64,000 nucleotides of DNA from an uncultured Chloroflexia bacterium (lineage in GTDB: Bacteria; Chloroflexota; Limnocylindria; QHBO01), in the NCBI GenBank assembly GCA_963825525.1, contig CAWGTN010000001.1, positions 192,001-256,000 of the forward strand. Direction: 5' to 3'. A program made the position numbers and the translations under genes. Below, in pieces: positions 1 to 64,000 of this stretch (position 1 is its first letter; each line of letters opens with the position of its first letter). The notes beneath the pieces were generated by a model. The model made no database searches and was not told the DNA's origin. It worked only from the letters and a program-made list of their open reading frames with translations.

Positions 1-2
1 AC

Positions 3-1514
3 TACGCCGAGATCAAGCAGCGGCTGGAGTCCGAAGGGCACCGGTTCGAGTCCGAGACCGATACCGAGGTCCTCGCCCACCTCATCGAGTCGAAGTACAC
101 CGGCGACCTGGTCGAGGCCGTCCGTCACGCGCTGAATGACGTGCGTGGCGCGTACGCCATCGGCGTCATGCATACGGACCACCCGGATCGCATCGTCGGC
201 GCCCGCATGAACGTGCCACTCATCGTCGGGCTGGGGGTCGACGAGGGGTTCCTGGCCAGCGACGTGCCGGCCATCCTCGAGCACACGAAGAACGTGATCA
301 TCCTCCATGAGGGTGACATCGCCGATGTGACCGCGTCGGGCACCAGGATCCTGGGCCTCGACGGCGCGGAGGTTCAGCGCGACACGACCGAGATCCACTG
401 GACCATCGACGCCGCCGAGAAGGGCGGATTCGCGCACTTCACGCTCAAGGAGATCTACGAGCAGCCGCACGCCATCCAGGAGTGCCTGCGCGGCCGGGTT
501 GATGGCGTCGGCAACATCTCGCTGTCCGAGCTCACCCCGATCGACGATCGGCTCAAGTCGATCGAGCGCGTCTACGTCGTGGGATGCGGGACGGCCAGCT
601 ATGCGGCGCACGTGGCCGCCTATCTCATCCAGGATTGGGTCGGGATTCCGGCCACCATGCAGGTGGGCTCGGAGATGCGCTACAGCCCGCCGCCGCTCGA
701 CAGCAGGACGCTGGTCATCGGCGTCAGCCAGTCAGGCGAGACGGCCGACACCCTGGCGCCGCTGAGGCTGGCGCAGGAGCGTGGCGCGCTGGTGGTCGTC
801 GTGACGAACGTGGTCGGGAGCGCGATCACGCGCCAGGCCGATGCGGTCTGCTACCTGCAGGCCGGACCGGAGGTTGCCGTGGCGAGCACGAAGGCGTTCG
901 TGACCCAGGTCCTCGTGCTCCAGATGCTCGCGCTGCACCTGGCCGGGCTCAGGGGCACGATGAGCGACAACCAGCTCCGAACCCTCGGCCGCTCGCTGCG
1001 CAGCCTGCCGCGCCTTGCCGCCGAGACCCTGAAGCTCGGTCCGCAGGTCAAGAAGCTCGCCCAACGGTTCGCCCACGTGCGCGACTTCATCTTCATCGGG
1101 CGCGGGGTGGGCTACCCGATCGCCATGGAAGGCGCATTGAAGCTCAAGGAGCTCAGCTACGTGCATGCGGAGGGCTACGCCGCCGGAGAGCTGAAGCACG
1201 GCCCGATTGCGCTGCTGGATCCGGAAACTCCGCTGCTGGCGATCGCCACCGCGGGCGCCACGTACGAGAAGGTGGCCAGCAACGTGGCCGAGGCCCGGGC
1301 ACGGTCGGCGCCGGTGATCGCCATCGCGACCGTGGGCGATGACCAGATCGATCGCTACGCCGACGACGTCCTCTACGTCCCCGAGGTCCCCGAGCCGATC
1401 AGCCCGGTCATTGCCGTCCTGCCGCTCCAGCTGCTTGCCTACGAGGTCGCAGTGGCGCGGGGGACGGACGTGGATCAGCCGCGCAACCTGGCCAAGTCCG
1501 TCACCGTCGAATAG
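3..1514 (+). CDS. glmS: Glutamine--fructose-6-phosphate transaminase (5' truncated by window edge)
   Basis: Frame open from position 3 (FESETDTEVLAHLIE); SIS motifs SQSGETADT, VASTKAF, EGALKLKE and C-terminal DQPRNLAKSVTVE. Confidence 0.98.
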   Translation, partial: YAEIKQRLESEGHRFESETDTEVLAHLIESKYTGDLVEAVRHALNDVRGAYAIGVMHTDHPDRIVGARMNVPLIVGLGVDEGFLASDVPAILEHTKNVIILHEGDIADVTASGTRILGLDGAEVQRDTTEIHWTIDAAEKGGFAHFTLKEIYEQPHAIQECLRGRVDGVGNISLSELTPIDDRLKSIERVYVVGCGTASYAAHVAAYLIQDWVGIPATMQVGSEMRYSPPPLDSRTLVIGVSQSGETADTLAPLRLAQERGALVVVVTNVVGSAITRQADAVCYLQAGPEVAVASTKAFVTQVLVLQMLALHLAGLRGTMSDNQLRTLGRSLRSLPRLAAETLKLGPQVKKLAQRFAHVRDFIFIGRGVGYPIAMEGALKLKELSYVHAEGYAAGELKHGPIALLDPETPLLAIATAGATYEKVASNVAEARARSAPVIAIATVGDDQIDRYADDVLYVPEVPEPISPVIAVLPLQLLAYEVAVARGTDVDQPRNLAKSVTVE

Positions 1515-1529
1515 CGCGACGTCCGCCCG

Positions 1530-1907
1530 ATGAGCCGCCACGAGATCGGCATCGACCTGATCGACATCCAGCGGATCGATCATGTCCTGCGGCGCTTCCC
1601 CGATCGGTTTCGCCTCCGTGTGCTCACCGAGCACGAGCAGCGCTACTGCGGTCGCCGCACCGAGCGGATTGCCGGCCGCTGGGCGGCCAAGGAAGCGATC
1701 AGCAAGGTCCTCGGACTGGGCGTTCGGGGTGTCGGGTGGCGGGAGATCGAGATCCTGCCGAACCGGGCCGGCGCGCCCCAGGTCCTGCTCCATGCTCGCG
1801 CCGCTCGCCGCGCGGAGTTCATGGAGCTCGATGACGTGACCGTCTCCATCTCGCACGAGCGAGAAATGGCCGTCGCGGTCGCCGTCGCGCATCGGCGGCA
1901 CGACTGA
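1530..1907 (+). CDS. acpS: Holo-[acyl-carrier-protein] synthase
   Basis: IGIDLIDI, AGRWAAKEAISKVLG, VSISHE motifs; 125 aa. Confidence 0.95.
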   Translation: MSRHEIGIDLIDIQRIDHVLRRFPDRFRLRVLTEHEQRYCGRRTERIAGRWAAKEAISKVLGLGVRGVGWREIEILPNRAGAPQVLLHARAARRAEFMELDDVTVSISHEREMAVAVAVAHRRHD

Positions 1908-1915
1908 GCAATGCC

Positions 1916-2821
1916 GTGAGCGGACCGTCTGCACGCGGCCTGACGCAGAAGTGGGTCGCGGCACACCTCCCCCAGCGCCCGCCTCGCGCCCACAAGGGTG
2001 AATTCGGCAGGCTGTTGGTGGTGGCAGGCTCCACCGAGTACCCGGGCGCGGCAATGCTCACCGCACTCGGCGCCATGCGCGCCGGCGTGGGAGTCGTGCG
2101 CGTGGCCGCCGCGGAGTCGGTCGCGGATCGCCTTGCGGGCGTCGTGCCCGAGCTGACCTGGATGGTTCTCGACGAGGAGGCCCCCGGGCTCATCGCACCC
2201 AGCGGCTGGCGGCGGGTGACGAACGAGGTGGCGGATCACGACGCCGTCGTCATCGGTCCGGGACTCGGAAGCCAGCCGGCCACCCAGCGGCGGACGCGGA
2301 ATCTCATCGGGGGGCTGACCGTTCCGGGCGTGGTGGACGCCGACGGGCTGAACGCGCTGGCCGCCGGTGGCAACTGGTGGACCGGCCTCGGGGCGAGCCT
2401 GGTGCTCACCCCGCATCCGGGCGAGTTCGCCCGACTCACGAACGCCGAGGCGCCGAGCAGCGCCGACGACGATGCGCGCCTCGTGGCGGCTCGGGATGCG
2501 GCGCTACGATGGCAGCAGGTCGTGGTGCTCAAGGGAGCGAACACGGTCGTGGCAGATCCCGAGGGCGAGGTCCTGCGGTCCGGCGTCACGGCACCCGCGC
2601 TGGCCACGGCCGGAACGGGCGATCTCCTGGCCGGCATCATCGGAGCATTCCTGGCCGCGGGGCTCAGCCCGAGGGACGCGGCGGGCTGTGGCGTGGCCGT
2701 CCATGGCGCGGCCGGGCTGCTGGCCGAGGACCGGATCGGGCGCGCCGGGGTCATTGCCCGCGACGTGGCCGCGCTCCTCCCGGAGGCCATTGAGCAGCTC
2801 CGCGGTGGCCGTCCCCGGTGA
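1916..2821 (+). CDS. nnrD: ADP-dependent NAD(P)H-hydrate dehydratase (stand-alone, no epimerase domain)
   Basis: HKGEFGRLLVVAGS..YPGA, IGPGLG, VVDADGLN, LTPHPGEFARL, LKGANTVV, LATAGTGDLLAG. Confidence 0.93.
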   Translation: MSGPSARGLTQKWVAAHLPQRPPRAHKGEFGRLLVVAGSTEYPGAAMLTALGAMRAGVGVVRVAAAESVADRLAGVVPELTWMVLDEEAPGLIAPSGWRRVTNEVADHDAVVIGPGLGSQPATQRRTRNLIGGLTVPGVVDADGLNALAAGGNWWTGLGASLVLTPHPGEFARLTNAEAPSSADDDARLVAARDAALRWQQVVVLKGANTVVADPEGEVLRSGVTAPALATAGTGDLLAGIIGAFLAAGLSPRDAAGCGVAVHGAAGLLAEDRIGRAGVIARDVAALLPEAIEQLRGGRPR

Positions 2822-3948
2822 CGGTTGCCCGGAGCCCGCATCGGGCGTGGATCGAGGTGGACCACGACGCGCTGCGGTCGAACCTTGCGCGAGTCCGCCT
2901 GCTCGCCCCCGGCTCGGAGATCATCGCGGTCGTCAAGGCGAATGCGTACGGACACGGGGCGGTGGCGGTGGCTCGCACGCTCGTCGGCGCCGGGGCGGAG
3001 CGCCTGGCAGTCGCCACGGTGGGGGAGGCCATCGAGTTGCGCTCAGCGTCGCTCACGGCGCCGATCCTGGTCCTGTGGGCACCCGGCGAGGAGGAGGCCG
3101 ATGCCGTGGCGCAGCACGATCTCGAGCCGATGGTCGATGACGAGCGGTCGATCGCGGCGGTTGAGGCCGCGGCAACCAGGCGGAAGGTGCGAGTTGGAGT
3201 GCATCTGAAGGTGGACACCGGGCTGGGACGCCAGGGCTCCCCGCACGAGGAAGCCGTCACCCTGGCGACGCGAATCGCGAGGAGTCGGCACCTGCGCCTG
3301 GCCGGTACGATGAGCCATCTCGCGGTGCCCGGCGAGGATGACGCATACACCGAGGTCCAGGCTCTGCGACTGTCTCGCGTGCTTGACGCGATGCGGTCGG
3401 CCGGGATCGACCCAGGGCTCGTCCACCTGAACGCAACCGGCGGACTGCTGTCCGGGCCCGTCGCGTTTGCCGACGCGGTGCGACCGGGCCTCTCGCTGTA
3501 CGGCATGCGACCCGCGTGGGCCGCCGATCCACCGGGTGGCCTGACGCCGGCGCTGAGCCTGAAGGCACGAGCGCGCCGAATTTTTGACCTGGATGCCGGC
3601 GAGGCGCTCGGATACGGCCTCCGTTTCCGGACGGCGCGGCGAACGCGAATCGCGACCCTCGGCATCGGCTACGGCGACGGGTGGCCCAGGGTCCACGCCA
3701 ACAACGGCGGCGTCCTCGTTCACGGGCGGCGCGCGCCGATCGTAGGCGCTGTCAGCATGGATGGCCTGACCGTGGATATCGGCGAAATCGATGGTGTAGG
3801 CTTCGCCGACGAATTTGTCCTGATCGGAGAGCAGGACGGCGCGCGGATCACTGCCGACGACGTTGCCACGGAGCGGCGCACCATCAACTACGAGGTGACG
3901 ACCGCACTGCGCGAACGTCTTCCGCGGCTCCATCTCGGAGTCGACTGA
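2818..3948 (+). CDS. alr: Alanine racemase
   Basis: PLP-lysine motif AVVKANAYGHG, HLKVDTGLGRQG, VRPGLSLYG, IGYGDG, VGAVSMD, TINYEV. Confidence 0.97.
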   Translation: MTVARSPHRAWIEVDHDALRSNLARVRLLAPGSEIIAVVKANAYGHGAVAVARTLVGAGAERLAVATVGEAIELRSASLTAPILVLWAPGEEEADAVAQHDLEPMVDDERSIAAVEAAATRRKVRVGVHLKVDTGLGRQGSPHEEAVTLATRIARSRHLRLAGTMSHLAVPGEDDAYTEVQALRLSRVLDAMRSAGIDPGLVHLNATGGLLSGPVAFADAVRPGLSLYGMRPAWAADPPGGLTPALSLKARARRIFDLDAGEALGYGLRFRTARRTRIATLGIGYGDGWPRVHANNGGVLVHGRRAPIVGAVSMDGLTVDIGEIDGVGFADEFVLIGEQDGARITADDVATERRTINYEVTTALRERLPRLHLGVD

Positions 3949-3969
3949 CCCGCCCGCCGCCGACACGAG

Positions 3970-3975
3970 TATCGT
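3970..3975 (+). promoter_or_regulatory. Putative -10 element (TATCGT) for a leaderless or near-leaderless macro-domain operon transcript
   Basis: TANNNT hexamer 8 nt before ATG 3984 in a 35-nt intergenic gap; no strong SD. Confidence 0.4.
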
Positions 3976-3983
3976 AGGCAGCC

Positions 3984-4511
3984 ATGGGATCACCGATCGA
4001 GATCGACGTCTGGCAGGGGGAGATCGCTGACCTCGAGGTCGACGCCCTCATCGTTCCGGCCAACGAGTCGTTCTTCATGACCGCCGGGGCCGCCGCCTCG
4101 GTCAAGCGTCATGGCGGCGACGAGATCGAGCGGGATGCGGTCGGCCAGGGACCCGCCGCCGCGGGCACCGCCATCGCCACCCACGCCGGCACACTCGCCG
4201 CCGCTTACGTCATTCACGCCGTCGGCGTCGGCCACGAGCGCCGTGCCGACCGTGATCAGCTCGCCGCCGCGCTGCGGGCAGCACTCGGCTTCTCGGTGCC
4301 GCTGCAGCTGCGACGCATTGCCACGGCCCTGGTCGGCACCGAGCACGGCGCATTCACCGCTCCGGATGCCGCCGAAATCCTCCTTGCCGAGATCGCGGCG
4401 GCGGAGGCGGCCGGCAGTCCGGCGGAATCCATCGTGGTGGCCACCGGCAGCGCGGTCGAGACGCACGCGGTGCTCGACGCTCTCTCGGCGCGACGAGCAC
4501 GGGCCCGATGA
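3984..4511 (+). CDS. Macro domain (ADP-ribose binding) protein, divergent
   Basis: IDVWQGEIADLEVDALIVPAN and LAAAYVIHAVG match the macro fold; glycine-rich loops are degenerate. Confidence 0.85.
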   Translation: MGSPIEIDVWQGEIADLEVDALIVPANESFFMTAGAAASVKRHGGDEIERDAVGQGPAAAGTAIATHAGTLAAAYVIHAVGVGHERRADRDQLAAALRAALGFSVPLQLRRIATALVGTEHGAFTAPDAAEILLAEIAAAEAAGSPAESIVVATGSAVETHAVLDALSARRARAR

Positions 4512-4768
4512 GCGGGGACCCGGCCCGCCGCCTGGCTGAGGAGCTGGGGCGCCGCGGCCTGACGGTCCCGGCCCGCCTGCTGCTCGATGCTCATCGGCCG
4601 CTGGCGCCGCTCCTGGCAGACCTCGGTGCGGCCGTTTCGCCGCTGATCAACCTGGGTCGATCGCAGGCGCTCCTGCCCGAGGACCGCCTGCTCGACGATC
4701 CCGACGCCGTGGAGCGTGTCATCAGCGAGCTGGACCGTATCGAGGAGCGACGTGCCGGATCCCGCTGA
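4508..4768 (+). CDS. Small hypothetical protein (86 aa)
   Basis: ATGA overlap with macro gene stop; GC3-rich codons; helical RLLLDAHRPLAPLLADLG segment. Confidence 0.7.
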   Translation: MSGDPARRLAEELGRRGLTVPARLLLDAHRPLAPLLADLGAAVSPLINLGRSQALLPEDRLLDDPDAVERVISELDRIEERRAGSR

Positions 4769-5600
4769 GCTGCTTGGCGGGCTCGTCCGTTTCGTCGGTG
4801 AGTTCCTGGGGGCATCGTCGCTCCGATTCGAGGTCGGCACGACGCTGGTCCTGCTCGGCATCGTGCTGGTGCTGCTTCAGCTTGTCGCCCGGCCGGTGAG
4901 CCGTTGGGTGACGTCCGACGCTGCCGGTCTTGCCGGGGTGAGCCGTGCCATGGCCCTGGCTGCGGAATCCGGAACCGATGCCGTCGTGTCCCTTGGCGGA
5001 GGAGGCATCACGCGCGCGACGGATGCATTCGCACGGCTCCAGACGCTGGCCGGGCTGCCGATGCTGGGCCACGTGGCCCGTGCCGCGGCCCGCAGCGGAG
5101 TCCCGCTCCGGATCCTGACCAACGATCCGATCGCCGGCCTCCTGGCCGCGGCGACCGTCGACGCAGCCCACGAGGCGACGGCCACGTCCGAACGCCATGG
5201 CAGGACCCGGGTCGTCATGGTGGGGGAGGGGCGTCCGACGATCGCGGGACTCGCCATGACGGCTCGCGCGCGCCCGGCCGCGGCATTCGCGTTCGGCAGC
5301 CTGCGCGAGGAGTCGCTGCTCCATCTCGACGGGCTGAGGAGCGGTGCGGGCACCTTGACGAGCGCCAGTGCTGAGCCTGCCCAGGCGTCGTCGCTGTGGA
5401 TCGGCGGCGGGGCGTCGCTCATCGGGCCCGAGCTCTTTCAGGCCGGCGCCGACCTGCGATCGAGCGTCGACGAGCGCACGATGGTGCTCGCGGCGAACCG
5501 GCTCATCGGCCTCGCGTTCGCGGCCATCGTGGTGGGTACGATCCTGGCCCTGACCGGGGTCCTCGATCTCGGCTCCCTGATCCGGACCGCGAACGGGTGA
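4752..5600 (+). CDS. Membrane-anchored protein, DUF6754-like (N- and C-terminal TM helices, central alpha/beta domain)
   Basis: GTG 4752 preceded by GAGGAG; [20 protein letters not shown]; AAESGTDAVVSLGGGG; LIGPELFQAGADL; C-terminal TM. Family name is from recollection, not a search. Confidence 0.7.
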   Translation: MPDPAELLGGLVRFVGEFLGASSLRFEVGTTLVLLGIVLVLLQLVARPVSRWVTSDAAGLAGVSRAMALAAESGTDAVVSLGGGGITRATDAFARLQTLAGLPMLGHVARAAARSGVPLRILTNDPIAGLLAAATVDAAHEATATSERHGRTRVVMVGEGRPTIAGLAMTARARPAAAFAFGSLREESLLHLDGLRSGAGTLTSASAEPAQASSLWIGGGASLIGPELFQAGADLRSSVDERTMVLAANRLIGLAFAAIVVGTILALTGVLDLGSLIRTANG

Positions 5601-6214
5601 GGCGACCGACCATCACGGCGCTGGTCGTCGTCATCGGCGTCCTGCTGCTCGTCGACCTCCTGGTTGTCAACACCGCCCTGGCGGACGTCGCCGGCGTCGT
5701 GATCGACGCCACCATCCTGGTTGCCGCGGGCGCGGCCCTGGCCGGAGTGGCATCGCTGGCCGTCCGCCGGCTCGGGGATCTGTGGCGGCGTCGCGGTGAT
5801 CCGGTCGGGGCGGTGCTCGTGCTGGTGGGGATCGGCGCCATGCTGATCGCCGGGTTGCGCCCGGGCTCCGCTGGCGTGTCGGATCCGGCCGTCCAGTGGC
5901 TCATCGCGGCGCTGCTGGTTCCTCTCGGGGCAACGCTCTTCGGCGTCCTGTTCCTCTCGACCATCGCGGCGGCTCGCCGCTCGGTGGCCGGTGGAAGCCG
6001 CGAGGCGCTGGTGATCGTCGGAGCGGCCGTGGTCGGCGCGGTGCTCCTGCTGCCGCTGTCGGGAGCTCCCGGAACGTGGCTGGGGGACGCGAGCAGGTCG
6101 GTGATCGATGGAGCGGTCGGCGCCGTCTTCCGCGGCCTGCTCATCGGCACCGGCCTGCTGGTTGCGGTGTACGCGGCACGCACGCTGTTCGGGATCGGCG
6201 CGAGCGATGAGTGA
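5597..6214 (+). CDS. Integral membrane protein (~6 TM), unknown function
   Basis: GTGA overlap with upstream stop; about six long hydrophobic segments; C-terminal GAVFRGLLIGTGLLVAVYAARTLFG. Confidence 0.8.
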   Translation: MRRPTITALVVVIGVLLLVDLLVVNTALADVAGVVIDATILVAAGAALAGVASLAVRRLGDLWRRRGDPVGAVLVLVGIGAMLIAGLRPGSAGVSDPAVQWLIAALLVPLGATLFGVLFLSTIAAARRSVAGGSREALVIVGAAVVGAVLLLPLSGAPGTWLGDASRSVIDGAVGAVFRGLLIGTGLLVAVYAARTLFGIGASDE

Positions 6215-7046
6215 TCGACTGCAGCACCGCGCCGTGATGCCGGGGCTTCTCCTGCTTCTCCTGAGCGCCGCATGGCTGGCTCCCGACGTGTCGGGGCTGC
6301 GCATGGACGCAGGCGATTCGCCGGCTGCCGCGGGATTCACGACCGCACTCGACGGACTCGAGCCGGACCCGCTGGTGCTCATCGGGTTCGATCCGGACGT
6401 CGGCACGTATGCCGAGATCCGACCGACCGTGCGGGCAGTCATGGCGGACCTCCTTGATCGCGGAGCCCGACTCGCCTTCGTCTCGGTGACGGTCGAGGGT
6501 CGTGCCCTCGCGAGTGCCGAGCTGGTGCGCCTCGGGCGGGCCGAGGTGGATGCCACCAGGATCCTGGACCTTGGGTTCGTAACGGGTGCCGAGGCTGCCC
6601 TCGTCGACCTCACCCGAGATCTTCGGGCCGAGGACGGCATCGGCGGCCGAGCGTTCGCTCGCGAGGCGGCCGACGGGATCGCCGCGTTCGACGCCATCGT
6701 GGTCGTGGGAGGCAATGACCTCGGACCCCGATCGTGGGTCGAGCAGGTGGCCCCGCGGGTGGCGTCCATCCCGCTGCTTGCCGTGACTCCCACCGTGCTC
6801 CTCCCCGAGGTTCAGCCCTATCTGGCGAGCGGGCAGCTGAGCGGGTTGATCGGAACGCTGCGGGACGGCGCCTCGTACCGATCGTCCATCGACGTCGGCA
6901 ACCTTGGCCGGTTCCTCGAGACCCGAGAGCCGAAGGTGCTCCCGGTCCTCATCGGGATCGTGGTGGCCGTCCTGCTGCTAGTCCATGCCCTGGCGCGACG
7001 CCTGCGCCCGGCGGTGCGGGCCAGCCACGAGCGCGGCTCATCGTGA
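6207..7046 (+). CDS. Membrane-anchored protein with a probable extracytoplasmic Rossmann-like domain, unknown function
   Basis: ATG 6207 overlaps the upstream gene; N-terminal hydrophobic/signal stretch, VLIGFDPDVGTYAEIRP, PYLASGQLSGLIG, C-terminal TM. Confidence 0.8.
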   Translation: MSDRLQHRAVMPGLLLLLLSAAWLAPDVSGLRMDAGDSPAAAGFTTALDGLEPDPLVLIGFDPDVGTYAEIRPTVRAVMADLLDRGARLAFVSVTVEGRALASAELVRLGRAEVDATRILDLGFVTGAEAALVDLTRDLRAEDGIGGRAFAREAADGIAAFDAIVVVGGNDLGPRSWVEQVAPRVASIPLLAVTPTVLLPEVQPYLASGQLSGLIGTLRDGASYRSSIDVGNLGRFLETREPKVLPVLIGIVVAVLLLVHALARRLRPAVRASHERGSS

Positions 7047-7687
7047 ACGGCATGTTCGGCGCCGATCCGGCCGGTACCGCGGCCACGTGGGTGGCTGCCG
7101 CGGCGACCGTCGTGGTCCTCGCCTCCCTGCTCGGTGAGCGACGGATGTTCGGCTGGTCGCAGCACCTGTTGGCCGGGCTGGCGACCGGCTTCCTGGCGCT
7201 CGTTGCGCTGCGCGAGGTGATCGCGCCACGCGTCCTCCAGCCGCTGGCCTCCGACCCTGCTGGCCGCCCCGACCTGTGGCTGGGCATTGTGCTGGTGGCG
7301 GTCGTGGCCATCGCACCCTGGCTGCCCCGACGGGTCGCGGTGATTCCGGCGTCGATCGCCGTCGGGTCCCTGGCGGCGTTCGCCCTCGGCGGCGCGGTGA
7401 TCGGCACGCTCCTGCCGCAGCTGGACGCGTCGATCGTGCGGTCCGGCCCCACGCCCGGCGCGACGGTCCTCGGCGTGCTCGGTGCGCTGACGACGGGCCT
7501 CGTGCTGCTCGGGTTCGTGCACGGCGTGCCACGAGGTCGAGTCCTGGCGACCGCCGCGGGGACGGGCCGTTGGCTGCTCCTGGGGGGGCTTGGCACCTGG
7601 CTCGGCTACCTCCTCGTATCGCGCCTCGTCCTCCTCACCGATCGGGTGGGCTTCCTCCTGGGCGACTGGCTGGGGCTCGTGCCATGA
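7043..7687 (+). CDS. Integral membrane protein (~6-7 TM), unknown function
   Basis: GTGA overlap; hydrophobic helices; QHLLAGLATGF and GRWLLLGGLGTWLGYLLVSRL. Confidence 0.8.
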   Translation: MNGMFGADPAGTAATWVAAAATVVVLASLLGERRMFGWSQHLLAGLATGFLALVALREVIAPRVLQPLASDPAGRPDLWLGIVLVAVVAIAPWLPRRVAVIPASIAVGSLAAFALGGAVIGTLLPQLDASIVRSGPTPGATVLGVLGALTTGLVLLGFVHGVPRGRVLATAAGTGRWLLLGGLGTWLGYLLVSRLVLLTDRVGFLLGDWLGLVP

Positions 7688-9321
7688 GCGGCCTCCGTCC
7701 GCGGGCCGAAATGGCCCTGCTGTTGGACATCGGATCGGCATGGGCCAAGGCCGGGGTGATCGGGCAGGCCGGGGGCCGATGGCGGCTGGTGGCGCACGTC
7801 GCCCAACCCACGGCATGGGGATCGGCGGCGCTCCGCGATGCACTGGTGGACCAGCTGACACGGGTTGCCGATCCGCGATTGGTGGGCCACGTCGACGCGC
7901 TCCTGGCCGATGCGCGTCGCATCGAGTGCCACACCGCACGTCCGCCGCGCCTGGCGATCATCGCGGTCTCTCGCGAGCTTTCAGGTGGAACAGCCCGCCG
8001 TGCCGCGGAAGCCGCCGGCTGGCAGGTGGCCGAGTTCGTGACATTGGACGACGGACGCGATCTGGCCGACCGACTCGCGACGCTCCAGGCGGCCGAGGTG
8101 GACACCTGGCTCCTGGCGGGCGGATTCGAGGGCACCCGCAGCCCGCGCGCGCTCGAGGCGGCGGCACTGGTTGCCGCGGCCAGGCGTCCCGGCAACGGCC
8201 GCGTCGTCTGGGCCGGCTCTGCCGAGCTCGGTCCCGAGGTCGCCGACCTGTTCGAGCCCGATGCCACGGCATTCGTCGCCAATCCGCGCCCCGACGCCCG
8301 CCGTGAAGACCCCGGGCCGCTGAGAGATCACCTCGTCGCCCTGCTGCGCGATGTCGTCACCGGCACGGACGAGACGCATCTCGCATCGGCCACGTTCGGT
8401 CGGGCGGTGGGGGCGCTCTCGTCGATCACCGGCCTCCGCATCCTGGGCGTTGACCTTGGGGCCGCGTCCGCGGTCAGGGTGCTGGCCGAACCAGACGGCA
8501 GCGTCGCAGGTCGCGTCAGGGCTGGAGGGGGCCTGGCGGGAACCATCCTCGTTCCCGGCGCCGCGGCCCGCGTCTCTCGGCTGGCCGGTGACGCCGGTGA
8601 CGATGCGACCGTGGCGGACCTGCTGCAGACCATCCGAGCGCGCCCGGCCACGCTGCCACAGACCGCGGAGGAGCTGTCAGCCATGCAGACTGCCGCGCGC
8701 GTGCAGCTGGCGGCCATGATGGACGAGGGGCTTGACGCTCCCCTCGACCTCGTCGTCGGCGCGGGCCGCGTGCTGGCCGCTGCGCCCCGACCCTCGCAGG
8801 CGGCGCGGATGCTGCTCGACGGCGTTCGCCCGATGGGGGTGACGCAGCTGGCGGTCGATGCCGGCGCGGTCCTTGGCCCGCTCGGATCGCTCCCCGACGA
8901 CCAGGTCCGGGAGGGCGTCTCACTGCTCGGCGAGGACGTGCTCTTGCCGCTCGGGACGTCCGTGGTGTGCCGTGGCGGCGAGCCGGGCCGGCCCGCCATG
9001 CGGGTCACCATGCACCGGGCGGGCTGGCCATCAGTTGGACCGATCGAGGTGCGGGTGGGCCAGATCCAGGTCATGCCGCTGCCGCGCGGTCAACAGGCCG
9101 AGATCACCGTGGAGCCGCTGCATGGCGTGAGTCTCGGTACCGCGCGACGCTCACCGCGCATCAGCGCCACCGTGTCGGGCGGAGCGGTGGGACTCATTCT
9201 GGACGCACGCGGAGTTCCGATCGGCCTGCCGCGCCGGGGCGATGACCGTCGAGAGGTCCTGGCCGGCTGGCGCGAGGTGCTGGAGCGCGATCCCGGACAC
9301 GGCTCGGAGCGTGTCGCATGA
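7684..9321 (+). CDS. Glutamate mutase L (GlmL/MutL)-like ASKHA-fold ATPase
   Basis: ATGA overlap; phosphate-1-like LLLDIGSAWAKA, LLAGGFEG, FVANPRP, phosphate-2-like ILGVDLGAAS; C-terminal GGAVGLILDARGVPIGLP; 545 aa. Confidence 0.75.
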   Translation: MSGLRPRAEMALLLDIGSAWAKAGVIGQAGGRWRLVAHVAQPTAWGSAALRDALVDQLTRVADPRLVGHVDALLADARRIECHTARPPRLAIIAVSRELSGGTARRAAEAAGWQVAEFVTLDDGRDLADRLATLQAAEVDTWLLAGGFEGTRSPRALEAAALVAAARRPGNGRVVWAGSAELGPEVADLFEPDATAFVANPRPDARREDPGPLRDHLVALLRDVVTGTDETHLASATFGRAVGALSSITGLRILGVDLGAASAVRVLAEPDGSVAGRVRAGGGLAGTILVPGAAARVSRLAGDAGDDATVADLLQTIRARPATLPQTAEELSAMQTAARVQLAAMMDEGLDAPLDLVVGAGRVLAAAPRPSQAARMLLDGVRPMGVTQLAVDAGAVLGPLGSLPDDQVREGVSLLGEDVLLPLGTSVVCRGGEPGRPAMRVTMHRAGWPSVGPIEVRVGQIQVMPLPRGQQAEITVEPLHGVSLGTARRSPRISATVSGGAVGLILDARGVPIGLPRRGDDRREVLAGWREVLERDPGHGSERVA

Positions 9322-10352
9322 GCGTCATCCACCGCATCCGGCTGCCGGCCGGCGCCGCACCGATGGTCGAGCCGGGCCATCGCGTCGAGCCCGCCGAGGT
9401 GCTCGCAACGCGGCGAACGCCGCGCGGCGGCCTGGCGCTGCCGATTGCCGGTCCACTGCGCCGTTCGGCGTCGTCCGCCGCCGCCTGCATCGTGGTGCGT
9501 CCCGGGGCGTCGCTCGAGGCCGGCGCGATCCTGGCGGACGATGGTCGTGGCCGGCAGGTGAAGGTCACGGAGGCGTGCATTCTGCTCGGATACGATCGCG
9601 ACGACGGTACCGCGCTGGTCGCACCGCTCAGCGGCAGTGAGCCGGTCGTGGGGCACGTGCGCGGCGAGGTGGTGTCCCTGGAGCCGGATGCGGTCGAGCT
9701 GCGGGTCGACGGCGCGCTGGTCACCGGAGTCGGTGGGTCCGGCAATGCGGTGCACGGCGAGCTCCGCGTAGCCGTCCACGATCCGGGCGACGAGCTGCGG
9801 GCCGGCGCGATCGACATCGGCGCCACGGGACGCATCCTGGTCGGCGGCTCGCGGGCATCGGCGGAGACACTCACCCGGGCACGAGCCATGGGGGTCGCGG
9901 GCATCGTGCTCGGCGGCATCCTCGACAAAGAGCTGCGCGACTTCGAGACGACGCAGCGGCGCAGGAGGGAGATCGGAGGCGTGCGGGGCGATTTCGCCGT
10001 GCTGCTCCTCGAAGGCTACGGCAAGGTCGGACTGGATCCGGGGCTCTTCGACTGGTTCAGGCGGCACGACGGGCACCTGGCAAGCCTGTTCGGCGCCGAT
10101 GCAAGGCTGTACGTGTACGACGCCGATCCACCGCCGATGCGCCGGATGCTCGCGCGTCCGGGCGACCGGGTGCTCGCCCATCGCCGGCCGCATGCCGGCC
10201 AGACCGGGGAGCTGATTCGCATCCTGGACGAGCTCCATGCATTCCCATCCGGGGTGGTGGCGCGAGGGGCCCTGGTCAGGTTCGACGATGGCCAGTCGGC
10301 GATGATCCCGCTGGCCAATCTCGAGGCCACGGAACCCCGCCCGGGCGCGTGA
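9318..10352 (+). CDS. Hypothetical soluble protein with barrel-sandwich-hybrid repeats and C-terminal SH3/KOW-like domain
   Basis: ATGA overlap; VEPGHRVEPAEVLA and VRPGASLEAGAILA half-motifs; VAGIVLGGI, LLLEGYGK; PGDRVLAHRRPHAGQTG...IPLANLE. Confidence 0.75.
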   Translation: MSVIHRIRLPAGAAPMVEPGHRVEPAEVLATRRTPRGGLALPIAGPLRRSASSAAACIVVRPGASLEAGAILADDGRGRQVKVTEACILLGYDRDDGTALVAPLSGSEPVVGHVRGEVVSLEPDAVELRVDGALVTGVGGSGNAVHGELRVAVHDPGDELRAGAIDIGATGRILVGGSRASAETLTRARAMGVAGIVLGGILDKELRDFETTQRRRREIGGVRGDFAVLLLEGYGKVGLDPGLFDWFRRHDGHLASLFGADARLYVYDADPPPMRRMLARPGDRVLAHRRPHAGQTGELIRILDELHAFPSGVVARGALVRFDDGQSAMIPLANLEATEPRPGA

Positions 10353-10364
10353 GCGCTGCGTTCC

Positions 10365-10370
10365 TATACT
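10365..10370 (+). promoter_or_regulatory. -10 element TATACT, leaderless tsaE promoter
   Basis: TATACT 7 nt before ATG 10378; no SD. Confidence 0.6.
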
Positions 10371-10377
10371 TCCCCGA

Positions 10378-10875
10378 ATGGAGCAGTCGACCGTGCGGCC
10401 CTCGGCCGCGGGCTCCCGGGTGAGCACCGGGGCTGACGAAACGCAGGAGATCGGACGCCGCATCGGGGAGCTGGCGCCGGCCTCGACCGTGCTGGCCCTC
10501 ATCGGGGCGCTGGGTGCCGGCAAGACCCAGCTGGCCAAGGGCGTGGCGCGCGGTCTGGAGATCACGGGGGTCGTCAATAGCCCGACGTTCATCCTCATGA
10601 ACGAGCATGTCGGCCGGCTGCGGATGTATCACATCGACGCGTATCGGCTCGCCGAGCCCGAGGAGGCGGTGGCGGCGGGGCTGCTCGACGACCGTCAGGC
10701 GGACGGCATCACGGTGATCGAGTGGGCCGATCGTCTCGACGGATGGCTGCCGAACGAGCGCCTCGAGATTCGCTTGCAGGCGCGACCGGGCGAGCCCGAG
10801 CACCGCGAGCTGCACTGGCGCGCCATCGGCGAGGCACATGCCCGCCTGGCGACGGAATCCCTCGGCGCGCCATGA
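10378..10875 (+). CDS. tsaE: tRNA threonylcarbamoyladenosine biosynthesis ATPase
   Basis: GALGAGKT Walker A, NSPTFILMNE, YHIDAYRL, VIEWA. Confidence 0.96.
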   Translation: MEQSTVRPSAAGSRVSTGADETQEIGRRIGELAPASTVLALIGALGAGKTQLAKGVARGLEITGVVNSPTFILMNEHVGRLRMYHIDAYRLAEPEEAVAAGLLDDRQADGITVIEWADRLDGWLPNERLEIRLQARPGEPEHRELHWRAIGEAHARLATESLGAP

Positions 10876-11498
10876 TCATCGCCTTCGACGGTGCGTCAAC
10901 CGACCTCTCGATCGCGCTTGCCGAGCCTGGCGGCGCTCCGATTGCCGATGTCGCATGGAGCAGCGCACACCGGCAGTCGGCCGAGCTCCTGCCGCGGCTC
11001 CTCGCACTGCTCGATGACGCGGAGCGAACGCTGCCGGAGACGACGGCGATCGCCGTGGGCGTCGGCCCGGGATCGTTCACCGGCCTCCGCGTGGCCGTCG
11101 CGCTGGCCAAGGGCCTCGCAAGCGGGCTTCGCGTGCCGATCTTCGGCGTGCCGAGCCTCGTGGCCTGGCTCGCCGCGGATTCCTCTGCGTCAGCCGCCAT
11201 CGCTCGTGCCGGCGCGAGGGACGCGTACGTGCTGGCACGTGGGGAAGAGGCCCCGCTCATCACCGACGCGGCCGACCTCGGGACGTGGCAGGGGGTCGTC
11301 GCACCGGCCGACGTTGCGGGGGCGTTCGGGCTGGTCCACGCTCGCTCGCCGCGAGCCGCGGCCGCGATCGCAGCACAGGCCGCGACCCGGATGCGGCAGG
11401 ACCCTGCCGGTGATGACCTTGGGGCCCTGGAGCCGCTCTACCTGCGCGGCCCGCGCGGGGTCGCGGTCGAGAGCCAGGAGCGCGTTCGATGGCTCTGA
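10872..11498 (+). CDS. tsaB: tRNA threonylcarbamoyladenosine biosynthesis protein TsaB
   Basis: ATG 10872; IAVGVGPGSFTGLRVAVALAKGL, LEPLYLR. Confidence 0.93.
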   Translation: MIIAFDGASTDLSIALAEPGGAPIADVAWSSAHRQSAELLPRLLALLDDAERTLPETTAIAVGVGPGSFTGLRVAVALAKGLASGLRVPIFGVPSLVAWLAADSSASAAIARAGARDAYVLARGEEAPLITDAADLGTWQGVVAPADVAGAFGLVHARSPRAAAAIAAQAATRMRQDPAGDDLGALEPLYLRGPRGVAVESQERVRWL

Positions 11499-12001
11499 CC
11501 GCGCGCGTGGTGGTCGACCCGATGCGCATGGACGACGTCGCGGCGGTCCATGAGATCGAGCGGCTGAGCTTCAGGACGCCGTGGCCGGCCTACGCATTCG
11601 AGCAGGAGCTGCGTGCCAATCGGCTGGCCCGCTACATCGTGGCGCGAGCGGGTGATCGGATCGTGGGGTTTGCCGGCATCTGGATGATGGTCGACGAGGC
11701 CCATGTGACGACGTTCGGAGTCCATCCCGATTGGCGACGCCAGGCGATCGGGCGTCAGCTGCTGTTGAACCTCGTCGAGCTGGCGGACAGCATCGGGGCG
11801 CGCCGCATGACCCTCGAGGTCCGAGAGTCAAATGTCGCGGCCCAGGCGCTCTACCAACGCTTCGGGTTCGAGGTCGTGGGCCGTCGGAAGGCGTACTACA
11901 GCGACGATGGCGAGGATGCACTGGTCATGACCACGCCGGCTCTCGGCGAGGCCGGCATGCGGGCCACGGTCGCCATCGAACGCGAGCGCCTGGCCGGATG
12001 A
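11489..12001 (+). CDS. rimI: Ribosomal protein S18 alanine N-acetyltransferase
   Basis: IERLSFRTPW, GVHPDWRRQAIG, TLEVRESN..AQALY..FGF...GRRKAYYSD..EDALVM; context. Confidence 0.93.
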   Translation: MALTARVVVDPMRMDDVAAVHEIERLSFRTPWPAYAFEQELRANRLARYIVARAGDRIVGFAGIWMMVDEAHVTTFGVHPDWRRQAIGRQLLLNLVELADSIGARRMTLEVRESNVAAQALYQRFGFEVVGRRKAYYSDDGEDALVMTTPALGEAGMRATVAIERERLAG

Positions 12002-13041
12002 GCGCGCCCCGGATCCTGGCCATCGAGTCATCCTGTGACGAGACCGGCGTGGCGGTGGTGGTCGGTGGTCGGCGGATCGAGGCCAACCAGGTAGCGACGC
12101 AGGTGGCGCTCCACGCCCAGACCGGGGGGATCGTGCCCGAGGTCGCCGCCCGTCAGCAGCTGCGCTGGATCATTCCCACCCTCGATGCGGCACTGGCGGA
12201 GGCCGATGCGGACTGGGGCCAGATCGACGCGGTGGCCGTGACCTTCGGGCCGGGCCTCATCGGATCCCTGCTGGTCGGCGTCAACGTCGCCAAGGCGCTG
12301 GCCATCACCCACGACCTGCCCCTCATCGGGGTCAACCACATCGAGGGCCACATCTATGCCAACTGGCTCAGCGACGCCGCCGCCGGCTCGCCGCTCCCCG
12401 ATGAGCCCGAGTTTCCGCTCCTGTGCCTGGTGGTCAGCGGCGGGCATACCCAGCTCGTGCTGATGCGTGACCACGGGCGCTACACACTGCTGGGTCAGAC
12501 GGTGGACGATGCCGCGGGCGAGGCCTTCGACAAGGTCGGGCGCCTGCTCGATCTGCCGTACCCGGGCGGGCCGGCCATCAGCGCCGCGGCCGAGGGAGCC
12601 ACCGCCGTCACGCGCTTCCCCCGTGCGCGGACGGCCGGTCCGTACGACTTCAGCTTCTCGGGATTGAAGACCGCGGTGCTGCGCGAGGTGGAGGGGTACC
12701 GGGAGCGCGGTGAGCCGATCCCGGTTGACGGCATCGCCGCCGCGTTCGAGGAGGCAGTGGTCGACGCACTGGCCACGAAGACGCTCGCCGCCGCGCGCGA
12801 TCACGGCGTGGCGACCGTCGCAATGGGCGGTGGAGTCGCCGCGAACCGGGCGCTGCGGGCGACCCTGGACGAGCGCCTGCGCTCGGAGGGGCTGTCACTC
12901 CGAGTTCCGCGCCCGGCGTGGTGCACGGACAATGGCGCCATGATCGGCGCCGCGGCCGGCTTCCGATACGCCGCCGGCGAACGTTCGGACGCCGCGCTCG
13001 AGGCCGTCCCGAACCTTGCCCTTGAATGGACCCAGGGGTGA
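11998..13041 (+). CDS. tsaD: tRNA N6-adenosine threonylcarbamoyltransferase
   Basis: ILAIESSCDETG, GGIVPEVAAR, VNHIEGH, VSGGHT, DDAAGEAFDKV, FSFSGLKT, CTDNGAMI. Confidence 0.97.
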   Translation: MSAPRILAIESSCDETGVAVVVGGRRIEANQVATQVALHAQTGGIVPEVAARQQLRWIIPTLDAALAEADADWGQIDAVAVTFGPGLIGSLLVGVNVAKALAITHDLPLIGVNHIEGHIYANWLSDAAAGSPLPDEPEFPLLCLVVSGGHTQLVLMRDHGRYTLLGQTVDDAAGEAFDKVGRLLDLPYPGGPAISAAAEGATAVTRFPRARTAGPYDFSFSGLKTAVLREVEGYRERGEPIPVDGIAAAFEEAVVDALATKTLAAARDHGVATVAMGGGVAANRALRATLDERLRSEGLSLRVPRPAWCTDNGAMIGAAAGFRYAAGERSDAALEAVPNLALEWTQG

Positions 13042-13907
13042 GCGACCCGCTTGCCCCGGACCGTCTCGTTCCGCCAACGCCCGGTCAGCTCCGGCGCCTC
13101 ATGGGTGCGGAGCGACTCAGGCCACGAAAGAGCCTGAGCCAGAACTTCCTCACCGACCCGGAAGCACTCGACGCGATCGTCGCGGCCGCGGAACTGGAGC
13201 CTGGCGACAACGTGGTCGAGATCGGTCCCGGCCTCGGAGTGCTCACCCGTCGTCTGCTGGCGGCGGGAGCATCGGTCCTTGCCGTCGAGGTGGATCCGCG
13301 CCTGGCCGAGTACCTGCGACGCGAGCTGTACGCGGTCGAACGATTCGAGCTCATCGAGGCCGATGCGCTGTCGCTTCACGCCCGCGAGATGTTCCCCGGC
13401 CAGCCATTCAAGGTGGTGGCCAACATCCCGTACCACATCACGAGTCCACTGCTGCATGCCGTGCTGGAAGGCGACCGGCCGCCGGAGCTGGTCGTGATCC
13501 TGGTCCAGCTGGAGGTCGCCGAGCGGGTTGCCGCTCCACCGGGCCGCATGAGCTACCTGTCGGTCTTCGCGCAGAACGTGGCAACGGCCGAGGTCGTGGC
13601 CCGCGTCCCGGCATCGGCGTTCGAACCCGCCCCGGATGTCGACTCCGCCGTGCTGCGCCTTCGACGCCGCGCCGACCCCGCAGTGCCGGTGGGGCCGGGC
13701 CGCGAGCCGTTCTATCGCGTGGTGCAGGCCGGCTTTCGCCAGCGCCGCAAGCAGGTGCACAACGGGCTGTCGCGTGAGCTGCCGTTCGACCGCGAAGTGA
13801 CCGACGCGGCGCTGGCGGCATGTGGCGTGGACCAGGAGCGCCGTCCGCAGACGCTGACCGTCGACGAGTGGGCGTGCCTGGCAGACCGATTGGGGCCGAT
13901 GGCGTGA
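13038..13907 (+). CDS. rsmA: 16S rRNA m6,2A dimethyltransferase
   Basis: KSLSQNFL, VVEIGPGLGVLT, VVANIPYHITSP, GFRQRRK; start 13038 (GTGA overlap) or 13026. Confidence 0.96.
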   Translation: MSDPLAPDRLVPPTPGQLRRLMGAERLRPRKSLSQNFLTDPEALDAIVAAAELEPGDNVVEIGPGLGVLTRRLLAAGASVLAVEVDPRLAEYLRRELYAVERFELIEADALSLHAREMFPGQPFKVVANIPYHITSPLLHAVLEGDRPPELVVILVQLEVAERVAAPPGRMSYLSVFAQNVATAEVVARVPASAFEPAPDVDSAVLRLRRRADPAVPVGPGREPFYRVVQAGFRQRRKQVHNGLSRELPFDREVTDAALAACGVDQERRPQTLTVDEWACLADRLGPMA

Positions 13908-14728
13908 ACGCCGTCCTCAGATTGGCGGCACCGGCGAAGCTCAACCTGCGACTGAAGGTCACCGGCCGTCGATCGGACGGCTACCACCTGCTCGAGAGCA
14001 CCTTCGTGCTGCTCGAGCTGTCCGACACGCTCGAGGTCCGACCGGGCGCGGGGACCCTCGTCATCGACGGCCCCCTGTCCTCGGGCATGCCGGCGGGAGC
14101 CGCGAACCTCGCGTGGCGCGGACTCAGCGAGGCGCTCGGGCACGGCAGCGCAGCCGTGAGCCTGAACCTACACAAGCGCATTCCGGCGGCAGCGGGATTG
14201 GGTGGTGGCTCGTCGGATGCGGCGGCTGCATGGCGGCTCGGCCGGGCGTGGAAGGGCATGCCGGACGCTCCCGGACCGCAGGAGCTCGCGTCGCTGGCAG
14301 CCATCGGCGCCGACGTCCCATTTTTCGCGGCCGCCACGCCGGCCGCCACGGTCACCGGCATCGGCGAGACCGTCGAGCCCATCCCACCCAGCGTTCATCA
14401 CGTGGTGCTCGTGCACCCGCCGTTCGGCCTGGCGACGGCCGCCGTCTTCGGTGAGCTGCGGCCGGATGAGTGGGGGAGTCTCGAGAATGATCTGCTGGCG
14501 CCGGCCCGAAGGCTGCGCCCGGAGCTCCATGACCTGTTCGGCCTGATCACCGCGGCCGGCGGGCATCCGCGGCTCACCGGCTCGGGTAGCACGATCTTCA
14601 GCCTGGCGAATGACCGGCTCACGGCAACCGAGCTCGCAGAACGCCTTGGCGACGACGGCCTCCGCGCCACCGTGACCCGGACGCGCCGCGCAGCCGCTAG
14701 CATCGAGCGCATCAATGGAAATGAGTGA
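13904..14728 (+). CDS. ispE: 4-diphosphocytidyl-2-C-methyl-D-erythritol kinase
   Basis: APAKLNLRL..TGRRSDGYH, KRIPAAAGLGGGSSDAA, GADVPFF, LTGSGS. Confidence 0.94.
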   Translation: MNAVLRLAAPAKLNLRLKVTGRRSDGYHLLESTFVLLELSDTLEVRPGAGTLVIDGPLSSGMPAGAANLAWRGLSEALGHGSAAVSLNLHKRIPAAAGLGGGSSDAAAAWRLGRAWKGMPDAPGPQELASLAAIGADVPFFAAATPAATVTGIGETVEPIPPSVHHVVLVHPPFGLATAAVFGELRPDEWGSLENDLLAPARRLRPELHDLFGLITAAGGHPRLTGSGSTIFSLANDRLTATELAERLGDDGLRATVTRTRRAAASIERINGNE

Positions 14729-14735
14729 GGACTCG

Positions 14736-15122
14736 ATGCGCGAAGCGATCAGCACCGACGCCGCTCCGGCGGCAGCCGGCCCCTACAGCCAGGCCATTCG
14801 CACCGGGGAACTGGTCTTCAGTGCCGGGCAGCTGGGCCTGGACCCGGTTAGCGGCGAGTTCGTGGCGGGAGGGGTTGCCGGGCAGGCCGAGCGCGCGCTC
14901 CAGAGCCTCGACGCCATCCTCCAGGCCGCGGGCTCGGGGCTTGACCGACTGGTCAAGGTGACCGTCTACCTTGCCGATATCAGCGACTGGTCGGCGGTCA
15001 ACGAGGTCTACGCCCGCATGATCCCTGAGCCATTCCCGGCTCGGAGCGCATTCGCGGTCCGAGACCTGCCCAAGGGTGCGCTGGTCGAGATCGAAGCCAT
15101 CGCGACGACGGCGGCCGGTTGA
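14736..15122 (+). CDS. ridA: RidA family reactive-intermediate deaminase
   Basis: APAAAGPYSQA, SAGQLG, FPARSAFAV..LPKGALVEIEAIA; start may be 14721. Confidence 0.92.
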   Translation: MREAISTDAAPAAAGPYSQAIRTGELVFSAGQLGLDPVSGEFVAGGVAGQAERALQSLDAILQAAGSGLDRLVKVTVYLADISDWSAVNEVYARMIPEPFPARSAFAVRDLPKGALVEIEAIATTAAG

Positions 15123-15156
15123 CGCTCCGACAAGGCCGCCCCTACCATCGGCGAAC

Positions 15157-16608
15157 GTGTCTGCACAACTGACTGCCCCCGCTGCCATCGTCCTGGCCGC
15201 GGGCCAGGGCACCCGCATGCGCTCTCGCATCCCGAAGGTGCTGCATCCGCTCGCCGGCCTTCCCATGATCGAGCACGTACTCGACGCGTTGCGCGGCGCC
15301 GGAGTCGATCGCCCGGTGGTGGTCACCGGTCACGGAGCGGATGCCGTCGAGGCTGTGGTTCGAGACCGTGCGACGACGGTCCGCCAGGAGCCGCAACTCG
15401 GAACCGCGGACGCCGTCCGGGTCGGATTGTCGGTGCTTGACGTCGGGGCCACCGAGGTCCTCGTGACCATGGGTGACGTGCCGCTCCAATCCGTGGATCT
15501 CTACGCGGACCTCGTTGCCGAGCGCCAACGCGCGGACGCCGCGATCACGCTGGCCACCACTCGGCGTGCCGACCCCACCGGCTACGGCCGCATCGTTCGT
15601 GACACCGCGGGCGAGGTCTCGAAGATCGTCGAGGAACGGGACGCCGATGATGCGACCCGCCGCCTCACCGAGGTCAACGTCGGGACGTACGCGTTCGACA
15701 CCGCCTGGCTGCGGACACGTATCGATCGGGTCGGGGTGTCGGACTCCGGTGAGCGCTACCTGACCGACCTTGTCGCGCTGGCCGTCGCCGAGCACCGGGC
15801 CGTCCGCACCGTCGAGGTCCGCGACGCGGACGACACCATGGGCATCAACGACCGCGTGATGCTCGCCGCGGCCGAGGAGCGGATGCGTGGCCGAATCACG
15901 GAACGACACATGCGCAACGGCGTGACGATCGTCGATCCGGCCACGACCCGCATCGACGCGGCCGTCGAGATCGAGCAGGACGTCAGGATCGAGCCGTGGA
16001 CCATTCTCGAGGGTCGGACGACGGTCGCCAGAGACGCGATCATCGGACCCAACACGCACGTCCGCGACAGTCGAGTCGGGGAACGGAGCCGCGTGTGGGC
16101 GAGCGTGCTCGAGGAGGCGGCGGTGGCAGAGGACGTGCAGATCGGACCCTTCGCGCACCTGCGCCCGGGCGCCGACGTGGGTGCTCGGTGCCGGATCGGC
16201 AATTTCGCCGAGATCAAGCGGAGCCGCCTGGGGGCGGGGACCCAGCAGCACCATTTCAGCTATATCGGCGATGCGGAGGTCGGGGAGAACGTCAATATCG
16301 GCGCGGGAGCGGTCACCGCGAACTTCGATGGGCAGGCCAAGCACCGCACGGCGGTCGGGGATCGTGCCAAGATCGGCGTCTCGACCATGATGGTGGCGCC
16401 GGTCACGATCGGTGAGGGCGCCACGACCGGGGCCGGGGCTGTCGTGACGCGCGACGTCGCGCCCGGCAAGACGGTGGTCGGGATGCCCGCCCGGCCGATC
16501 GAGCTTCGTCGGCGCTCCGTCGCGCCGAAGGATGGCGAAGCGCAACATGTCGCCGACGCGGCGCCCGTCCCGACCGGGACGGATCGGAACTCGCAGGGAG
16601 GCGGATAG
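15157..16608 (+). CDS. glmU: Bifunctional UDP-GlcNAc pyrophosphorylase / GlcN-1-P acetyltransferase
   Basis: LAAGQGTRMRS..PKVLH, QLGTADAV, GYGRIVR, hexapeptide repeats, IGPFAHLRPG; -10 TACCAT 8 nt before GTG 15157. Confidence 0.97.
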   Translation: MSAQLTAPAAIVLAAGQGTRMRSRIPKVLHPLAGLPMIEHVLDALRGAGVDRPVVVTGHGADAVEAVVRDRATTVRQEPQLGTADAVRVGLSVLDVGATEVLVTMGDVPLQSVDLYADLVAERQRADAAITLATTRRADPTGYGRIVRDTAGEVSKIVEERDADDATRRLTEVNVGTYAFDTAWLRTRIDRVGVSDSGERYLTDLVALAVAEHRAVRTVEVRDADDTMGINDRVMLAAAEERMRGRITERHMRNGVTIVDPATTRIDAAVEIEQDVRIEPWTILEGRTTVARDAIIGPNTHVRDSRVGERSRVWASVLEEAAVAEDVQIGPFAHLRPGADVGARCRIGNFAEIKRSRLGAGTQQHHFSYIGDAEVGENVNIGAGAVTANFDGQAKHRTAVGDRAKIGVSTMMVAPVTIGEGATTGAGAVVTRDVAPGKTVVGMPARPIELRRRSVAPKDGEAQHVADAAPVPTGTDRNSQGGG

Positions 16609-16619
16609 AACACCGCCCA

Positions 16620-18032
16620 ATGGACGGTAGCAGTACCCCCGGCAACCCGGTCTTCGACCTCGCGGTTGTCGTCATTCTCATCCTCGTCGGCGGCTTCTTC
16701 GCGGCCAGCGAGATGGCACTCATCACGGTCAAGCGGCACCGTCTCGGCCAGCTGGCGGAGAGCGGCAACCGCTCGGCTCGCACGGCCCGGCGGCTGACCG
16801 ATGACCCAAGCCGGTTCCTTGCCACGATCCAGATCGCGATCACGTTCCTCGGCTTCCTCGCCGGCGCCATCGGCGCGAGTGCGTTCTCGATCCACCTGGC
16901 GGAGCTCATCGACGACATTCCGTGGACGCCCATCCAGGAAGCGGCCAACAGCATCGCCTTCGTGATCGTGACCCTCGTGATCGCGCTCGTCTCGATCATC
17001 ATCGGCGAGCTCGTGCCGAAGACGCTGGCGCTGAACTTCCCCGAGCGCCTGGCCCTGTTCGTCGCGACGCCCATCGGCTTCCTCCAGGGTCTGCTCTCGC
17101 CGATCGTGTGGGTCGTATCGCGCAGCAGCGCGCTCCTCGTCCGACTGCTGGGTGGGACCGAGAAGCCCCAGGGCGGCTATCTCTCGACCGAAGAGCTCAA
17201 GCTGCTGGTGGAGACAGGTTCGGAGCAGGGCGAGATCGAGGAAGAGGAGAAGGAGATGATCCACGGGGTCATCGAGCTCGGGGACAAGCGCGTCCACGAG
17301 GTCATGGTCCCGCGCATCGGCATCCGCGCCATCAACGTCGATGACACGCTCGACGAGGTGCTCGACATGATCATCGCGGCCGGCCACTCACGCCTGCCGG
17401 TCTTCGACGAGAGCCTCGACAACATCGTCGGCATCCTGTACGCCAAGGACCTCCTGCCGTACCTCAAGGGCAACGGCCGTGCCAACGGTCAGGTCGATAT
17501 CCGCGCGCTCGTCCGAGCACCGGTCTATGTCCCCGAATCGAAGCCGGTGGACGACCTGCTGCACGAGATGCAGGTGGCCAAGCGCCACATCGCCATCGTG
17601 GTGGACGAGTACGGTGGGACGGCGGGCCTGGTGACCATGGAGGACGTGGTCGAGGAGATCGTGGGAGAGATCCAGGACGAGTACGATTCCGAGGAGCCGA
17701 TGGTCGAGAACGTCTCGACCGAGGATACCGATGCGTTCCGCCTGGACGGGCGGGTCAGCATGGACGACCTGCGCGATCTGTTCGACCTGGGTGACGATGA
17801 TGAGCCCGACGAGGACGCCTACGACACCGTCGGCGGGTTCGTGGTGCACCGGGTGGGCCGCATCCCGCTGCCGGGAGCCGAAATCACCTTCCGCGACGGC
17901 GTGGACCTGCAGGTCGAGGCCGCCGAGCCTCGGCGCGTGGCACGGGTCCTGGCGTCCCGCCCACGGGCCGAATCGGCCCTGTCCGAGCAGGACTCGGCCG
18001 GATCAGCCGCCGACGGGCAGCCTTCCGCCTGA
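16620..18032 (+). CDS. Hemolysin/TlyC-family CNNM (DUF21)-CBS-CorC protein
   Basis: [71 protein letters not shown]. Confidence 0.93.
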
Positions 18033-18043
18033 CCGACCGTCCG

Positions 18044-18223
18044 TCAGCGGTTGCGAAGCCAGATCGCGGAGTTCAGTGCGGTTGCGAAGCTGAGCCACGC
18101 CAGGTAGGGAAGCAGGAGCGCGTCCGCCACCCGATGGTGCCGGAAGATCGCGATCGTGGTGGCTTCGACGAGCCACATGGCGAGAATCTCGATCAGTGCC
18201 ACGCCCGGTGCGCGTGAGGCGCC
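18044..18223 (-). pseudogene. tspO: C-terminal remnant of a TspO/MBR family protein
   Basis: Minus strand reads GASRAPGVALIEILAMWLVEATTIAIFRHHRVADALLLPYLAWLSFATALNSAIWLRNR*, matching TspO TM4-TM5 (LxPYLAWxSFAxxLNxxIW); no room for the N-terminal part. Confidence 0.8.
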
Positions 18224-18231
18224 GCACGAAC

Positions 18232-19326
18232 CTAGACCGCGATGACGGAACGAACGAGCTGCGCGAGCTCACGTTTGCCGTCGGGAAGGCAGGGCAGGAG
18301 ATCAAGCTGCTCGAGCGCGCGGTCCCGATAGCGGCGCGCCTCGGACATGGAGTGCTCTCGAGCTCCAGATGCCTCGAGCAGAGCCAGGACCTCTGCCACG
18401 TCCTTGTCACTCATCGGAGTGGTGGTCATCGGTCCGGGGCCACCGCCATCGGTCGCGCGAATGCCATCGTGGTAGATCGCCAGCAGGCGATCACGGTCGC
18501 CGGCCGATGCATGCTCGAGCGCCCACACGATCGGCAGGGTCTTCTTGCGCTTGCGCACGTCACCGGCCGCCGCCTTGCCGGACTCGGTCGAGCTCCAGAA
18601 CGTGCCCTTGACGTCATCGGCCATCTGGAACGCCATGCCGAGGTCGTAGCCGAACCGACGATATGCGTCCACAACGTCCTCATCGTCCGTCGCCAGGATG
18701 GCGCCTGCCTGTACCGACGCGGCAAGCAGTGCCGCCGTCTTGCGCCCGATCATCTCCAGGTAGCCGTCGACGGTGACGTCGGTCCTGCGCTCGAAGGTGA
18801 TGTCCAGGAACTGGCCCTCGCACAGCGCGAGGCACGTCTCGTCGTAGATTCGCATGAGCGCGAGGACGCGTCGCTCGCTGAACTCGTCCAGCAGGCGGTA
18901 CAGGGCGAGTCGGGAGAGGGCAAACAGGGCGTCGCCGGCGTTGATGGCGAGCGGGATTCCCCAGATGGCCCACAGGGTGGGCCGATGTCGCCGCTCGAGG
19001 TCGCCATCCTCGATGTCATCGTGCACCAGGCTGAAGTTGTGACCCAGCTCGACCGCGGCCGCGCCGGGCATGGCCGCCCGATAGTCGCCGGTCAGCGACT
19101 GGTAGGCGAGTGCGCCGAGCAACGGACGCAACCGCTTGCCGCGGACGGCACTGTCGCCGTCCAGGCCCAGGTGGTAGGCGAGCATCTCGTACAGGGATCG
19201 GGCCTGCCCGTCGCGCTCGTCGAGCACGCTCGACATCTCGCGCTCGATGTCGGCCAGGATGTCGCTAAACTCGGTCCTGATGTCCACGCCGGAAGGGTAC
19301 CCGACCTCCTCGAGCAGGCGGGTCAT
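18232..19326 (-). CDS. Polyprenyl (likely geranylgeranyl) diphosphate synthase
   Basis: RGKRLRP, FARM LVHDDIEDGD..RRHRPT, CEGQFLD, KTAAL, SARM FQMADD. Confidence 0.94.
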   Translation of the reverse strand: MTRLLEEVGYPSGVDIRTEFSDILADIEREMSSVLDERDGQARSLYEMLAYHLGLDGDSAVRGKRLRPLLGALAYQSLTGDYRAAMPGAAAVELGHNFSLVHDDIEDGDLERRHRPTLWAIWGIPLAINAGDALFALSRLALYRLLDEFSERRVLALMRIYDETCLALCEGQFLDITFERRTDVTVDGYLEMIGRKTAALLAASVQAGAILATDDEDVVDAYRRFGYDLGMAFQMADDVKGTFWSSTESGKAAAGDVRKRKKTLPIVWALEHASAGDRDRLLAIYHDGIRATDGGGPGPMTTTPMSDKDVAEVLALLEASGAREHSMSEARRYRDRALEQLDLLPCLPDGKRELAQLVRSVIAV

Positions 19327-19361
19327 GGCGCGTTCGTCGCGGACGGAAGGGACAGCATCGC

Positions 19362-19371
19362 TATCATGATA
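19362..19371. promoter_or_regulatory. Palindromic TATCATGATA: overlapping divergent -10 elements
   Basis: Perfect 10-bp palindrome giving TATCAT on both strands in the 77-nt gap between the divergent prenyl synthase and recO. Confidence 0.5.
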
Positions 19372-19403
19372 CGTTCATGTAGCAAGTTCTGCACCGCGGC
19401 CCG

Positions 19404-20201
19404 ATGAGCCCGAGGCCGCGCGTCTACAAGACTGAGGCGATCGTGCTGCGCTCGATGAACCTGGGCGAGGCAGATCGCGTGCTCACCGTCCTCACCCCAC
19501 GGCTCGGCAAGCTGCGCGTGATCGCGAAGGGCGTCCGTCGCACGCGATCCCGGATCGGCGGGGCGCTCGAGCCGTTCAGCGACGTGCAGCTCGTGCTGGC
19601 CGTCGGCCGCACATTCGACATCGTGACCTCATCGTCCCTCGAGGATCCGCATCTCGGCCTTCGCAATGACCTCCACTCGACGGCCGCCGCCTGGTACGTC
19701 GTCGAGCTGGCAGATCGGTTCTGCGAGGGGGCCGCCGACTCGCACGAGGCGTTTCGGCTCCTGGCCCAGTCACTCTCTGCCCTCGACGCGGGGTCAGCCG
19801 TGCAGCGGGAGGTCGTGGCGCGCTGGTTCGAGCTCGCCTTGCTCAATGCCATGGGGTTCCGACCGGAGCTCACCCGCTGCCTCGAGTGCGGGGCCGGCAT
19901 CGAGCCCGTGGGGAACGCGTTCTCGCCGGCCGCCGGTGGCGTCGTGTGTCCGCAGTGCTCGCACGCGAGCCTTGGGGCTCGGCCGGTGTCGGTCGGTGCG
20001 CTCAAGGTCCTGCGGCACCTCCAGCGCTCGCCGCTCGTCGGCGTCCTCGGCCTGCGCCTCGAAGCGCCCCTCCATCGCGAGGTCGAGCGGCTCCTCCATG
20101 GCGCCGTATCCGCGGTGCTGGAGCGCGAGCTTCGGTCACGCGACTTCCTCGACGAGGTTGCTGCCCGCGAGGCGTCGGCAGGCGTCGTGGAGGTGGGCTG
20201 A
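19404..20201 (+). CDS. recO: DNA repair protein RecO
   Basis: [21 protein letters not shown]...[12 protein letters not shown]; CxxC..GGVVCxxC zinc site. Confidence 0.96.
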
Positions 20202-20298
20202 GCCGATCCACACCCCCGGGTCGGGACGGGGCCCCATCGGATAGACTCGGAGGTCCAATCGGTCATTTCCGGTTGCCACTCAGGAGTCATCGCCGCCC

Positions 20299-21666
20299 GT
20301 GCCAGCCCCGAACTTCGATGTGATTGTCAGCCTCGCAAAGCGACGCGGGTTCGTGTTCCCGTCCAGTGAGATCTATGGCGGCATGGCCGGCTTCTGGGAC
20401 TACGGCCCGCTCGGCGTGGAGCTGAAGAACAACATCAAGGCAGCGTGGTGGCGGCACATGGTCCAGCTGCGCGACGACGTTGTCGGCCTGGATGCCTCGA
20501 TCATCATGAACCCGCGAGTCTGGGAGGCGAGCGGACACGTGGCGGGGTTCAGCGACCCGATGGTCGACTGCCGCAACTGCAAGAACCGCTTCCGCGAGGA
20601 CGATCTCAAGGGCAAGCCGTCGGAGATCGCCTGCCCGAATTGTGGCAACCGGGGCACCCTGACCGAGGCCCGCCAATTCAACCTGATGTTCGCGACGACC
20701 GTCGGACCGGTGGCTGACACCGCGTCGGTTGCGTATCTGCGCCCGGAGACCGCGCAGGCCATGTTCGTTCAGTTCGAGAACGTCGCCACGTCGATGCGGC
20801 GCAAGCTGCCGTTCGGGATCGCCCAGATGGGTCGCTCCTTCCGAAACGAGATCACTCCGGGCAACTTCATCTTCCGGCTGCGCGAGTTCGAGCAGATGGA
20901 GATGGAGTTCTTCGTCCACCCGCGCGACGAGGACGAATGGTTCGCCCGCTGGGTCGAGACGCGCCACGCCTGGTGGACCGACGTTCTCGGCATCTCGCCG
21001 GAGCGTCTGCGCCTGCGACCGCACGAGGCCGATGAGCTGAGCCACTACAGCAAGCAGACCACGGACATCGAGTACGAGTTCCCGATCGGCTGGTCCGAGC
21101 TGGAGGGCGTCGCCGATCGGACCGATTTCGACCTTCGCGCGCACGCCGCGGGCAGCGGCAAGAAGCTCGAGGTATTCGACGAAGAGGCGAACGAGCACAT
21201 CGTCCCGTACGTGATCGAGCCAGCCATGGGCGTGGACCGTGCCTTCCTCACCGTCCTGGTGGACGGCTTCACCGAGGAGCAGCTCGAGAGGGAGAAGCGC
21301 GTCGTACTCCGGATCCGACCGGATCTCGCGCCGATCAAGGCGGCGGTGCTCCCTCTGCTGCGCAACCGCCCCGAGCTCGTGGAGCGAGCGCGCCGGCTGA
21401 CCGCGGACATCAAGCCACTCGCGGCGGCCATGTACGACGACACGGCCAGCATCGGCAAGCTTTACCGCCGCCAGGATGAGATCGGCACGCCGTTCTGCGT
21501 CACGGTCGACCCGGAGTCCCTCGATGACGGGGCGGCGACCATCCGTGACCGCGACACGATGACCCAGGAACGTGTCGCATTCGACCTGGTCCCACAGCGG
21601 ATCGCCGACCTGGTGGCTGGGAGAACGCCCTGGGAGGGCGTACCACGGGAGCGCCCGGAGGGCTGA
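20299..21666 (+). CDS. glyQS: Glycine--tRNA ligase (alpha2 homodimeric type)
   Basis: KRRGFVFPSSEIYGG, YLRPETAQ, SFRNEITPGNFIFRLREFEQME, PYVIEP, SIGKLYRRQDEIGTPFCVTVD. Confidence 0.97.
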   Translation: MPAPNFDVIVSLAKRRGFVFPSSEIYGGMAGFWDYGPLGVELKNNIKAAWWRHMVQLRDDVVGLDASIIMNPRVWEASGHVAGFSDPMVDCRNCKNRFREDDLKGKPSEIACPNCGNRGTLTEARQFNLMFATTVGPVADTASVAYLRPETAQAMFVQFENVATSMRRKLPFGIAQMGRSFRNEITPGNFIFRLREFEQMEMEFFVHPRDEDEWFARWVETRHAWWTDVLGISPERLRLRPHEADELSHYSKQTTDIEYEFPIGWSELEGVADRTDFDLRAHAAGSGKKLEVFDEEANEHIVPYVIEPAMGVDRAFLTVLVDGFTEEQLEREKRVVLRIRPDLAPIKAAVLPLLRNRPELVERARRLTADIKPLAAAMYDDTASIGKLYRRQDEIGTPFCVTVDPESLDDGAATIRDRDTMTQERVAFDLVPQRIADLVAGRTPWEGVPRERPEG

Positions 21667-21669
21667 CCG

Positions 21670-22407
21670 ATGCTCGACGAGGTGCGGACGGCGTTCGACC
21701 AGGGCAGGCATGAGGATGTGCTCGGCCTCACCGAGCACATCCTTGCCGAGCGACCGGGGGACGACGCGGCGCACGAGTACCGTGCCCGGTCCTTCCTGGC
21801 GATGGGCAGGCTGGACGATGCGGAGCGGCACGCCCAGGACGCGGTGCGGCTGGACCCCGACGAGATCCGCTACCGGGAGCTGCTGGCGCAGGTGCTCGCA
21901 TCCGAAGGAGCGCACCGCGACGCGGCAGTCGAGTTCGGCAGGCTGGCCCGCAACGATCCGCGCGTCACGACATGGACACTGGCCGAGGCCGAGGAACGAC
22001 TCGGCGCGGCGCAGCCCGCCATGAGCGTCGAGGCTGCGCGACGCGCGGTCAAGCTCGAGCCGGGCAACGGTGCGGCGCAGCTGGCGCTGGCCAGGGCGCT
22101 GGTCCGGACCGGCGACGCGCGCGGCGCCTACCAGGCCGCTCGGCAGGCCGTGGCGCTGCTCCCGAACGATCCGACCGCCAGGGAAGCCCTCGCCGATGCG
22201 CACTGGCTGGCCGACGACGACGCCGCGGCGTTCGAGGAGTTCCGCACCCTGGCCCACGACCTCGCCGGCCCCGAGCGTGCGCGCGTCATCGGCAAGGCGC
22301 GATTCCTCTATCGGCAGCATGCCGGGTGGCTCGGCGGCCTCCTCGGCCGGGTCCATGTCCTGTTCGAGCTCGCCTTCCTGCGTGGATGGCTGAAGGTCGG
22401 TCGATGA
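21670..22407 (+). CDS. Tetratricopeptide repeat protein
   Basis: Repeated helical units ending AVRLDPD, AVKLEPGN, AVALLPND. Confidence 0.85.
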   Translation: MLDEVRTAFDQGRHEDVLGLTEHILAERPGDDAAHEYRARSFLAMGRLDDAERHAQDAVRLDPDEIRYRELLAQVLASEGAHRDAAVEFGRLARNDPRVTTWTLAEAEERLGAAQPAMSVEAARRAVKLEPGNGAAQLALARALVRTGDARGAYQAARQAVALLPNDPTAREALADAHWLADDDAAAFEEFRTLAHDLAGPERARVIGKARFLYRQHAGWLGGLLGRVHVLFELAFLRGWLKVGR

Positions 22408-22952
22408 CCCTGCACATCGCCACGGCCCAGACCGACGAGCTCGACCCGTCCCGCATTGCCGAGCTCACGTCGCTCTGCGCGTCCGCGTTCGGCGAGCCGT
22501 TCGCCGAGATCTGGGAGCGCGTCGGCCCCGGCCTCCATGTCATGGGCGAGCTCGAGGGCCGGCTGGTGGCGCACGCGATGATCGTCGATCGGCGGCTGTA
22601 CGTCGGCCACGAAGCCGACCTGGCGATCGACGTGGGCTACATCGAGCACGTCTCCACCCTGCCCGAGGTGCAGGGTGGAGGGCACGGAACGGCGACCATG
22701 CGGCGCGTGGGCGAGATCATCGGCGAGGAGTACGCCCTCGGTGCGCTGGCCACCAGCCACAACGGCTTCTACCGGCGTCTCGGGTGGGAGTCGTGGACCG
22801 GGCCGACGTCCATTCGCATGCCGGACGGTGAGCGCGTGCGCAGTCCGTCACGGGACGCCGATATCATGATCCTGCGGACACCGCGCACGCCGCCCGGACT
22901 CGTCCTCGATGCGGCCGTGGCGGTTGACTGGCGCACGGGGGATTCCTGGTAG
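22404..22952 (+). CDS. GNAT acetyltransferase, aminoglycoside 2'-N-acetyltransferase AAC(2')-like
   Basis: ATGA overlap; LVAHAMIVDRRL, GYIEHVST..QGGGHG, YALGAL, GWESWTGPTS, C-terminal DWRTGDSW. Confidence 0.8.
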   Translation: MTLHIATAQTDELDPSRIAELTSLCASAFGEPFAEIWERVGPGLHVMGELEGRLVAHAMIVDRRLYVGHEADLAIDVGYIEHVSTLPEVQGGGHGTATMRRVGEIIGEEYALGALATSHNGFYRRLGWESWTGPTSIRMPDGERVRSPSRDADIMILRTPRTPPGLVLDAAVAVDWRTGDSW

Positions 22953-23024
22953 AGCCTCGATCGGAGCTCGCGCGGTACAATTTGGATTCCCCCCGAAGCG
23001 TTGAACGAGGAGCCGATTCGCCCT

Positions 23025-26000
23025 ATGGCCACGAGCGCCCGCAAGCCCGCCAGCACATCCCGCAAGCCGCGCCGCACGAGTCCGAAGAACGGGGGCACCC
23101 CCGCGAAGGACGGACAGCTGATCTACACGTTCGCGGAAGGCAACGCGAGCATGCGCTCGACGCTCGGCGGCAAGGGCGCCGGTCTGGCCGAGATGACCAA
23201 CGCGGGGCTGCCGGTCCCTCCGGGCTTCACCATCACGACCGAGGCCTGCAACGCGTACTACGCGGCCGGCAAGGAGATGCCGGCAGGGCTGTGGGACGAC
23301 ACCGTCACGCACATGAAGGAACTCGAGACGCAGACCGGCAAGGGCTTCGGCGACCCGGCCAACCCGCTTCTCGTCAGCGTTCGTTCCGGGGCCGCCTTCA
23401 GCATGCCCGGCATGATGGACACCGTCCTCAACCTGGGCCTGAACCCGGACACCGTGCAGGGCCTCATCGCGCTCACCGGCAACGAGCGCTTCGCATGGGA
23501 TGCCTGGCGACGCTTCGTGGCCATGTTCGGCCGCATCGTGCTGGGCCTCAAGGCGGAGGACTTCGACGAGCCGTTCGACGAGCTCAAGGAGCAGGCGAAG
23601 GCGAAGCTCGACACCGACCTCACGTCGGACCAGCTGCGCGACATCGGTAACCGATTCGCCGAGATCGTGAAGGCGAAGACCGGTGATGAGTTCCCGACCG
23701 ATCCGTACCGGCAGCTCGAGCTCGCCGTGCGTGCGGTGTTCGACTCATGGTTTGGCAAGCGCGCCCACGACTACCGTGAGTTCAACAAGATTCCGCACGA
23801 TCTCGGAACCGCCGTCAACGTCGTCACCATGGTGTTCGGCAACATGGGCGATGACTCGGGAACGGGCGTTGCCTTCACGCGGGATCCGAACACCGGCGAG
23901 AGCGCGCTGTACGGCGAGTACCTCACGAACGCCCAGGGCGAGGATGTCGTGGCCGGCGTGCGGACCCCCGAGAAGATCAGCCAGATGCGCGACGCCATGC
24001 CCGAGGTGTATGCGCAGTTCGAGGAGATCGCGAATCGGCTCGAGGGCCACTACCGCGACATGCAGGACCTCGAGTTCACCATCGAGCGCGGCAAGCTCTA
24101 CATGCTCCAGACTCGGTCAGGCAAGCGCACGGCGCCCGCTGCCGTGAAGATCGCCGTCGACATGGTCAACGAAGGCGTCCTGACCAAGGAGGAGGCGCTC
24201 CAGCGCGTCGATCCCGCTCAGATCGTGCAGCTCCTCCTGCCCCGCTTCGACGAGAAGGCCAAGGAGACGGTGGGGGATCGGCTGCTCGGGAAGGGGTTGA
24301 ACGCGTCGCCGGGCGCGGCGGTGGGCCAGGCCATCTTCGACCCGGATCGTGCGGTCTCCGCGAAGGACGCCGGCAACCCGGTGATCCTCGTCCGCATCGA
24401 GACGAGCCCTGACGACGTGCACGGCATGCTCGCCGCGAAGGGCGTGCTCACCGCGCGCGGCGGTGCCACCAGCCATGCCGCCGTCGTGGCGCGCTCCATG
24501 GGCCTCCCGTGCGTGGCCGGCGCCGAGACACTCAAGATCGACTACGCCAAGCGCCAGATGCGGGCCGGCTCGGTCACCGTCGCGGAGGGCGATCTCATCA
24601 GCATCGACGGCACCACCGGTGAGATCTTCGCCGGCGAGCTGCCGACCATCGATGCCCGCTTCGAGGACGAGCACGACCTTGCGACACTGCTCGGCTGGGC
24701 CGACGAGGTGCGGACGATGCAGGTGTGGGCAAACGCCGACTATCCGCGCGACGCGGAGCGTGCACGCGCCTTCGGCGCCCAGGGCATCGGCCTGTGCCGA
24801 ACGGAGCACATGTTCTTCGAGGAGGATCGCCTGCCGACGGTCCGCCGCATGATCCTCAACGCGCATGCCGCCACCGCCGCCAAGGCAAGGGCCGAAGGCG
24901 AACGGACGAAGGAGGATCGCGCGGCCATCAAGGAGTTCGACGGCGCCCTCGCCAAGCTCGAGAAGCTCCAGACCGATGACTTCGCCGGACTGTTCCGGGC
25001 CATGGATGGGCTGCCGGTCGTCATCCGGCTCATCGACCCGCCGCTCCACGAGTTCCTGCCCAGCCACGACGAGCTGGTGGCCGAGACGACGCGTCTGCGC
25101 ACGATGCTCGAGATGGCCGATGGCGGGGGCGGCGTGGATGCCGGTCTCGTCCAGGGCGGCCTGGTCAAGCTCTTCGGCAAGAAGGACGCGGCACGGGCCA
25201 TGCGCAAGCTGGGTCTCTCCGCGCCGAGCGCCTCGGGCTCGACTCCATCGGCCACGATCGACCGCTCGAAGCTCGAGAAGGAGCTGGCCGAAAAGGATGT
25301 GCTCCTCCAGGCCGTCGAGGCGATGCGTGAGCAGAACCCGATGCTCGGGCTGCGGGGCGTGCGCCTGGGGCTGATGGTGCCCGACATCGTGAAGATGCAG
25401 GGCCGCGCCATCCTGGCCGGGGCGGCGCGTGTCGCCGCGGAGGGCCTCACGCCCCTGCCGGAGATCATGATCCCGCTGGTCGGGCACGTGAACGAGCTGC
25501 GCGAGACGCGCGAGATCCTCGAGGCCGAGGTCGCCCGCATCGTCGAGACCAGCGGGCAGCAGGTGAACTACAAGTTCGGCACCATGATCGAGGTCCCGCG
25601 CGGTGCGTTGACCGCCGATGAGATCGCCGAGCATGCCGACTTCTTCAGCTTCGGCACCAACGACCTCACCCAGATGGGCTTCGGGTACAGCCGGGACGAC
25701 GCCGAGGGCAAGTTCCTCATGCAGTACGTCGACCGCAAGGTGCTGCCGGAGAATCCGTTTCAGGTACTCGATGCTGCCGGCATCGGCCAGCTCGTCCGAA
25801 TCGGCGTCGAGAAGGGCCGGTCGACGAAGAAGGACCTCAAGATCGGGATCTGTGGCGAGCACGGCGGCGACCCGCAGAGCATCGCCTTCTGCCACGAGGT
25901 TGGTCTGAACTACGTGAGCTGCTCGCCATTCCGAGTGCCGGTCGCGCGGCTGGCGGCTGCCCAGGCGGCGATCAGCCAGACGGAGACCCGCGACAAGTAG
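23025..26000 (+). CDS. ppdK: Pyruvate, phosphate dikinase
   Basis: LGGKGAGLAEM, LLVSVRSGA..SMPGMMDTVLNLG, catalytic GGATSHAAVV, GLCRTEHMF, SFGTNDLTQ, GICGEHGG; -10 TACAAT near 22976. Confidence 0.98.
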   Translation: MATSARKPASTSRKPRRTSPKNGGTPAKDGQLIYTFAEGNASMRSTLGGKGAGLAEMTNAGLPVPPGFTITTEACNAYYAAGKEMPAGLWDDTVTHMKELETQTGKGFGDPANPLLVSVRSGAAFSMPGMMDTVLNLGLNPDTVQGLIALTGNERFAWDAWRRFVAMFGRIVLGLKAEDFDEPFDELKEQAKAKLDTDLTSDQLRDIGNRFAEIVKAKTGDEFPTDPYRQLELAVRAVFDSWFGKRAHDYREFNKIPHDLGTAVNVVTMVFGNMGDDSGTGVAFTRDPNTGESALYGEYLTNAQGEDVVAGVRTPEKISQMRDAMPEVYAQFEEIANRLEGHYRDMQDLEFTIERGKLYMLQTRSGKRTAPAAVKIAVDMVNEGVLTKEEALQRVDPAQIVQLLLPRFDEKAKETVGDRLLGKGLNASPGAAVGQAIFDPDRAVSAKDAGNPVILVRIETSPDDVHGMLAAKGVLTARGGATSHAAVVARSMGLPCVAGAETLKIDYAKRQMRAGSVTVAEGDLISIDGTTGEIFAGELPTIDARFEDEHDLATLLGWADEVRTMQVWANADYPRDAERARAFGAQGIGLCRTEHMFFEEDRLPTVRRMILNAHAATAAKARAEGERTKEDRAAIKEFDGALAKLEKLQTDDFAGLFRAMDGLPVVIRLIDPPLHEFLPSHDELVAETTRLRTMLEMADGGGGVDAGLVQGGLVKLFGKKDAARAMRKLGLSAPSASGSTPSATIDRSKLEKELAEKDVLLQAVEAMREQNPMLGLRGVRLGLMVPDIVKMQGRAILAGAARVAAEGLTPLPEIMIPLVGHVNELRETREILEAEVARIVETSGQQVNYKFGTMIEVPRGALTADEIAEHADFFSFGTNDLTQMGFGYSRDDAEGKFLMQYVDRKVLPENPFQVLDAAGIGQLVRIGVEKGRSTKKDLKIGICGEHGGDPQSIAFCHEVGLNYVSCSPFRVPVARLAAAQAAISQTETRDK

Positions 26001-26017
26001 GGTGCCTTCCGCTGCGG

Positions 26018-26181
26018 TATCCTGAGCGTCGATCGGTCGGCCCCTCGGTTTGCGCCCCCATCCGCAGCTGAGCCGGGTCTCACCTGCTTGCATCGCCCGA
26101 ACGTCGCAGCACGCCGCAGACCCGGTCACGCACCGCCCCGGTGAACGTCACGCAAGATGGACCGATGAGCTGAGGTAGAGG
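26018..26181 (+). promoter_or_regulatory. Putative promoter and structured 5' leader of hppA
   Basis: -10 TATCCT 26018-26023; ATCGGTC(26032) pairs with GACCGAT(26160); CCGGGTCT(26073) pairs with AGACCCGG(26118); further hairpins; SD GAGGT just downstream. Confidence 0.4.
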
Positions 26182-28284
26182 TTGGACTCCTGGTACGTGC
26201 TCGCCGCCGCGGCGGCGGCCATCGGTGGCCTGCTGCTGGCCGCCTACTTCGCGAGACAGGTCAACCGGGCGGATCCCGGAAACGAGCGGATGCAGGAGCT
26301 CATGAGGGCCATCGCCGAGGGCGCGATGGCCTACCTGCGGCGCCAGTACCTCGTCCTGGCGGGGTTCGTGGTGGTTGTCGCGCTCCTCATCTTCGCGATC
26401 CCGGAGTACCGACTGGCGGGCGCCCTTGCCTACCTGGCCGGCGCCATCGCGTCCGGCAGCGCCGGGTTCATCGGCATGCGGATCGCGACAGCGGCCAATG
26501 CGCGGACCGCGGAGGCGGCACGGATCGGCGGCGTCCACCTGGCGCTGCCACTCGCGTTCCGAGGCGGCGCTGTGATGGGCTTCAGCGTCGCGGGGCTGGG
26601 TCTGCTCGGCGTATCGGCCCTGTTCTTCACGTTCATCCAGCTGCTTGCCCTGGAGAACGCGACGACGCTCATCGCCGCATTCGGCCTCGGCGCCAGCACC
26701 ATCGCGCTCTTCGCCCGCGTGGGTGGCGGCATCTACACGAAGGCGGCGGACGTGGGTGCCGACCTCGTCGGCAAGGTGGAGGCCGGCATCCCGGAGGATG
26801 ACCCACGCAACCCGGCGGTCATCGCCGACAACGTGGGCGACAACGTCGGTGACGTGGCCGGCATGGGCGCGGACCTGTTCGAGTCCTATGTCGGCTCGAT
26901 CGTCGCACCCATCGTGCTTGGAGCCGTGATCTTTGCCGGCACGAGTAACCCGACGGCCGGGATCGTCTTCCCGTTGGCCGTTGCCGGGGCGGGGATGCTG
27001 GCCAGCATCGTCGGCGCGTTCCTGGTTCGAACCGGCGACGGCGGAAACCTGGGCGCTGCGCTCCACCGCGGGACGAACGCGGCGGCGGCGCTGACGGCCA
27101 TCGCGACCGCGGGGCTCTCGGTCCTGATCTTCGGATCGGTGGCGGAGGTCGAGCAGCCGCTCTTCTTCGCCGGCGCGATCGTCGGCGGCCTGGCCGCGGG
27201 CCTGGCCATCGGCTGGGTGAGCGAGTACTTCACCTCGGACCATTACGGCCCGGTCCGCCACATCGCCGAGCAGGCCCGCACCGGACCGGCGACCGTGATC
27301 CTGGGCGGCCTGGCAAGTGGCATGCGGTCGACCGCGCCGAGCATCCTGATCATCGCGGCGGCGGTGATCGTCGCCTACGTTCTCGGCGACCTGGCGATCC
27401 CCGGAGACGACGCATCTGGCATCTACGGCATCGCTCTGGCAGCCATCGGCATGCTGGCCACGACGGCCATCACCGTCAGCGTGGATGCCTACGGGCCGAT
27501 CGCCGACAATGCCGGCGGCATCGCGCAGATGGCGCACCTTCCCCCCGAGGTCCGACGCGATACCGATGCGCTCGACTCGCTCGGCAACACGACCGCGGCG
27601 GTCGCCAAGGGCTTCGCGGTGGGATCGGCCGCCCTCACGGCGCTGGCGCTGTTCCGCAGCTTCACCGAAACCGCGAATGCGGCGCTGCTCGAGGCGGGAC
27701 GCCCGATCATCGTGCTCGACATCAACGACGTGGCGGTCACGGTGGGGCTGCTCATCGGCGCCATGCTGCCGTTCCTGTTCGCCGCGTTGACGATCGAGGC
27801 CGTGGGACGCGCGGCCAACGCCATGATCCACGAGGTGCGGCGCCAGTTCGCCGAGATCCCGGGCCTTCGCGAAGGCAAGCCGGGCGTCCACCCCGAATAC
27901 GGACACTGCGTCGATATCAGCACCGCGGCCGCGCTGCGCGAGATGGTGGTGCCCGGCGCGCTCGCCATCCTCTCGCCGCTCCTCATCGGCTTCATCAGCC
28001 TGCAGGCCCTCGGCGGATTCCTGGTCGGCGCGCTGGTGAGCGGATTCCTGCTGGCCATCTACATGGCGAATGCCGGAGGTGCGTGGGACAACGCCAAGAA
28101 GTTCGTGGAGGCGGGCAACATCGGCGGCAAGGGGAGCGAGGCGCACCATGCCGCGGTGGTGGGGGACACGGTTGGTGATCCACTCAAGGACACGGCCGGA
28201 CCGTCGATGAACATCCTGATCAAGGTCATGAGCGTGGTTTCGCTCATCGCCGTGCCGGCGTTCGTCGGGTTCCGCCCCTTCTAG
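26182..28284 (+). CDS. hppA: Membrane-integral pyrophosphatase, K+-dependent, probably Na+-translocating
   Basis: [46 protein letters not shown] (K+-dependent Ala), [26 protein letters not shown]; TTG start. Confidence 0.96.
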
Positions 28285-29135
28285 GGCAGCAGGTCGTCCT
28301 CGTTGTCGTCGGCCGGTGACAGGCAGCCTGGATCATTCACGTCGGGATTCAGGCCAAAGTCGATGCGGCCGTCGTCGTCGTTGTCGATGCCGTCCGAGCA
28401 TTCCGGCACCGGAGTCTGTGTCGGTTCTGGCGTCGGCGTGGGCGTCGGTGCGGGTGTCGGCGTGGCGGTGGGCGTCGACGTCGGGCGTGGCGTGGGGCTC
28501 GGGGGTGGTGGAATCGGGCTTCGGGTCGGCGTTGCGGTCGGGTTGGGCGACGCCGTCGAGCCCTGGGTCGCGGTCGGGAAGGGCGTCCTGCCCGGCGTGG
28601 GTACCGGCCCCGGAGCGAACGTGGTCCGTGCCGTGGGCGGCACGTCCGGGCGTTCGGTGGGGCGTGGGGTGGCGCTCGCGTCCGGGCTCTCGGACCCTGG
28701 CTGCTCGCCGGCCACGGTTGGCGTCGGTGCCGGTGACGTCGTTGGTTCGCCGGAACGGGCCGGGCCGCCCGCCTCCCCCAGGACGCCCTCGCCGAACGGC
28801 GGCGAGTATCCCGGATTGTTGGCGAAGTTGCCGCGCGCTCCGAGCATGCCCCCGATGCTGATGATGCCCCCGATGATCAGGATGCCGATGGCGGTGGCCC
28901 ATGCACCCGTCCGTCCGACACCGTATGGATGAACGCGGACGGTTCCGGCTGCCGGGAGAGGGTCGATGGGCTGCGGCGGCACCGCACCGACGTCAACGCT
29001 CATCAACGCGTCGATCGAGGCAGCATGCCTGAGGCAACGCTGGCAACCCCAGGCATGGAGTGCCACGTCCCGGGGAAGCTCGATCTCGCCGCCCTCGTCG
29101 AGCCAAGCGTCGAACCGATCGTGGACCTCACTCAC
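28281..29135 (-). CDS. Putative ZAS anti-sigma factor with TM, Pro/Thr linker and acidic Cys-bounded C-terminal motif
   Basis: HAWGCQRC (Hx3Cx2C); [21 protein letters not shown]; (PT)n repeats; [16 protein letters not shown]...DPGC. Confidence 0.7.
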
Positions 29136-29695
29136 GCCAGTGCCCGCTCCGCAGTTGCCCGGATGCGGTCGAAGAGCCGCCCCGCCGGTTCCTCGACGGC
29201 GCGTTCAGCATGGCCCGCTGCGTAGCGGCCCCGCGCCTGTCGCAAAAGGGCGGCGAGTGCGCGGCCGTCGCGCCCGACGATCGTCGCGACGTCGCGCCGG
29301 TCCAGTCGCTCGACGATTACCGCCACCAGCGCAGCGCGCTCGAGACGGCCCAATCGGGCAAGGCCCGCACAGACCGCCTCGTCAGCCCCGAGGGGTCGGA
29401 GGCCAAGCTCCGATACCACGACATCGACGGGTCGGCGGTCGATGAACCGGGCACCGCGTACCACGTGCGCCCGGAGCCAGGCCGCGGCGCGCTCGGGGTG
29501 GCGGAGCTCTCCGACTCGGGTCGATCCCGCGCTCAGGGCGTCGGCGGACAGCCGAGCGGCGAGGACGCGATCACCAAGCGTCAGGAGCAGCGCGAACCCG
29601 TGAAGGCGCGGCCCGTGCAGCTCTTGAAACGCGGCTCGCGCGTCGTCGGCACGTGGCTCGGGCACATTCGAAGGGCGCGGGTCGGATCCCTGCAT
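29132..29695 (-). CDS. Divergent ECF-type sigma-70 factor-like protein
   Basis: ATG 29695; region-2-like AFQELHGPRLHGFALLLT.GD...AARLSADAL...AAWLRAHVVR; region-4-like LARLGRLERAALV..IVERLDRRDVATIVGRD..ALAALLRQARGRY; overlaps anti-sigma start. Confidence 0.65.
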   Translation of the reverse strand: MQGSDPRPSNVPEPRADDARAAFQELHGPRLHGFALLLTLGDRVLAARLSADALSAGSTRVGELRHPERAAAWLRAHVVRGARFIDRRPVDVVVSELGLRPLGADEAVCAGLARLGRLERAALVAVIVERLDRRDVATIVGRDGRALAALLRQARGRYAAGHAERAVEEPAGRLFDRIRATAERALA

Positions 29696-29789
29696 CGGCG
29701 TGTGGTCCTGGGTGCGGTCTGGTGGGCTCCAGTGGGGGAGTGTACCGCAACCATCCGAGCACGAATTCGCGCGCGCATGGGGTGGAAAA

Positions 29790-29840
29790 CTTGACAACGT
29801 GGTAGAATTGGCTTCAGCTACTTGACAAACCCCTTGACAA
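29790..29840 (+). repeat. Three CTTGACAA direct repeats plus extended -10 (TGGTAGAAT) in the sigma/dnaG divergent region
   Basis: CTTGACAA at 29790, 29821 and 29833; TGnTAGAAT at 29800-29808. Confidence 0.7.
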
Positions 29841-29871
29841 CGCGAGCGGAGCTCGCGCGAGGTCACCTTCG

Positions 29872-31695
29872 ATCAGCACATCCTCAGGCATCGTCGCCGA
29901 GATCAAGTCGAAGCTGCCGGTCGCCGACATCGTCGGCGAGACCGTTGCACTCAAGCGAGCCGGGACCGTCCATAAGGGCCTGTGCCCGTTCCACGCCGAG
30001 AAGACGCCGTCGTTCATCGTGACGCCGGATCGGGAGACGTGGCACTGCTTCGGATGCGGCGAGCACGGCGACATCTTCACCTTCCTCATGCGCCGGGACG
30101 GCCTGGATTTCCGCGAGGCGCTCACGCGCCTGGCCGAGAAGGCCGGCGTCGAGCTCAGCGAGCAGTCGGCGCGCGAGGACCGACAGAAGCGACGGCTTCG
30201 GGAGGCCCTCGAGGCGGCAATCGCGTGGTACCGCGAGGTGCTGTTGCAGGCTGCCCAGGCCGAGCGCGCGCGCGCCTACCTGGCCGAGCGAGAGCTGTCG
30301 GAGTCCACCCTCGAGCAGTTCGGGATCGGCTACGCGCCGAACACCTGGGAAGCGCTCTCGAAGCGACTGCGCGCCAAGGGCTTCACCGACGCGGAGCTCA
30401 TCGGCGCCGGGCTGGCCAGCCAGTCCAATCGTGGCGGCGTGTACGACAGGTTCCGCGGGCGGATCATCATCCCGATCCGTGATGCATCCGGCCGCCCCAT
30501 CGGCCTCGGGGGCAGGATCCTTCCGGATGCCGAGGGCCCGAAGTACCTGAACTCACCGGCGACTCAGCTCTTCGACAAGAGCCGGACGCTATACGGGATC
30601 GACCTCGCCAAGGCGGCAATCCGCCGCGAAAAGCTGGCGGTCATCGTGGAGGGCTACACGGATGTCATGGCCGCTCACCAGGCGGGATTCAAGAACGTCG
30701 TCGCAAGCCTGGGCACGGCCCTGACGCAGGGCCAGGTCGAGCTGGCCAACCGTTATGCCGATGCGGTCGCCCTGGCCTACGACGTCGACCTCGCCGGCGA
30801 GACGGCAACCCAGCGAGGGCTGCTCGAGGAGCTCGGACCGGTGGTGAGCAAGGTGCGCGTCATCCGCATCCCGGCCGGCAAGGACCCCGACGAATTCATT
30901 CGAACCGACGCCGACGGCTGGCGTCGCGCGGTTGCCGATGCGGCCGAGCTGCTGCCCTACTTCCTTCAGAGGGCCGCCGGTGAGGTCGACATGCGCCAGG
31001 CGCAGGGCCGCAGCGGCTACACCCGACGCATGCTCGACCTGCTCCGTCGTCTGCCCGATCGTGTCGAGCAGGACTCGTACGTGCCTCAGCTGGCACAGCT
31101 GGCGAGCATCGACGAGCGAGTTCTGCGTGACGAGCTGGCGCGAGGCGAACGCCCAATCCCGTTGAGGCCGGTCGTCGAGGCTTCGTCCGATCCGGGGGAG
31201 GAGCAGAGGATCACGCCGCTCGAGCGCCAGGCGCTGACCCTTCTGCTCCTGAACCCGACGCTCGCCGGCGAGCTCGGTGAGCACGAGCGCCTTCCGTTCC
31301 GCGACGAGGCCGCCCAGGCGCTCGGTGAGGCATGGCGCAGCGCCGTGGTGTCCGGGACGAAGCCTGACCTCGAACAGTTCGTGGCGGGCCTTGACCCGGC
31401 CACGGCAGACCTGGCGCGCAGCATGCTGGCATCGGCCAGGGCCAGGGGCGCGCGCCCGGACACGACGAGCGACCGCGAGGAGCTGCGCGTCTGCCTTGTG
31501 CGTCTGCGCGTCCAGCGAGCCGAGGAAGGGCTCGATGACCTCCAGGCCCTGGTTCGCGCCGCCTCGGAGGATGGCGCATTGGATGACATTCGTGAGCTGG
31601 AGCTGCGGTTCCAGGAGCTGACGCGGGAACGCGAGCAGCTGGTGAGAACGATCAACAACAGGCCGGCCGAGCTGGCTGGCGAAAGGAGAAGCTGA
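29872..31695 (+). CDS. dnaG: DNA primase; apparent non-canonical ATC start
   Basis: Zinc finger [19 protein letters not shown] begins upstream of the ORF-track start; [29 protein letters not shown] and AYDVD; in-frame TAG at 29803 with no ATG/GTG/TTG before the Zn finger. Confidence 0.95.
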
Positions 31696-31697
31696 GG

Positions 31698-33812
31698 GTG
31701 GCAACCAAGTCCACGACCCGGAAGGCCGATGACAAGCCGATGAAGACGGCAAAGGCGACCAAGCCGGTGGTAAAGGCGGTCGCGCCGAAGAAGGCCGCGG
31801 CGAAGGTGACGCCGAAGTCCGCCGCCAGCCCGAAGGTCGCAGCGGCTCGCACGCCGGCCAGCAAGGCGCCGGTCACGAAGGCCAAGGCCAAGGCGCCGGC
31901 GAAGCCATCCGCGCCGAAGGCAACGGGTGGGTCGAAGCGCGAACCGTCGAAGGCATCGCCGGCCGCAGCATCGGCCAAGGCGAAGCTCGTCGCCGCCAGC
32001 CGGGCGGCCGGCACCAAGCGGTCGGCTGCGCCGAAGAACGGGGATGGGGCGGGGGACGGCGAGGCGCGCGGCGCCATGGTCGCGGACCTGATCAAGCGGG
32101 GCCAGGAAGAGGGCTTCATCACCCACGACCAGATCCTCGAGGCCATCCCGTCCCCGGAGGACCAGATGACCGCCGTCGAGGAGCTGTATGCGGCTGCCGA
32201 GGAGGCGGGCGTCGAGGTGCTCGATGCCGAGAACCAGCCCACGCTGCTCGGCGAGCCTGACGAACCCGATGCGCCCGCTCCGGCGAAGACCACGAGCAAG
32301 ACGGCCAAGAGCAAGGCGAGCGAGGAGGACCTCGAGGCGCTGGCCGCGGATCTCATCGGGATCGATGACCCGGTCCGCATGTACCTCAAGGAGATCGGCA
32401 AGGTAGCGCTCCTCACGGCCGAAGAGGAAGTGGTCCTGGCCAAGGCCATCGAGCTCGGCGAGCTCGCGGTCGAAGACCCGGCCCGTGCCCTCGTCAACCT
32501 CTACACCTGGGTGACCCTCGATTCCGAGCCGAAGGCCCGGAGCATGGCCGCCATGCGCGCGTTCGATCTCCCGCGTGAGGCACCGCGCGTGACGCGCGAC
32601 GCCATCGACTGGTGGGTCGGGCGCAAGCGCAAGACGATCGAAGTGCCGCCCATCAAGCTGTCAAAGGCCCGCAAGGCGACGAACCTCGACGACGAGGCGC
32701 GCACTCGGCTGATGGAGGCCGAATCGATCCTCAAGGTCCTGGCATCGGACGGATCGCAGGGTCTGAAGGACGCGGTGCTCTTCGGCTCAACGTATCGATT
32801 CCGCTCGCTGAGCCACGCTGGCGCAGCCGAGCTCGTGGAGCTCGAGCGATGGGCACGTGAGACCGCGCAGATGATCGTGGGCGAGTACATCACCTCGGGG
32901 CACGACGCCGAGTACCTGCTGAGCCTCGGTTACGACCCGACGATCCCGCTCGACGTGCCGCTCGAGAAGCGGACCGGACGTCTGGTCGAGCAGTCGACCG
33001 ATGCCCGCAAGCGTCTGACCGAGGCCAACCTGCGCCTCGTGGTCAGCATCGCCAAGAAGTACATCGGTCGCGGCATGAGCTTCCTGGACCTGATCCAGGA
33101 GGGGAACATCGGCCTCATCCGGGCAGTCGAGAAGTTCGACTACGAGAAGGGCTTCAAGTTCAGCACGTACGCCACGTGGTGGATCCGCCAGGCGATCACC
33201 CGCGCCATCGCCGACCAGGCGCGCACCATCCGCATCCCGGTTCACATGGTCGAGACCATCAACCGATTGATCCGGGTCAGCCGCACCCTGCTCCAGGAGC
33301 TCGGTCGCGAGCCGAACGTGGAGGAGATCGCCCGCCGCATGAGCCGCGACGAGATCATCCGCGAGCTGCGTGACAAGCTCCAGAGAGAGCCGACCGAGGG
33401 GGAGGTCGACGTCCGCGTGGCCGAGGGCCCGCAGACCGTCTCGCCGGAGAAGGTGCGCGAGATCATGAAGGTCAGCCAGGAGCCGGTGAGCCTCGAGACG
33501 CCGATCGGCGAGGAAGAGGACAGCCATCTTGGCGACTTCATCCCGGACCTTGCGTCAGTGGCACCGGCCGATGCGGCCAGCCACCAGCTCCTCAAGGAGC
33601 AGGTGGAGGGCGTGCTCGACTCGCTCACCCCGCGCGAGCGGCGCGTGCTCCAGCTCCGCTTCGGACTCGAGGATGGGCGGTCACGGACGCTCGAGGAAGT
33701 CGGTCGCGACTTCAATGTGACCCGCGAGCGCATCCGTCAGATCGAGGCCAAGGCACTGCGCAAGCTGCGCCACCCGAGCCGAAGCCGGAAGCTCAAGGAC
33801 TACCTGGAGTAA
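31698..33812 (+). CDS. rpoD: Primary sigma factor (sigma-70) with Lys/Ala-rich N-terminus and lineage-specific insertions
   Basis: [81 protein letters not shown]. Confidence 0.97.
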
Positions 33813-33915
33813 CGCCGCGCGGCCACGGAGACGTCGGACGCCGCCGGGTCGAGTGGTACCGAACCCGGACGAATGGACGATGGCATCGTGACCCGCCACC
33901 CGCCACGATCGGTTC

Positions 33916-35805
33916 GTGCGACTCACGCTCGACCGCCGACCCCTGCGCCGCGCCCTGCTCGGCGGGGTGATCGGCCTTGCGGTGCTCGCGATGCTCATCG
34001 GCGCCGTGCTCTCCATCGTCATCGGTGGCTCTCTTGGCCAGATGCACCAGTCCATCTCGCGTGCCGACGAGCTGGCCGATGAGGCGGCCAACCTGCGGGC
34101 AGCCCTCCTGGACCAGGAGACCGGGCTGCGGGGTTACCAGCTCACCGGTGACGACGCGTTCCTGCAGCCGTATCGCGTCGGCCTGCGCGCCGAGCAGGGC
34201 GCGCTCGATGGGCTGCTGCTGAACGCGAAGGGCGAAGGGCTGGTGCTGGCCGTTCGCGAGGTCACCCAGAAGGCGGAGGAGTGGCGGGCCTCGTGGGTCA
34301 TACCCCAGCTGGCGCTCGTCGCGACTGACGATCTCGACGCCGTGGCCGAGCAGGTCGGCACCGGTGAAGGGAAGCGAAGATTCGAGGCCATTCGTGGCGC
34401 GCTCGGTCGCGTGGACCTCGCGATCGGCGAGATCCGATCATCGGCTCTCGCCTCGGTCGACCAGGTGCAGCGGCTCATGCTGCTGCTCATCGGCAGTGCG
34501 GTCGTGATCTTCGCTTCGGCGCTCGGCGCCGGGGGATGGTGGATGTTCCGACGCATTGCGGCTCCGCTCGATCGACTCGTCGGCACTGCCGAGGCCCTCG
34601 AGCGTGGAGCCGAGGTGAAGTTCGTGGCAGCACGTGACGACGAGCTCGGCACGCTGGCGGAGACGCTGGAACGGCTGCAGCAGACCATCAAGCAGCGATA
34701 CGAGACGGCAGCCGAGCTGGCCGATCGATCGACCGTGTTCAACCGGCTCTCGGAGCTGATCAGCTATGCCGCCGACGAGGCCGCGATCATCCGCGCCGGC
34801 AGCGCCGCCTTCGAGCGGCTCGTCCCCAATCGCGGGGGCGAGGTGCTGCTCGTGAATCCGTCCTTCGACCAGCTTCACGTCAACTCGGTATGGGGCGACA
34901 CGAAGGCCCCGGCGGGGGGACGTCTCGCGGTCGATCGCCCGACGGCGTGCCCGGGCATTCGTCGCAACACCGTCCACCTGACCCGATCGGCCCTCGATGC
35001 CTTCTCGCTGACCTGTGAGGTCCACCCGCTGCGCAGCGGCTCGCTGATCTGCGTGCCGATGGTGTCGCTCAACGAGATCATGGGTGTCATCCACCTCGAG
35101 CGGGAAGAGGAGGACGCCTTCGATGACGAGGACCTCCGCTCCGCCAGTCGGGTGGCGGAGCACATTGCCCTGGCGATGGCGAACCTGCGGCTGGTTCGGC
35201 GCATGGAGGCGCAGGCGATGACCGATCCGCTGACCGGACTCGCCAACGCGCGGTTCTTCGACCCGCTGGTCGAGCGCGAGCTCGCGAGCACGATCCGGGA
35301 GGGTCGACCGGTCGGGTTGATCATGCTCGACATCGACCACTTCAAGCAGTTCAACGACAGCCATGGCCACCCCGCCGGCGACGAGGCACTCCGGGCGTTC
35401 GCCCGCGCCGTTCGCGGCAGCCTTCGCGAGTCGGATACGGCAGCCCGCTACGGGGGCGAGGAATTCGCAATCCTCCTGCGGAACACCGACCTGCAGGGGG
35501 CCCAGGCCGTGGCAGAGAAACTGCGCAGCGCGATCGAGCTGACGCCGATCGAGATCGGCCCGAACCGCTTCGCCAGGATCAGCGCGTCGCTCGGCGTCGC
35601 CGCCTCGGATGTCCACGGGACCGACCGGATGCAGCTGATGCGGCTCGCTGATGGTGCGCTGTACGACGCAAAGGGTGATGGGCGCAACCGGGTCGTGGCG
35701 GCCCCCGGGGCCGTGCCAGGGCAGGACGCGTCTGGCGCCCGGCCCACCCGCCTCAAGCCGCGAGCGAAACCCGTACGCGTCCGCGCGGCGGCCCGCGGCC
35801 GATAG
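33916..35805 (+). CDS. Diguanylate cyclase (TM-CHASE3-TM-HAMP-GAF-GGDEF)
   Basis: DQETGLRGYQLTGD..FLQPY (CHASE3); RDDELGTLA (HAMP); GAF; TDPLTGLAN, DIDHFKQFND.HGH..GD, I-site RESD and active RYGGEEF. Confidence 0.93.
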   Translation: MRLTLDRRPLRRALLGGVIGLAVLAMLIGAVLSIVIGGSLGQMHQSISRADELADEAANLRAALLDQETGLRGYQLTGDDAFLQPYRVGLRAEQGALDGLLLNAKGEGLVLAVREVTQKAEEWRASWVIPQLALVATDDLDAVAEQVGTGEGKRRFEAIRGALGRVDLAIGEIRSSALASVDQVQRLMLLLIGSAVVIFASALGAGGWWMFRRIAAPLDRLVGTAEALERGAEVKFVAARDDELGTLAETLERLQQTIKQRYETAAELADRSTVFNRLSELISYAADEAAIIRAGSAAFERLVPNRGGEVLLVNPSFDQLHVNSVWGDTKAPAGGRLAVDRPTACPGIRRNTVHLTRSALDAFSLTCEVHPLRSGSLICVPMVSLNEIMGVIHLEREEEDAFDDEDLRSASRVAEHIALAMANLRLVRRMEAQAMTDPLTGLANARFFDPLVERELASTIREGRPVGLIMLDIDHFKQFNDSHGHPAGDEALRAFARAVRGSLRESDTAARYGGEEFAILLRNTDLQGAQAVAEKLRSAIELTPIEIGPNRFARISASLGVAASDVHGTDRMQLMRLADGALYDAKGDGRNRVVAAPGAVPGQDASGARPTRLKPRAKPVRVRAAARGR

Positions 35806-35810
35806 CGACT

Positions 35811-35840
35811 TTGACCCGCCTGAAGATGCGCCCGTATAAT
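35811..35840 (+). promoter_or_regulatory. Sigma-70 promoter of tRNA-Asn
   Basis: TTGACC-N18-TATAAT. Confidence 0.8.
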
Positions 35841-35877
35841 CCGGACCCGATCTGAGGCTCCGCCTCGCACTCTTCGT

Positions 35878-35952
35878 TCCGGCGTAGCTCAGTGGTAGAG
35901 CGGGCGGCTGTTAACCGCTTGGTCGTAGGTTCGAGTCCTACCGCCGGAGCCA
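35878..35952 (+). tRNA. tRNA-Asn (GTT)
   Basis: TCCGGCG/CGCCGGA acceptor stem, TAGCTCAGTGGTAGAGC D-arm, anticodon loop CTGTTAA, GTTCGAGTCC T-arm, encoded CCA. Confidence 0.97.
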
Positions 35953-36089
35953 CGTTCACCCCTGATCGGGCCGAGCCTCGGGCGCCCCTACCGCGGTACA
36001 CCCGTGCGCTGCGTCACGCGGCCACCTTCGACGACCGATGAGCTTCGGACGACTGCGCTGTCTACAGGACATCAGCAGAGGACAGGACG

Positions 36090-37448
36090 ATGCCCGTGAC
36101 GATCCCAGGGTTCGAGGGAGCGCTGTTCGGCCCAGGTGACGACGCCTATGACGCTCATCGCGAGGTCTGGAATGCGATGGTCGATCGCCGCCCGGCCGTG
36201 ATCGCGCGCTGCACGAGCGCGGCCGACGTGGCGGCCGCAATCCGCCATGCGCGCGCTGCCGGCCTCGAGATCGGGGTCAAGTGTGGAGGCCATAGCGTGC
36301 TCGGCCTGTCGGTTCCGCACGACGGCCTGATGATCGACCTGACGCCGATGGCAGGCGTGCGCATCGACCCGCAGGCCAGACGGGCGATTGTCGGGGGCGG
36401 TGCGCTGCTTCGGTTCCTCGATGAGGCGTCCCAGGCACACGGCCTGGCGACCACTGCCGGCAATGTGTCGCACACGGGCGTCGGCGGGCTCACGTTGGGC
36501 GGCGGAATGGGTTGGCTGGCACGCCAGTGCGGCCTGGCGTGCGACAACGTCGAGGCCTACACGCTGGTGACTGCCGACGGGACGGTTCTCCGTGCCACCG
36601 CCGACCAACACCCTGATCTGTTCTGGGGGCTCCGGGGCGGCGGCGGCAATTTCGGCGTCGTCACCGAGTTCGCGTTTCGGCTCCACCCGGTCGCCGGCCA
36701 GACCACGGTCGTCGAGCTCGCCTTCGACGCGGACGACGCCTACGAACCGATGCGACGCTGGCGGGACCTGTTGCCCGATGCTCCCCGCCAGGCGACGCTG
36801 ACCGCCGACGCGGTCACCCGGGGTGGGAGGCCGAGCGTCGTCATCGGGTTCGTCTGGGTCGGGGATCCGGACGGTGCGCGCAGCTATGCGCGGACGATGG
36901 GAGCGATCGGCTCAGCTCGCGACGCATCCATCCACGAGATGACCTACCTCGAGCTGCAGTCGGGCGGCGACGCCGGGCACCATCCCGGCAAGCGGCGCTA
37001 CGCGGCTGGCCACTACCTGCGCGAGCTCAGCGACGCCGCGATCGGAGCCTTCCTGGCGCGCGGCGTCGACCCGCGCAGCGCCGACCGGGGTGCCGCGCCG
37101 GGCGGCGGCTTTCAAGCCTATGGTGGTGCCATCGCCGATGTGGCGAACGACGACTCGGCCTTCAGTCACCGCGACGCGGTGGTCGAGTTCTTCGCCGGGC
37201 ATTCGTGGATCGATCCCGCAGAAGACGAGCAACGAATGTCATCTGCGCGTGCGTTCGGTGCCGCCCTCGCCCCCTTCGCGAGCGGCGTGTACGTCAACGC
37301 ACTGTCGGATGAGGGTCAGGAGGGTGTGCGGCGAGCCTATGGCGACGCCAAGTTGGCCCGCCTGGCCGAGCTGAAGGGCCGATACGACCCGGAGAACATC
37401 TTCCACCTCAACCAGAACATCCTGCCCGCTCGCGGGACGGCTGGTTGA
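36090..37448 (+). CDS. FAD-binding oxidoreductase (VAO/berberine-bridge family)
   Basis: WNAMVDRRPAVIARC, GGHS, TGVGGLTLGGGMGW, DLFWGLRGGGGNFGVVT, YVN...LKGRYDPENIFHLNQNI. Confidence 0.93.
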   Translation: MPVTIPGFEGALFGPGDDAYDAHREVWNAMVDRRPAVIARCTSAADVAAAIRHARAAGLEIGVKCGGHSVLGLSVPHDGLMIDLTPMAGVRIDPQARRAIVGGGALLRFLDEASQAHGLATTAGNVSHTGVGGLTLGGGMGWLARQCGLACDNVEAYTLVTADGTVLRATADQHPDLFWGLRGGGGNFGVVTEFAFRLHPVAGQTTVVELAFDADDAYEPMRRWRDLLPDAPRQATLTADAVTRGGRPSVVIGFVWVGDPDGARSYARTMGAIGSARDASIHEMTYLELQSGGDAGHHPGKRRYAAGHYLRELSDAAIGAFLARGVDPRSADRGAAPGGGFQAYGGAIADVANDDSAFSHRDAVVEFFAGHSWIDPAEDEQRMSSARAFGAALAPFASGVYVNALSDEGQEGVRRAYGDAKLARLAELKGRYDPENIFHLNQNILPARGTAG

Positions 37449-37529
37449 AACCGCGGAACGGCGCGCCGGCGGCACGGATGGACAACATGCGCGGAAACCT
37501 TTCACGGGGCTCGTGACGTCAGGTCCCGC

Positions 37530-37919
37530 ATGGTGTCGTCACTTCGCCTCGTGGCCCTTGCCATTGTCCTGGCCGCGTGCCAGCAGCCGGCGAGCTCATC
37601 GGCCGCCCTGGTCAGGGTCGATGGAGTAGTCGAGGCCGGGCCGGTCTGTCCGGTCGAGCGAGTCCCGCCCGATCCGGCATGCGCCCCGCGCGCGGTAGGC
37701 GGAGCGGAGATCGTGGTGGTGGCGGGGGACGGGTCCGTTGTCGCCCGGGTATTGAGCGACGAGGACGGTGCGTTCGTGGTCGAGGTGGTGCCGGGCAGGT
37801 ATGACCTGGCGGGGCAGCCCGTCGAGGGCCTGATGGGGGTACCGGCGCCCGTCAGCATCGACGTTGGACCCGCTGGCGTCGGCGGAATCGTGCTCGCCTA
37901 CGACACCGGGATTCGATGA
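37530..37919 (+). CDS. Lipoprotein with prealbumin/carboxypeptidase-regulatory-like beta domain
   Basis: Lipobox LAAC; AGPVCPVE...CAPR; SDEDGAFVVEVVPGRY; YDTGIR. Confidence 0.8.
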   Translation: MVSSLRLVALAIVLAACQQPASSSAALVRVDGVVEAGPVCPVERVPPDPACAPRAVGGAEIVVVAGDGSVVARVLSDEDGAFVVEVVPGRYDLAGQPVEGLMGVPAPVSIDVGPAGVGGIVLAYDTGIR

Positions 37920-37959
37920 GGGGCTAACGCTGGCGACGTGCCGGCGTTACTACCAATGA

Positions 37960-38015
37960 GCCGGGCACTGCGTTGGCGGCTCTGCCGCCAGGGCAGCCGC
38001 AGTGTCCGGCGTTTT
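37960..38015 (+). terminator. Long hairpin plus U-tract between convergent genes
   Basis: GCCGGGCACTGCG (37960-37972) pairs with CGCAGTGTCCGGC (37998-38010), followed by GTTTT; a second hairpin at 37925-37949. Confidence 0.55.
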
Positions 38016-38042
38016 CGTGCCCGGATTCGCCGATCGAGAACG

Positions 38043-38252
38043 TCAGGACTCTCGTTCGTGCCAATCGGGATCGACGGGCGCCGTCGGCCCGACATCGCCG
38101 ACGGTGGGAACCAGGATCCAGCCCATCAACGCCATCGCGATCGCGAAGATCACGAGCAGCGCAGCCCCTGCGGCCTCGTACGAGAGGAACCAGTAGGCAA
38201 CGCCGACGGCGAAGATCACGATCGGAATCGACATGTACTTCACGAGGGTCAT
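38043..38252 (-). CDS. Small 2-TM membrane protein, CtaF (cytochrome c oxidase subunit IV)-like N-half
   Basis: MTLVKYMSIPIVIFAVGVAYWFLSYEAAGAALLVIFAIAMALMGWILV; -10 TATCAT 6 nt before ATG. Confidence 0.65.
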   Translation of the reverse strand: MTLVKYMSIPIVIFAVGVAYWFLSYEAAGAALLVIFAIAMALMGWILVPTVGDVGPTAPVDPDWHERES

Positions 38253-38342
38253 GGGCGAATGATAGCGCGCGGATGAGCCTCGTCTCGTCATTGCCGCGCC
38301 ATTGCAGGAAACTACGTAAATCTCCTGGAATCTGTGTAAGCC

Positions 38343-38906
38343 TCAGACGATCCAGCCACAATCGGTTCGATCAACCTGCGTCCTGGTCTCGGTGGGTTCC
38401 GGCCTGAGGCCGTCCTCCGGGGCGTGGGCATTGACGAGAGGACGGGTTCCGAGGCGCCGGTCGGCCGTGACCAGTGAAGCACGACGAACCTGTGCGTCGG
38501 TCACCGGCGACCCGACCTCGGATGGATCGGCAGGGGCGGGGAGCGTGCCCGCCGAGCCGGAGCTGGATCGTGCGGTGACGACGCTCCCGTCGGGGTAGCT
38601 CAACCAGAGGCCACGCAATCTCGCGATGAAGTGCTCCGCCATTCCAGGCACGAGCAGGTCGACCATGCCCCGTCCGGATCGACGGTAGCCACGCGGGCGC
38701 TCATCTGCCTGGACCCGGTCCACGAAGCCACGGGACAGCAGCTCCTCAATGGCGACCCGGACCGCATCCGGTGCCTCGATCTCGGAGTGGCCATCGCGGA
38801 ACGTCGCGCGGCCGACGACCTCCGGCTCCGTGGCGCCGCGCGCCGTGCTGAGCAGCTCGAAGACGAGGGTATCCTCGGTTCGCGGATCGGCGCTTCGGTC
38901 GAACAT
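38343..38906 (-). CDS. Hypothetical protein (187 aa)
   Basis: -10 TATTCT 6 nt before ATG; plausible globular N-half; ends DRTDCGWIV. Confidence 0.7.
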   Translation of the reverse strand: MFDRSADPRTEDTLVFELLSTARGATEPEVVGRATFRDGHSEIEAPDAVRVAIEELLSRGFVDRVQADERPRGYRRSGRGMVDLLVPGMAEHFIARLRGLWLSYPDGSVVTARSSSGSAGTLPAPADPSEVGSPVTDAQVRRASLVTADRRLGTRPLVNAHAPEDGLRPEPTETRTQVDRTDCGWIV

Positions 38907-39016
38907 GGGTCGAGAATAGCGCAGCGCAAGGCACTCGCGTGGCCCCCGCGACGCACGCCGACCTCCGCTAGAATCGGTCCTCGAGCGAGGGTTGGCAGCG
39001 ACCGGATGGAGGCAGC

Positions 39017-39373
39017 GTGAGCGAGATCGAAGAGAAGGGCTACCGCGAAATGGTGGCCGCGCAGAACGACGCGCAGGTGGATACCTGGGCGGCGGATCTG
39101 TTCATCGACTTCGCGAAGCGCCTCGGCGTGGGCACGGCGATCGCCGCGTTCTGCCAGGCGGGCGGTCTCGATGCGCGCTCATTCCAGCGTGCGTACCTGG
39201 TCGGCGGCGGGCCGGATCACACGGTCGGCATCGACACGGCCGGGGCACTGGCCGCCCCGATCTTCGAGTTGCCGAGGGCGATCGCCGGCCTGCGACGGAT
39301 CGATCCGGATGCGCGCGCCAAGCTCATCGACTTCCTCGTGCAGCACCGCGAGGTCATGTCGTACACCGCCTGA
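39017..39373 (+). CDS. Hypothetical protein (118 aa)
   Basis: GGAGG SD before GTG; -10 TAGAAT upstream; typical codon bias. Confidence 0.75.
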   Translation: MSEIEEKGYREMVAAQNDAQVDTWAADLFIDFAKRLGVGTAIAAFCQAGGLDARSFQRAYLVGGGPDHTVGIDTAGALAAPIFELPRAIAGLRRIDPDARAKLIDFLVQHREVMSYTA

Positions 39374-39385
39374 CGGCGGGCGGCG

Positions 39386-40378
39386 CTACTCGGCCTCGTC
39401 CTGGGACGAACTGCCGGATCGCATCAGTGCGATGGCGTTCTCGATCTTCAGCTTGGTGATGGTCAGGTGCTTGGCAAAGTTCGCCCGGTTGACCTCGCCG
39501 ATCTGATCCATCATGTCAGGCTGTCGGAGGATGTCGACCAAATCGTCGACGCCCTCGGCAAGCTTCGAGCGGGCGCCCATCAGGGCATCGTCAGCAGCCT
39601 TCTTGGCCTGGACCTCACCGGCAACGGTCCGCGCTCGTCTGGGCGACTTGCCGGCAGCGAGATCGGCTTCCTCGGGTTTGCCACCGCCGGTGATCACCCG
39701 CAGCTTCGCGAGCGACAGCTCACCCGCGGCGATCCGCTTACCGAGTCGACGGCGCTGGCGTTCGTCGCCGATCTTCATCAGCTCATATGCATGACTGATC
39801 GTGTCTTTGCGCAACGACACGAGCTCCCGAATGTCGGCGGGCGCATCGGACAAGCGCAGACGGTTTTCGATGTAGCCCTTGTCCTTGCCGACCTTCTGCG
39901 CCAGCTGGCGCACGGAGTATCCGAATGCCTCCGTCATGCGACGGAACATCGCTGCCTCTTCGAGCGGCGACACATCCTCGCGCTGAAGGTTCTCGATGAT
40001 GCTGACTTCCAGGGCGGTGGATTCGTCGAAGTCCACCACGATCGCCGGAATCGTCTCGCGTTCTGCCATGCGGGACGCACGCCAGCGTCGCTCACCGGCG
40101 ATCAGCTCGAACTGCGCGCCGCTCGGCCGCACGAGGATCGGCTGGAGCACGCCGTGCTCGCGGATTGAATCGGCCAGCTCCGTCAGCGAATCCTCGTCAT
40201 AGGACAGTCGCGGCTGCGCCGGGTTCGGAAGGATCTTGCCGACCGGGACCTCGCGGATCTGTGCGTGGGTCGCGCGTGACTCGATGAGTGACACGATCCC
40301 CGGAGCAAGGTCGGTGTGCTGCGCCTCGTCGAAAAGCCGGTGAATGTTCTCTTTGAACGCCGGCCGCTTCTCAGCCAA
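39386..40378 (-). CDS. parB: ParB/Spo0J-family CTPase, atypical
   Basis: PNPAQPR, LADSIREHGVLQPILVRP, LIAGERRWRA, ENLQREDV, HTH; TTG start after AGGAGGTG. Confidence 0.9.
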   Translation of the reverse strand: MAEKRPAFKENIHRLFDEAQHTDLAPGIVSLIESRATHAQIREVPVGKILPNPAQPRLSYDEDSLTELADSIREHGVLQPILVRPSGAQFELIAGERRWRASRMAERETIPAIVVDFDESTALEVSIIENLQREDVSPLEEAAMFRRMTEAFGYSVRQLAQKVGKDKGYIENRLRLSDAPADIRELVSLRKDTISHAYELMKIGDERQRRRLGKRIAAGELSLAKLRVITGGGKPEEADLAAGKSPRRARTVAGEVQAKKAADDALMGARSKLAEGVDDLVDILRQPDMMDQIGEVNRANFAKHLTITKLKIENAIALMRSGSSSQDEAE

Positions 40379-41138
40379 GTTCAATCACCTCCTGCGCTAG
40401 ATCGCGGAAGGCGCGCGCTGCGGCCGATCCGGTCGCGTATTCCGTCACCGGCTTTCCGGTGAGCGGTGCCTCGCCAAGCTTCACGGTCTGCTTGATCATG
40501 GTGTTGAAGACCCGATGATCACCGAGCTGGCGCAGGTTCTCGAGCATCTCGCGCGCGAGGACTGTTCGCCCATCGAAGAACGTCGGGAGCAGGCCAAGCA
40601 CCTCGAGATCGTGATTCAGCTTGATCTTGATGGTGTTGATGACCTTGATCAGGGCGGTGAGTCCCTTGATCGCGTAGTACTGCGTCTGCACCGGGATGAT
40701 CACGCGATTGCTGGCAACCAATGCGTTGATCGTCAGCAGGCCGAGCGTCGGGGGACAGTCGATGATGATGACGTCGAACTGTCGTTCTGCCCAACCGGCC
40801 AGCGAGTCGCGTAGCACCATCTCCCGACCGATCGCGGTGAACAGCTCAACCTCGGTGGACGCGAGCTCGAGCGTTGCCGGAGCCACCCACAGCCCATCGG
40901 TCTGGGTGGCGCGCACCACGTCGTCCAGTGAGACGCGGTCTTCGGAGAGGACGTCGGCCATCGACTGGCGAACATCCGAGAGGGAGATGCCCAAGCCGAC
41001 GGTGAGATTTGCCTGGGGGTCCATGTCGACGCACAGGACGCGATATCCGCGCTCAGCCAGTGCCCCGCCCAGGTTGATCGAGCAGGTCGTCTTGCCGACT
41101 CCGCCCTTCTGGTTGGCGATTGAGATTACCTTTGTCAA
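40371..41138 (-). CDS. parA: ParA/Soj-family ATPase
   Basis: ANQKGGVGKTT, VDMDPQANLT, IIDCPPTLGLLTINAL, LGEAP; TTG start after GAAGGTG. Confidence 0.95.
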   Translation of the reverse strand: MTKVISIANQKGGVGKTTCSINLGGALAERGYRVLCVDMDPQANLTVGLGISLSDVRQSMADVLSEDRVSLDDVVRATQTDGLWVAPATLELASTEVELFTAIGREMVLRDSLAGWAERQFDVIIIDCPPTLGLLTINALVASNRVIIPVQTQYYAIKGLTALIKVINTIKIKLNHDLEVLGLLPTFFDGRTVLAREMLENLRQLGDHRVFNTMIKQTVKLGEAPLTGKPVTEYATGSAAARAFRDLAQEVIELG

Positions 41139-41229
41139 CGCGTCACCTTCGTGCGGTTGGGCGGGGGGTTCCGTCGCGGTTTGCGACGCGATGATGATAG
41201 GCCGCGGACCGGGCCGCGGTCCATCGGAG

Positions 41230-41299
41230 TTGTCCACAACGTGGAGAAATCCGGCTGTCGTTGTGCAAAGACATCCGTCTATACTCGAAGTTGTCCACC
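41230..41299. promoter_or_regulatory. DnaA-box-like sites and -10 of tRNA/pccB promoter in the parA divergent region
   Basis: TTGTCCACA 41230-41238, TTCTCCACG (minus) 41240-41248, TTGTCCACC 41291-41299; TATACT 41280-41285. Confidence 0.5.
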
Positions 41300-41310
41300 G
41301 TCGGTCCTGC

Positions 41311-41386
41311 GGGCCCGTAGCTCAATGGTCAGAGCAACCGGCTCATAACCGGATGGTCGCAGGTTCGATTCCTGCCGGGCCCACCA
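41311..41386 (+). tRNA. tRNA with CAT anticodon, most likely tRNA-Ile2 (lysidine)
   Basis: GGGCCCG/CGGGCCC acceptor stem (paired position 1, so not initiator), loop CTCATAA, GTTCGATTCC, ACCA end; elongator Met not excluded. Confidence 0.93.
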
Positions 41387-41413
41387 GCCGCACACAGCGA
41401 AGGAGTCCCTCGC

Positions 41414-42964
41414 GTGTCCACCGCCGATAAGCTTGATCGCCTGCGGCAGCTGCGCGAGGAGTCTCGCTTGGGTGGGGGAGCGCGGCGGCTGGAACAGCAG
41501 CACGCCCGGGGCAAGCTGTCCGCTCGAGAGCGACTCGAGTTGCTGCTTGACGACGATTCGTTCACCGAGCTGGACGCATTCGTGACGCATCGGGCCACCG
41601 ATTTCGGTCTGGACGAGGAGCGGTACCTCGGTGACGGCGTGATCACCGGGTTCGGGCGGATCGACGGACGTCCCGTGTACGTCTACAGCCAGGACTTCAC
41701 GGTCTTCGGCGGATCGCTCTCCGAGGCGCATGCCGAGAAGATCTGCAAGGTGATGGACCTCGCGGTGGAGAACGGGGTGCCGATCATCGGTCTGTCGGAC
41801 TCGGGCGGCGCCCGCATACAGGAAGGCGTCGTCAGTCTCGGCGGGTACGCCGACATCTTCCTTCGCAACACGCTGGCATCTGGCGTGGTACCCCAGATCT
41901 CGTTGATCATGGGCCCGTGTGCTGGAGGAGCCGTGTACTCACCGGCGATCACCGACTTTGTCGTGATGGTGGAGGGCACGAGCTACATGTTCGTGACCGG
42001 CCCGAACGTCGTGAAGACGGTGACCCATGAGGAGATCGACTTCGAGGGCCTGGGCGGCGCGCAGATTCACAACGAGACGAGCGGTGTCGCGCATTTCCTT
42101 GCCGCGGGAGAGCCGCAGGCGCTGCAGCTTGCGCGAACCTTGTTCGGGTACCTCCCAGCGAACAATGTGGATCTGCCGCCGCGCCCCGACGCGTGGGAGT
42201 CGCCATCAATCTCCAGCGACGCACTCGATAGCCTGATTCCAGATTCACCGAAGCAGTCCTACGACATGCATACGGTGATCGGTGGAATCGTCGACGCCGA
42301 ATCATTCACCGAGGTGCATGCGCAGTTCGCGCGCAACATCATCTGCGGGCTCGGCAGGGTCGAAGGACGGACGGTCGGTATCGTGGCGCAGCAGCCCGAG
42401 GTACTTGCCGGTGTGCTGGACATCGACGCGTCCGACAAGGCCGCGCGATTCGTTCGCACCTGCGACTGCTTCAACATCCCGTTGGTGACGCTTGTCGACG
42501 TCCCCGGATTTCTGCCCGGTGTCGAACAGGAGCACCGAGGAATCATTCGTCACGGTGCAAAGCTGCTGTACGCGTACTGCGAGGCGACCGTTCCGAAGAT
42601 CACGGTGATCACGCGCAAGGCGTACGGCGGCGCATATGACGTCATGAGCAGCAAGCATGTCCGGGGCGACATGAACTTTGCATGGCCCACGGCCGAGATC
42701 GCGGTCATGGGTGTCGAAGGTGCCGTCAACATCATCTTCCGTGACGAGATCGGTGCAGCCGCGGACGAGGTCGCGGAGCGCGCGCGACTGGTAACGGAGT
42801 ACGAGGAGCGGTTTGCCAATCCTTATGTCGCCGCGGCCCGCGGCTACGTCGACGAGGTGATCCTTCCGTCGGAGACGCGGGCTCGGATCTCCGGTGCGTT
42901 GACGATCCTGGCGAACAAGCGGCAGTCGGTGCCGCCCAAGAAGCACGGCAATATTCCGCTCTGA
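41414..42964 (+). CDS. pccB: Propionyl/acyl-CoA carboxylase carboxyltransferase subunit
   Basis: [68 protein letters not shown]. Confidence 0.96.
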
Positions 42965-42971
42965 TCGATCA

Positions 42972-44492
42972 GTGTCTTTGCGCACGGACAGACCGTCCCC
43001 ACCATTCCGTCGTCTGCTCATCGCGAACCGCGGCGAGATCGCCATCCGCGTCATTCGGGCCTGCCGGGAACTGGGGATCTCGCCGATTGCCGTCCACTCG
43101 GACGCTGACGTGGACGCGCTGCACGTTCGACTGGCCGACGAGAGCCACCGGATCGGGCCGCCCCCGTCGGCCGACTCCTACCTCTCGATCGAAGCGATCC
43201 TGGCCGCCGCCCGGGACGCGGGTGCTGAGGCAATCCATCCCGGCTATGGGTTCCTTTCCGAGAACAGCGACTTCGCCCGGGCAGTGACCGACGCCGGCCT
43301 CGTCTTCGTCGGTCCGCCCCCGGAGACGTTGGCGGCCCTGGGCAACAAGCTCGCGGCTCGTCGCGGCGCGGAGGCAGCGAGTGTCCCGATCGTCCCTGGT
43401 ACGACCGTCGCCGTCGAGGACGGATCGGTGGACCTGGAGTCGGTGGGCTTCCCCTTGATGCTCAAGGCCGCGGCCGGCGGTGGCGGGCGAGGGATGCGTC
43501 GGGTGGATGCAGCGGCCGACGTCGAGGCAGCCCTGACCGCCGCCCGGCGCGAGGCCATTGCCGCGTTCGGCGACGGGACCGTCTACGCCGAGCGACTGCT
43601 GGCGCCGGCACGACACGTGGAGGTTCAGCTGCTCGGTGACCGGCACGGCCGCCTCGCGGTCCTGGGAGAACGTGACTGCAGCATCCAGCGGCGACACCAG
43701 AAACTGGTCGAGGAGTCGCCATCGCCGGCTGTCGACGAGGTGACTCGCCAGGCATTGTTCGAGAGCGCCCGGCGTGTCGCCGCGACCGTTGACTTCCACA
43801 GCGCCGCCACCGTGGAGTTCCTCGTCGACGCCGACCGCCAGCACTATTTCCTCGAGATGAACACGCGGCTGCAGGTGGAGCACGGCGTCACCGAGCTGGT
43901 GACGGGCTTCGATCTGGTGGCATGGCAGATCCGAATCGCGGCCGGCGAACCCATTCCCGACGACATGCTGGACGCGCCGCGGCGGGGCCACGCCATCGAA
44001 GTCAGGCTGTATGCCGAGGATCCCTACGACGACTTCCGACCCAGCACCGGCAGGGTGACCGCCTGGCGGATGGCGGACGGACCCGGGGTCAGGGTCGATG
44101 CCGGCGCCGAGGCCGATATGGACCTGCGGACCGAGTACGACCCGCTGCTGGCCAAGCTCCTGGTCCATGCCGAGGACCGCCAGTCCGCCATCGCACGACT
44201 GCGTCGAGCGCTTGACGAGACCCTGATCGGTGGCGTGCAGACCGATGCCGGATTCCTCCGCTGGCTGGCGGACCAGCCCGAGTTCACCTCGGGCGACTAC
44301 GACACCGGGTTCATCCCTGACCGCTGGACGGCGGGTCGACGCCTGGGATTGGAGGACGCAGCGCTGGCTGCCACGGCCGCCGTCCTGGCCCGTGCCGCGT
44401 CGCGACCCTCGGCGGCGCCAATCAGCACCGGACCCGCAGACACGGGCAATGCCTGGGGCCGTGTCGGTCGCGTCGAGGGCCGCCGAGGATGA
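42972..44492 (+). CDS. accC: Biotin carboxylase subunit of acyl-CoA carboxylase
   Basis: LLIANRGEIAIRV, IHPGYGFLSEN, KAAAGGGGRGMR, ERDCSIQRRHQK, FLEMNTRLQVEH, YDPLLAKL. Confidence 0.94.
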   Translation: MSLRTDRPSPPFRRLLIANRGEIAIRVIRACRELGISPIAVHSDADVDALHVRLADESHRIGPPPSADSYLSIEAILAAARDAGAEAIHPGYGFLSENSDFARAVTDAGLVFVGPPPETLAALGNKLAARRGAEAASVPIVPGTTVAVEDGSVDLESVGFPLMLKAAAGGGGRGMRRVDAAADVEAALTAARREAIAAFGDGTVYAERLLAPARHVEVQLLGDRHGRLAVLGERDCSIQRRHQKLVEESPSPAVDEVTRQALFESARRVAATVDFHSAATVEFLVDADRQHYFLEMNTRLQVEHGVTELVTGFDLVAWQIRIAAGEPIPDDMLDAPRRGHAIEVRLYAEDPYDDFRPSTGRVTAWRMADGPGVRVDAGAEADMDLRTEYDPLLAKLLVHAEDRQSAIARLRRALDETLIGGVQTDAGFLRWLADQPEFTSGDYDTGFIPDRWTAGRRLGLEDAALAATAAVLARAASRPSAAPISTGPADTGNAWGRVGRVEGRRG

Positions 44493-44956
44493 CGGAGCTG
44501 AAGGCGTGGATCGATGGCGAACTCGTCGAGACCGAAGCTGATGAGGTTCGCCTGGACCTGGATGACGAACGTCACGGTGCCGGGCGGCTCATCGCCGGCG
44601 GGTCCGTCATGGCGGTGATCGTCGAGGGCTCGGGCAGCGATTGGGTCGTGACCCTGCGCGGCCGGCGGATCCCGGTCACGGTGCGCTCCTGGAGGGAGGA
44701 GGTTCTGGCCGCCGCCGAGACCGCCGCATCGACCCACTCCGGGCCGATCGAGGTCAAGGCGACCCTGCCGGGAATGGTGGTGGCAGTCAGCGCGACGGTG
44801 GGCCACGACGTGAGCGAGGGTGACTCGCTCGTGACCATCGAGGCCATGAAGATGCAGAACGAGGTTCGCGCCCCGCGCGCTGGTCGGGTGATCGAAGTCT
44901 CGGTGGTACCCGGTCAGACGGTCGCCACCGGGGCGGCGCTGCTTCGGCTCGAGTGA
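44489..44956 (+). CDS. Biotin carboxyl carrier protein
   Basis: EAMKMQNE biotinylation motif. Confidence 0.93.
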
Positions 44957-44981
44957 TCGCGGCGCGTACAATCGGTGGCCG

Positions 44982-46576
<1,595 letters not shown>

Positions 46577-46580
<4 letters not shown>

Positions 46581-47026
46581 GCGACTCGGCGGCGGGGCCG
46601 GGGATCGGTCCGATTCATCACGTGGCCGTGGTCGTGCGTTCGATCGAGGCCTCGTTGGAGCGCTACCGCGGGCTGTTGGGTCTTGTTCCCGAGAGCGAAC
46701 CCGTGATGTTCGCGCCCCAGGGCGTGCGTCTCTGCTTCCTTCGCAGCGGTCCGTCGCCCGCTGCCATGATCGAGCTCATCGAGCCCGTCGATCCCGATGG
46801 CGGCGTAGCTCGCTTCCTCGAGGCGCGCGGGGAGGGGCTTCATCATGTCTGCTTCAGCACGTCCGATCTGCCGGCCGAGCTCGAGAGGCTCGCCCTGCAC
46901 GAGGCCGAGCTCATCGATCGCCACCCGCGGCCCGGTGCCCATGGATCGGTGGCGTTCATCCACCCCCGCACGCTCAACGGCGTGCTCTGGGAGCTCCTGG
47001 CTCAATCGGAGCAGGTGAAGCCGTAG
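46577..47026 (+). CDS. mce: Methylmalonyl-CoA epimerase (VOC family)
   Basis: [43 protein letters not shown]; follows the mutase. Confidence 0.92.
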
Positions 47027-47616
47027 CGAGCGTTGGCCAACTGGTCGTGGCCGATGTCATTCACCTCGCGGGCGATCTCGAGATCAACGGATGCGTCGCC
47101 GTCGCGCAGCACGGCGGCGCCGTTCGTCAGGGTGATGATCTGTGAACCGAGCAACTCATCCAGCGAGCGACCCGGGTCCCAGGCGGGCAGGTCGGTGAGG
47201 ACGGCATCGGCATCGGCGACGGCGTCCACCACCTCCCGCCACGCTTCGTTCCGCTCGGCGGCTGAGGTGGCCGCAACGCCTCGCTCCAGCGCCTGGGTGC
47301 CCTGCTCCAGGGAGGAGAAACCGGCGCACACCGCCTCGCGATAGCCCGCGGGCGCCGGATTGCGCCCCGGGTCGTCGCGCAGGTAGCCGATGGCGATGAC
47401 CACGCCCACCAGCAGCACCAGCGCGAGCGTGACACCCAGCCCGCAGCCCGCGAATCGGAACACCCCCACGCCCCGATGTGGCTCGGGCTCTCGTCCGCGT
47501 TCCGATGGCGGCTTCGGGGCATATCGGCTCCCGTCCCGCTCATCGGGATGCAGCGGCTCCCGGACGGGGCCCTTGGGTCCCTGTCCGCCCGCCCCGGCCG
47601 GGAACAGGCTTGTCAC
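47002..47616 (-). CDS. Hypothetical single-TM membrane protein
   Basis: TM GCGLGVTLALVLLVGVVIAIGYL followed by a helical domain with two Cys; start uncertain; 25-nt convergent overlap with mce. Confidence 0.65.
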   Translation of the reverse strand: MTSLFPAGAGGQGPKGPVREPLHPDERDGSRYAPKPPSERGREPEPHRGVGVFRFAGCGLGVTLALVLLVGVVIAIGYLRDDPGRNPAPAGYREAVCAGFSSLEQGTQALERGVAATSAAERNEAWREVVDAVADADAVLTDLPAWDPGRSLDELLGSQIITLTNGAAVLRDGDASVDLEIAREVNDIGHDQLANARYGFTCSD

Positions 47617-47625
47617 GCCGGATCG

Positions 47626-48507
47626 CTACCGGACGCCGGCGTCGCGCAGGAGCTGCGGGATGTGGCTGGGCGAGTCGGCGACCCGGATGCCGGCCGCCTC
47701 GAGGGCCTGGCGCTTCGATTCCGCCGTGCCTCCACCACCGGTCGAGATGATCGCCCCGGCGTGGCCCATCCGGCGGCCGGGTGGGGCCGTCCGACCCGCG
47801 ATGAACGCGGCCATCGGCTTGCGGACCTCCCGCGCGCAGAAGGCCGCGGCCTTCTCCTCCTCCTCGCCGCCGATCTCGCCGATCATCACGATCGCTTCGG
47901 TCTCGTCGTCCTGGTTGAACAGGTCGAGGATGTCGATGAAGTTCGTCCCGATGATCGGGTCGCCGCCGATGCCGACGCAGGTCGTCTGACCCAGTCCCGC
48001 ATCGGTCATGGCCTGCACCACCTCGTAGGTCAGCGTTCCCGATCGCGAGACGAGGCCAACCGGCCCGCGGGCGTGGATGTCGCCCGGGATGATCCCGACC
48101 TTGGCCTCTCCGACGGTCGTCAGGCCGGGGCAGTTCGGCCCGATGAGCCGCACGCCCTTCTGCTTGAGCACGTGGTAGACGCGCAGCATGTCGAGCGCGG
48201 GGACGCCCTCGGTGATGCAGATGACGAGCGGCACGTTGGCGTCGGCCGCCTCGAGCATGGCGTCCGGGGCGAAGGCGGCGGGAACGAAGATGCACGTCGC
48301 ATTGGCGCCCGTCTGCTCAACGGCCTCGGCCACGGTGTCGTACACCGGCACGCGCCCGTCGAGCGCCTTCTGGCCACCCTTGCCCGGGGTCACGCCTGCC
48401 ACGATGTTCGTGCCGTACTCGAGCATGGCCGTCGAGTGGAATTCGCCCTCGCGCCCCGTGATGCCCTGCACCAGGAGTCGCGTCTCGGCGTTGACGAGAA
48501 TGCTCAT
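47626..48507 (-). CDS. sucD: Succinyl-CoA ligase alpha subunit
   Basis: [38 protein letters not shown]. Confidence 0.98.
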
Positions 48508-49643
48508 GCCGCACCTCGCACGGCCGCGACGGCTTTCGCGGCGGCATCGTCCAGCGAGTCGGCGGTGATGAGATTCGCCTCGGCCAGGATCGGCTTTGCC
48601 TCCTCGGAGTTGGTGCCGACGATCCGGACGACCATGGGCACGTCGCGGGTCAGCGCCGCCCGCGCCTCGACGATGCCGCGGGCCACCTCGTCGCCGCGGG
48701 TGATGCCGCCGAAGATGTTGATGAGGATCGCCTTCACGTTCGGATCGTCGAGGATGATCCTGAATGCCGCCGTGACCTTGTCCTGCTTCGCGCCACCGCC
48801 GATGTCGAGGAAGTTCGCCGGCTCGCCACCGGCGAGCTTCACGAGGTCCATCGTGGTCATGGCCAGCCCTGCACCGTTGACCATGCAGCCGATGCTGCCG
48901 TCGAGCTTGATGAAGCTGATGCCGGCCTCGCGCGCGGCGATCTCGGAGGGTTCCTCCTCGTTCAGGTCACGCATCTCCTCGAGGTCGGGATGGCGCGGGA
49001 GCGCCGAGTCATCCAGCACGATCTTGGCGTCGAGGGCCTGCAGCTGGCCGTCATCGGTGACGACGAGCGGGTTGATCTCGGCGAGGTCCGCATCGGACGC
49101 GATGAAGGCGGCATACAGGCCGCGCATCACCTTCGCGAAGTCCTTGCGCAGCTCGGCCGGAATGCCCAGGAAGAAGCCGATGCGACGCGTCTCGTGCTCC
49201 TGCAGCCCGATGAGCGGATGGAGCGGCAGGCGGAGGATGGCCTCGGGATTCGTCTTGGCCGTCTCCTCGATCTCGACTCCGCCCTCGGCCGATGCGATGA
49301 CGGTGATCGCCTTCGTCGCCCGATCGAGGATCAGGCCGAGGTAATACTCGTGCGCGATGTCCGCGGCCGGTGCCACGAGCACGGTCTTCACCGTGGTGCC
49401 CTTGATGTCGAGGCCGATGATCTCGCCCGCCCGTTCGGCTGCCTCGTCCGGGGTTGCCGCCAGCTTCACGCCGCCGGCCTTGCCGCGGCCTCCCACCAGC
49501 ACCTGCGCCTTGACGACGACCGGTCCGCCGATCTGCCTCGCGGCGTCGCGCGCCTCGTCGGGGCTCGTCGCGGTGATGCCCGCCAGCAGTGGGACCCCGT
49601 GGCGGGCGAGGATCTCCTTCGACCGATACTCCTGGAGCTTCAA
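48504..49643 (-). CDS. sucC: Succinyl-CoA ligase beta subunit
   Basis: [49 protein letters not shown]; TTG start. Confidence 0.98.
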
Positions 49644-49748
49644 ACGTCTCTCCTGATGCGGATCGATGACCGGGGCGCTCGGACCGGGGCCCTTGCGGGC
49701 GACCCGATTCTACCGGGGTTGATGGACGCGACGGTTAGGCTTGGGCAG

Positions 49749-51398
49749 ATGGAAGCTCCCGAGAGCTCGGTCAAGCGTCTGCGCACCGCCCTGCGCCAGG
49801 TGGCCGCGAACCGCCAGCTGCGGAAGGTCGAGGCGGGCTGGTTGATCGGCGTCGCCGCAGAGTGGGCCTACCTGGTGAGTCTCCTGGTCTACGCCTATGA
49901 CGTGGGAGGCGTTCTCGCCGTCGGCCTGGTGAGCACCCTGCGGATGTTGCCGGCCGCGATCCTCGCCCCTCTCATGACGTCGTTCACCGACCGGCTTCCG
50001 CGTGGACGGGTGCTGGTCGCCGTGCATGCCGGTCGCGGGGTCGCGGTGGCGTTGGCGGCGCTCGCCGTCGCTGCCGATCTGTCCGTGTTCGTCATCGCCG
50101 CCGCCGCCGTGGCGGAGGGCACGGTGGCGACCCTCCATCGACCCACCACGATGTCCCTGCTGCCGGCACTCGCGCGGTCGCCGGAGGAGCTGATCGCCAG
50201 CAACGCGGTGACGAGCACGGGAGAGGCGATCGGGCTGCTCATGGGTCCGGCGCTCGGCGGCGTGCTGCTGACGATCGGCGGCCCGTCGCTGGGCCTGGCG
50301 GCGCCGGCCCTGGCGTTCGCGGCGGCATCCGTCACGGTGATCACCGTTCACGCTCGATCCGCCGCGCCGATCGAGACGGCGCGCGCCTCGCGCTCGTCGC
50401 GGGTCCTGGCCGGATTCGTCGCCCTGCGCTCCTACCCGTCGGCCGGATCGCTTGTCGCCATCTTCATCAGCCAGACGTTCGTGCGCGGCATCCTGACCGT
50501 GCTGCTGGTGGCAGCGTCGGTCGAGCTGCTCGGGCTGGGACGCTCGGGGGTCGGATACCTCAGCTCGGCAATCGGGGCCGGCGGGTTCATCGGTGCCATG
50601 GTCGCCTTCGGCCTGGTCATGCGTCGGGATCTCGCGCTTCCCTTCAGCCTGAGCCTGGCGCTGTGGGGACTGCCGATCGCGTTCATCGGCCTGGTACCGG
50701 AGTCGATCCTGGCCTTCGCGTTCCTGGGCATCCTGGGCATGGCGAATGCGGTTCTCGATGTATCCGGCTTCACGCTGCTCCAGCGCTCGGTTCCCAACCA
50801 CCTCCGGGGGCGCGTGTTCGGCGCGTTGGAGGCACTGGTTGCGCTGAGCGTGGCCGCCGGCTCGTTGATCGCGCCGGTCGTGGTGTCGCTGGTCGAGCTC
50901 CAGCCGGCGATGGTGGGCACCGGACTCCTGCTTCCCTTGCTGGCGCTGGTCACGAACCGGGTGGTGCGGAAGGCCGATGCGGCAGCCGTGGTCCCGCATC
51001 GCGAGCTTGCGGTGCTGCGGAGCGTCCCGATGTTCTCCTCCCTGCCGCTCACGGCGATCGAGGGGCTGGCCGGTGGAATGGTCGCTGTGCACGTTGCCGC
51101 CGGCGTGCCGATCGTCCGCGAGGGCGAGACGGGCGACGATTATTTCGTGATCAGGACCGGCAGCGCCGAGGTGCTGCAGGGGGCACGTCGCATCTCCGTC
51201 ATGCGCGAGGGAGACGGGTTCGGCGAGATCGCGCTGCTGCGAGACGTGCCGCGCACGGCGACCGTGGTCGCGCTCGAGGAGGTGGACGCCTATCGTCTGC
51301 CGCGGGCCGTCTTTCTCGAGGCGGTGACCGGCAATGCGGCGAGCGCAGAGGTCGCGGATCGCGTGGTGCGCGAGCGGTTGGCGACGACTGCGCGGTGA
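49749..51398 (+). CDS. MFS transporter fused to C-terminal cyclic-nucleotide-binding domain
   Basis: About 12 TM, motif-A-like FTDRLPRGRV, PNHLRGRVFG; cNMP cassette IVREGETGD..FGEIALLRDVPRTATV; -10 TAGGCT 7 nt before ATG. Confidence 0.9.
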   Translation: MEAPESSVKRLRTALRQVAANRQLRKVEAGWLIGVAAEWAYLVSLLVYAYDVGGVLAVGLVSTLRMLPAAILAPLMTSFTDRLPRGRVLVAVHAGRGVAVALAALAVAADLSVFVIAAAAVAEGTVATLHRPTTMSLLPALARSPEELIASNAVTSTGEAIGLLMGPALGGVLLTIGGPSLGLAAPALAFAAASVTVITVHARSAAPIETARASRSSRVLAGFVALRSYPSAGSLVAIFISQTFVRGILTVLLVAASVELLGLGRSGVGYLSSAIGAGGFIGAMVAFGLVMRRDLALPFSLSLALWGLPIAFIGLVPESILAFAFLGILGMANAVLDVSGFTLLQRSVPNHLRGRVFGALEALVALSVAAGSLIAPVVVSLVELQPAMVGTGLLLPLLALVTNRVVRKADAAAVVPHRELAVLRSVPMFSSLPLTAIEGLAGGMVAVHVAAGVPIVREGETGDDYFVIRTGSAEVLQGARRISVMREGDGFGEIALLRDVPRTATVVALEEVDAYRLPRAVFLEAVTGNAASAEVADRVVRERLATTAR

Positions 51399-51485
51399 AC
51401 CCGCACGGGCGGAGCGAGCGTCGAGGTTCTAGACTTCCGTCCGGAATGCCGGCGCTTTGACCGGCCACAGGCGAGGTGTGATCCG

Positions 51486-52499
51486 TTGAGCTATGCCGTG
51501 ACCCTGATCCCCGGTGACGGGATCGGCCCAGAGCTGTCCCAGGCGACCCGGTCGGTCCTCGAGGCGACGGGGATCGAATTCGAATGGGACATCCAGGAGG
51601 CGGGCGAGGCCACCATCGCCAGCGAGGGGACGCCGCTCCCGAATCGTGTCATCGACTCGATCCGCGCCAATGGGGTGGCCATCAAGGGGCCGATCACCAC
51701 GCCCGTCGGATCCGGCTTCAGGTCGGTCAATGTCGGGCTGCGCCAGGCGCTGGAGCTGTACGCCAACGTCCGGCCGGCGCGGACGATGCAGGGCGTGGCG
51801 ACGCGCTACGAGGATGTCGATCTCATCATCGTGCGCGAGAACACCGAGGACCTGTACGCCGGGATCGAGCACCGCGTCGGGCCCGACGCTGCCGAGAGCA
51901 TCAAGATCATCACGCGGGCGGCATCCCAGCGCATCGCGCGCTACGCGTTCGACTACGCGGTCAAGAACGGGCGCCGCAAGGTGACGGCGGTCCACAAGGC
52001 CAACATCATGAAGCTGTCGGACGGCCTCTTCCTCGAGAGCTGCCAGCAGGTGGCGGCCGAGTACGACGGACGGATCGCGTTCGAGGACCGCATCGTCGAC
52101 AACATGTGCATGCAGCTGGTCCAGAAGCCGGAGCTGTACGACGTGCTCGTGCTGCCGAACCTGTACGGCGACATCGTGAGTGACCTTGCCGCCGGCCTGG
52201 TCGGTGGCCTCGGGGTCGCCCCTGGCGCGAACATCGGCGAGAAAGCCGCCGTGTTCGAGCCCGTTCACGGGTCGGCGCCGAAGTATGCCGGGCTGAACAA
52301 GGCGAACCCAACCGCCCTCATCCTGTCCGGCGCGCTCATGCTGCGCCACCTCGGCGAGATCGACGCGGCCGACGCGGTCGAGCGCGCAACGCGGGGGGTG
52401 ATCGCGGCCGGTGAGACGGTCACCTACGACCTGGGCGGGTCGGCCGGGACGAGCGAGTTCGGCGAGGCCGTTGCCGCACAGGTGCGCGCCGCCGCCTGA
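51486..52499 (+). CDS. icd: Isocitrate dehydrogenase (IDH/IPMDH family), probably NADP-dependent
   Basis: [50 protein letters not shown] (KY as in NADP-specific IDH); TCA context. Confidence 0.85.
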
Positions 52500-52581
52500 G
52501 GGCCGGCACACGCGATAGAATCGGGAGGCCGCAAGTTCGCACCGCCCGGCGGGCCGGTGCCCGTGGAGAGGTGAATCGCGC

Positions 52582-52953
52582 TTGATCAACCTGTTCGGCT
52601 ATCGCGTCTCGTGGGCGCAGCTCGCGTGGTTCGGCCACCGCGCGAGCGGTCTCGGCGTGCTGCTGTTCCTCTTCCTGCACATCGTCGAAACCTCCACGGT
52701 GCTCCTCGGCCCGGAGGTCTACGACTTCACGCAGACCTTCTATCAGAACCTCCCGGCCAAGCTCGGGGAGGTGCTGCTGATGGCGGCGCTCATCTACCAC
52801 TCGCTCAATGGCCTGCGCGTCATCGCCATGGACTTCTGGCCGTCGCTGACCGTGTACTACCGCCCGCTCACCTACGGGGTGATCGCGGCCACCGTGGTGA
52901 GCATGATTCCGCTCGGCCTGATCATGACTCGCGGGTATCTGCCGTGGGGATGA
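52582..52953 (+). CDS. sdhC: Succinate dehydrogenase cytochrome b subunit
   Basis: HRASGL..FLFLHI, YHSLNGLRVIAMD; 3 TM. Confidence 0.92.
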   Translation: MINLFGYRVSWAQLAWFGHRASGLGVLLFLFLHIVETSTVLLGPEVYDFTQTFYQNLPAKLGEVLLMAALIYHSLNGLRVIAMDFWPSLTVYYRPLTYGVIAATVVSMIPLGLIMTRGYLPWG

Positions 52954-52957
52954 GCCG

Positions 52958-53407
52958 ATGACCACCTCCGTGCGGCGGCCCCGCGTCATCTACACCAACC
53001 CCAGCCGGGCCGCGCTGCCGAAGCCCGAGGCATCAGGGCGCGAGCGGTTCTGGTGGTACTTCATGCGGTTCTCGGGCCTGGCGCTCGTCATCCTGGCCCT
53101 CGGGCACATGTTCATCATGCATGTGCTGGTCGTTCTGACCGGTGACGAGATCAACTTCGCGTTTGTCCAGAGCCGATGGGGGAGTCCCTTCTGGCGGATC
53201 TACGACTTCGCGCTCCTTGTGCTCGCGTTCCTGCACGGGGTGAACGGGGCCAGGGTCGTCGTCCGCGACTACATCAAGCACGGAATGGCGCGCAGCCTCG
53301 TCCTGGGCACCCTGCTCGTGATCAGCGGGATCTGGCTGATCCTCGGCATGGCGATCATCCTCTTGTTCGACCCGAGCGCCCAGTCCGTGGCCGGGCCGCT
53401 GTCGTGA
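52958..53407 (+). CDS. sdhD: Succinate dehydrogenase membrane anchor subunit
   Basis: WYFMRFSGL..LGHM, FLHGVNGARVVVRDY. Confidence 0.92.
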   Translation: MTTSVRRPRVIYTNPSRAALPKPEASGRERFWWYFMRFSGLALVILALGHMFIMHVLVVLTGDEINFAFVQSRWGSPFWRIYDFALLVLAFLHGVNGARVVVRDYIKHGMARSLVLGTLLVISGIWLILGMAIILLFDPSAQSVAGPLS

Positions 53408-55191
53408 CCCTTGCCACGGGTCGGCCGGTGATCCCACCCACCCGCGTCCACGAGATGGACGCGGTCGTTGTCGGCGCGGGCGGCGCAGGCCTGTACGCCG
53501 CGCTCGAGCTCAAGCAGGAGCTCGGGCCGGAGGCCCGCATCGGCGTCATCAGCAAGCTGTATCCCTCCCGTTCGCACACCGGGGCGGCCCAGGGCGGCGT
53601 GTGTGCCGCGCTCGGCAACACCGAGGAGGACCACTGGGAGTGGCACTGGTTCGACACCGTCAAGGGCGGTGACTATCTCGTGGACCAGGATGCGGCCGAG
53701 GTCATGTGCCACGACGCCGTCGAGACGATCATCAACCTCGAGCATCTCGGACTGCCGTTCGACCGCACCGAGGATGGGCTCATCAACCAGCGCCGCTTCG
53801 GTGGCCACACGCGGAACTACGGCGAGGGGCCCGTGCGGCGCAGCTGCTTCGCGGCCGATCGCACCGGGCACGCCATCCTCCAGACGCTGTTCCAGCAGTG
53901 CATCAAGCACGACGTCGCCTTCTTCGACGAGTACCAGGTCCTGGACCTGGCACTGCCGGACGGCCCGACGGGTCCGGTGAGCGGCGTCATCGCGCTCCAG
54001 ACCTCGACCAGCGAGCTCCATGCCTTCCGCGCCCGGGCGGTGCTGTTCGCGACCGGCGGCTACGGGAAGGTGTTCAAGGTCACGAGCAACGCCCACACCC
54101 TGACCGGCGACGGCATGGCCATCCCGTACCGGCGCGGCCTGCCGCTCGAGGACATGGAGTTCTTCCAGTTCCACCCGACCGGCATGTACAAGCTCGGCTT
54201 CCTGCTGTCCGAGGCGATGCGAGGCGAGGGCGGCTTCCTCGTCAACGACGGCGGCGAGCGATTCATGGAGCGCTATGCGCCGACGATGAAGGATCTCGCC
54301 TCCCGCGACGTCGTCAGTCGCAGCATCTACCTCGAGATCGCCGAGGGACGCGGGATCGGCGGCAAGGACTTCGTGCATCTCGACGTGCGCCACCTGGGCG
54401 CCGATGTCCTGAACAAGAAGCTTCCCGACATGAGTGGCTTCATCCGGACCTACTTTGGTCTCGAGCCCCTGACGGACCTCGTGCCGATCCAGCCGACCGC
54501 CCACTACGCGATGGGCGGCGTGCCCACCGACATCGACGGCCGGGTCAGGGCCGACGAGGCCGGGCGCATCGTGCCGGGGTTCTACGCTGCCGGCGAGGTC
54601 GCCTGCGTGAGCGTGCATGGCGCGAATCGGCTCGGCACGAACTCCCTGCTCGACATCCTGGTCTTCGGTCGTCGTGCCGGGAAGAAGATGGCGGCCGAGC
54701 TCGCCAACCTCCCGGACCCCGTGCCCGATCACGCGGCGGAGGCGGCCGTCCAGTCCCGAATCTCGGAGCTGCTTGGTCGTGACGACGGCGAGCGGCCCGC
54801 CGTCATTCGGGATGAGCTGCAGCAGGTGATGTTCGCGAAGTGCGGCGTCTATCGCACCGACCAGCTCCTGACCGAGTGCCGCGACGAGGTGGCTGCCCTG
54901 CGCGAGCGTTCGAGCAGGCTGGTGGTGGATGACAAGGGCCACCGATACAACACCGACCTCGGCGAGGCGCTCGAGCTCGGCTTCCTGCTCGACTGCGCCG
55001 AGGCGACGGTGGCATCGGCACTCGCGCGCCGAGAGTCACGCGGGGGCCACGCGCGGGAGGACTACCCCGACCGGGACGACGTCGATTGGCTCAAGCACTC
55101 GTTCGCCATGCGACGGCCGGGCGGCGAGACCGAGCTCCGCTATCGGCCGGTGACGATCACGAAGTTCGAACCGAAGCCGCGGGTGTATTGA
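53404..55191 (+). CDS. sdhA: Succinate dehydrogenase flavoprotein subunit
   Basis: GAGGAG, RSHTGAAQGG, QFHPT, HYAMGG, HGANRLGTNSL, RESRGGH; start 53404 or 53428. Confidence 0.97.
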   Translation: MTLATGRPVIPPTRVHEMDAVVVGAGGAGLYAALELKQELGPEARIGVISKLYPSRSHTGAAQGGVCAALGNTEEDHWEWHWFDTVKGGDYLVDQDAAEVMCHDAVETIINLEHLGLPFDRTEDGLINQRRFGGHTRNYGEGPVRRSCFAADRTGHAILQTLFQQCIKHDVAFFDEYQVLDLALPDGPTGPVSGVIALQTSTSELHAFRARAVLFATGGYGKVFKVTSNAHTLTGDGMAIPYRRGLPLEDMEFFQFHPTGMYKLGFLLSEAMRGEGGFLVNDGGERFMERYAPTMKDLASRDVVSRSIYLEIAEGRGIGGKDFVHLDVRHLGADVLNKKLPDMSGFIRTYFGLEPLTDLVPIQPTAHYAMGGVPTDIDGRVRADEAGRIVPGFYAAGEVACVSVHGANRLGTNSLLDILVFGRRAGKKMAAELANLPDPVPDHAAEAAVQSRISELLGRDDGERPAVIRDELQQVMFAKCGVYRTDQLLTECRDEVAALRERSSRLVVDDKGHRYNTDLGEALELGFLLDCAEATVASALARRESRGGHAREDYPDRDDVDWLKHSFAMRRPGGETELRYRPVTITKFEPKPRVY

Positions 55192-55901
55192 TGCCGATGG
55201 ACGTCCAGCTGCGCATTCGCCGCTACAACCCGGAGTCCGACGACGAGCCTCACTGGGAGGAGTACGCGGTGCAGGCCGAGCCCACGGATCGTGTGCTCGA
55301 CCTCCTGCACCAGGTGAAGTGGTACCAGGATGGAACGCTGACCTTCCGGCGATCCTGTGCCCACGGCGTGTGCGGCTCGGACGCCATGCTGATCAACGGC
55401 CAGAACCGGCTTGCCTGCGAGTACCTCGTCAAGGACGCCGGGACCGAGATCACGGTCGAGGCCATGCGCGGCATGACGATCATGAAGGACCTGCTCGTCG
55501 ACATGGAGCCGTTCTGGGAGTCGTACAAGCAGGTCAAGCCCTACCTGGTGAACGACGAGATCCCGGCCGACGGCAAGGAGCGGCGCCAGTCCCAGGCGGA
55601 TCGGGACCGATACGAGGACACGAGCCGCTGCATCCTGTGCGCGGCATGCACCACCAGCTGCCCCGTGTTCTGGGCCGACCAGGCGTACGTCGGGCCCGCG
55701 GCGATCGTGAACGCGCATCGGTTCATCGTCGACTCGCGGGACGAGGCCAAGCAGGAGCGCCTCGAGATCATGGCCGACCCCGATGGTGTGTGGCGCTGCC
55801 GGACAACCTTCAACTGCGTCGAGGCCTGTCCGCGCGGCATCAAGATCACGAGGGCCATCCTCGAGGTCACGCAGGAGATCGGCAAGGCCGGGATCCGTTG
55901 A
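55191..55901 (+). CDS. sdhB: Succinate dehydrogenase iron-sulfur subunit
   Basis: RRSCAHGVCGSD..NRLAC, CILCAACTTSCP, CRTTFNCVEACP; start 55188-55197. Confidence 0.97.
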   Translation: MPMDVQLRIRRYNPESDDEPHWEEYAVQAEPTDRVLDLLHQVKWYQDGTLTFRRSCAHGVCGSDAMLINGQNRLACEYLVKDAGTEITVEAMRGMTIMKDLLVDMEPFWESYKQVKPYLVNDEIPADGKERRQSQADRDRYEDTSRCILCAACTTSCPVFWADQAYVGPAAIVNAHRFIVDSRDEAKQERLEIMADPDGVWRCRTTFNCVEACPRGIKITRAILEVTQEIGKAGIR

Positions 55902-56332
55902 GGCTGCTGATCTACACGGACGGTGCGGCCCGAGGCAACCCCGGGCCTGCGGGAGCGGGAGCGATCCTGCGGGACGCCGAAGGTCGAACCCTGGCTGAGA
56001 TCGCCGAGCCGCTCGGCCATGCCACGAACAACGTGGCGGAGTGGACCGCCGTCCGGCTGGCCCTCGAGGAGGCCAGGCGGCTGGGCGCCACCCATGTCGA
56101 CATGCGGATGGACTCCGAGCTCGTCGCACGACAGATCACCGGGATCTACCGGGTCAAGCATCCGGATCTCAAGCCGATCCACGCCGCGGTCATGGAGCTG
56201 CTGCGCGGGTTCGAGGGCTACACGGTCGGGCATGTCCCGCGTGAGCTCAACAAGGATGCCGACCGGCTCAGCAACGTCGCGATTGATGGGGATACCGTCC
56301 GAGAGTCCCGAACCCGCCCGACGCCGCGCTAG
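55898..56332 (+). CDS. rnhA: Ribonuclease HI (archaeal-like type)
   Basis: YTDGAARGNPGPAG, TNNVAEW, DSELVARQ..G.YRVK, HVPRELNKDADRLSN; TTGA overlap. Confidence 0.93.
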   Translation: MRLLIYTDGAARGNPGPAGAGAILRDAEGRTLAEIAEPLGHATNNVAEWTAVRLALEEARRLGATHVDMRMDSELVARQITGIYRVKHPDLKPIHAAVMELLRGFEGYTVGHVPRELNKDADRLSNVAIDGDTVRESRTRPTPR

Positions 56333-56370
56333 ACCTTCGGAGCTCGCGATGGAGTCGGGTACACTCAGCC

Positions 56371-56704
56371 TCCCTGGAGGCGGCTGGACGGTCGCGGACG
56401 CATCGGTCGAAAGGCCGCGTTCGAGGAAAGTCCGAGCTCCTCAGAGCAGGCTAGCGGGTAACACCCGTCCGCCGTGAGGCGAGGACCAGCGCCACAGTGA
56501 CGATGCCCATCGGTTCGCCGGTGGGAGTGAAACGGGCAAGCTCTAGCCGGAGCAAGACCGAATAGGGGAGCGCAACTCGACCTTCGGGCCGAAGCAGGTT
56601 GCTCGCTCAGCTCCCGGGTAGGTCGCAGAGATGGATGGCCGTCCATGAGCCCGATGCGAATCGGTCTCGGGACAGAACTCGGCTTACAGGCCGCTCTCCA
56701 GGGA
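56371..56704 (+). ncRNA. rnpB: RNase P RNA (lacking P13/P14 and P18)
   Basis: P4 strands GAGGAAAGTCCGAGC and ACAGAACTCGGCTTA; GCCACAG and GTGAAACGG; terminal P1 TCCCTGGAG..CTCCAGGGA; -10 TACACT 56360. Confidence 0.96.
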
Positions 56705-56941
56705 TCAGTCCTCGTCCTCGCGCCAGACCGACCGCGCCGTGCATGCGTTGCAGATGAGCCGCGCCTCGTCCATGCTGCCGAGCGGGAGCGGGTGTTCCAT
56801 GCCGCCGAGCAGGCAGTCGACCTGGACACTGGCAGGCTCCGTCGGAAGGATGCTGACGTGCCGAACCGAGCAGCGGCGGATCTTGCCCGCGCGTGCGGTC
56901 GTCGGGCGCTCTGGGCTCCCCTCGATCGGGTTCAGCGCCAT
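56705..56941 (-). CDS. Small Cys-rich hypothetical protein (78 aa)
   Basis: GGAG/GAGG SD; IRRC...VDC...ICNACTA; acidic end WREDED; own -10 TAGGCT upstream. Confidence 0.7.
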   Translation of the reverse strand: MALNPIEGSPERPTTARAGKIRRCSVRHVSILPTEPASVQVDCLLGGMEHPLPLGSMDEARLICNACTARSVWREDED

Positions 56942-57135
56942 GGGTTCGCCTCTGCTCCGGGTGGTCCATGCGGGGTTTGGAGCACTCAGCCTATCGCCGG
57001 GTGCATTCAGGCAACAATGGGGCGTTCGTACCATCCGCCCGCAGGCGACCGGCGCGTCGCGCCCAGGTGCGGGGTCACGCTAGACTCACGCGGTCGCGCA
57101 TCGAACGCGCGGACGTGCACTGACGAGGAGATACG

Positions 57136-58065
57136 TTGTTCGGACGTCGCAAGCGCGAGGAGGCAGAGGCCGCCGAGGTCCAACGCGAGGAAGAGCGTCG
57201 TGCGCTGTTCGCCAGGCTGGCCGAGCGACCCGAGCAGATCTGCCCATTCCTGGGCCTGGCCGACGACCGGACCGGATTCGTCGACGGCGTCAGCGCCGAT
57301 CACCGCTGCTTTGCGTTCGGTGATCCGGCCGTCATCTCCGCCGAGCAGCAGACGCAGGTCTGCCAGGAGCGCGGCTACGGCAACTGCCCGCGCTACCTTC
57401 GCGGTGTCCTCGTCATCCCCACCGAAGAGCTCGAGGCGCTGCGTCGGCCCCGTCCGGCTGCAGCGGCGGGCGCGGCCGCCGTGCCACCCGCGTCTGCAGC
57501 CTCGGCTCGTCGACGGGCGCCGATCCTCATCCTGCTTCTTCTCCTGCTGGTCGGCGGCGGAGCGGGGGCCGCATACCTGGTGTTCGGCGGCGGCCTCGGT
57601 CCGGTGGCCAACGAGACCCCGACGCCCTCGGTGACGCCGCAGGCTACCGCGTCACCGGTCCCGTCGGCCTCCGCCTCGGTGATCGAGACGGCCAGCCCGT
57701 CGTCGCTCGCCAGCCCCACGCCGGAGCCGACCCCGGAGACCGGGGACTCGTTCGCGTTCTACGAGGTCTCGGTGAGTCCCGACACGTACACGCTCTACGA
57801 ATTCGACGACGGGAACGTCCTGGGCACCCGGACCGTCGCTTTCGACCAGTTCTCGTTCGCACAGGTCGAGCCGAGCCTCGGGGACGACGGCGACGTGTAC
57901 TGGATCACCCGTGACGGCGATCTCAGCGGGTTCGCCTACCGTTCGCCGTCGTCCGGCGACTTCCGGATCCGGTCTGTCTTTCTGAACGACGCGGGTGATC
58001 GTCGATCGGCATTCCTCGAGCCCGAGCAGCTGGAGCGGATGCCGGAGGCCACGCCCTCCCCCTGA
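57136..58065 (+). CDS. Hypothetical bitopic membrane protein with N-terminal Cys/His cluster, Pro/Thr/Ser linker and beta-rich outer domain
   Basis: GAGGAG SD, TTG start; CPFLGL..DHRC...VC...NCPRY; TM ILILLLLLLVGGGAGAAYLVF. Confidence 0.8.
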   Translation: MFGRRKREEAEAAEVQREEERRALFARLAERPEQICPFLGLADDRTGFVDGVSADHRCFAFGDPAVISAEQQTQVCQERGYGNCPRYLRGVLVIPTEELEALRRPRPAAAAGAAAVPPASAASARRRAPILILLLLLLVGGGAGAAYLVFGGGLGPVANETPTPSVTPQATASPVPSASASVIETASPSSLASPTPEPTPETGDSFAFYEVSVSPDTYTLYEFDDGNVLGTRTVAFDQFSFAQVEPSLGDDGDVYWITRDGDLSGFAYRSPSSGDFRIRSVFLNDAGDRRSAFLEPEQLERMPEATPSP

Positions 58066-58095
58066 TCCGGCGTCTCGCCCTGCTCACTGGCATGG

Positions 58096-58121
58096 AACGC
58101 CGGCCCTGGGGCCGGCGTTTT
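58096..58121 (+). terminator. Intrinsic terminator
   Basis: AACGCCGGCC-CTGG-GGCCGGCGTT followed by TT. Confidence 0.7.
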
Positions 58122-58205
58122 CGCGTGCCCCGGGCTGGTACGGACGGCTGAGGGTCGCCGACCCAAGGTCCCCCTCATTCGGGCCGATGCAGTGCGGAAA
58201 ACCCC

Positions 58206-58275
58206 TTGACGGGTGACGGACGGCCTGTATAGTGGCGCCCTGTGGTTCCAAATGGGGCCATATGGGGAGTAATGG
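58206..58275 (+). promoter_or_regulatory. dcw promoter with MraZ-binding repeats
   Basis: TTGACG-N16-TATAGT (58206-58233); TGG cores at 58233, 58243, 58253, 58263 and 58273 (10-bp period). Confidence 0.8.
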
Positions 58276-58290
58276 TGAACGACAGGCAGG

Positions 58291-58740
58291 ATGGAGCGGG
58301 TGTCATTCCTCACCGGGGAGTTCCGGCACGCTCTGGACGATCGGGGACGCGTTGCGGTCCCGGTCCGCTTCCGAGCGCGCCTGGCCCAGGGTGCGACGCT
58401 CGCTCGCTGGCTGGACGGATGCCTGGCGATCTTCCCCGCGGAAACGTGGGAGGAGCTGGCGGCCAAGATCCAGAGCCTGCCGACGACAAACGCGGCGGCC
58501 CGACAGTTCGGCCGCTTCATGAGCTCGGGTGCGGTCGAGGTCGAACTCGATCGCCAGGGACGAGTCCTGGTCCCGAGCTATCTGCGCGAGTACGCCGGCC
58601 TGACCAACAGCGAGGTGGTCGTGGTCGGTGCGCTGAACCGGCTCGAGGTCTGGGCACCGACGCGGTGGCAACCGTATCGGTCCCAGATCGAGGACGAGCC
58701 GGAGGCGCTCGCCGAACACCTCGCCGACCTGGGCATCTGA
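58291..58740 (+). CDS. mraZ: Division/cell wall cluster transcriptional repressor MraZ
   Basis: LDDRGRVAVP, LDGCLAIF, LDRQGRVLVP, VVVGALNRLEVW. Confidence 0.96.
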   Translation: MERVSFLTGEFRHALDDRGRVAVPVRFRARLAQGATLARWLDGCLAIFPAETWEELAAKIQSLPTTNAAARQFGRFMSSGAVEVELDRQGRVLVPSYLREYAGLTNSEVVVVGALNRLEVWAPTRWQPYRSQIEDEPEALAEHLADLGI

Positions 58741-58810
58741 CGGTGCCTCGGCCATTCATGCGTCTCCGGGCCGGTCGGCCCGCCGTCCGACAGATGAGGT
58801 GCAACACCAC

Positions 58811-59758
58811 ATGGGAGAAGGGCACCTGCCGGTGCTGGTCGACGAGGTTCTCACCTCGCTGGCCGTCGGTGCCGGCAGCTCCGTGGCTGATTGCACCGTC
58901 GGCGGCGGTGGGCACGCCGAGCGGCTCCTGGAGGCCACGTCCCCGGATGGCCGCCTGCTCGGCATCGATGCCGATCGGGCGGCCATCTCGGAGGCGAAAC
59001 GCGTTCTCGAGCGCTTCGGCACGCGGGTCACGCTGCGCCACGCCAACTTCGAGTCGATCTTCGACGTCGCGAGTGAAGCCGGCGCCGTTCCGCTCGACGC
59101 GATCCTCTTCGACCTCGGGCTCAGCAGCTACCAGCTCGCCGATCCGGCTCGAGGATTCAGCTTTGCGGCCGATGCGCCGCCGGACATGAGATTCGATGAA
59201 ACGAGTGGTCTTTCGGCCCTTGAGCTCATCGAGCGCTCCTCGGAGCGAGAGCTCGCCGGAATCCTCGCGACGTTTGGTGAAGAGCGCCGTGCAGGCCGCA
59301 TCGCGAAGGCGATCCTGGCGGCGAGTGCGCAGGACCGGCTCGTGACCGCCGCCGATCTCGCCGAGGTGGTCGCGGCTGCTGCTCCCGGGCGCCCCGGCGG
59401 CCCCGATGCCGGACGCATCCACCCCGCGACGCGCACGTTCCAGGCACTGCGCATCGCGGTGAACCGTGAAGTCGAGGTCCTCTCCGCCGCCCTCTCGGGA
59501 GCGCTCGCCGCCCTCGGACCGGGAGGCCGGATGGCCGTCATCAGCTACCACTCCCTCGAGGACCGCATCGTCAAGCGGTTCATCGTGCGTGAGAGCCGCG
59601 ACTGCATCGAGGAGCCGCTTCCGCCGGCGTGCACGTGCGGACATCGAGCGCAGCTGCGCGCGATCACGAAGGGCGTCATCACGGCAGGCCCCGACGAGGT
59701 CCGCCGCAACCGTCGCGCACGCAGCGCAAAGCTGCGCGTCGCCCAGAAGCTCGCTTGA
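58811..59758 (+). CDS. rsmH: 16S rRNA m4C1402 methyltransferase
   Basis: HLPVLVDEV, DCTVGGGGH, DLGLSSYQL..RGFSF, HPATRTFQALRIAVN, SYHSLEDRIVK, ARSAKLR. Confidence 0.97.
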   Translation: MGEGHLPVLVDEVLTSLAVGAGSSVADCTVGGGGHAERLLEATSPDGRLLGIDADRAAISEAKRVLERFGTRVTLRHANFESIFDVASEAGAVPLDAILFDLGLSSYQLADPARGFSFAADAPPDMRFDETSGLSALELIERSSERELAGILATFGEERRAGRIAKAILAASAQDRLVTAADLAEVVAAAAPGRPGGPDAGRIHPATRTFQALRIAVNREVEVLSAALSGALAALGPGGRMAVISYHSLEDRIVKRFIVRESRDCIEEPLPPACTCGHRAQLRAITKGVITAGPDEVRRNRRARSAKLRVAQKLA

Positions 59759-59784
59759 GCCGAGCGCAGGAGGAGGGTCGATCC

Positions 59785-59997
59785 ATGAGCAAGGGACACT
59801 CACGACACCAGGCCAGCCGGCGCCGCATGTACTCGGCGCGCCAGCGCGACCTTCGCGAACGTCGCGCGCACGCCGCACGCGATGAGCAGCACTGGCTGAG
59901 CGACGAGGTCGCGGCGTTCGAGATCGAAGAGGGTCTGGACTTCGAGGCGCCGACCAGCTTCGCCGGCTCCCTGCGCAACCGCGCAACCGCGGCCTAG
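59785..59997 (+). CDS. Small hypothetical protein (70 aa) inside dcw operon
   Basis: Strong SD AGGAGGAGG before ATG; Arg-rich N-half, acidic C-half; fills the rsmH-ftsL gap. Confidence 0.7.
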   Translation: MSKGHSRHQASRRRMYSARQRDLRERRAHAARDEQHWLSDEVAAFEIEEGLDFEAPTSFAGSLRNRATAA

Positions 59998-60019
59998 GCA
60001 GTCGAGGAGCTACGAGCAG

Positions 60020-60436
60020 ATGGCAATCGTCGGCGCACGGCCAGCAGCGACTCCCTGGTTCCTGGGGCGTCGCAGTCGTCCGCGCCCTCGCACCCGCCCG
60101 CAGCCTGCCGGACGGCCGCGCCGCTACTCGAGTGGGCGACGGGTCGCAGCAAGGGTCGACATTCGACCACTGCTGGTGGGAATCCTCGTTGCCGCGGGCC
60201 TCGCCATCTTTTACCTGAGCCAATCAACCCACGTGGCAGCCACCGGATATGAGATCGACGCGCTCGAGGCATCGCTCGCTGAGAGCCACGCCGAACAGCA
60301 GCAGCTCGTCTGGGCGATCGGCCGGGCACGCTCGCCCGCCGAGATCACGGAGCGAGCCCGGTCCGACCTCCACCTGGTTCCACTCGAGGAAGGCGCGGTG
60401 ACCTACGCCTCGCCCGCCGCCCAGCCAGCCGATTGA
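60020..60436 (+). CDS. ftsL: Cell division protein FtsL
   Basis: Basic N-terminus, single TM, GYEIDAL coiled coil, SPAEITERARSDLHL; position before ftsI. Confidence 0.8.
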   Translation: MAIVGARPAATPWFLGRRSRPRPRTRPQPAGRPRRYSSGRRVAARVDIRPLLVGILVAAGLAIFYLSQSTHVAATGYEIDALEASLAESHAEQQQLVWAIGRARSPAEITERARSDLHLVPLEEGAVTYASPAAQPAD

Positions 60437-60480
60437 CCTAGCACCGCGGCCGAACAGACGGCCGCCGCACGGAGACCAAC

Positions 60481-62271
60481 ATGCTCGCCAGGACCGACAG
60501 TCGTGCCCGCGCCTTGGTCCTTCTCATCGTCGTCACGTTGCTGGCGACGCTGGTCGGCGCCCGGCTCGTGTGGTGGCAGGTCGTTGAGCAGTCGGCCCTG
60601 GCGGAGATGGCCCTCCACCAGCTGGCCCAGAACCAGGAGCTGCCGGCGCAGCGCGGCGAGATCACGGACCGCAACGGCGAACTCCTGGCAACCTCGGTGG
60701 AGGTCCAGTCTGTCTTTGCCACGCCGCCATCGATCGACGATATCGGGCTGACGTCCGCGCTCCTGGCATCGGCGCTTGGCATGTCCGCGGCCGATGTGCG
60801 GGATCGGCTCGATACGGACAAGCCGTGGGTGTATCTCAAGCGGCGGGTGAGCGTCGAGGTTGCCCAGCGGGTGAGTGATCTGGGGCTGCGGGGCATCGGG
60901 CTGCTGCCCGAGACGAAGCGGGTCTACCCCATCACCGGCGTTGCCTCGGAGACGACGCTGGCTGCCCAGCTGCTCGGGTTCGTCGACAGCGATGGCGTCG
61001 GCCGGTACGGGGTGGAGGAGGCCGAGGACGCGACGCTGGCGGGCACGGCCGGCAAGGTCAGCGCGCAGGAGGACGTGATCGGCCGCCGGATCGCGGATTC
61101 GGTGACGCTGCTCCAGGAGCCGGTTGACGGGCGAAACCTTCGCCTGACCATCGACGCCGGCGTGCAGCACCTCCTCGAAGAGAAGATCCAGGAAACGTTC
61201 CGAACAAACCGCGCAGCGGGGGCGACCGGCCTGATCATGGACGCCGAGACCGGCGCGATCCTGGCGATGGCCAGCTACCCGTCCTACGACGCGAACCAGT
61301 TCGCGACCACCGAGGGCGAGCGCTTCGCCAATCCGGCCGTTTCGCGCCAGTACGAGCCGGGTTCGGTGATGAAGGCATTCACCATCGCCGCCGCCCTGGA
61401 CGCGGGGGCGATCACGACCTCCACGACGGTCGAGGACGACAACAACCTCCGCATCGGAAACGTCCGAGTCCAGAATGCAGATCGCTACGAGCATCCGTAC
61501 GGTCACGGCAAGATCACCGCGGGCGACGTCCTGAAGCTCTCGAACAACGTCGGAGCCGCGAAGATCGGCCTCAAGCTGGGTCGGACCGCGCTCTATGACG
61601 CCTTCCGTCGCTTCGGCTTCGGCAGCCCGACCGGGGTCGAGCTCAGTTACGAGGCCAGCGGGGTGATCTGGGACCCGGACGGCCCCAACGCCTCGGGTGA
61701 CCTGACGGCAGCTCAGAACTCCTTTGGCCAGGGGCTGAGCCTCACGGCCGTGCAGCTGGCGGCGGGCTATGCATCGTTCGCCAACGGTGGCGAACTCGTG
61801 ACGCCGCACGTGGTGGCGGGATGGACGGACCCGGACGGCACGTACCACTCCGCGGAGCAACCGCCCCGCGAGCGGGTGATGCGGCCGGAGACCGCCGCCA
61901 CGATGGTCGAGCTTCTCACCGGAGCCATCGACGAGGGGATCGCGAATCGTGCATCCATCCCTGGCTACACCGTGGCCGGCAAGACCGGCACCGCCCAGAT
62001 CGCGGGCCCGGTCAAGGTGAAGAACGACGCGGGCGAGATCGTCGAGCAGTGGCAGTACATCGACGGGTGGGTCGACTCGAGCTTCGTGGGCATCCTCCCG
62101 GCGGGCGATACCAAGCTCGTGACCCTGATCCTCATCAATCGCCCCGCGGGAGCCGGTGGACGGCACATGCCGGAGCGCCCGGAGTGGGTGTTCGCCGACG
62201 TCATGCCGCAGGTTCTCAACTACCTGGCGATCCCGCCCGACCGCCCGCTGCAGCCGGTTGCCCAGCCGTGA
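60481..62271 (+). CDS. ftsI: Class B penicillin-binding protein (septal transpeptidase)
   Basis: RGEITDRNG, RVYP, LTIDAGVQ, YEPGSVMK (SxxK), LSNN (SxN), GKTGTAQ. Confidence 0.93.
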   Translation: MLARTDSRARALVLLIVVTLLATLVGARLVWWQVVEQSALAEMALHQLAQNQELPAQRGEITDRNGELLATSVEVQSVFATPPSIDDIGLTSALLASALGMSAADVRDRLDTDKPWVYLKRRVSVEVAQRVSDLGLRGIGLLPETKRVYPITGVASETTLAAQLLGFVDSDGVGRYGVEEAEDATLAGTAGKVSAQEDVIGRRIADSVTLLQEPVDGRNLRLTIDAGVQHLLEEKIQETFRTNRAAGATGLIMDAETGAILAMASYPSYDANQFATTEGERFANPAVSRQYEPGSVMKAFTIAAALDAGAITTSTTVEDDNNLRIGNVRVQNADRYEHPYGHGKITAGDVLKLSNNVGAAKIGLKLGRTALYDAFRRFGFGSPTGVELSYEASGVIWDPDGPNASGDLTAAQNSFGQGLSLTAVQLAAGYASFANGGELVTPHVVAGWTDPDGTYHSAEQPPRERVMRPETAATMVELLTGAIDEGIANRASIPGYTVAGKTGTAQIAGPVKVKNDAGEIVEQWQYIDGWVDSSFVGILPAGDTKLVTLILINRPAGAGGRHMPERPEWVFADVMPQVLNYLAIPPDRPLQPVAQP

Positions 62272-63710
62272 GGCTGCTAGACTCGCCGGTAGTCCGCAGC
62301 GTGGTTCGCGTGCCTCCCACGATCCGCCTCGACGACCTCCTGGCCGCCACCGGCGGCCGGCTCCTCCGGTCCACATCGGTCGATTCCATCGTCGGCGCCA
62401 GCGTCGATTCTCGTCGCGTGAGCGCGCTCAGCTGTTACGTGGCGATCCGAGGGGAACGGGTTGATGGCCACCGGTTCGTGGAAGAGGCCCTGCGGGCCGG
62501 CGCATCGGCCGCCCTCGTCGACCACCCGATCGACCTGCCTCCCGATCTCGATCGAGCCGTGGTCGTGGTCCGTGATCCCCTCATCGCTCTCGGCGACCTC
62601 GCGGGCTGGTGGCGCGGACGGCATGCGGTCCGAGTGGTCGGCATCACGGGGTCGACGGGTAAGACGATCGCCAAAGAGATCACGGCCGACGTCCTCTCCC
62701 GGACGACGAAGACGCTTCGCAACGAGGGCAATCTCAACTCGGAGACCGGATTGCCGATGACCCTCCTTCGCCTGGAGCCCGATGACCAGGCGGCGGTACT
62801 CGAGATGAGCATGTACACCACCGGCGAGATCGCTCGCCTTGCCGAGATCGCCCGTCCCGAGGTCGGGGTCGTCCTGGCAGTGCATCCGGCCCACCTCGAG
62901 CGGGCCGGGAGCATCGAGCGCATCGCCCAGGCAAAGGCTGAGCTTCCGCAGGCGCTGCCGCCGGAGGGGCTGGCCGTTCTCAACGCCGATGACGCTCGAG
63001 TCGCGGCCATGCGCGACGTCACGAGGGCCGAGGTGCGGACGTTCGGCCTCGGTTCCGGGGCCGAGGTCCGGGCGAGCGAGATCACGTCACTCGGCCTGGA
63101 CGGAACGACCTTCACCATCCAGGCGCCGTGGGGTACACGTCGAGTGACAAGCGCCATGCCGGGCCGTCACCTCGTGCACCACGCGCTTGCCGCCGCCGCC
63201 GTCGCCGAGCGATTCGACATCCCGATGGACGACGTGGCAGAGGCGTTGGCCGCCGGGAGCCGCGCCGCCCACCGGATGGAGATCGTGGATTCGCTGGCCG
63301 GCGCGCGGGTCGTCGATGACACGTACAACGCTTCACCCATCAGCGTGCGCGGAGCACTCGAGTTCATTGCCGAAACGCCGGTGGCGTCGGGACGCCGCCG
63401 CATCGCCGTTCTCGGCGACATGCTCGAGCTCGGCCCGGACGAGGAACGGCTGCACCGCGAGATCGGTTCGCTGGCGGGGGAGACCGTCGATGCCGTCGTG
63501 GCGGTCGGGCAACGGGGTCGGTGGATCGCCGAGTCGGCACGGGCATCCGGAAACGCGCGCGTCTTCGAGGCTGCTGACGCCGACGAGGCCGCCGAGGTCC
63601 TGGAGCGCGAGCTGGCGCCAGGCGTCGGCGACCTGGTGCTGGTCAAGGCGTCGCGCGGGATCGGCCTGGACCGCACCGTCGACCTGCTGCGGGACGGTGA
63701 TGCGCCATGA
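62268..63710 (+). CDS. murF: UDP-MurNAc-tripeptide--D-Ala-D-Ala ligase
   Basis: VDSRRV, DGHRF, GITGSTGKT, GNLNSETGLP, DDTYNASP, LGDMLELG, LVKASRG; start could be 62301 or 62310. Confidence 0.95.
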   Translation: MRLLDSPVVRSVVRVPPTIRLDDLLAATGGRLLRSTSVDSIVGASVDSRRVSALSCYVAIRGERVDGHRFVEEALRAGASAALVDHPIDLPPDLDRAVVVVRDPLIALGDLAGWWRGRHAVRVVGITGSTGKTIAKEITADVLSRTTKTLRNEGNLNSETGLPMTLLRLEPDDQAAVLEMSMYTTGEIARLAEIARPEVGVVLAVHPAHLERAGSIERIAQAKAELPQALPPEGLAVLNADDARVAAMRDVTRAEVRTFGLGSGAEVRASEITSLGLDGTTFTIQAPWGTRRVTSAMPGRHLVHHALAAAAVAERFDIPMDDVAEALAAGSRAAHRMEIVDSLAGARVVDDTYNASPISVRGALEFIAETPVASGRRRIAVLGDMLELGPDEERLHREIGSLAGETVDAVVAVGQRGRWIAESARASGNARVFEAADADEAAEVLERELAPGVGDLVLVKASRGIGLDRTVDLLRDGDAP

Positions 63711-64000
63711 CGATCCTCCAGATCGTGATCGCGCTGCTCCTGGCCTTCATCGGCATGGTGCTTCTCGCGCCGATCTACATCAGCCTCCTTCAGCGCCTCG
63801 GATTCGGAAAGCAGATCCGCACGGACGGCCCCGAGGCGCACTACGGCAAGGCGGGGACGCCGACCATGGGCGGGATGCTCGTCGTGGGCGTCGTCCTGTT
63901 CCTGGCCATGGCGCTGCGGATCGAGGACGCCGCGACCCTGACGCCGATGCTGACGCTCGTGGGCGTGGGGATCCTGGGTGCCATCGATGACTTCGTGAAC
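63707..64000 (+). CDS. mraY: Phospho-N-acetylmuramoyl-pentapeptide transferase (3' truncated by window edge)
   Basis: ATGA overlap; KQIRTDGPEAH..KAGTPTMGG, GAIDD. Confidence 0.95.
   Translation, partial: MTILQIVIALLLAFIGMVLLAPIYISLLQRLGFGKQIRTDGPEAHYGKAGTPTMGGMLVVGVVLFLAMALRIEDAATLTPMLTLVGVGILGAIDDFVN

Follow-up and report, generated by a model that had tools for sequence, protein, structure and literature searches.

MutL/GlmL proteins (PF13941; NF040745 and TIGR01319) are known as accessory proteins of B12 glutamate mutase, and we take this family to belong to the ASKHA-fold clan. In FtsA, PilM-PilN and MreB-RodZ, an ASKHA protein is kept at the membrane through its own amphipathic tail or through a short peptide of a membrane partner. 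The locus described here encodes a GlmL-like protein in a row of genes for membrane proteins. It belongs to a modular system of the Chloroflexota that was previously undescribed; no family library, solved structure or paper in the searched literature covers this system.

Organization of the locus

The window, i.e. the whole 64,000-nucleotide stretch of DNA that was analyzed, has eight open reading frames between alr and tsaE. All are on the + strand and together they span positions 3984–10352:

g1, 3984..4511, + strand: macro-domain protein, 175 aa (PF01661, E 4.6e-13); 4-base overlap of its stop with the g2 start
g2, 4508..4768, + strand: soluble protein without a family, 86 aa; no Pfam, NCBIfam or PADLOC match
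g3, 4752..5600, + strand: DUF6754 protein, 282 aa (PF20539, E 1.6e-14); N- and C-terminal membrane helices
g4, 5597..6214, + strand: polytopic membrane protein without a family, 205 aa; about 6 hydrophobic segments
g5, 6207..7046, + strand: double-anchored protein with a Rossmann-like domain, 279 aa; AlphaFold model pLDDT 82.7
g6, 7043..7687, + strand: polytopic membrane protein without a family, 214 aa; at least 5 hydrophobic segments
g7, 7684..9321, + strand: MutL/GlmL-family ASKHA protein with a C-terminal domain, 545 aa (PF13941, E 1.4e-20)
g8, 9318..10352, + strand: three-domain soluble protein, 344 aa; model pLDDT 89.4

The seven consecutive junctions from g1 to g8 overlap by 4, 17, 4, 8, 4, 4 and 4 bases. 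The coordinates and all junctions agree exactly with the initial annotation, which described eight coupled genes. Its list of products (a macro domain, an 86-aa protein, two anchored proteins, two polytopic proteins, a GlmL-like protein and a barrel-sandwich protein) is borne out by Pfam, hydropathy and structural models. Hydropathy gives two hydrophobic helices each for g3 and g5, at the N- and C-terminal ends, and none for g1, g2, g7 and g8. None of the eight proteins matches a PADLOC defence-system component model at E <= 0.1.

The genes upstream of g1 are packed just as tightly: nnrD and alr overlap by 4 bases and the gap between alr and g1 is 35 bases. Gene packing thus does not fix the ends of the transcription unit. 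A −10 element at position 3970 and a separate promoter for tsaE had been proposed, and neither is supported. The former is only the hexamer TATCGT and the latter only TATACT, inside a 25-base gap. A consensus scan of positions 2700–11200 displays just −10-like hexamers; it found neither a sigma-70-type promoter on the + strand nor a terminator.

Distribution and conserved unit

The g7 C-domain profile matches in 175 of 301 sampled Chloroflexota genomes and g8 is found in 171 of them. Presence or absence of the two agrees in 27 of 30 listed families. DUF6754, the marker of the g2–g6 module, is present in 79 of the 301 genomes and only in families with g7; all nine listed families with DUF6754 have the g7 C-domain. 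Thus the clusters of DUF6754 and GlmL-like genes that had been suspected in other Chloroflexi are real.

Ten out of ten distant DUF6754 loci preserve the order g2-g3-g4-g5-g6-g7, which also holds across the Anaerolineae. HMM hits for g3, g5 and g7 are found at each of the ten loci L036–L045. Among 67 Anaerolineae loci, g7 is present in 66, a long form of g5 in 65, g8 in 63, g3 in 59, g6 in 52, g2 in 51 and g4 in 50. A sister family (f3) keeps macro-g2-g7-g8 without g3–g6 (PF20539 in 0/15, g6 in 0/17), and at least four further families have the g7-g8 pair without DUF6754. The pair can therefore work without the g3–g6 module. The two genes are adjacent in 6/6 loci from families lacking DUF6754, and in three lineages g8 is separated from g7 and stands beside response-regulator and histidine-kinase genes.

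Judged by this distribution, the g7-g8 pair is the true core, with a much broader occurrence than the membrane genes have. The system has three layers: the core pair, the membrane module g2–g6 and the macro gene as a lineage-specific extra. The eight-gene system as first proposed holds in part: the genes co-occur in other genomes with their order kept, but the eight do not make up a single conserved unit, the macro gene being present in 7 of 104 loci.

The g1 sequence is a member of the macro-domain family (PF01661, 49.6 bits; gathering score 22). NCBIfam models for ADP-ribose binding or deacetylation match it only below their cut-offs, and no equivalog cut-off is reached. The fetched loci with an adjoining macro open reading frame are L011–L014, L042, L046 and L048. 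From this pattern the macro gene is a lineage-specific accessory outside the conserved core, a local add-on, possibly with a regulatory role. In searches with our own HMM, g2 precedes g3 in the searched DUF6754 loci other than L038, and it is directly upstream of g7 in 5/5 sister-family loci without g3–g6; it is absent from six other g7-g8 loci. The g2 gene thus travels with g7.

The g7 and g8 proteins

The g7 sequence matches PF13941 (MutL) with 74 bits (cut-off 27), at the N-terminal positions 2–200 of 450 only. A cluster homologue in another locus (L043) gives 189.7 bits over positions 1–441 of 450 and then extends past the end of the model. The additional C-terminal domain of g7 is about 140 aa long and has a DARGxP motif. 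Alignment of homologues displays conserved Gly-rich motifs at residues 15–18, 177–178 and 257–259, which we take to be the ASKHA phosphate-binding motifs, and an ATPase activity may be inferred. Identity of g7 as a GlmL-type mutase accessory protein was considered and rejected: the cut-offs of the GlmL equivalog and subfamily models are far from reached (28.4 bits for NF040745, cut-off 475; 33.7 bits for TIGR01319, cut-off 204) and no mutase gene adjoins.

The mutase enzymes themselves were also searched for. There is no above-cut-off match to PF06368 (Met_asp_mut_E) or PF09043 (Lys-AminoMut_A) in the window's own genome (G000, 92% complete) or in G265, G262 and G254. In a fifth genome (G116) a canonical MutL of 455 aa adjoins an aminomutase gene and the cluster-type g7 is present separately. 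The view of g7 as an orphan GlmL-like gene without a mutase is thus upheld. On the reading favoured below, the system is no reactivase of a B12 mutase.

The model of g8 has three domains, an N-terminal barrel-sandwich hybrid, a swivelling beta/beta/alpha domain and a KOW/SH3-like domain. The barrel-sandwich assignment was correct for the N-terminal domain, but the other two had gone unnamed. In a fold search, residues 132–268 match 2wqd_A (Z 10.0, rmsd 2.6, 107 aligned) and residues 278–340 match 5ohq_A (Z 9.1, rmsd 1.5, 52 aligned). The N-terminal domain compares with NqrA and RnfC at Z 7.7, with only about 59–60 residues aligned; one homologue shows RnfC_N at E 0.015, below the cut-off. Foldseek gave no match to g8 at E <= 0.001, and no solved protein was found with its three-domain combination. 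A 14-sequence alignment has no invariant His; the invariant columns are M, G and V only.

A model of the g7 + g8 complex scores 0.84, where the best of three controls scores 0.00. Of 157 solved complexes 116 attain this mark, as do 2 of 215 mismatched pairs, a calibration that holds only roughly since our own alignments were used. The runs share at least 94% of contacts, and the pLDDT of the partner is 87 or higher. In the model the interface with g8 takes up much of g7, and the invariant Pro321 of g7 falls in the interface with the g8 KOW domain. The g8 protein is thus the predicted partner of g7.

The membrane module

The g3 sequence aligns with PF20539 (DUF6754) over positions 14–250 of 257 (54.1 bits; gathering score 27). 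Its GTG start at 4752 agrees with the N-termini of family-level homologues. Relatives at NCBI carry the name "DUF6754 domain-containing protein"; the family has no assigned function and is not mentioned in the papers of the searched library. In 15 homologues, Lys + Arg residues total 13 on the N-terminal side of helix 1 and 59 on its C-terminal side; for helix 2 the corresponding totals are 26 and 4. The central domain is therefore predicted to be cytoplasmic.

The g5 protein had been described as a membrane-anchored alpha/beta protein. This agrees with the two helices seen by hydropathy and with the AlphaFold model, which places a Rossmann-like alpha/beta domain between them. Fold matches are generic with no standout, the best being 1kjn_B (Z 10.1, rmsd 3.1, 139 aligned); RCK/KTN domains and one periplasmic sugar-binding protein are among them (Z 8.2–9.0). 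Lys + Arg counts are 23/11 at helix 1 and 15/45 at helix 2, and the Rossmann-like domain is predicted to lie outside the cell. The two anchored proteins g3 and g5 thus have opposite predicted topologies.

Homologues of g4 hold the same position in distant loci, and g6 is conserved beside g7. Within the window's class g6 follows the pattern of DUF6754, with 18/20 in family f1 and none in family f3. The two polytopic proteins are unrelated by hhalign, neither has a transporter family match, and a PDB profile search with g6 gave nothing.

Most other lineages have, as their g5 homologue, a giant protein of 527–1480 aa with a zinc ribbon and PxWL repeats. Eight of ten long homologues have the N-terminal zinc ribbon and 7–46 PxW[LMFV] motifs (shuffle mean <0.7). 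The repeated short motif looks like a docking site. In two loci (L134 and L137) a separate zinc-ribbon/PxWL protein is encoded directly upstream of g7. In addition, four aligned g7 homologues, from loci where g8 is not adjacent (L037–L039, L044), have a tail ending in RRGWFGKKK-like residues. This basic-aromatic tail looks membrane-targeting.

The g5 of the window, which has neither zinc ribbon nor PxWL motifs, is a shortened form of the giant protein. Its g7 has no C-terminal tail, and the window's genome has no open reading frame of at least 100 aa with three PxWL-type motifs. Thus the tethering seen elsewhere need not apply to the window copy.

Proposed function and alternatives

The best explanation, to which we assign a probability of about 45%, is that g7 and g8 form a membrane-tethered, ATP-driven complex that works with the membrane module and would serve envelope assembly or maintenance. 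Its core would be a cytoplasmic heterodimer of g7, an ASKHA nucleotide-binding protein that gained a C-terminal domain, and g8 as three-domain adaptor. The pair would most likely dock on the integral membrane module g3, g4, g5 and g6, as suggested by gene order and overlap, the one basis for this step. In the module the g3 domain would face the cytoplasmic side, g4 and g6 would span the membrane, the g5 Rossmann-like domain would lie outside and g2 would accompany them. In other lineages the same connection may be made by a cytoplasmic zinc-ribbon arm of g5 that bears many PxWL motifs, or by the basic-aromatic tail of g7. ATP binding and hydrolysis by g7 would drive a conformational cycle, which the membrane module may relay to the cell exterior.

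An envelope role is inferred from neighbours in different lineages. In the window these are alr and glmS. In one genome (G076) a murG-murC-murB-ddl-ftsQ-ftsA-ftsZ row is directly upstream of the cluster, and elsewhere there are genes for an LCP protein, an L,D-transpeptidase, a UDP-GlcNAc 2-epimerase and an LPNTG-type surface protein. These neighbours vary by lineage and none is conserved. The alr/glmS position had been read as a hint of envelope chemistry; as it is limited to the window's class, the hint is a weak one. The SEDS family is present in 269 of the 301 genomes, so that co-occurrence with it is uninformative.

Another possibility, which we consider rather improbable, is that g7 is a polymerising actin-like protein of a new Chloroflexota cytoskeleton or scaffold, tethered by PxWL arms or tail, with g8 as a filament cofactor. 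The ASKHA fold of the g7 family is consistent with this, and the tails that follow a long linker in the four g7 homologues resemble the membrane-targeting ends of FtsA and MinD. A membrane protein with up to 46 PxWL motifs would be well suited to multivalent capture, and in G076 the cluster comes directly after ftsA-ftsZ. However, FtsA, MreB and PilM models do not match g7, for which MutL is the sole hit at E <= 0.01, the window's genome already encodes FtsA and two MreB proteins elsewhere, and the modelled g8 interface occupies much of g7. Known GlmL relatives are also described as chaperones, not filaments, in PMC4682846. It is very unlikely that the pair instead acts in solution as chaperone or reactivase of an enzyme whose gene lies elsewhere, with the membrane genes unrelated and kept by operon inertia. 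MutL/GlmL membership and the many families with the pair but without g3–g6 would fit this. Glutamate mutase E and lysine aminomutase A, however, are not found in four of five genomes, and in the fifth the aminomutase is served by its own canonical MutL. The presence of the g7 type in every listed DUF6754 family, the order kept across distant families, and the g7 tails and neighbouring zinc-ribbon/PxWL/anchor proteins, which point to the membrane even without g3–g6, also argue against it.

We give little credence to a transporter or channel in which g4 and g6 form the pore and g5 is an outward binding domain, with g7-g8 supplying the gating or the energy. Such a device is suggested by the combination of two polytopic proteins with an alpha/beta domain outside the cell and a nucleotide-binding protein in the cytoplasm, as well as by the RCK/KTN and sugar-binding fold matches of g5; yet those matches are generic, g4 and g6 resemble no transporter family and the pair exists without the module. 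We know of no ASKHA-energised transporter. Equally far-fetched is a signalling device with g8 as a switch read by two-component regulators and modulated through macro-domain ADP-ribose turnover. A solitary g8 is followed by hybrid response-regulator/histidine-kinase genes in 3/3 loci, the g8 middle domain has the fold of phospho-carrier swivel domains, and the macro gene overlaps g2 in the window. Nevertheless, an invariant His is missing from the g8 alignment, the macro gene is rare among the loci, and neither the window nor the Anaerolineae have regulator genes close to the system.

Comparison with known systems and significance

The initial annotation allowed that the genes might not co-occur in other genomes, that a characterized complex might lie behind them or that g7 might track with a B12 mutase. 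Instead, the genes co-occur, there is no tracking with the mutase, and no characterized complex was matched in Pfam, NCBIfam, PADLOC, PDB sequences or two fold searches. More speculatively, and on balance doubtfully, the Chloroflexota may own a membrane-tethered ASKHA machine, in which a GlmL-derived ATPase locked to a barrel-sandwich/swivel/KOW adaptor is recruited by dozens of PxWL motifs or by an amphipathic tail to an inside-outside transmembrane complex. It would be a new kind of engine, resembling a cytoskeleton or Hsp70, that builds or divides the unusual envelope of this phylum. If true, this would give the "B12-mutase reactivase" family a second function with a far wider distribution.

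Soil, sediment and wastewater harbour abundant Chloroflexota, a group whose envelope and cell biology are not well understood. More than half of the 301 sampled genomes have the g7-g8 pair and a quarter have the full membrane version. Five of the eight proteins are without a family and two DUF-level names are without literature. A large "orphan GlmL" group is set apart from true mutase accessory proteins, thus "glutamate mutase L" annotations in Chloroflexota genomes are misleading. The predicted heterodimer, the docking-like repeated motif and the two membrane proteins of opposite topology are testable parts. The system is carried by the cultured Bellilinea caldifistulae and Levilinea saccharolytica, thus bench study is possible.

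Compared with GlmL/MutL, g7 shares the PF13941 match, and distant cluster homologues cover the whole model. Unlike GlmL/MutL, g7 carries some 140 additional residues as a C-terminal domain, has g8 as its dedicated partner and lies among genes for membrane proteins, with no mutase gene found nearby or in the rest of the genome, and a canonical copy coexists with the cluster type in G116. The barrel-sandwich domain of g8 resembles NqrA (4u9o_A) and RnfC (8ahx_C) as a single domain only, and g8 has no redox cofactor motif. Its swivelling domain is like those of PTS enzyme I (2wqd_A) and rifampin phosphotransferase (5hv1_A; Z 9.5, rmsd 2.6, 103 aligned), but lacks their conserved phospho-acceptor His. 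The g3 protein is a member of DUF6754. With respect to FtsA, PilM-PilN and MreB-RodZ, g7 has no sequence match, but the arrangement would be similar in its general logic, with tails on g7 homologues and PxWL arms on the long g5 proteins.

Organization of the locus

The eight plus-strand open reading frames that the initial annotation placed between alr and tsaE are present, and each overlaps the next from g1 through g8, with stop/start overlaps of 4, 17, 4, 8, 4, 4 and 4 bases. The genes and their flanks are listed below.

Features of the g1–g8 locus and its flanks (window positions)
2818–3948, plus strand: alr, upstream flank
3984–10352, plus strand: g1 to g8, in this order
g1: macro domain
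g2: 86 aa, no family, without a hydrophobic helix
g3: DUF6754 (PF20539), two membrane helices
g4: polytopic, about six hydrophobic segments, no family
g5: Rossmann-like domain flanked by two membrane helices
g6: polytopic, at least five hydrophobic segments, no family
g7: MutL/GlmL family (PF13941)
g8: barrel-sandwich hybrid, swivelling beta/beta/alpha domain and KOW/SH3-like domain (model pLDDT 89.4)
10378–10875, plus strand: tsaE, downstream flank

The gap from alr to g1 is 35 bases and that from g8 to tsaE is 25 bases; both display -10-like hexamers only. Promoters had been proposed ahead of g1 and, separately, for tsaE, and these are not borne out, as a scan of positions 2700–11200 shows no sigma-70-type promoter on the plus strand. 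The same scan shows no terminators in this region. The base composition of the first 14 kb of the window is 68–74% G+C.

The block is embedded in a long co-directional housekeeping array (positions 3–3948 and 10378–14728, plus strand) in which intergenic gaps are small or absent throughout. Farther upstream of alr are glmS, acpS and an NAD(P)HX dehydratase gene. Past tsaE are a 220 aa open reading frame, a GNAT gene, tsaD, rsmA and a GHMP kinase gene (ispE-like). The 220 aa open reading frame (10891–11553, plus strand) occupies the expected site of tsaB, with tsaE on one side and the GNAT (rimI-like) gene on the other. It has no Pfam match at E 0.001 or better; it is a TsaB that has diverged strongly, or else its start or frame is wrong.

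Conservation of the genes

A g7 homologue is found in 28 of 41 relatives, including 20 of 24 in family f1 and 7 of 7 in family f3, both of the window's class, and 0 of 7 in family f2. Of the 301 Chloroflexota genomes sampled, 79 have DUF6754, which marks the membrane module g2–g6, and its presence is all-or-none by family. The g7 C-terminal domain alone has matches in 175 of the 301 genomes and g8 in 171. Presence and absence of these two agree in 27 of 30 listed families (f4, f16 and f23 disagree), and the g7 C-terminal domain is present in all nine listed families with DUF6754. Where families without DUF6754 were sampled, g7 and g8 are adjacent in 6/6 loci. The tallies include genomes flagged as unpublished (G006 for g7 homologues, G258 and G078 for g8, G078 for the g7 C-terminal domain), and no claim depends on flagged genomes alone.

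The sister family f3 displays the order alr-macro-g2-g7-g8-tsaE, without g3–g6; in this family neither PF20539 (0 of 15) nor g6 (0 of 17) is found. Only 7 of the 104 fetched loci have the macro gene next to the system.

Ten distant DUF6754 loci (L036–L045) have g3, g5 and g7 in every case by HMM search, with the order kept. A tblastn search finds g6 in nine of them, the tenth being assigned from its position, and g8 is adjacent in five. A related-locus search with one alignment gives 80 loci, every one in Anaerolineae. In a set of 67 Anaerolineae loci, all above 12 kb, g7 is present in 66, a long g5 in 65, g8 in 63, g3 in 59, g6 in 52, g2 in 51 and g4 in 50. Bellilinea caldifistulae and Levilinea saccharolytica are among the named carriers.

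Genomes of families f16 and f23 (e.g. G052, G065, G089 and G101) have DUF6754 and the g7 C-terminal domain, and no g8 at E 1e-5 or better. The f23 match to the g7 domain is shortened, about 114–117 of 139 positions in open reading frames of 350–513 aa. The system may have another variant here. Atlas look-alikes, for g8 in Bacillota and Planctomycetota and for g5 in Planctomycetota and Myxococcota, are candidate leads only. Close homologues P0052, P0282 and P0347 (49–69% identity to the window's proteins) are labelled Thermoleophilaceae, Dormibacteraeota and Thermoanaerobaculia; these labels are probably binning errors in public MAGs and not evidence of range.

The g7 and g8 proteins

The window's g7 matches the MutL model over its first 200 positions only. 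Cluster g7 homologues span the complete model and extend about 130 residues beyond it. The g8 alignment is without an invariant histidine. A PDB sequence-profile search with g7 gives a best E of 0.0086, to an unrelated protein, and a Foldseek search of PDB with g8 gives nothing at E 0.001 or better.

A complex model supports binding of g7 to g8. Its score is 0.84, the best of three controls being 0.00; 116 of 157 solved complexes attain that mark, as do 2 of 215 mismatched pairs, a calibration which holds only roughly because author-made alignments were used. Model runs have at least 94% of contacts in common, with a partner pLDDT of at least 87. Sequence search finds no solved relatives of g7 or g8, and thus a pass by memorization is unlikely. 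In the model all three g8 domains contact g7, and the tightest contacts are between the KOW domain and g7 residues 322–331, beside the invariant Pro321.

The membrane proteins

In the g5 model (pLDDT 82.7) a six-stranded Rossmann-like domain lies between the two helices. Fold comparison yields only generic matches (best Z 10.1), a Foldseek search of PDB gives nothing at E 0.001 or better, and a member by member Pfam scan of 12 homologues shows no recurring family. Counts of Lys and Arg across homologues predict that the g3 domain is cytoplasmic and that the g5 domain is outside; for g5, the zinc ribbon of the N-terminal arm in long homologues points the same way. In alignment A9 the row for L044 is mis-framed and is to be disregarded.

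PADLOC matches none of the eight proteins, and NCBIfam has no match for g2–g5 or g8 and only a sub-threshold match to CrcB for g6. PDB sequence-profile searches give best E-values of 1.3 for g3, 0.27 for g5 and 2 for g6, all to unrelated proteins. Origin by duplication was considered for g3/g5 and for g4/g6; the hhalign probability is 0.2 for each pair, i.e. no detectable relation.

Proposed membrane tethering in other lineages

Outside the window's class the g5 homologue is 527–1480 aa in length. A zinc ribbon is present at its N-terminus, and a long acidic arm precedes the membrane helix. In 8 of 10 cases the arm carries 7–46 PxW[LMFV] motifs; shuffled sequences average below 0.7 and never exceed 3. 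Loci L134 and L137, which have no DUF6754, encode a separate zinc-ribbon protein directly upstream of g7. Here again there are PxW[LMFV] motifs, together with a membrane helix in some cases and an amphipathic terminus in others.

In L036–L039 and L044, g7 is 640–725 aa long and g8 lies elsewhere. Four aligned g7 sequences (L037–L039 and L044) end in an RRGWFGKKK-like tail. By analogy with the ends of FtsA and MinD, this tail may be read as a membrane-targeting sequence. The window's version, without zinc ribbon, PxW[LMFV] repeats or g7 tail, is a reduced form; no open reading frame with these repeats is found in the window's genome.

In L130, L131 and L132, where g8 is apart from g7, a receiver-domain gene follows g8; in L131 and L132 a hybrid response-regulator/histidine-kinase gene follows it as well. 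An L,D-transpeptidase gene lies upstream in L130.

Neighbouring genes

Neighbours vary by lineage and are often wall-related. In the window they are alr and glmS. L038 (G076:C5:2140000–2159900) displays murG, a CvpA-like gene, murC, murB, ddl, ftsQ, ftsA and ftsZ, directly followed by the cluster without g2, as seen in this genus. Other lineages have genes for LCP, L,D-transpeptidase, UDP-GlcNAc 2-epimerase, phosphohexomutase and LPNTG-type proteins. None of the wall-related neighbours is conserved across lineages. SEDS (PF01098) is present in 269 of 301 genomes (flagged unpublished ones being G180, G078, G258, G206 and G303), so its co-occurrence with the system is not discriminating.

In 63 of 67 Anaerolineae loci a conserved gene of about 194 aa with an LPNTG-type C-terminus directly follows g8; over all loci that have it, the protein is about 190–210 aa. 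Such a gene is also found in L043 and L040.

LPNTG-type genes following g8
L043, 16999–17631: LPNTG-type gene
L040, 2438–3007, minus strand: LPNTG-type gene

The protein combines an acidic N-terminus with a single membrane helix and a stretch rich in Thr and Pro; at the C-terminus an LPNTG-like motif precedes a hydrophobic helix and basic residues. From its sequence, the C-terminus looks like a sortase-type sorting signal. The window has no such gene.

On the window's contig, ftsA and ftsZ are at G000:C1:263887–267173, about 8–11 kb past the window's end, and a SEDS gene is at 258210–259274, also downstream. These are about 56–65 kb from the g1–g8 cluster.

Interpretation

The best-supported reading is that a GlmL-derived ASKHA protein and an adaptor constitute a unit that reaches the membrane by several interchangeable routes. 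In the window's genome, on the same best-supported reading, the genes of the pair accompany those of a transmembrane module of four proteins, with one predicted domain on each side of the membrane. ATP turnover by g7 would give a conformational cycle, and its target would be the envelope. The window's genome retains FtsA, FtsZ and two MreB genes, and thus the system appears to supplement the usual machinery and not to replace it.

A scaffold that forms filaments is an unlikely alternative to this unit; it may be set beside the FtsA-like tail of some g7 proteins on one side and the modelled g7-g8 binding on the other. Other alternatives are less probable still. A soluble reactivase, with the membrane genes as bystander neighbours, would suit the f3 loci without g3–g6, and is improbable beside the kept order of g3, g5 and g7 in distant loci. 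A transporter would suit the polytopic g4 and g6, and is improbable beside the families in which the pair occurs without DUF6754. A signalling device, to which the response-regulator and kinase genes beside a non-adjacent g8 (3/3 loci examined) would point, is likewise improbable. The preferred reading remains the membrane-reaching pair.

In literature outside subscription journals, no work was found on DUF6754 or PF13941 or on GlmL as an actin-like protein, and nothing relevant to such a system, including Chloroflexi actin-like and zinc-ribbon work, appeared by title or abstract.

Comparison with GlmL and the B12 mutases

MutL/GlmL has been described as a reactivating chaperone (PMC4682846). 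The initial annotation saw no B12 mutase with the block, and the lack of a link extends to whole genomes: Met_asp_mut_E and Lys-AminoMut_A have no match above cut-off in the window's genome (92% complete) and in the relatives G265, G262 and G254. At G116:C1:838203–841524, genome G116 has a canonical 455 aa MutL gene and, about 900 bases away, a lysine-aminomutase-A-like gene; it also has a cluster-type MutL at 2.28 Mb, adjoining the membrane genes. It is a natural within-genome contrast of both MutL subfamilies.

A role of g7 as a mutase accessory protein is ruled against by the lack of mutase matches in these four genomes, by the separate canonical MutL in G116 and by the GlmL scores: g7 matches the NCBIfam GlmL models far below their cut-offs.
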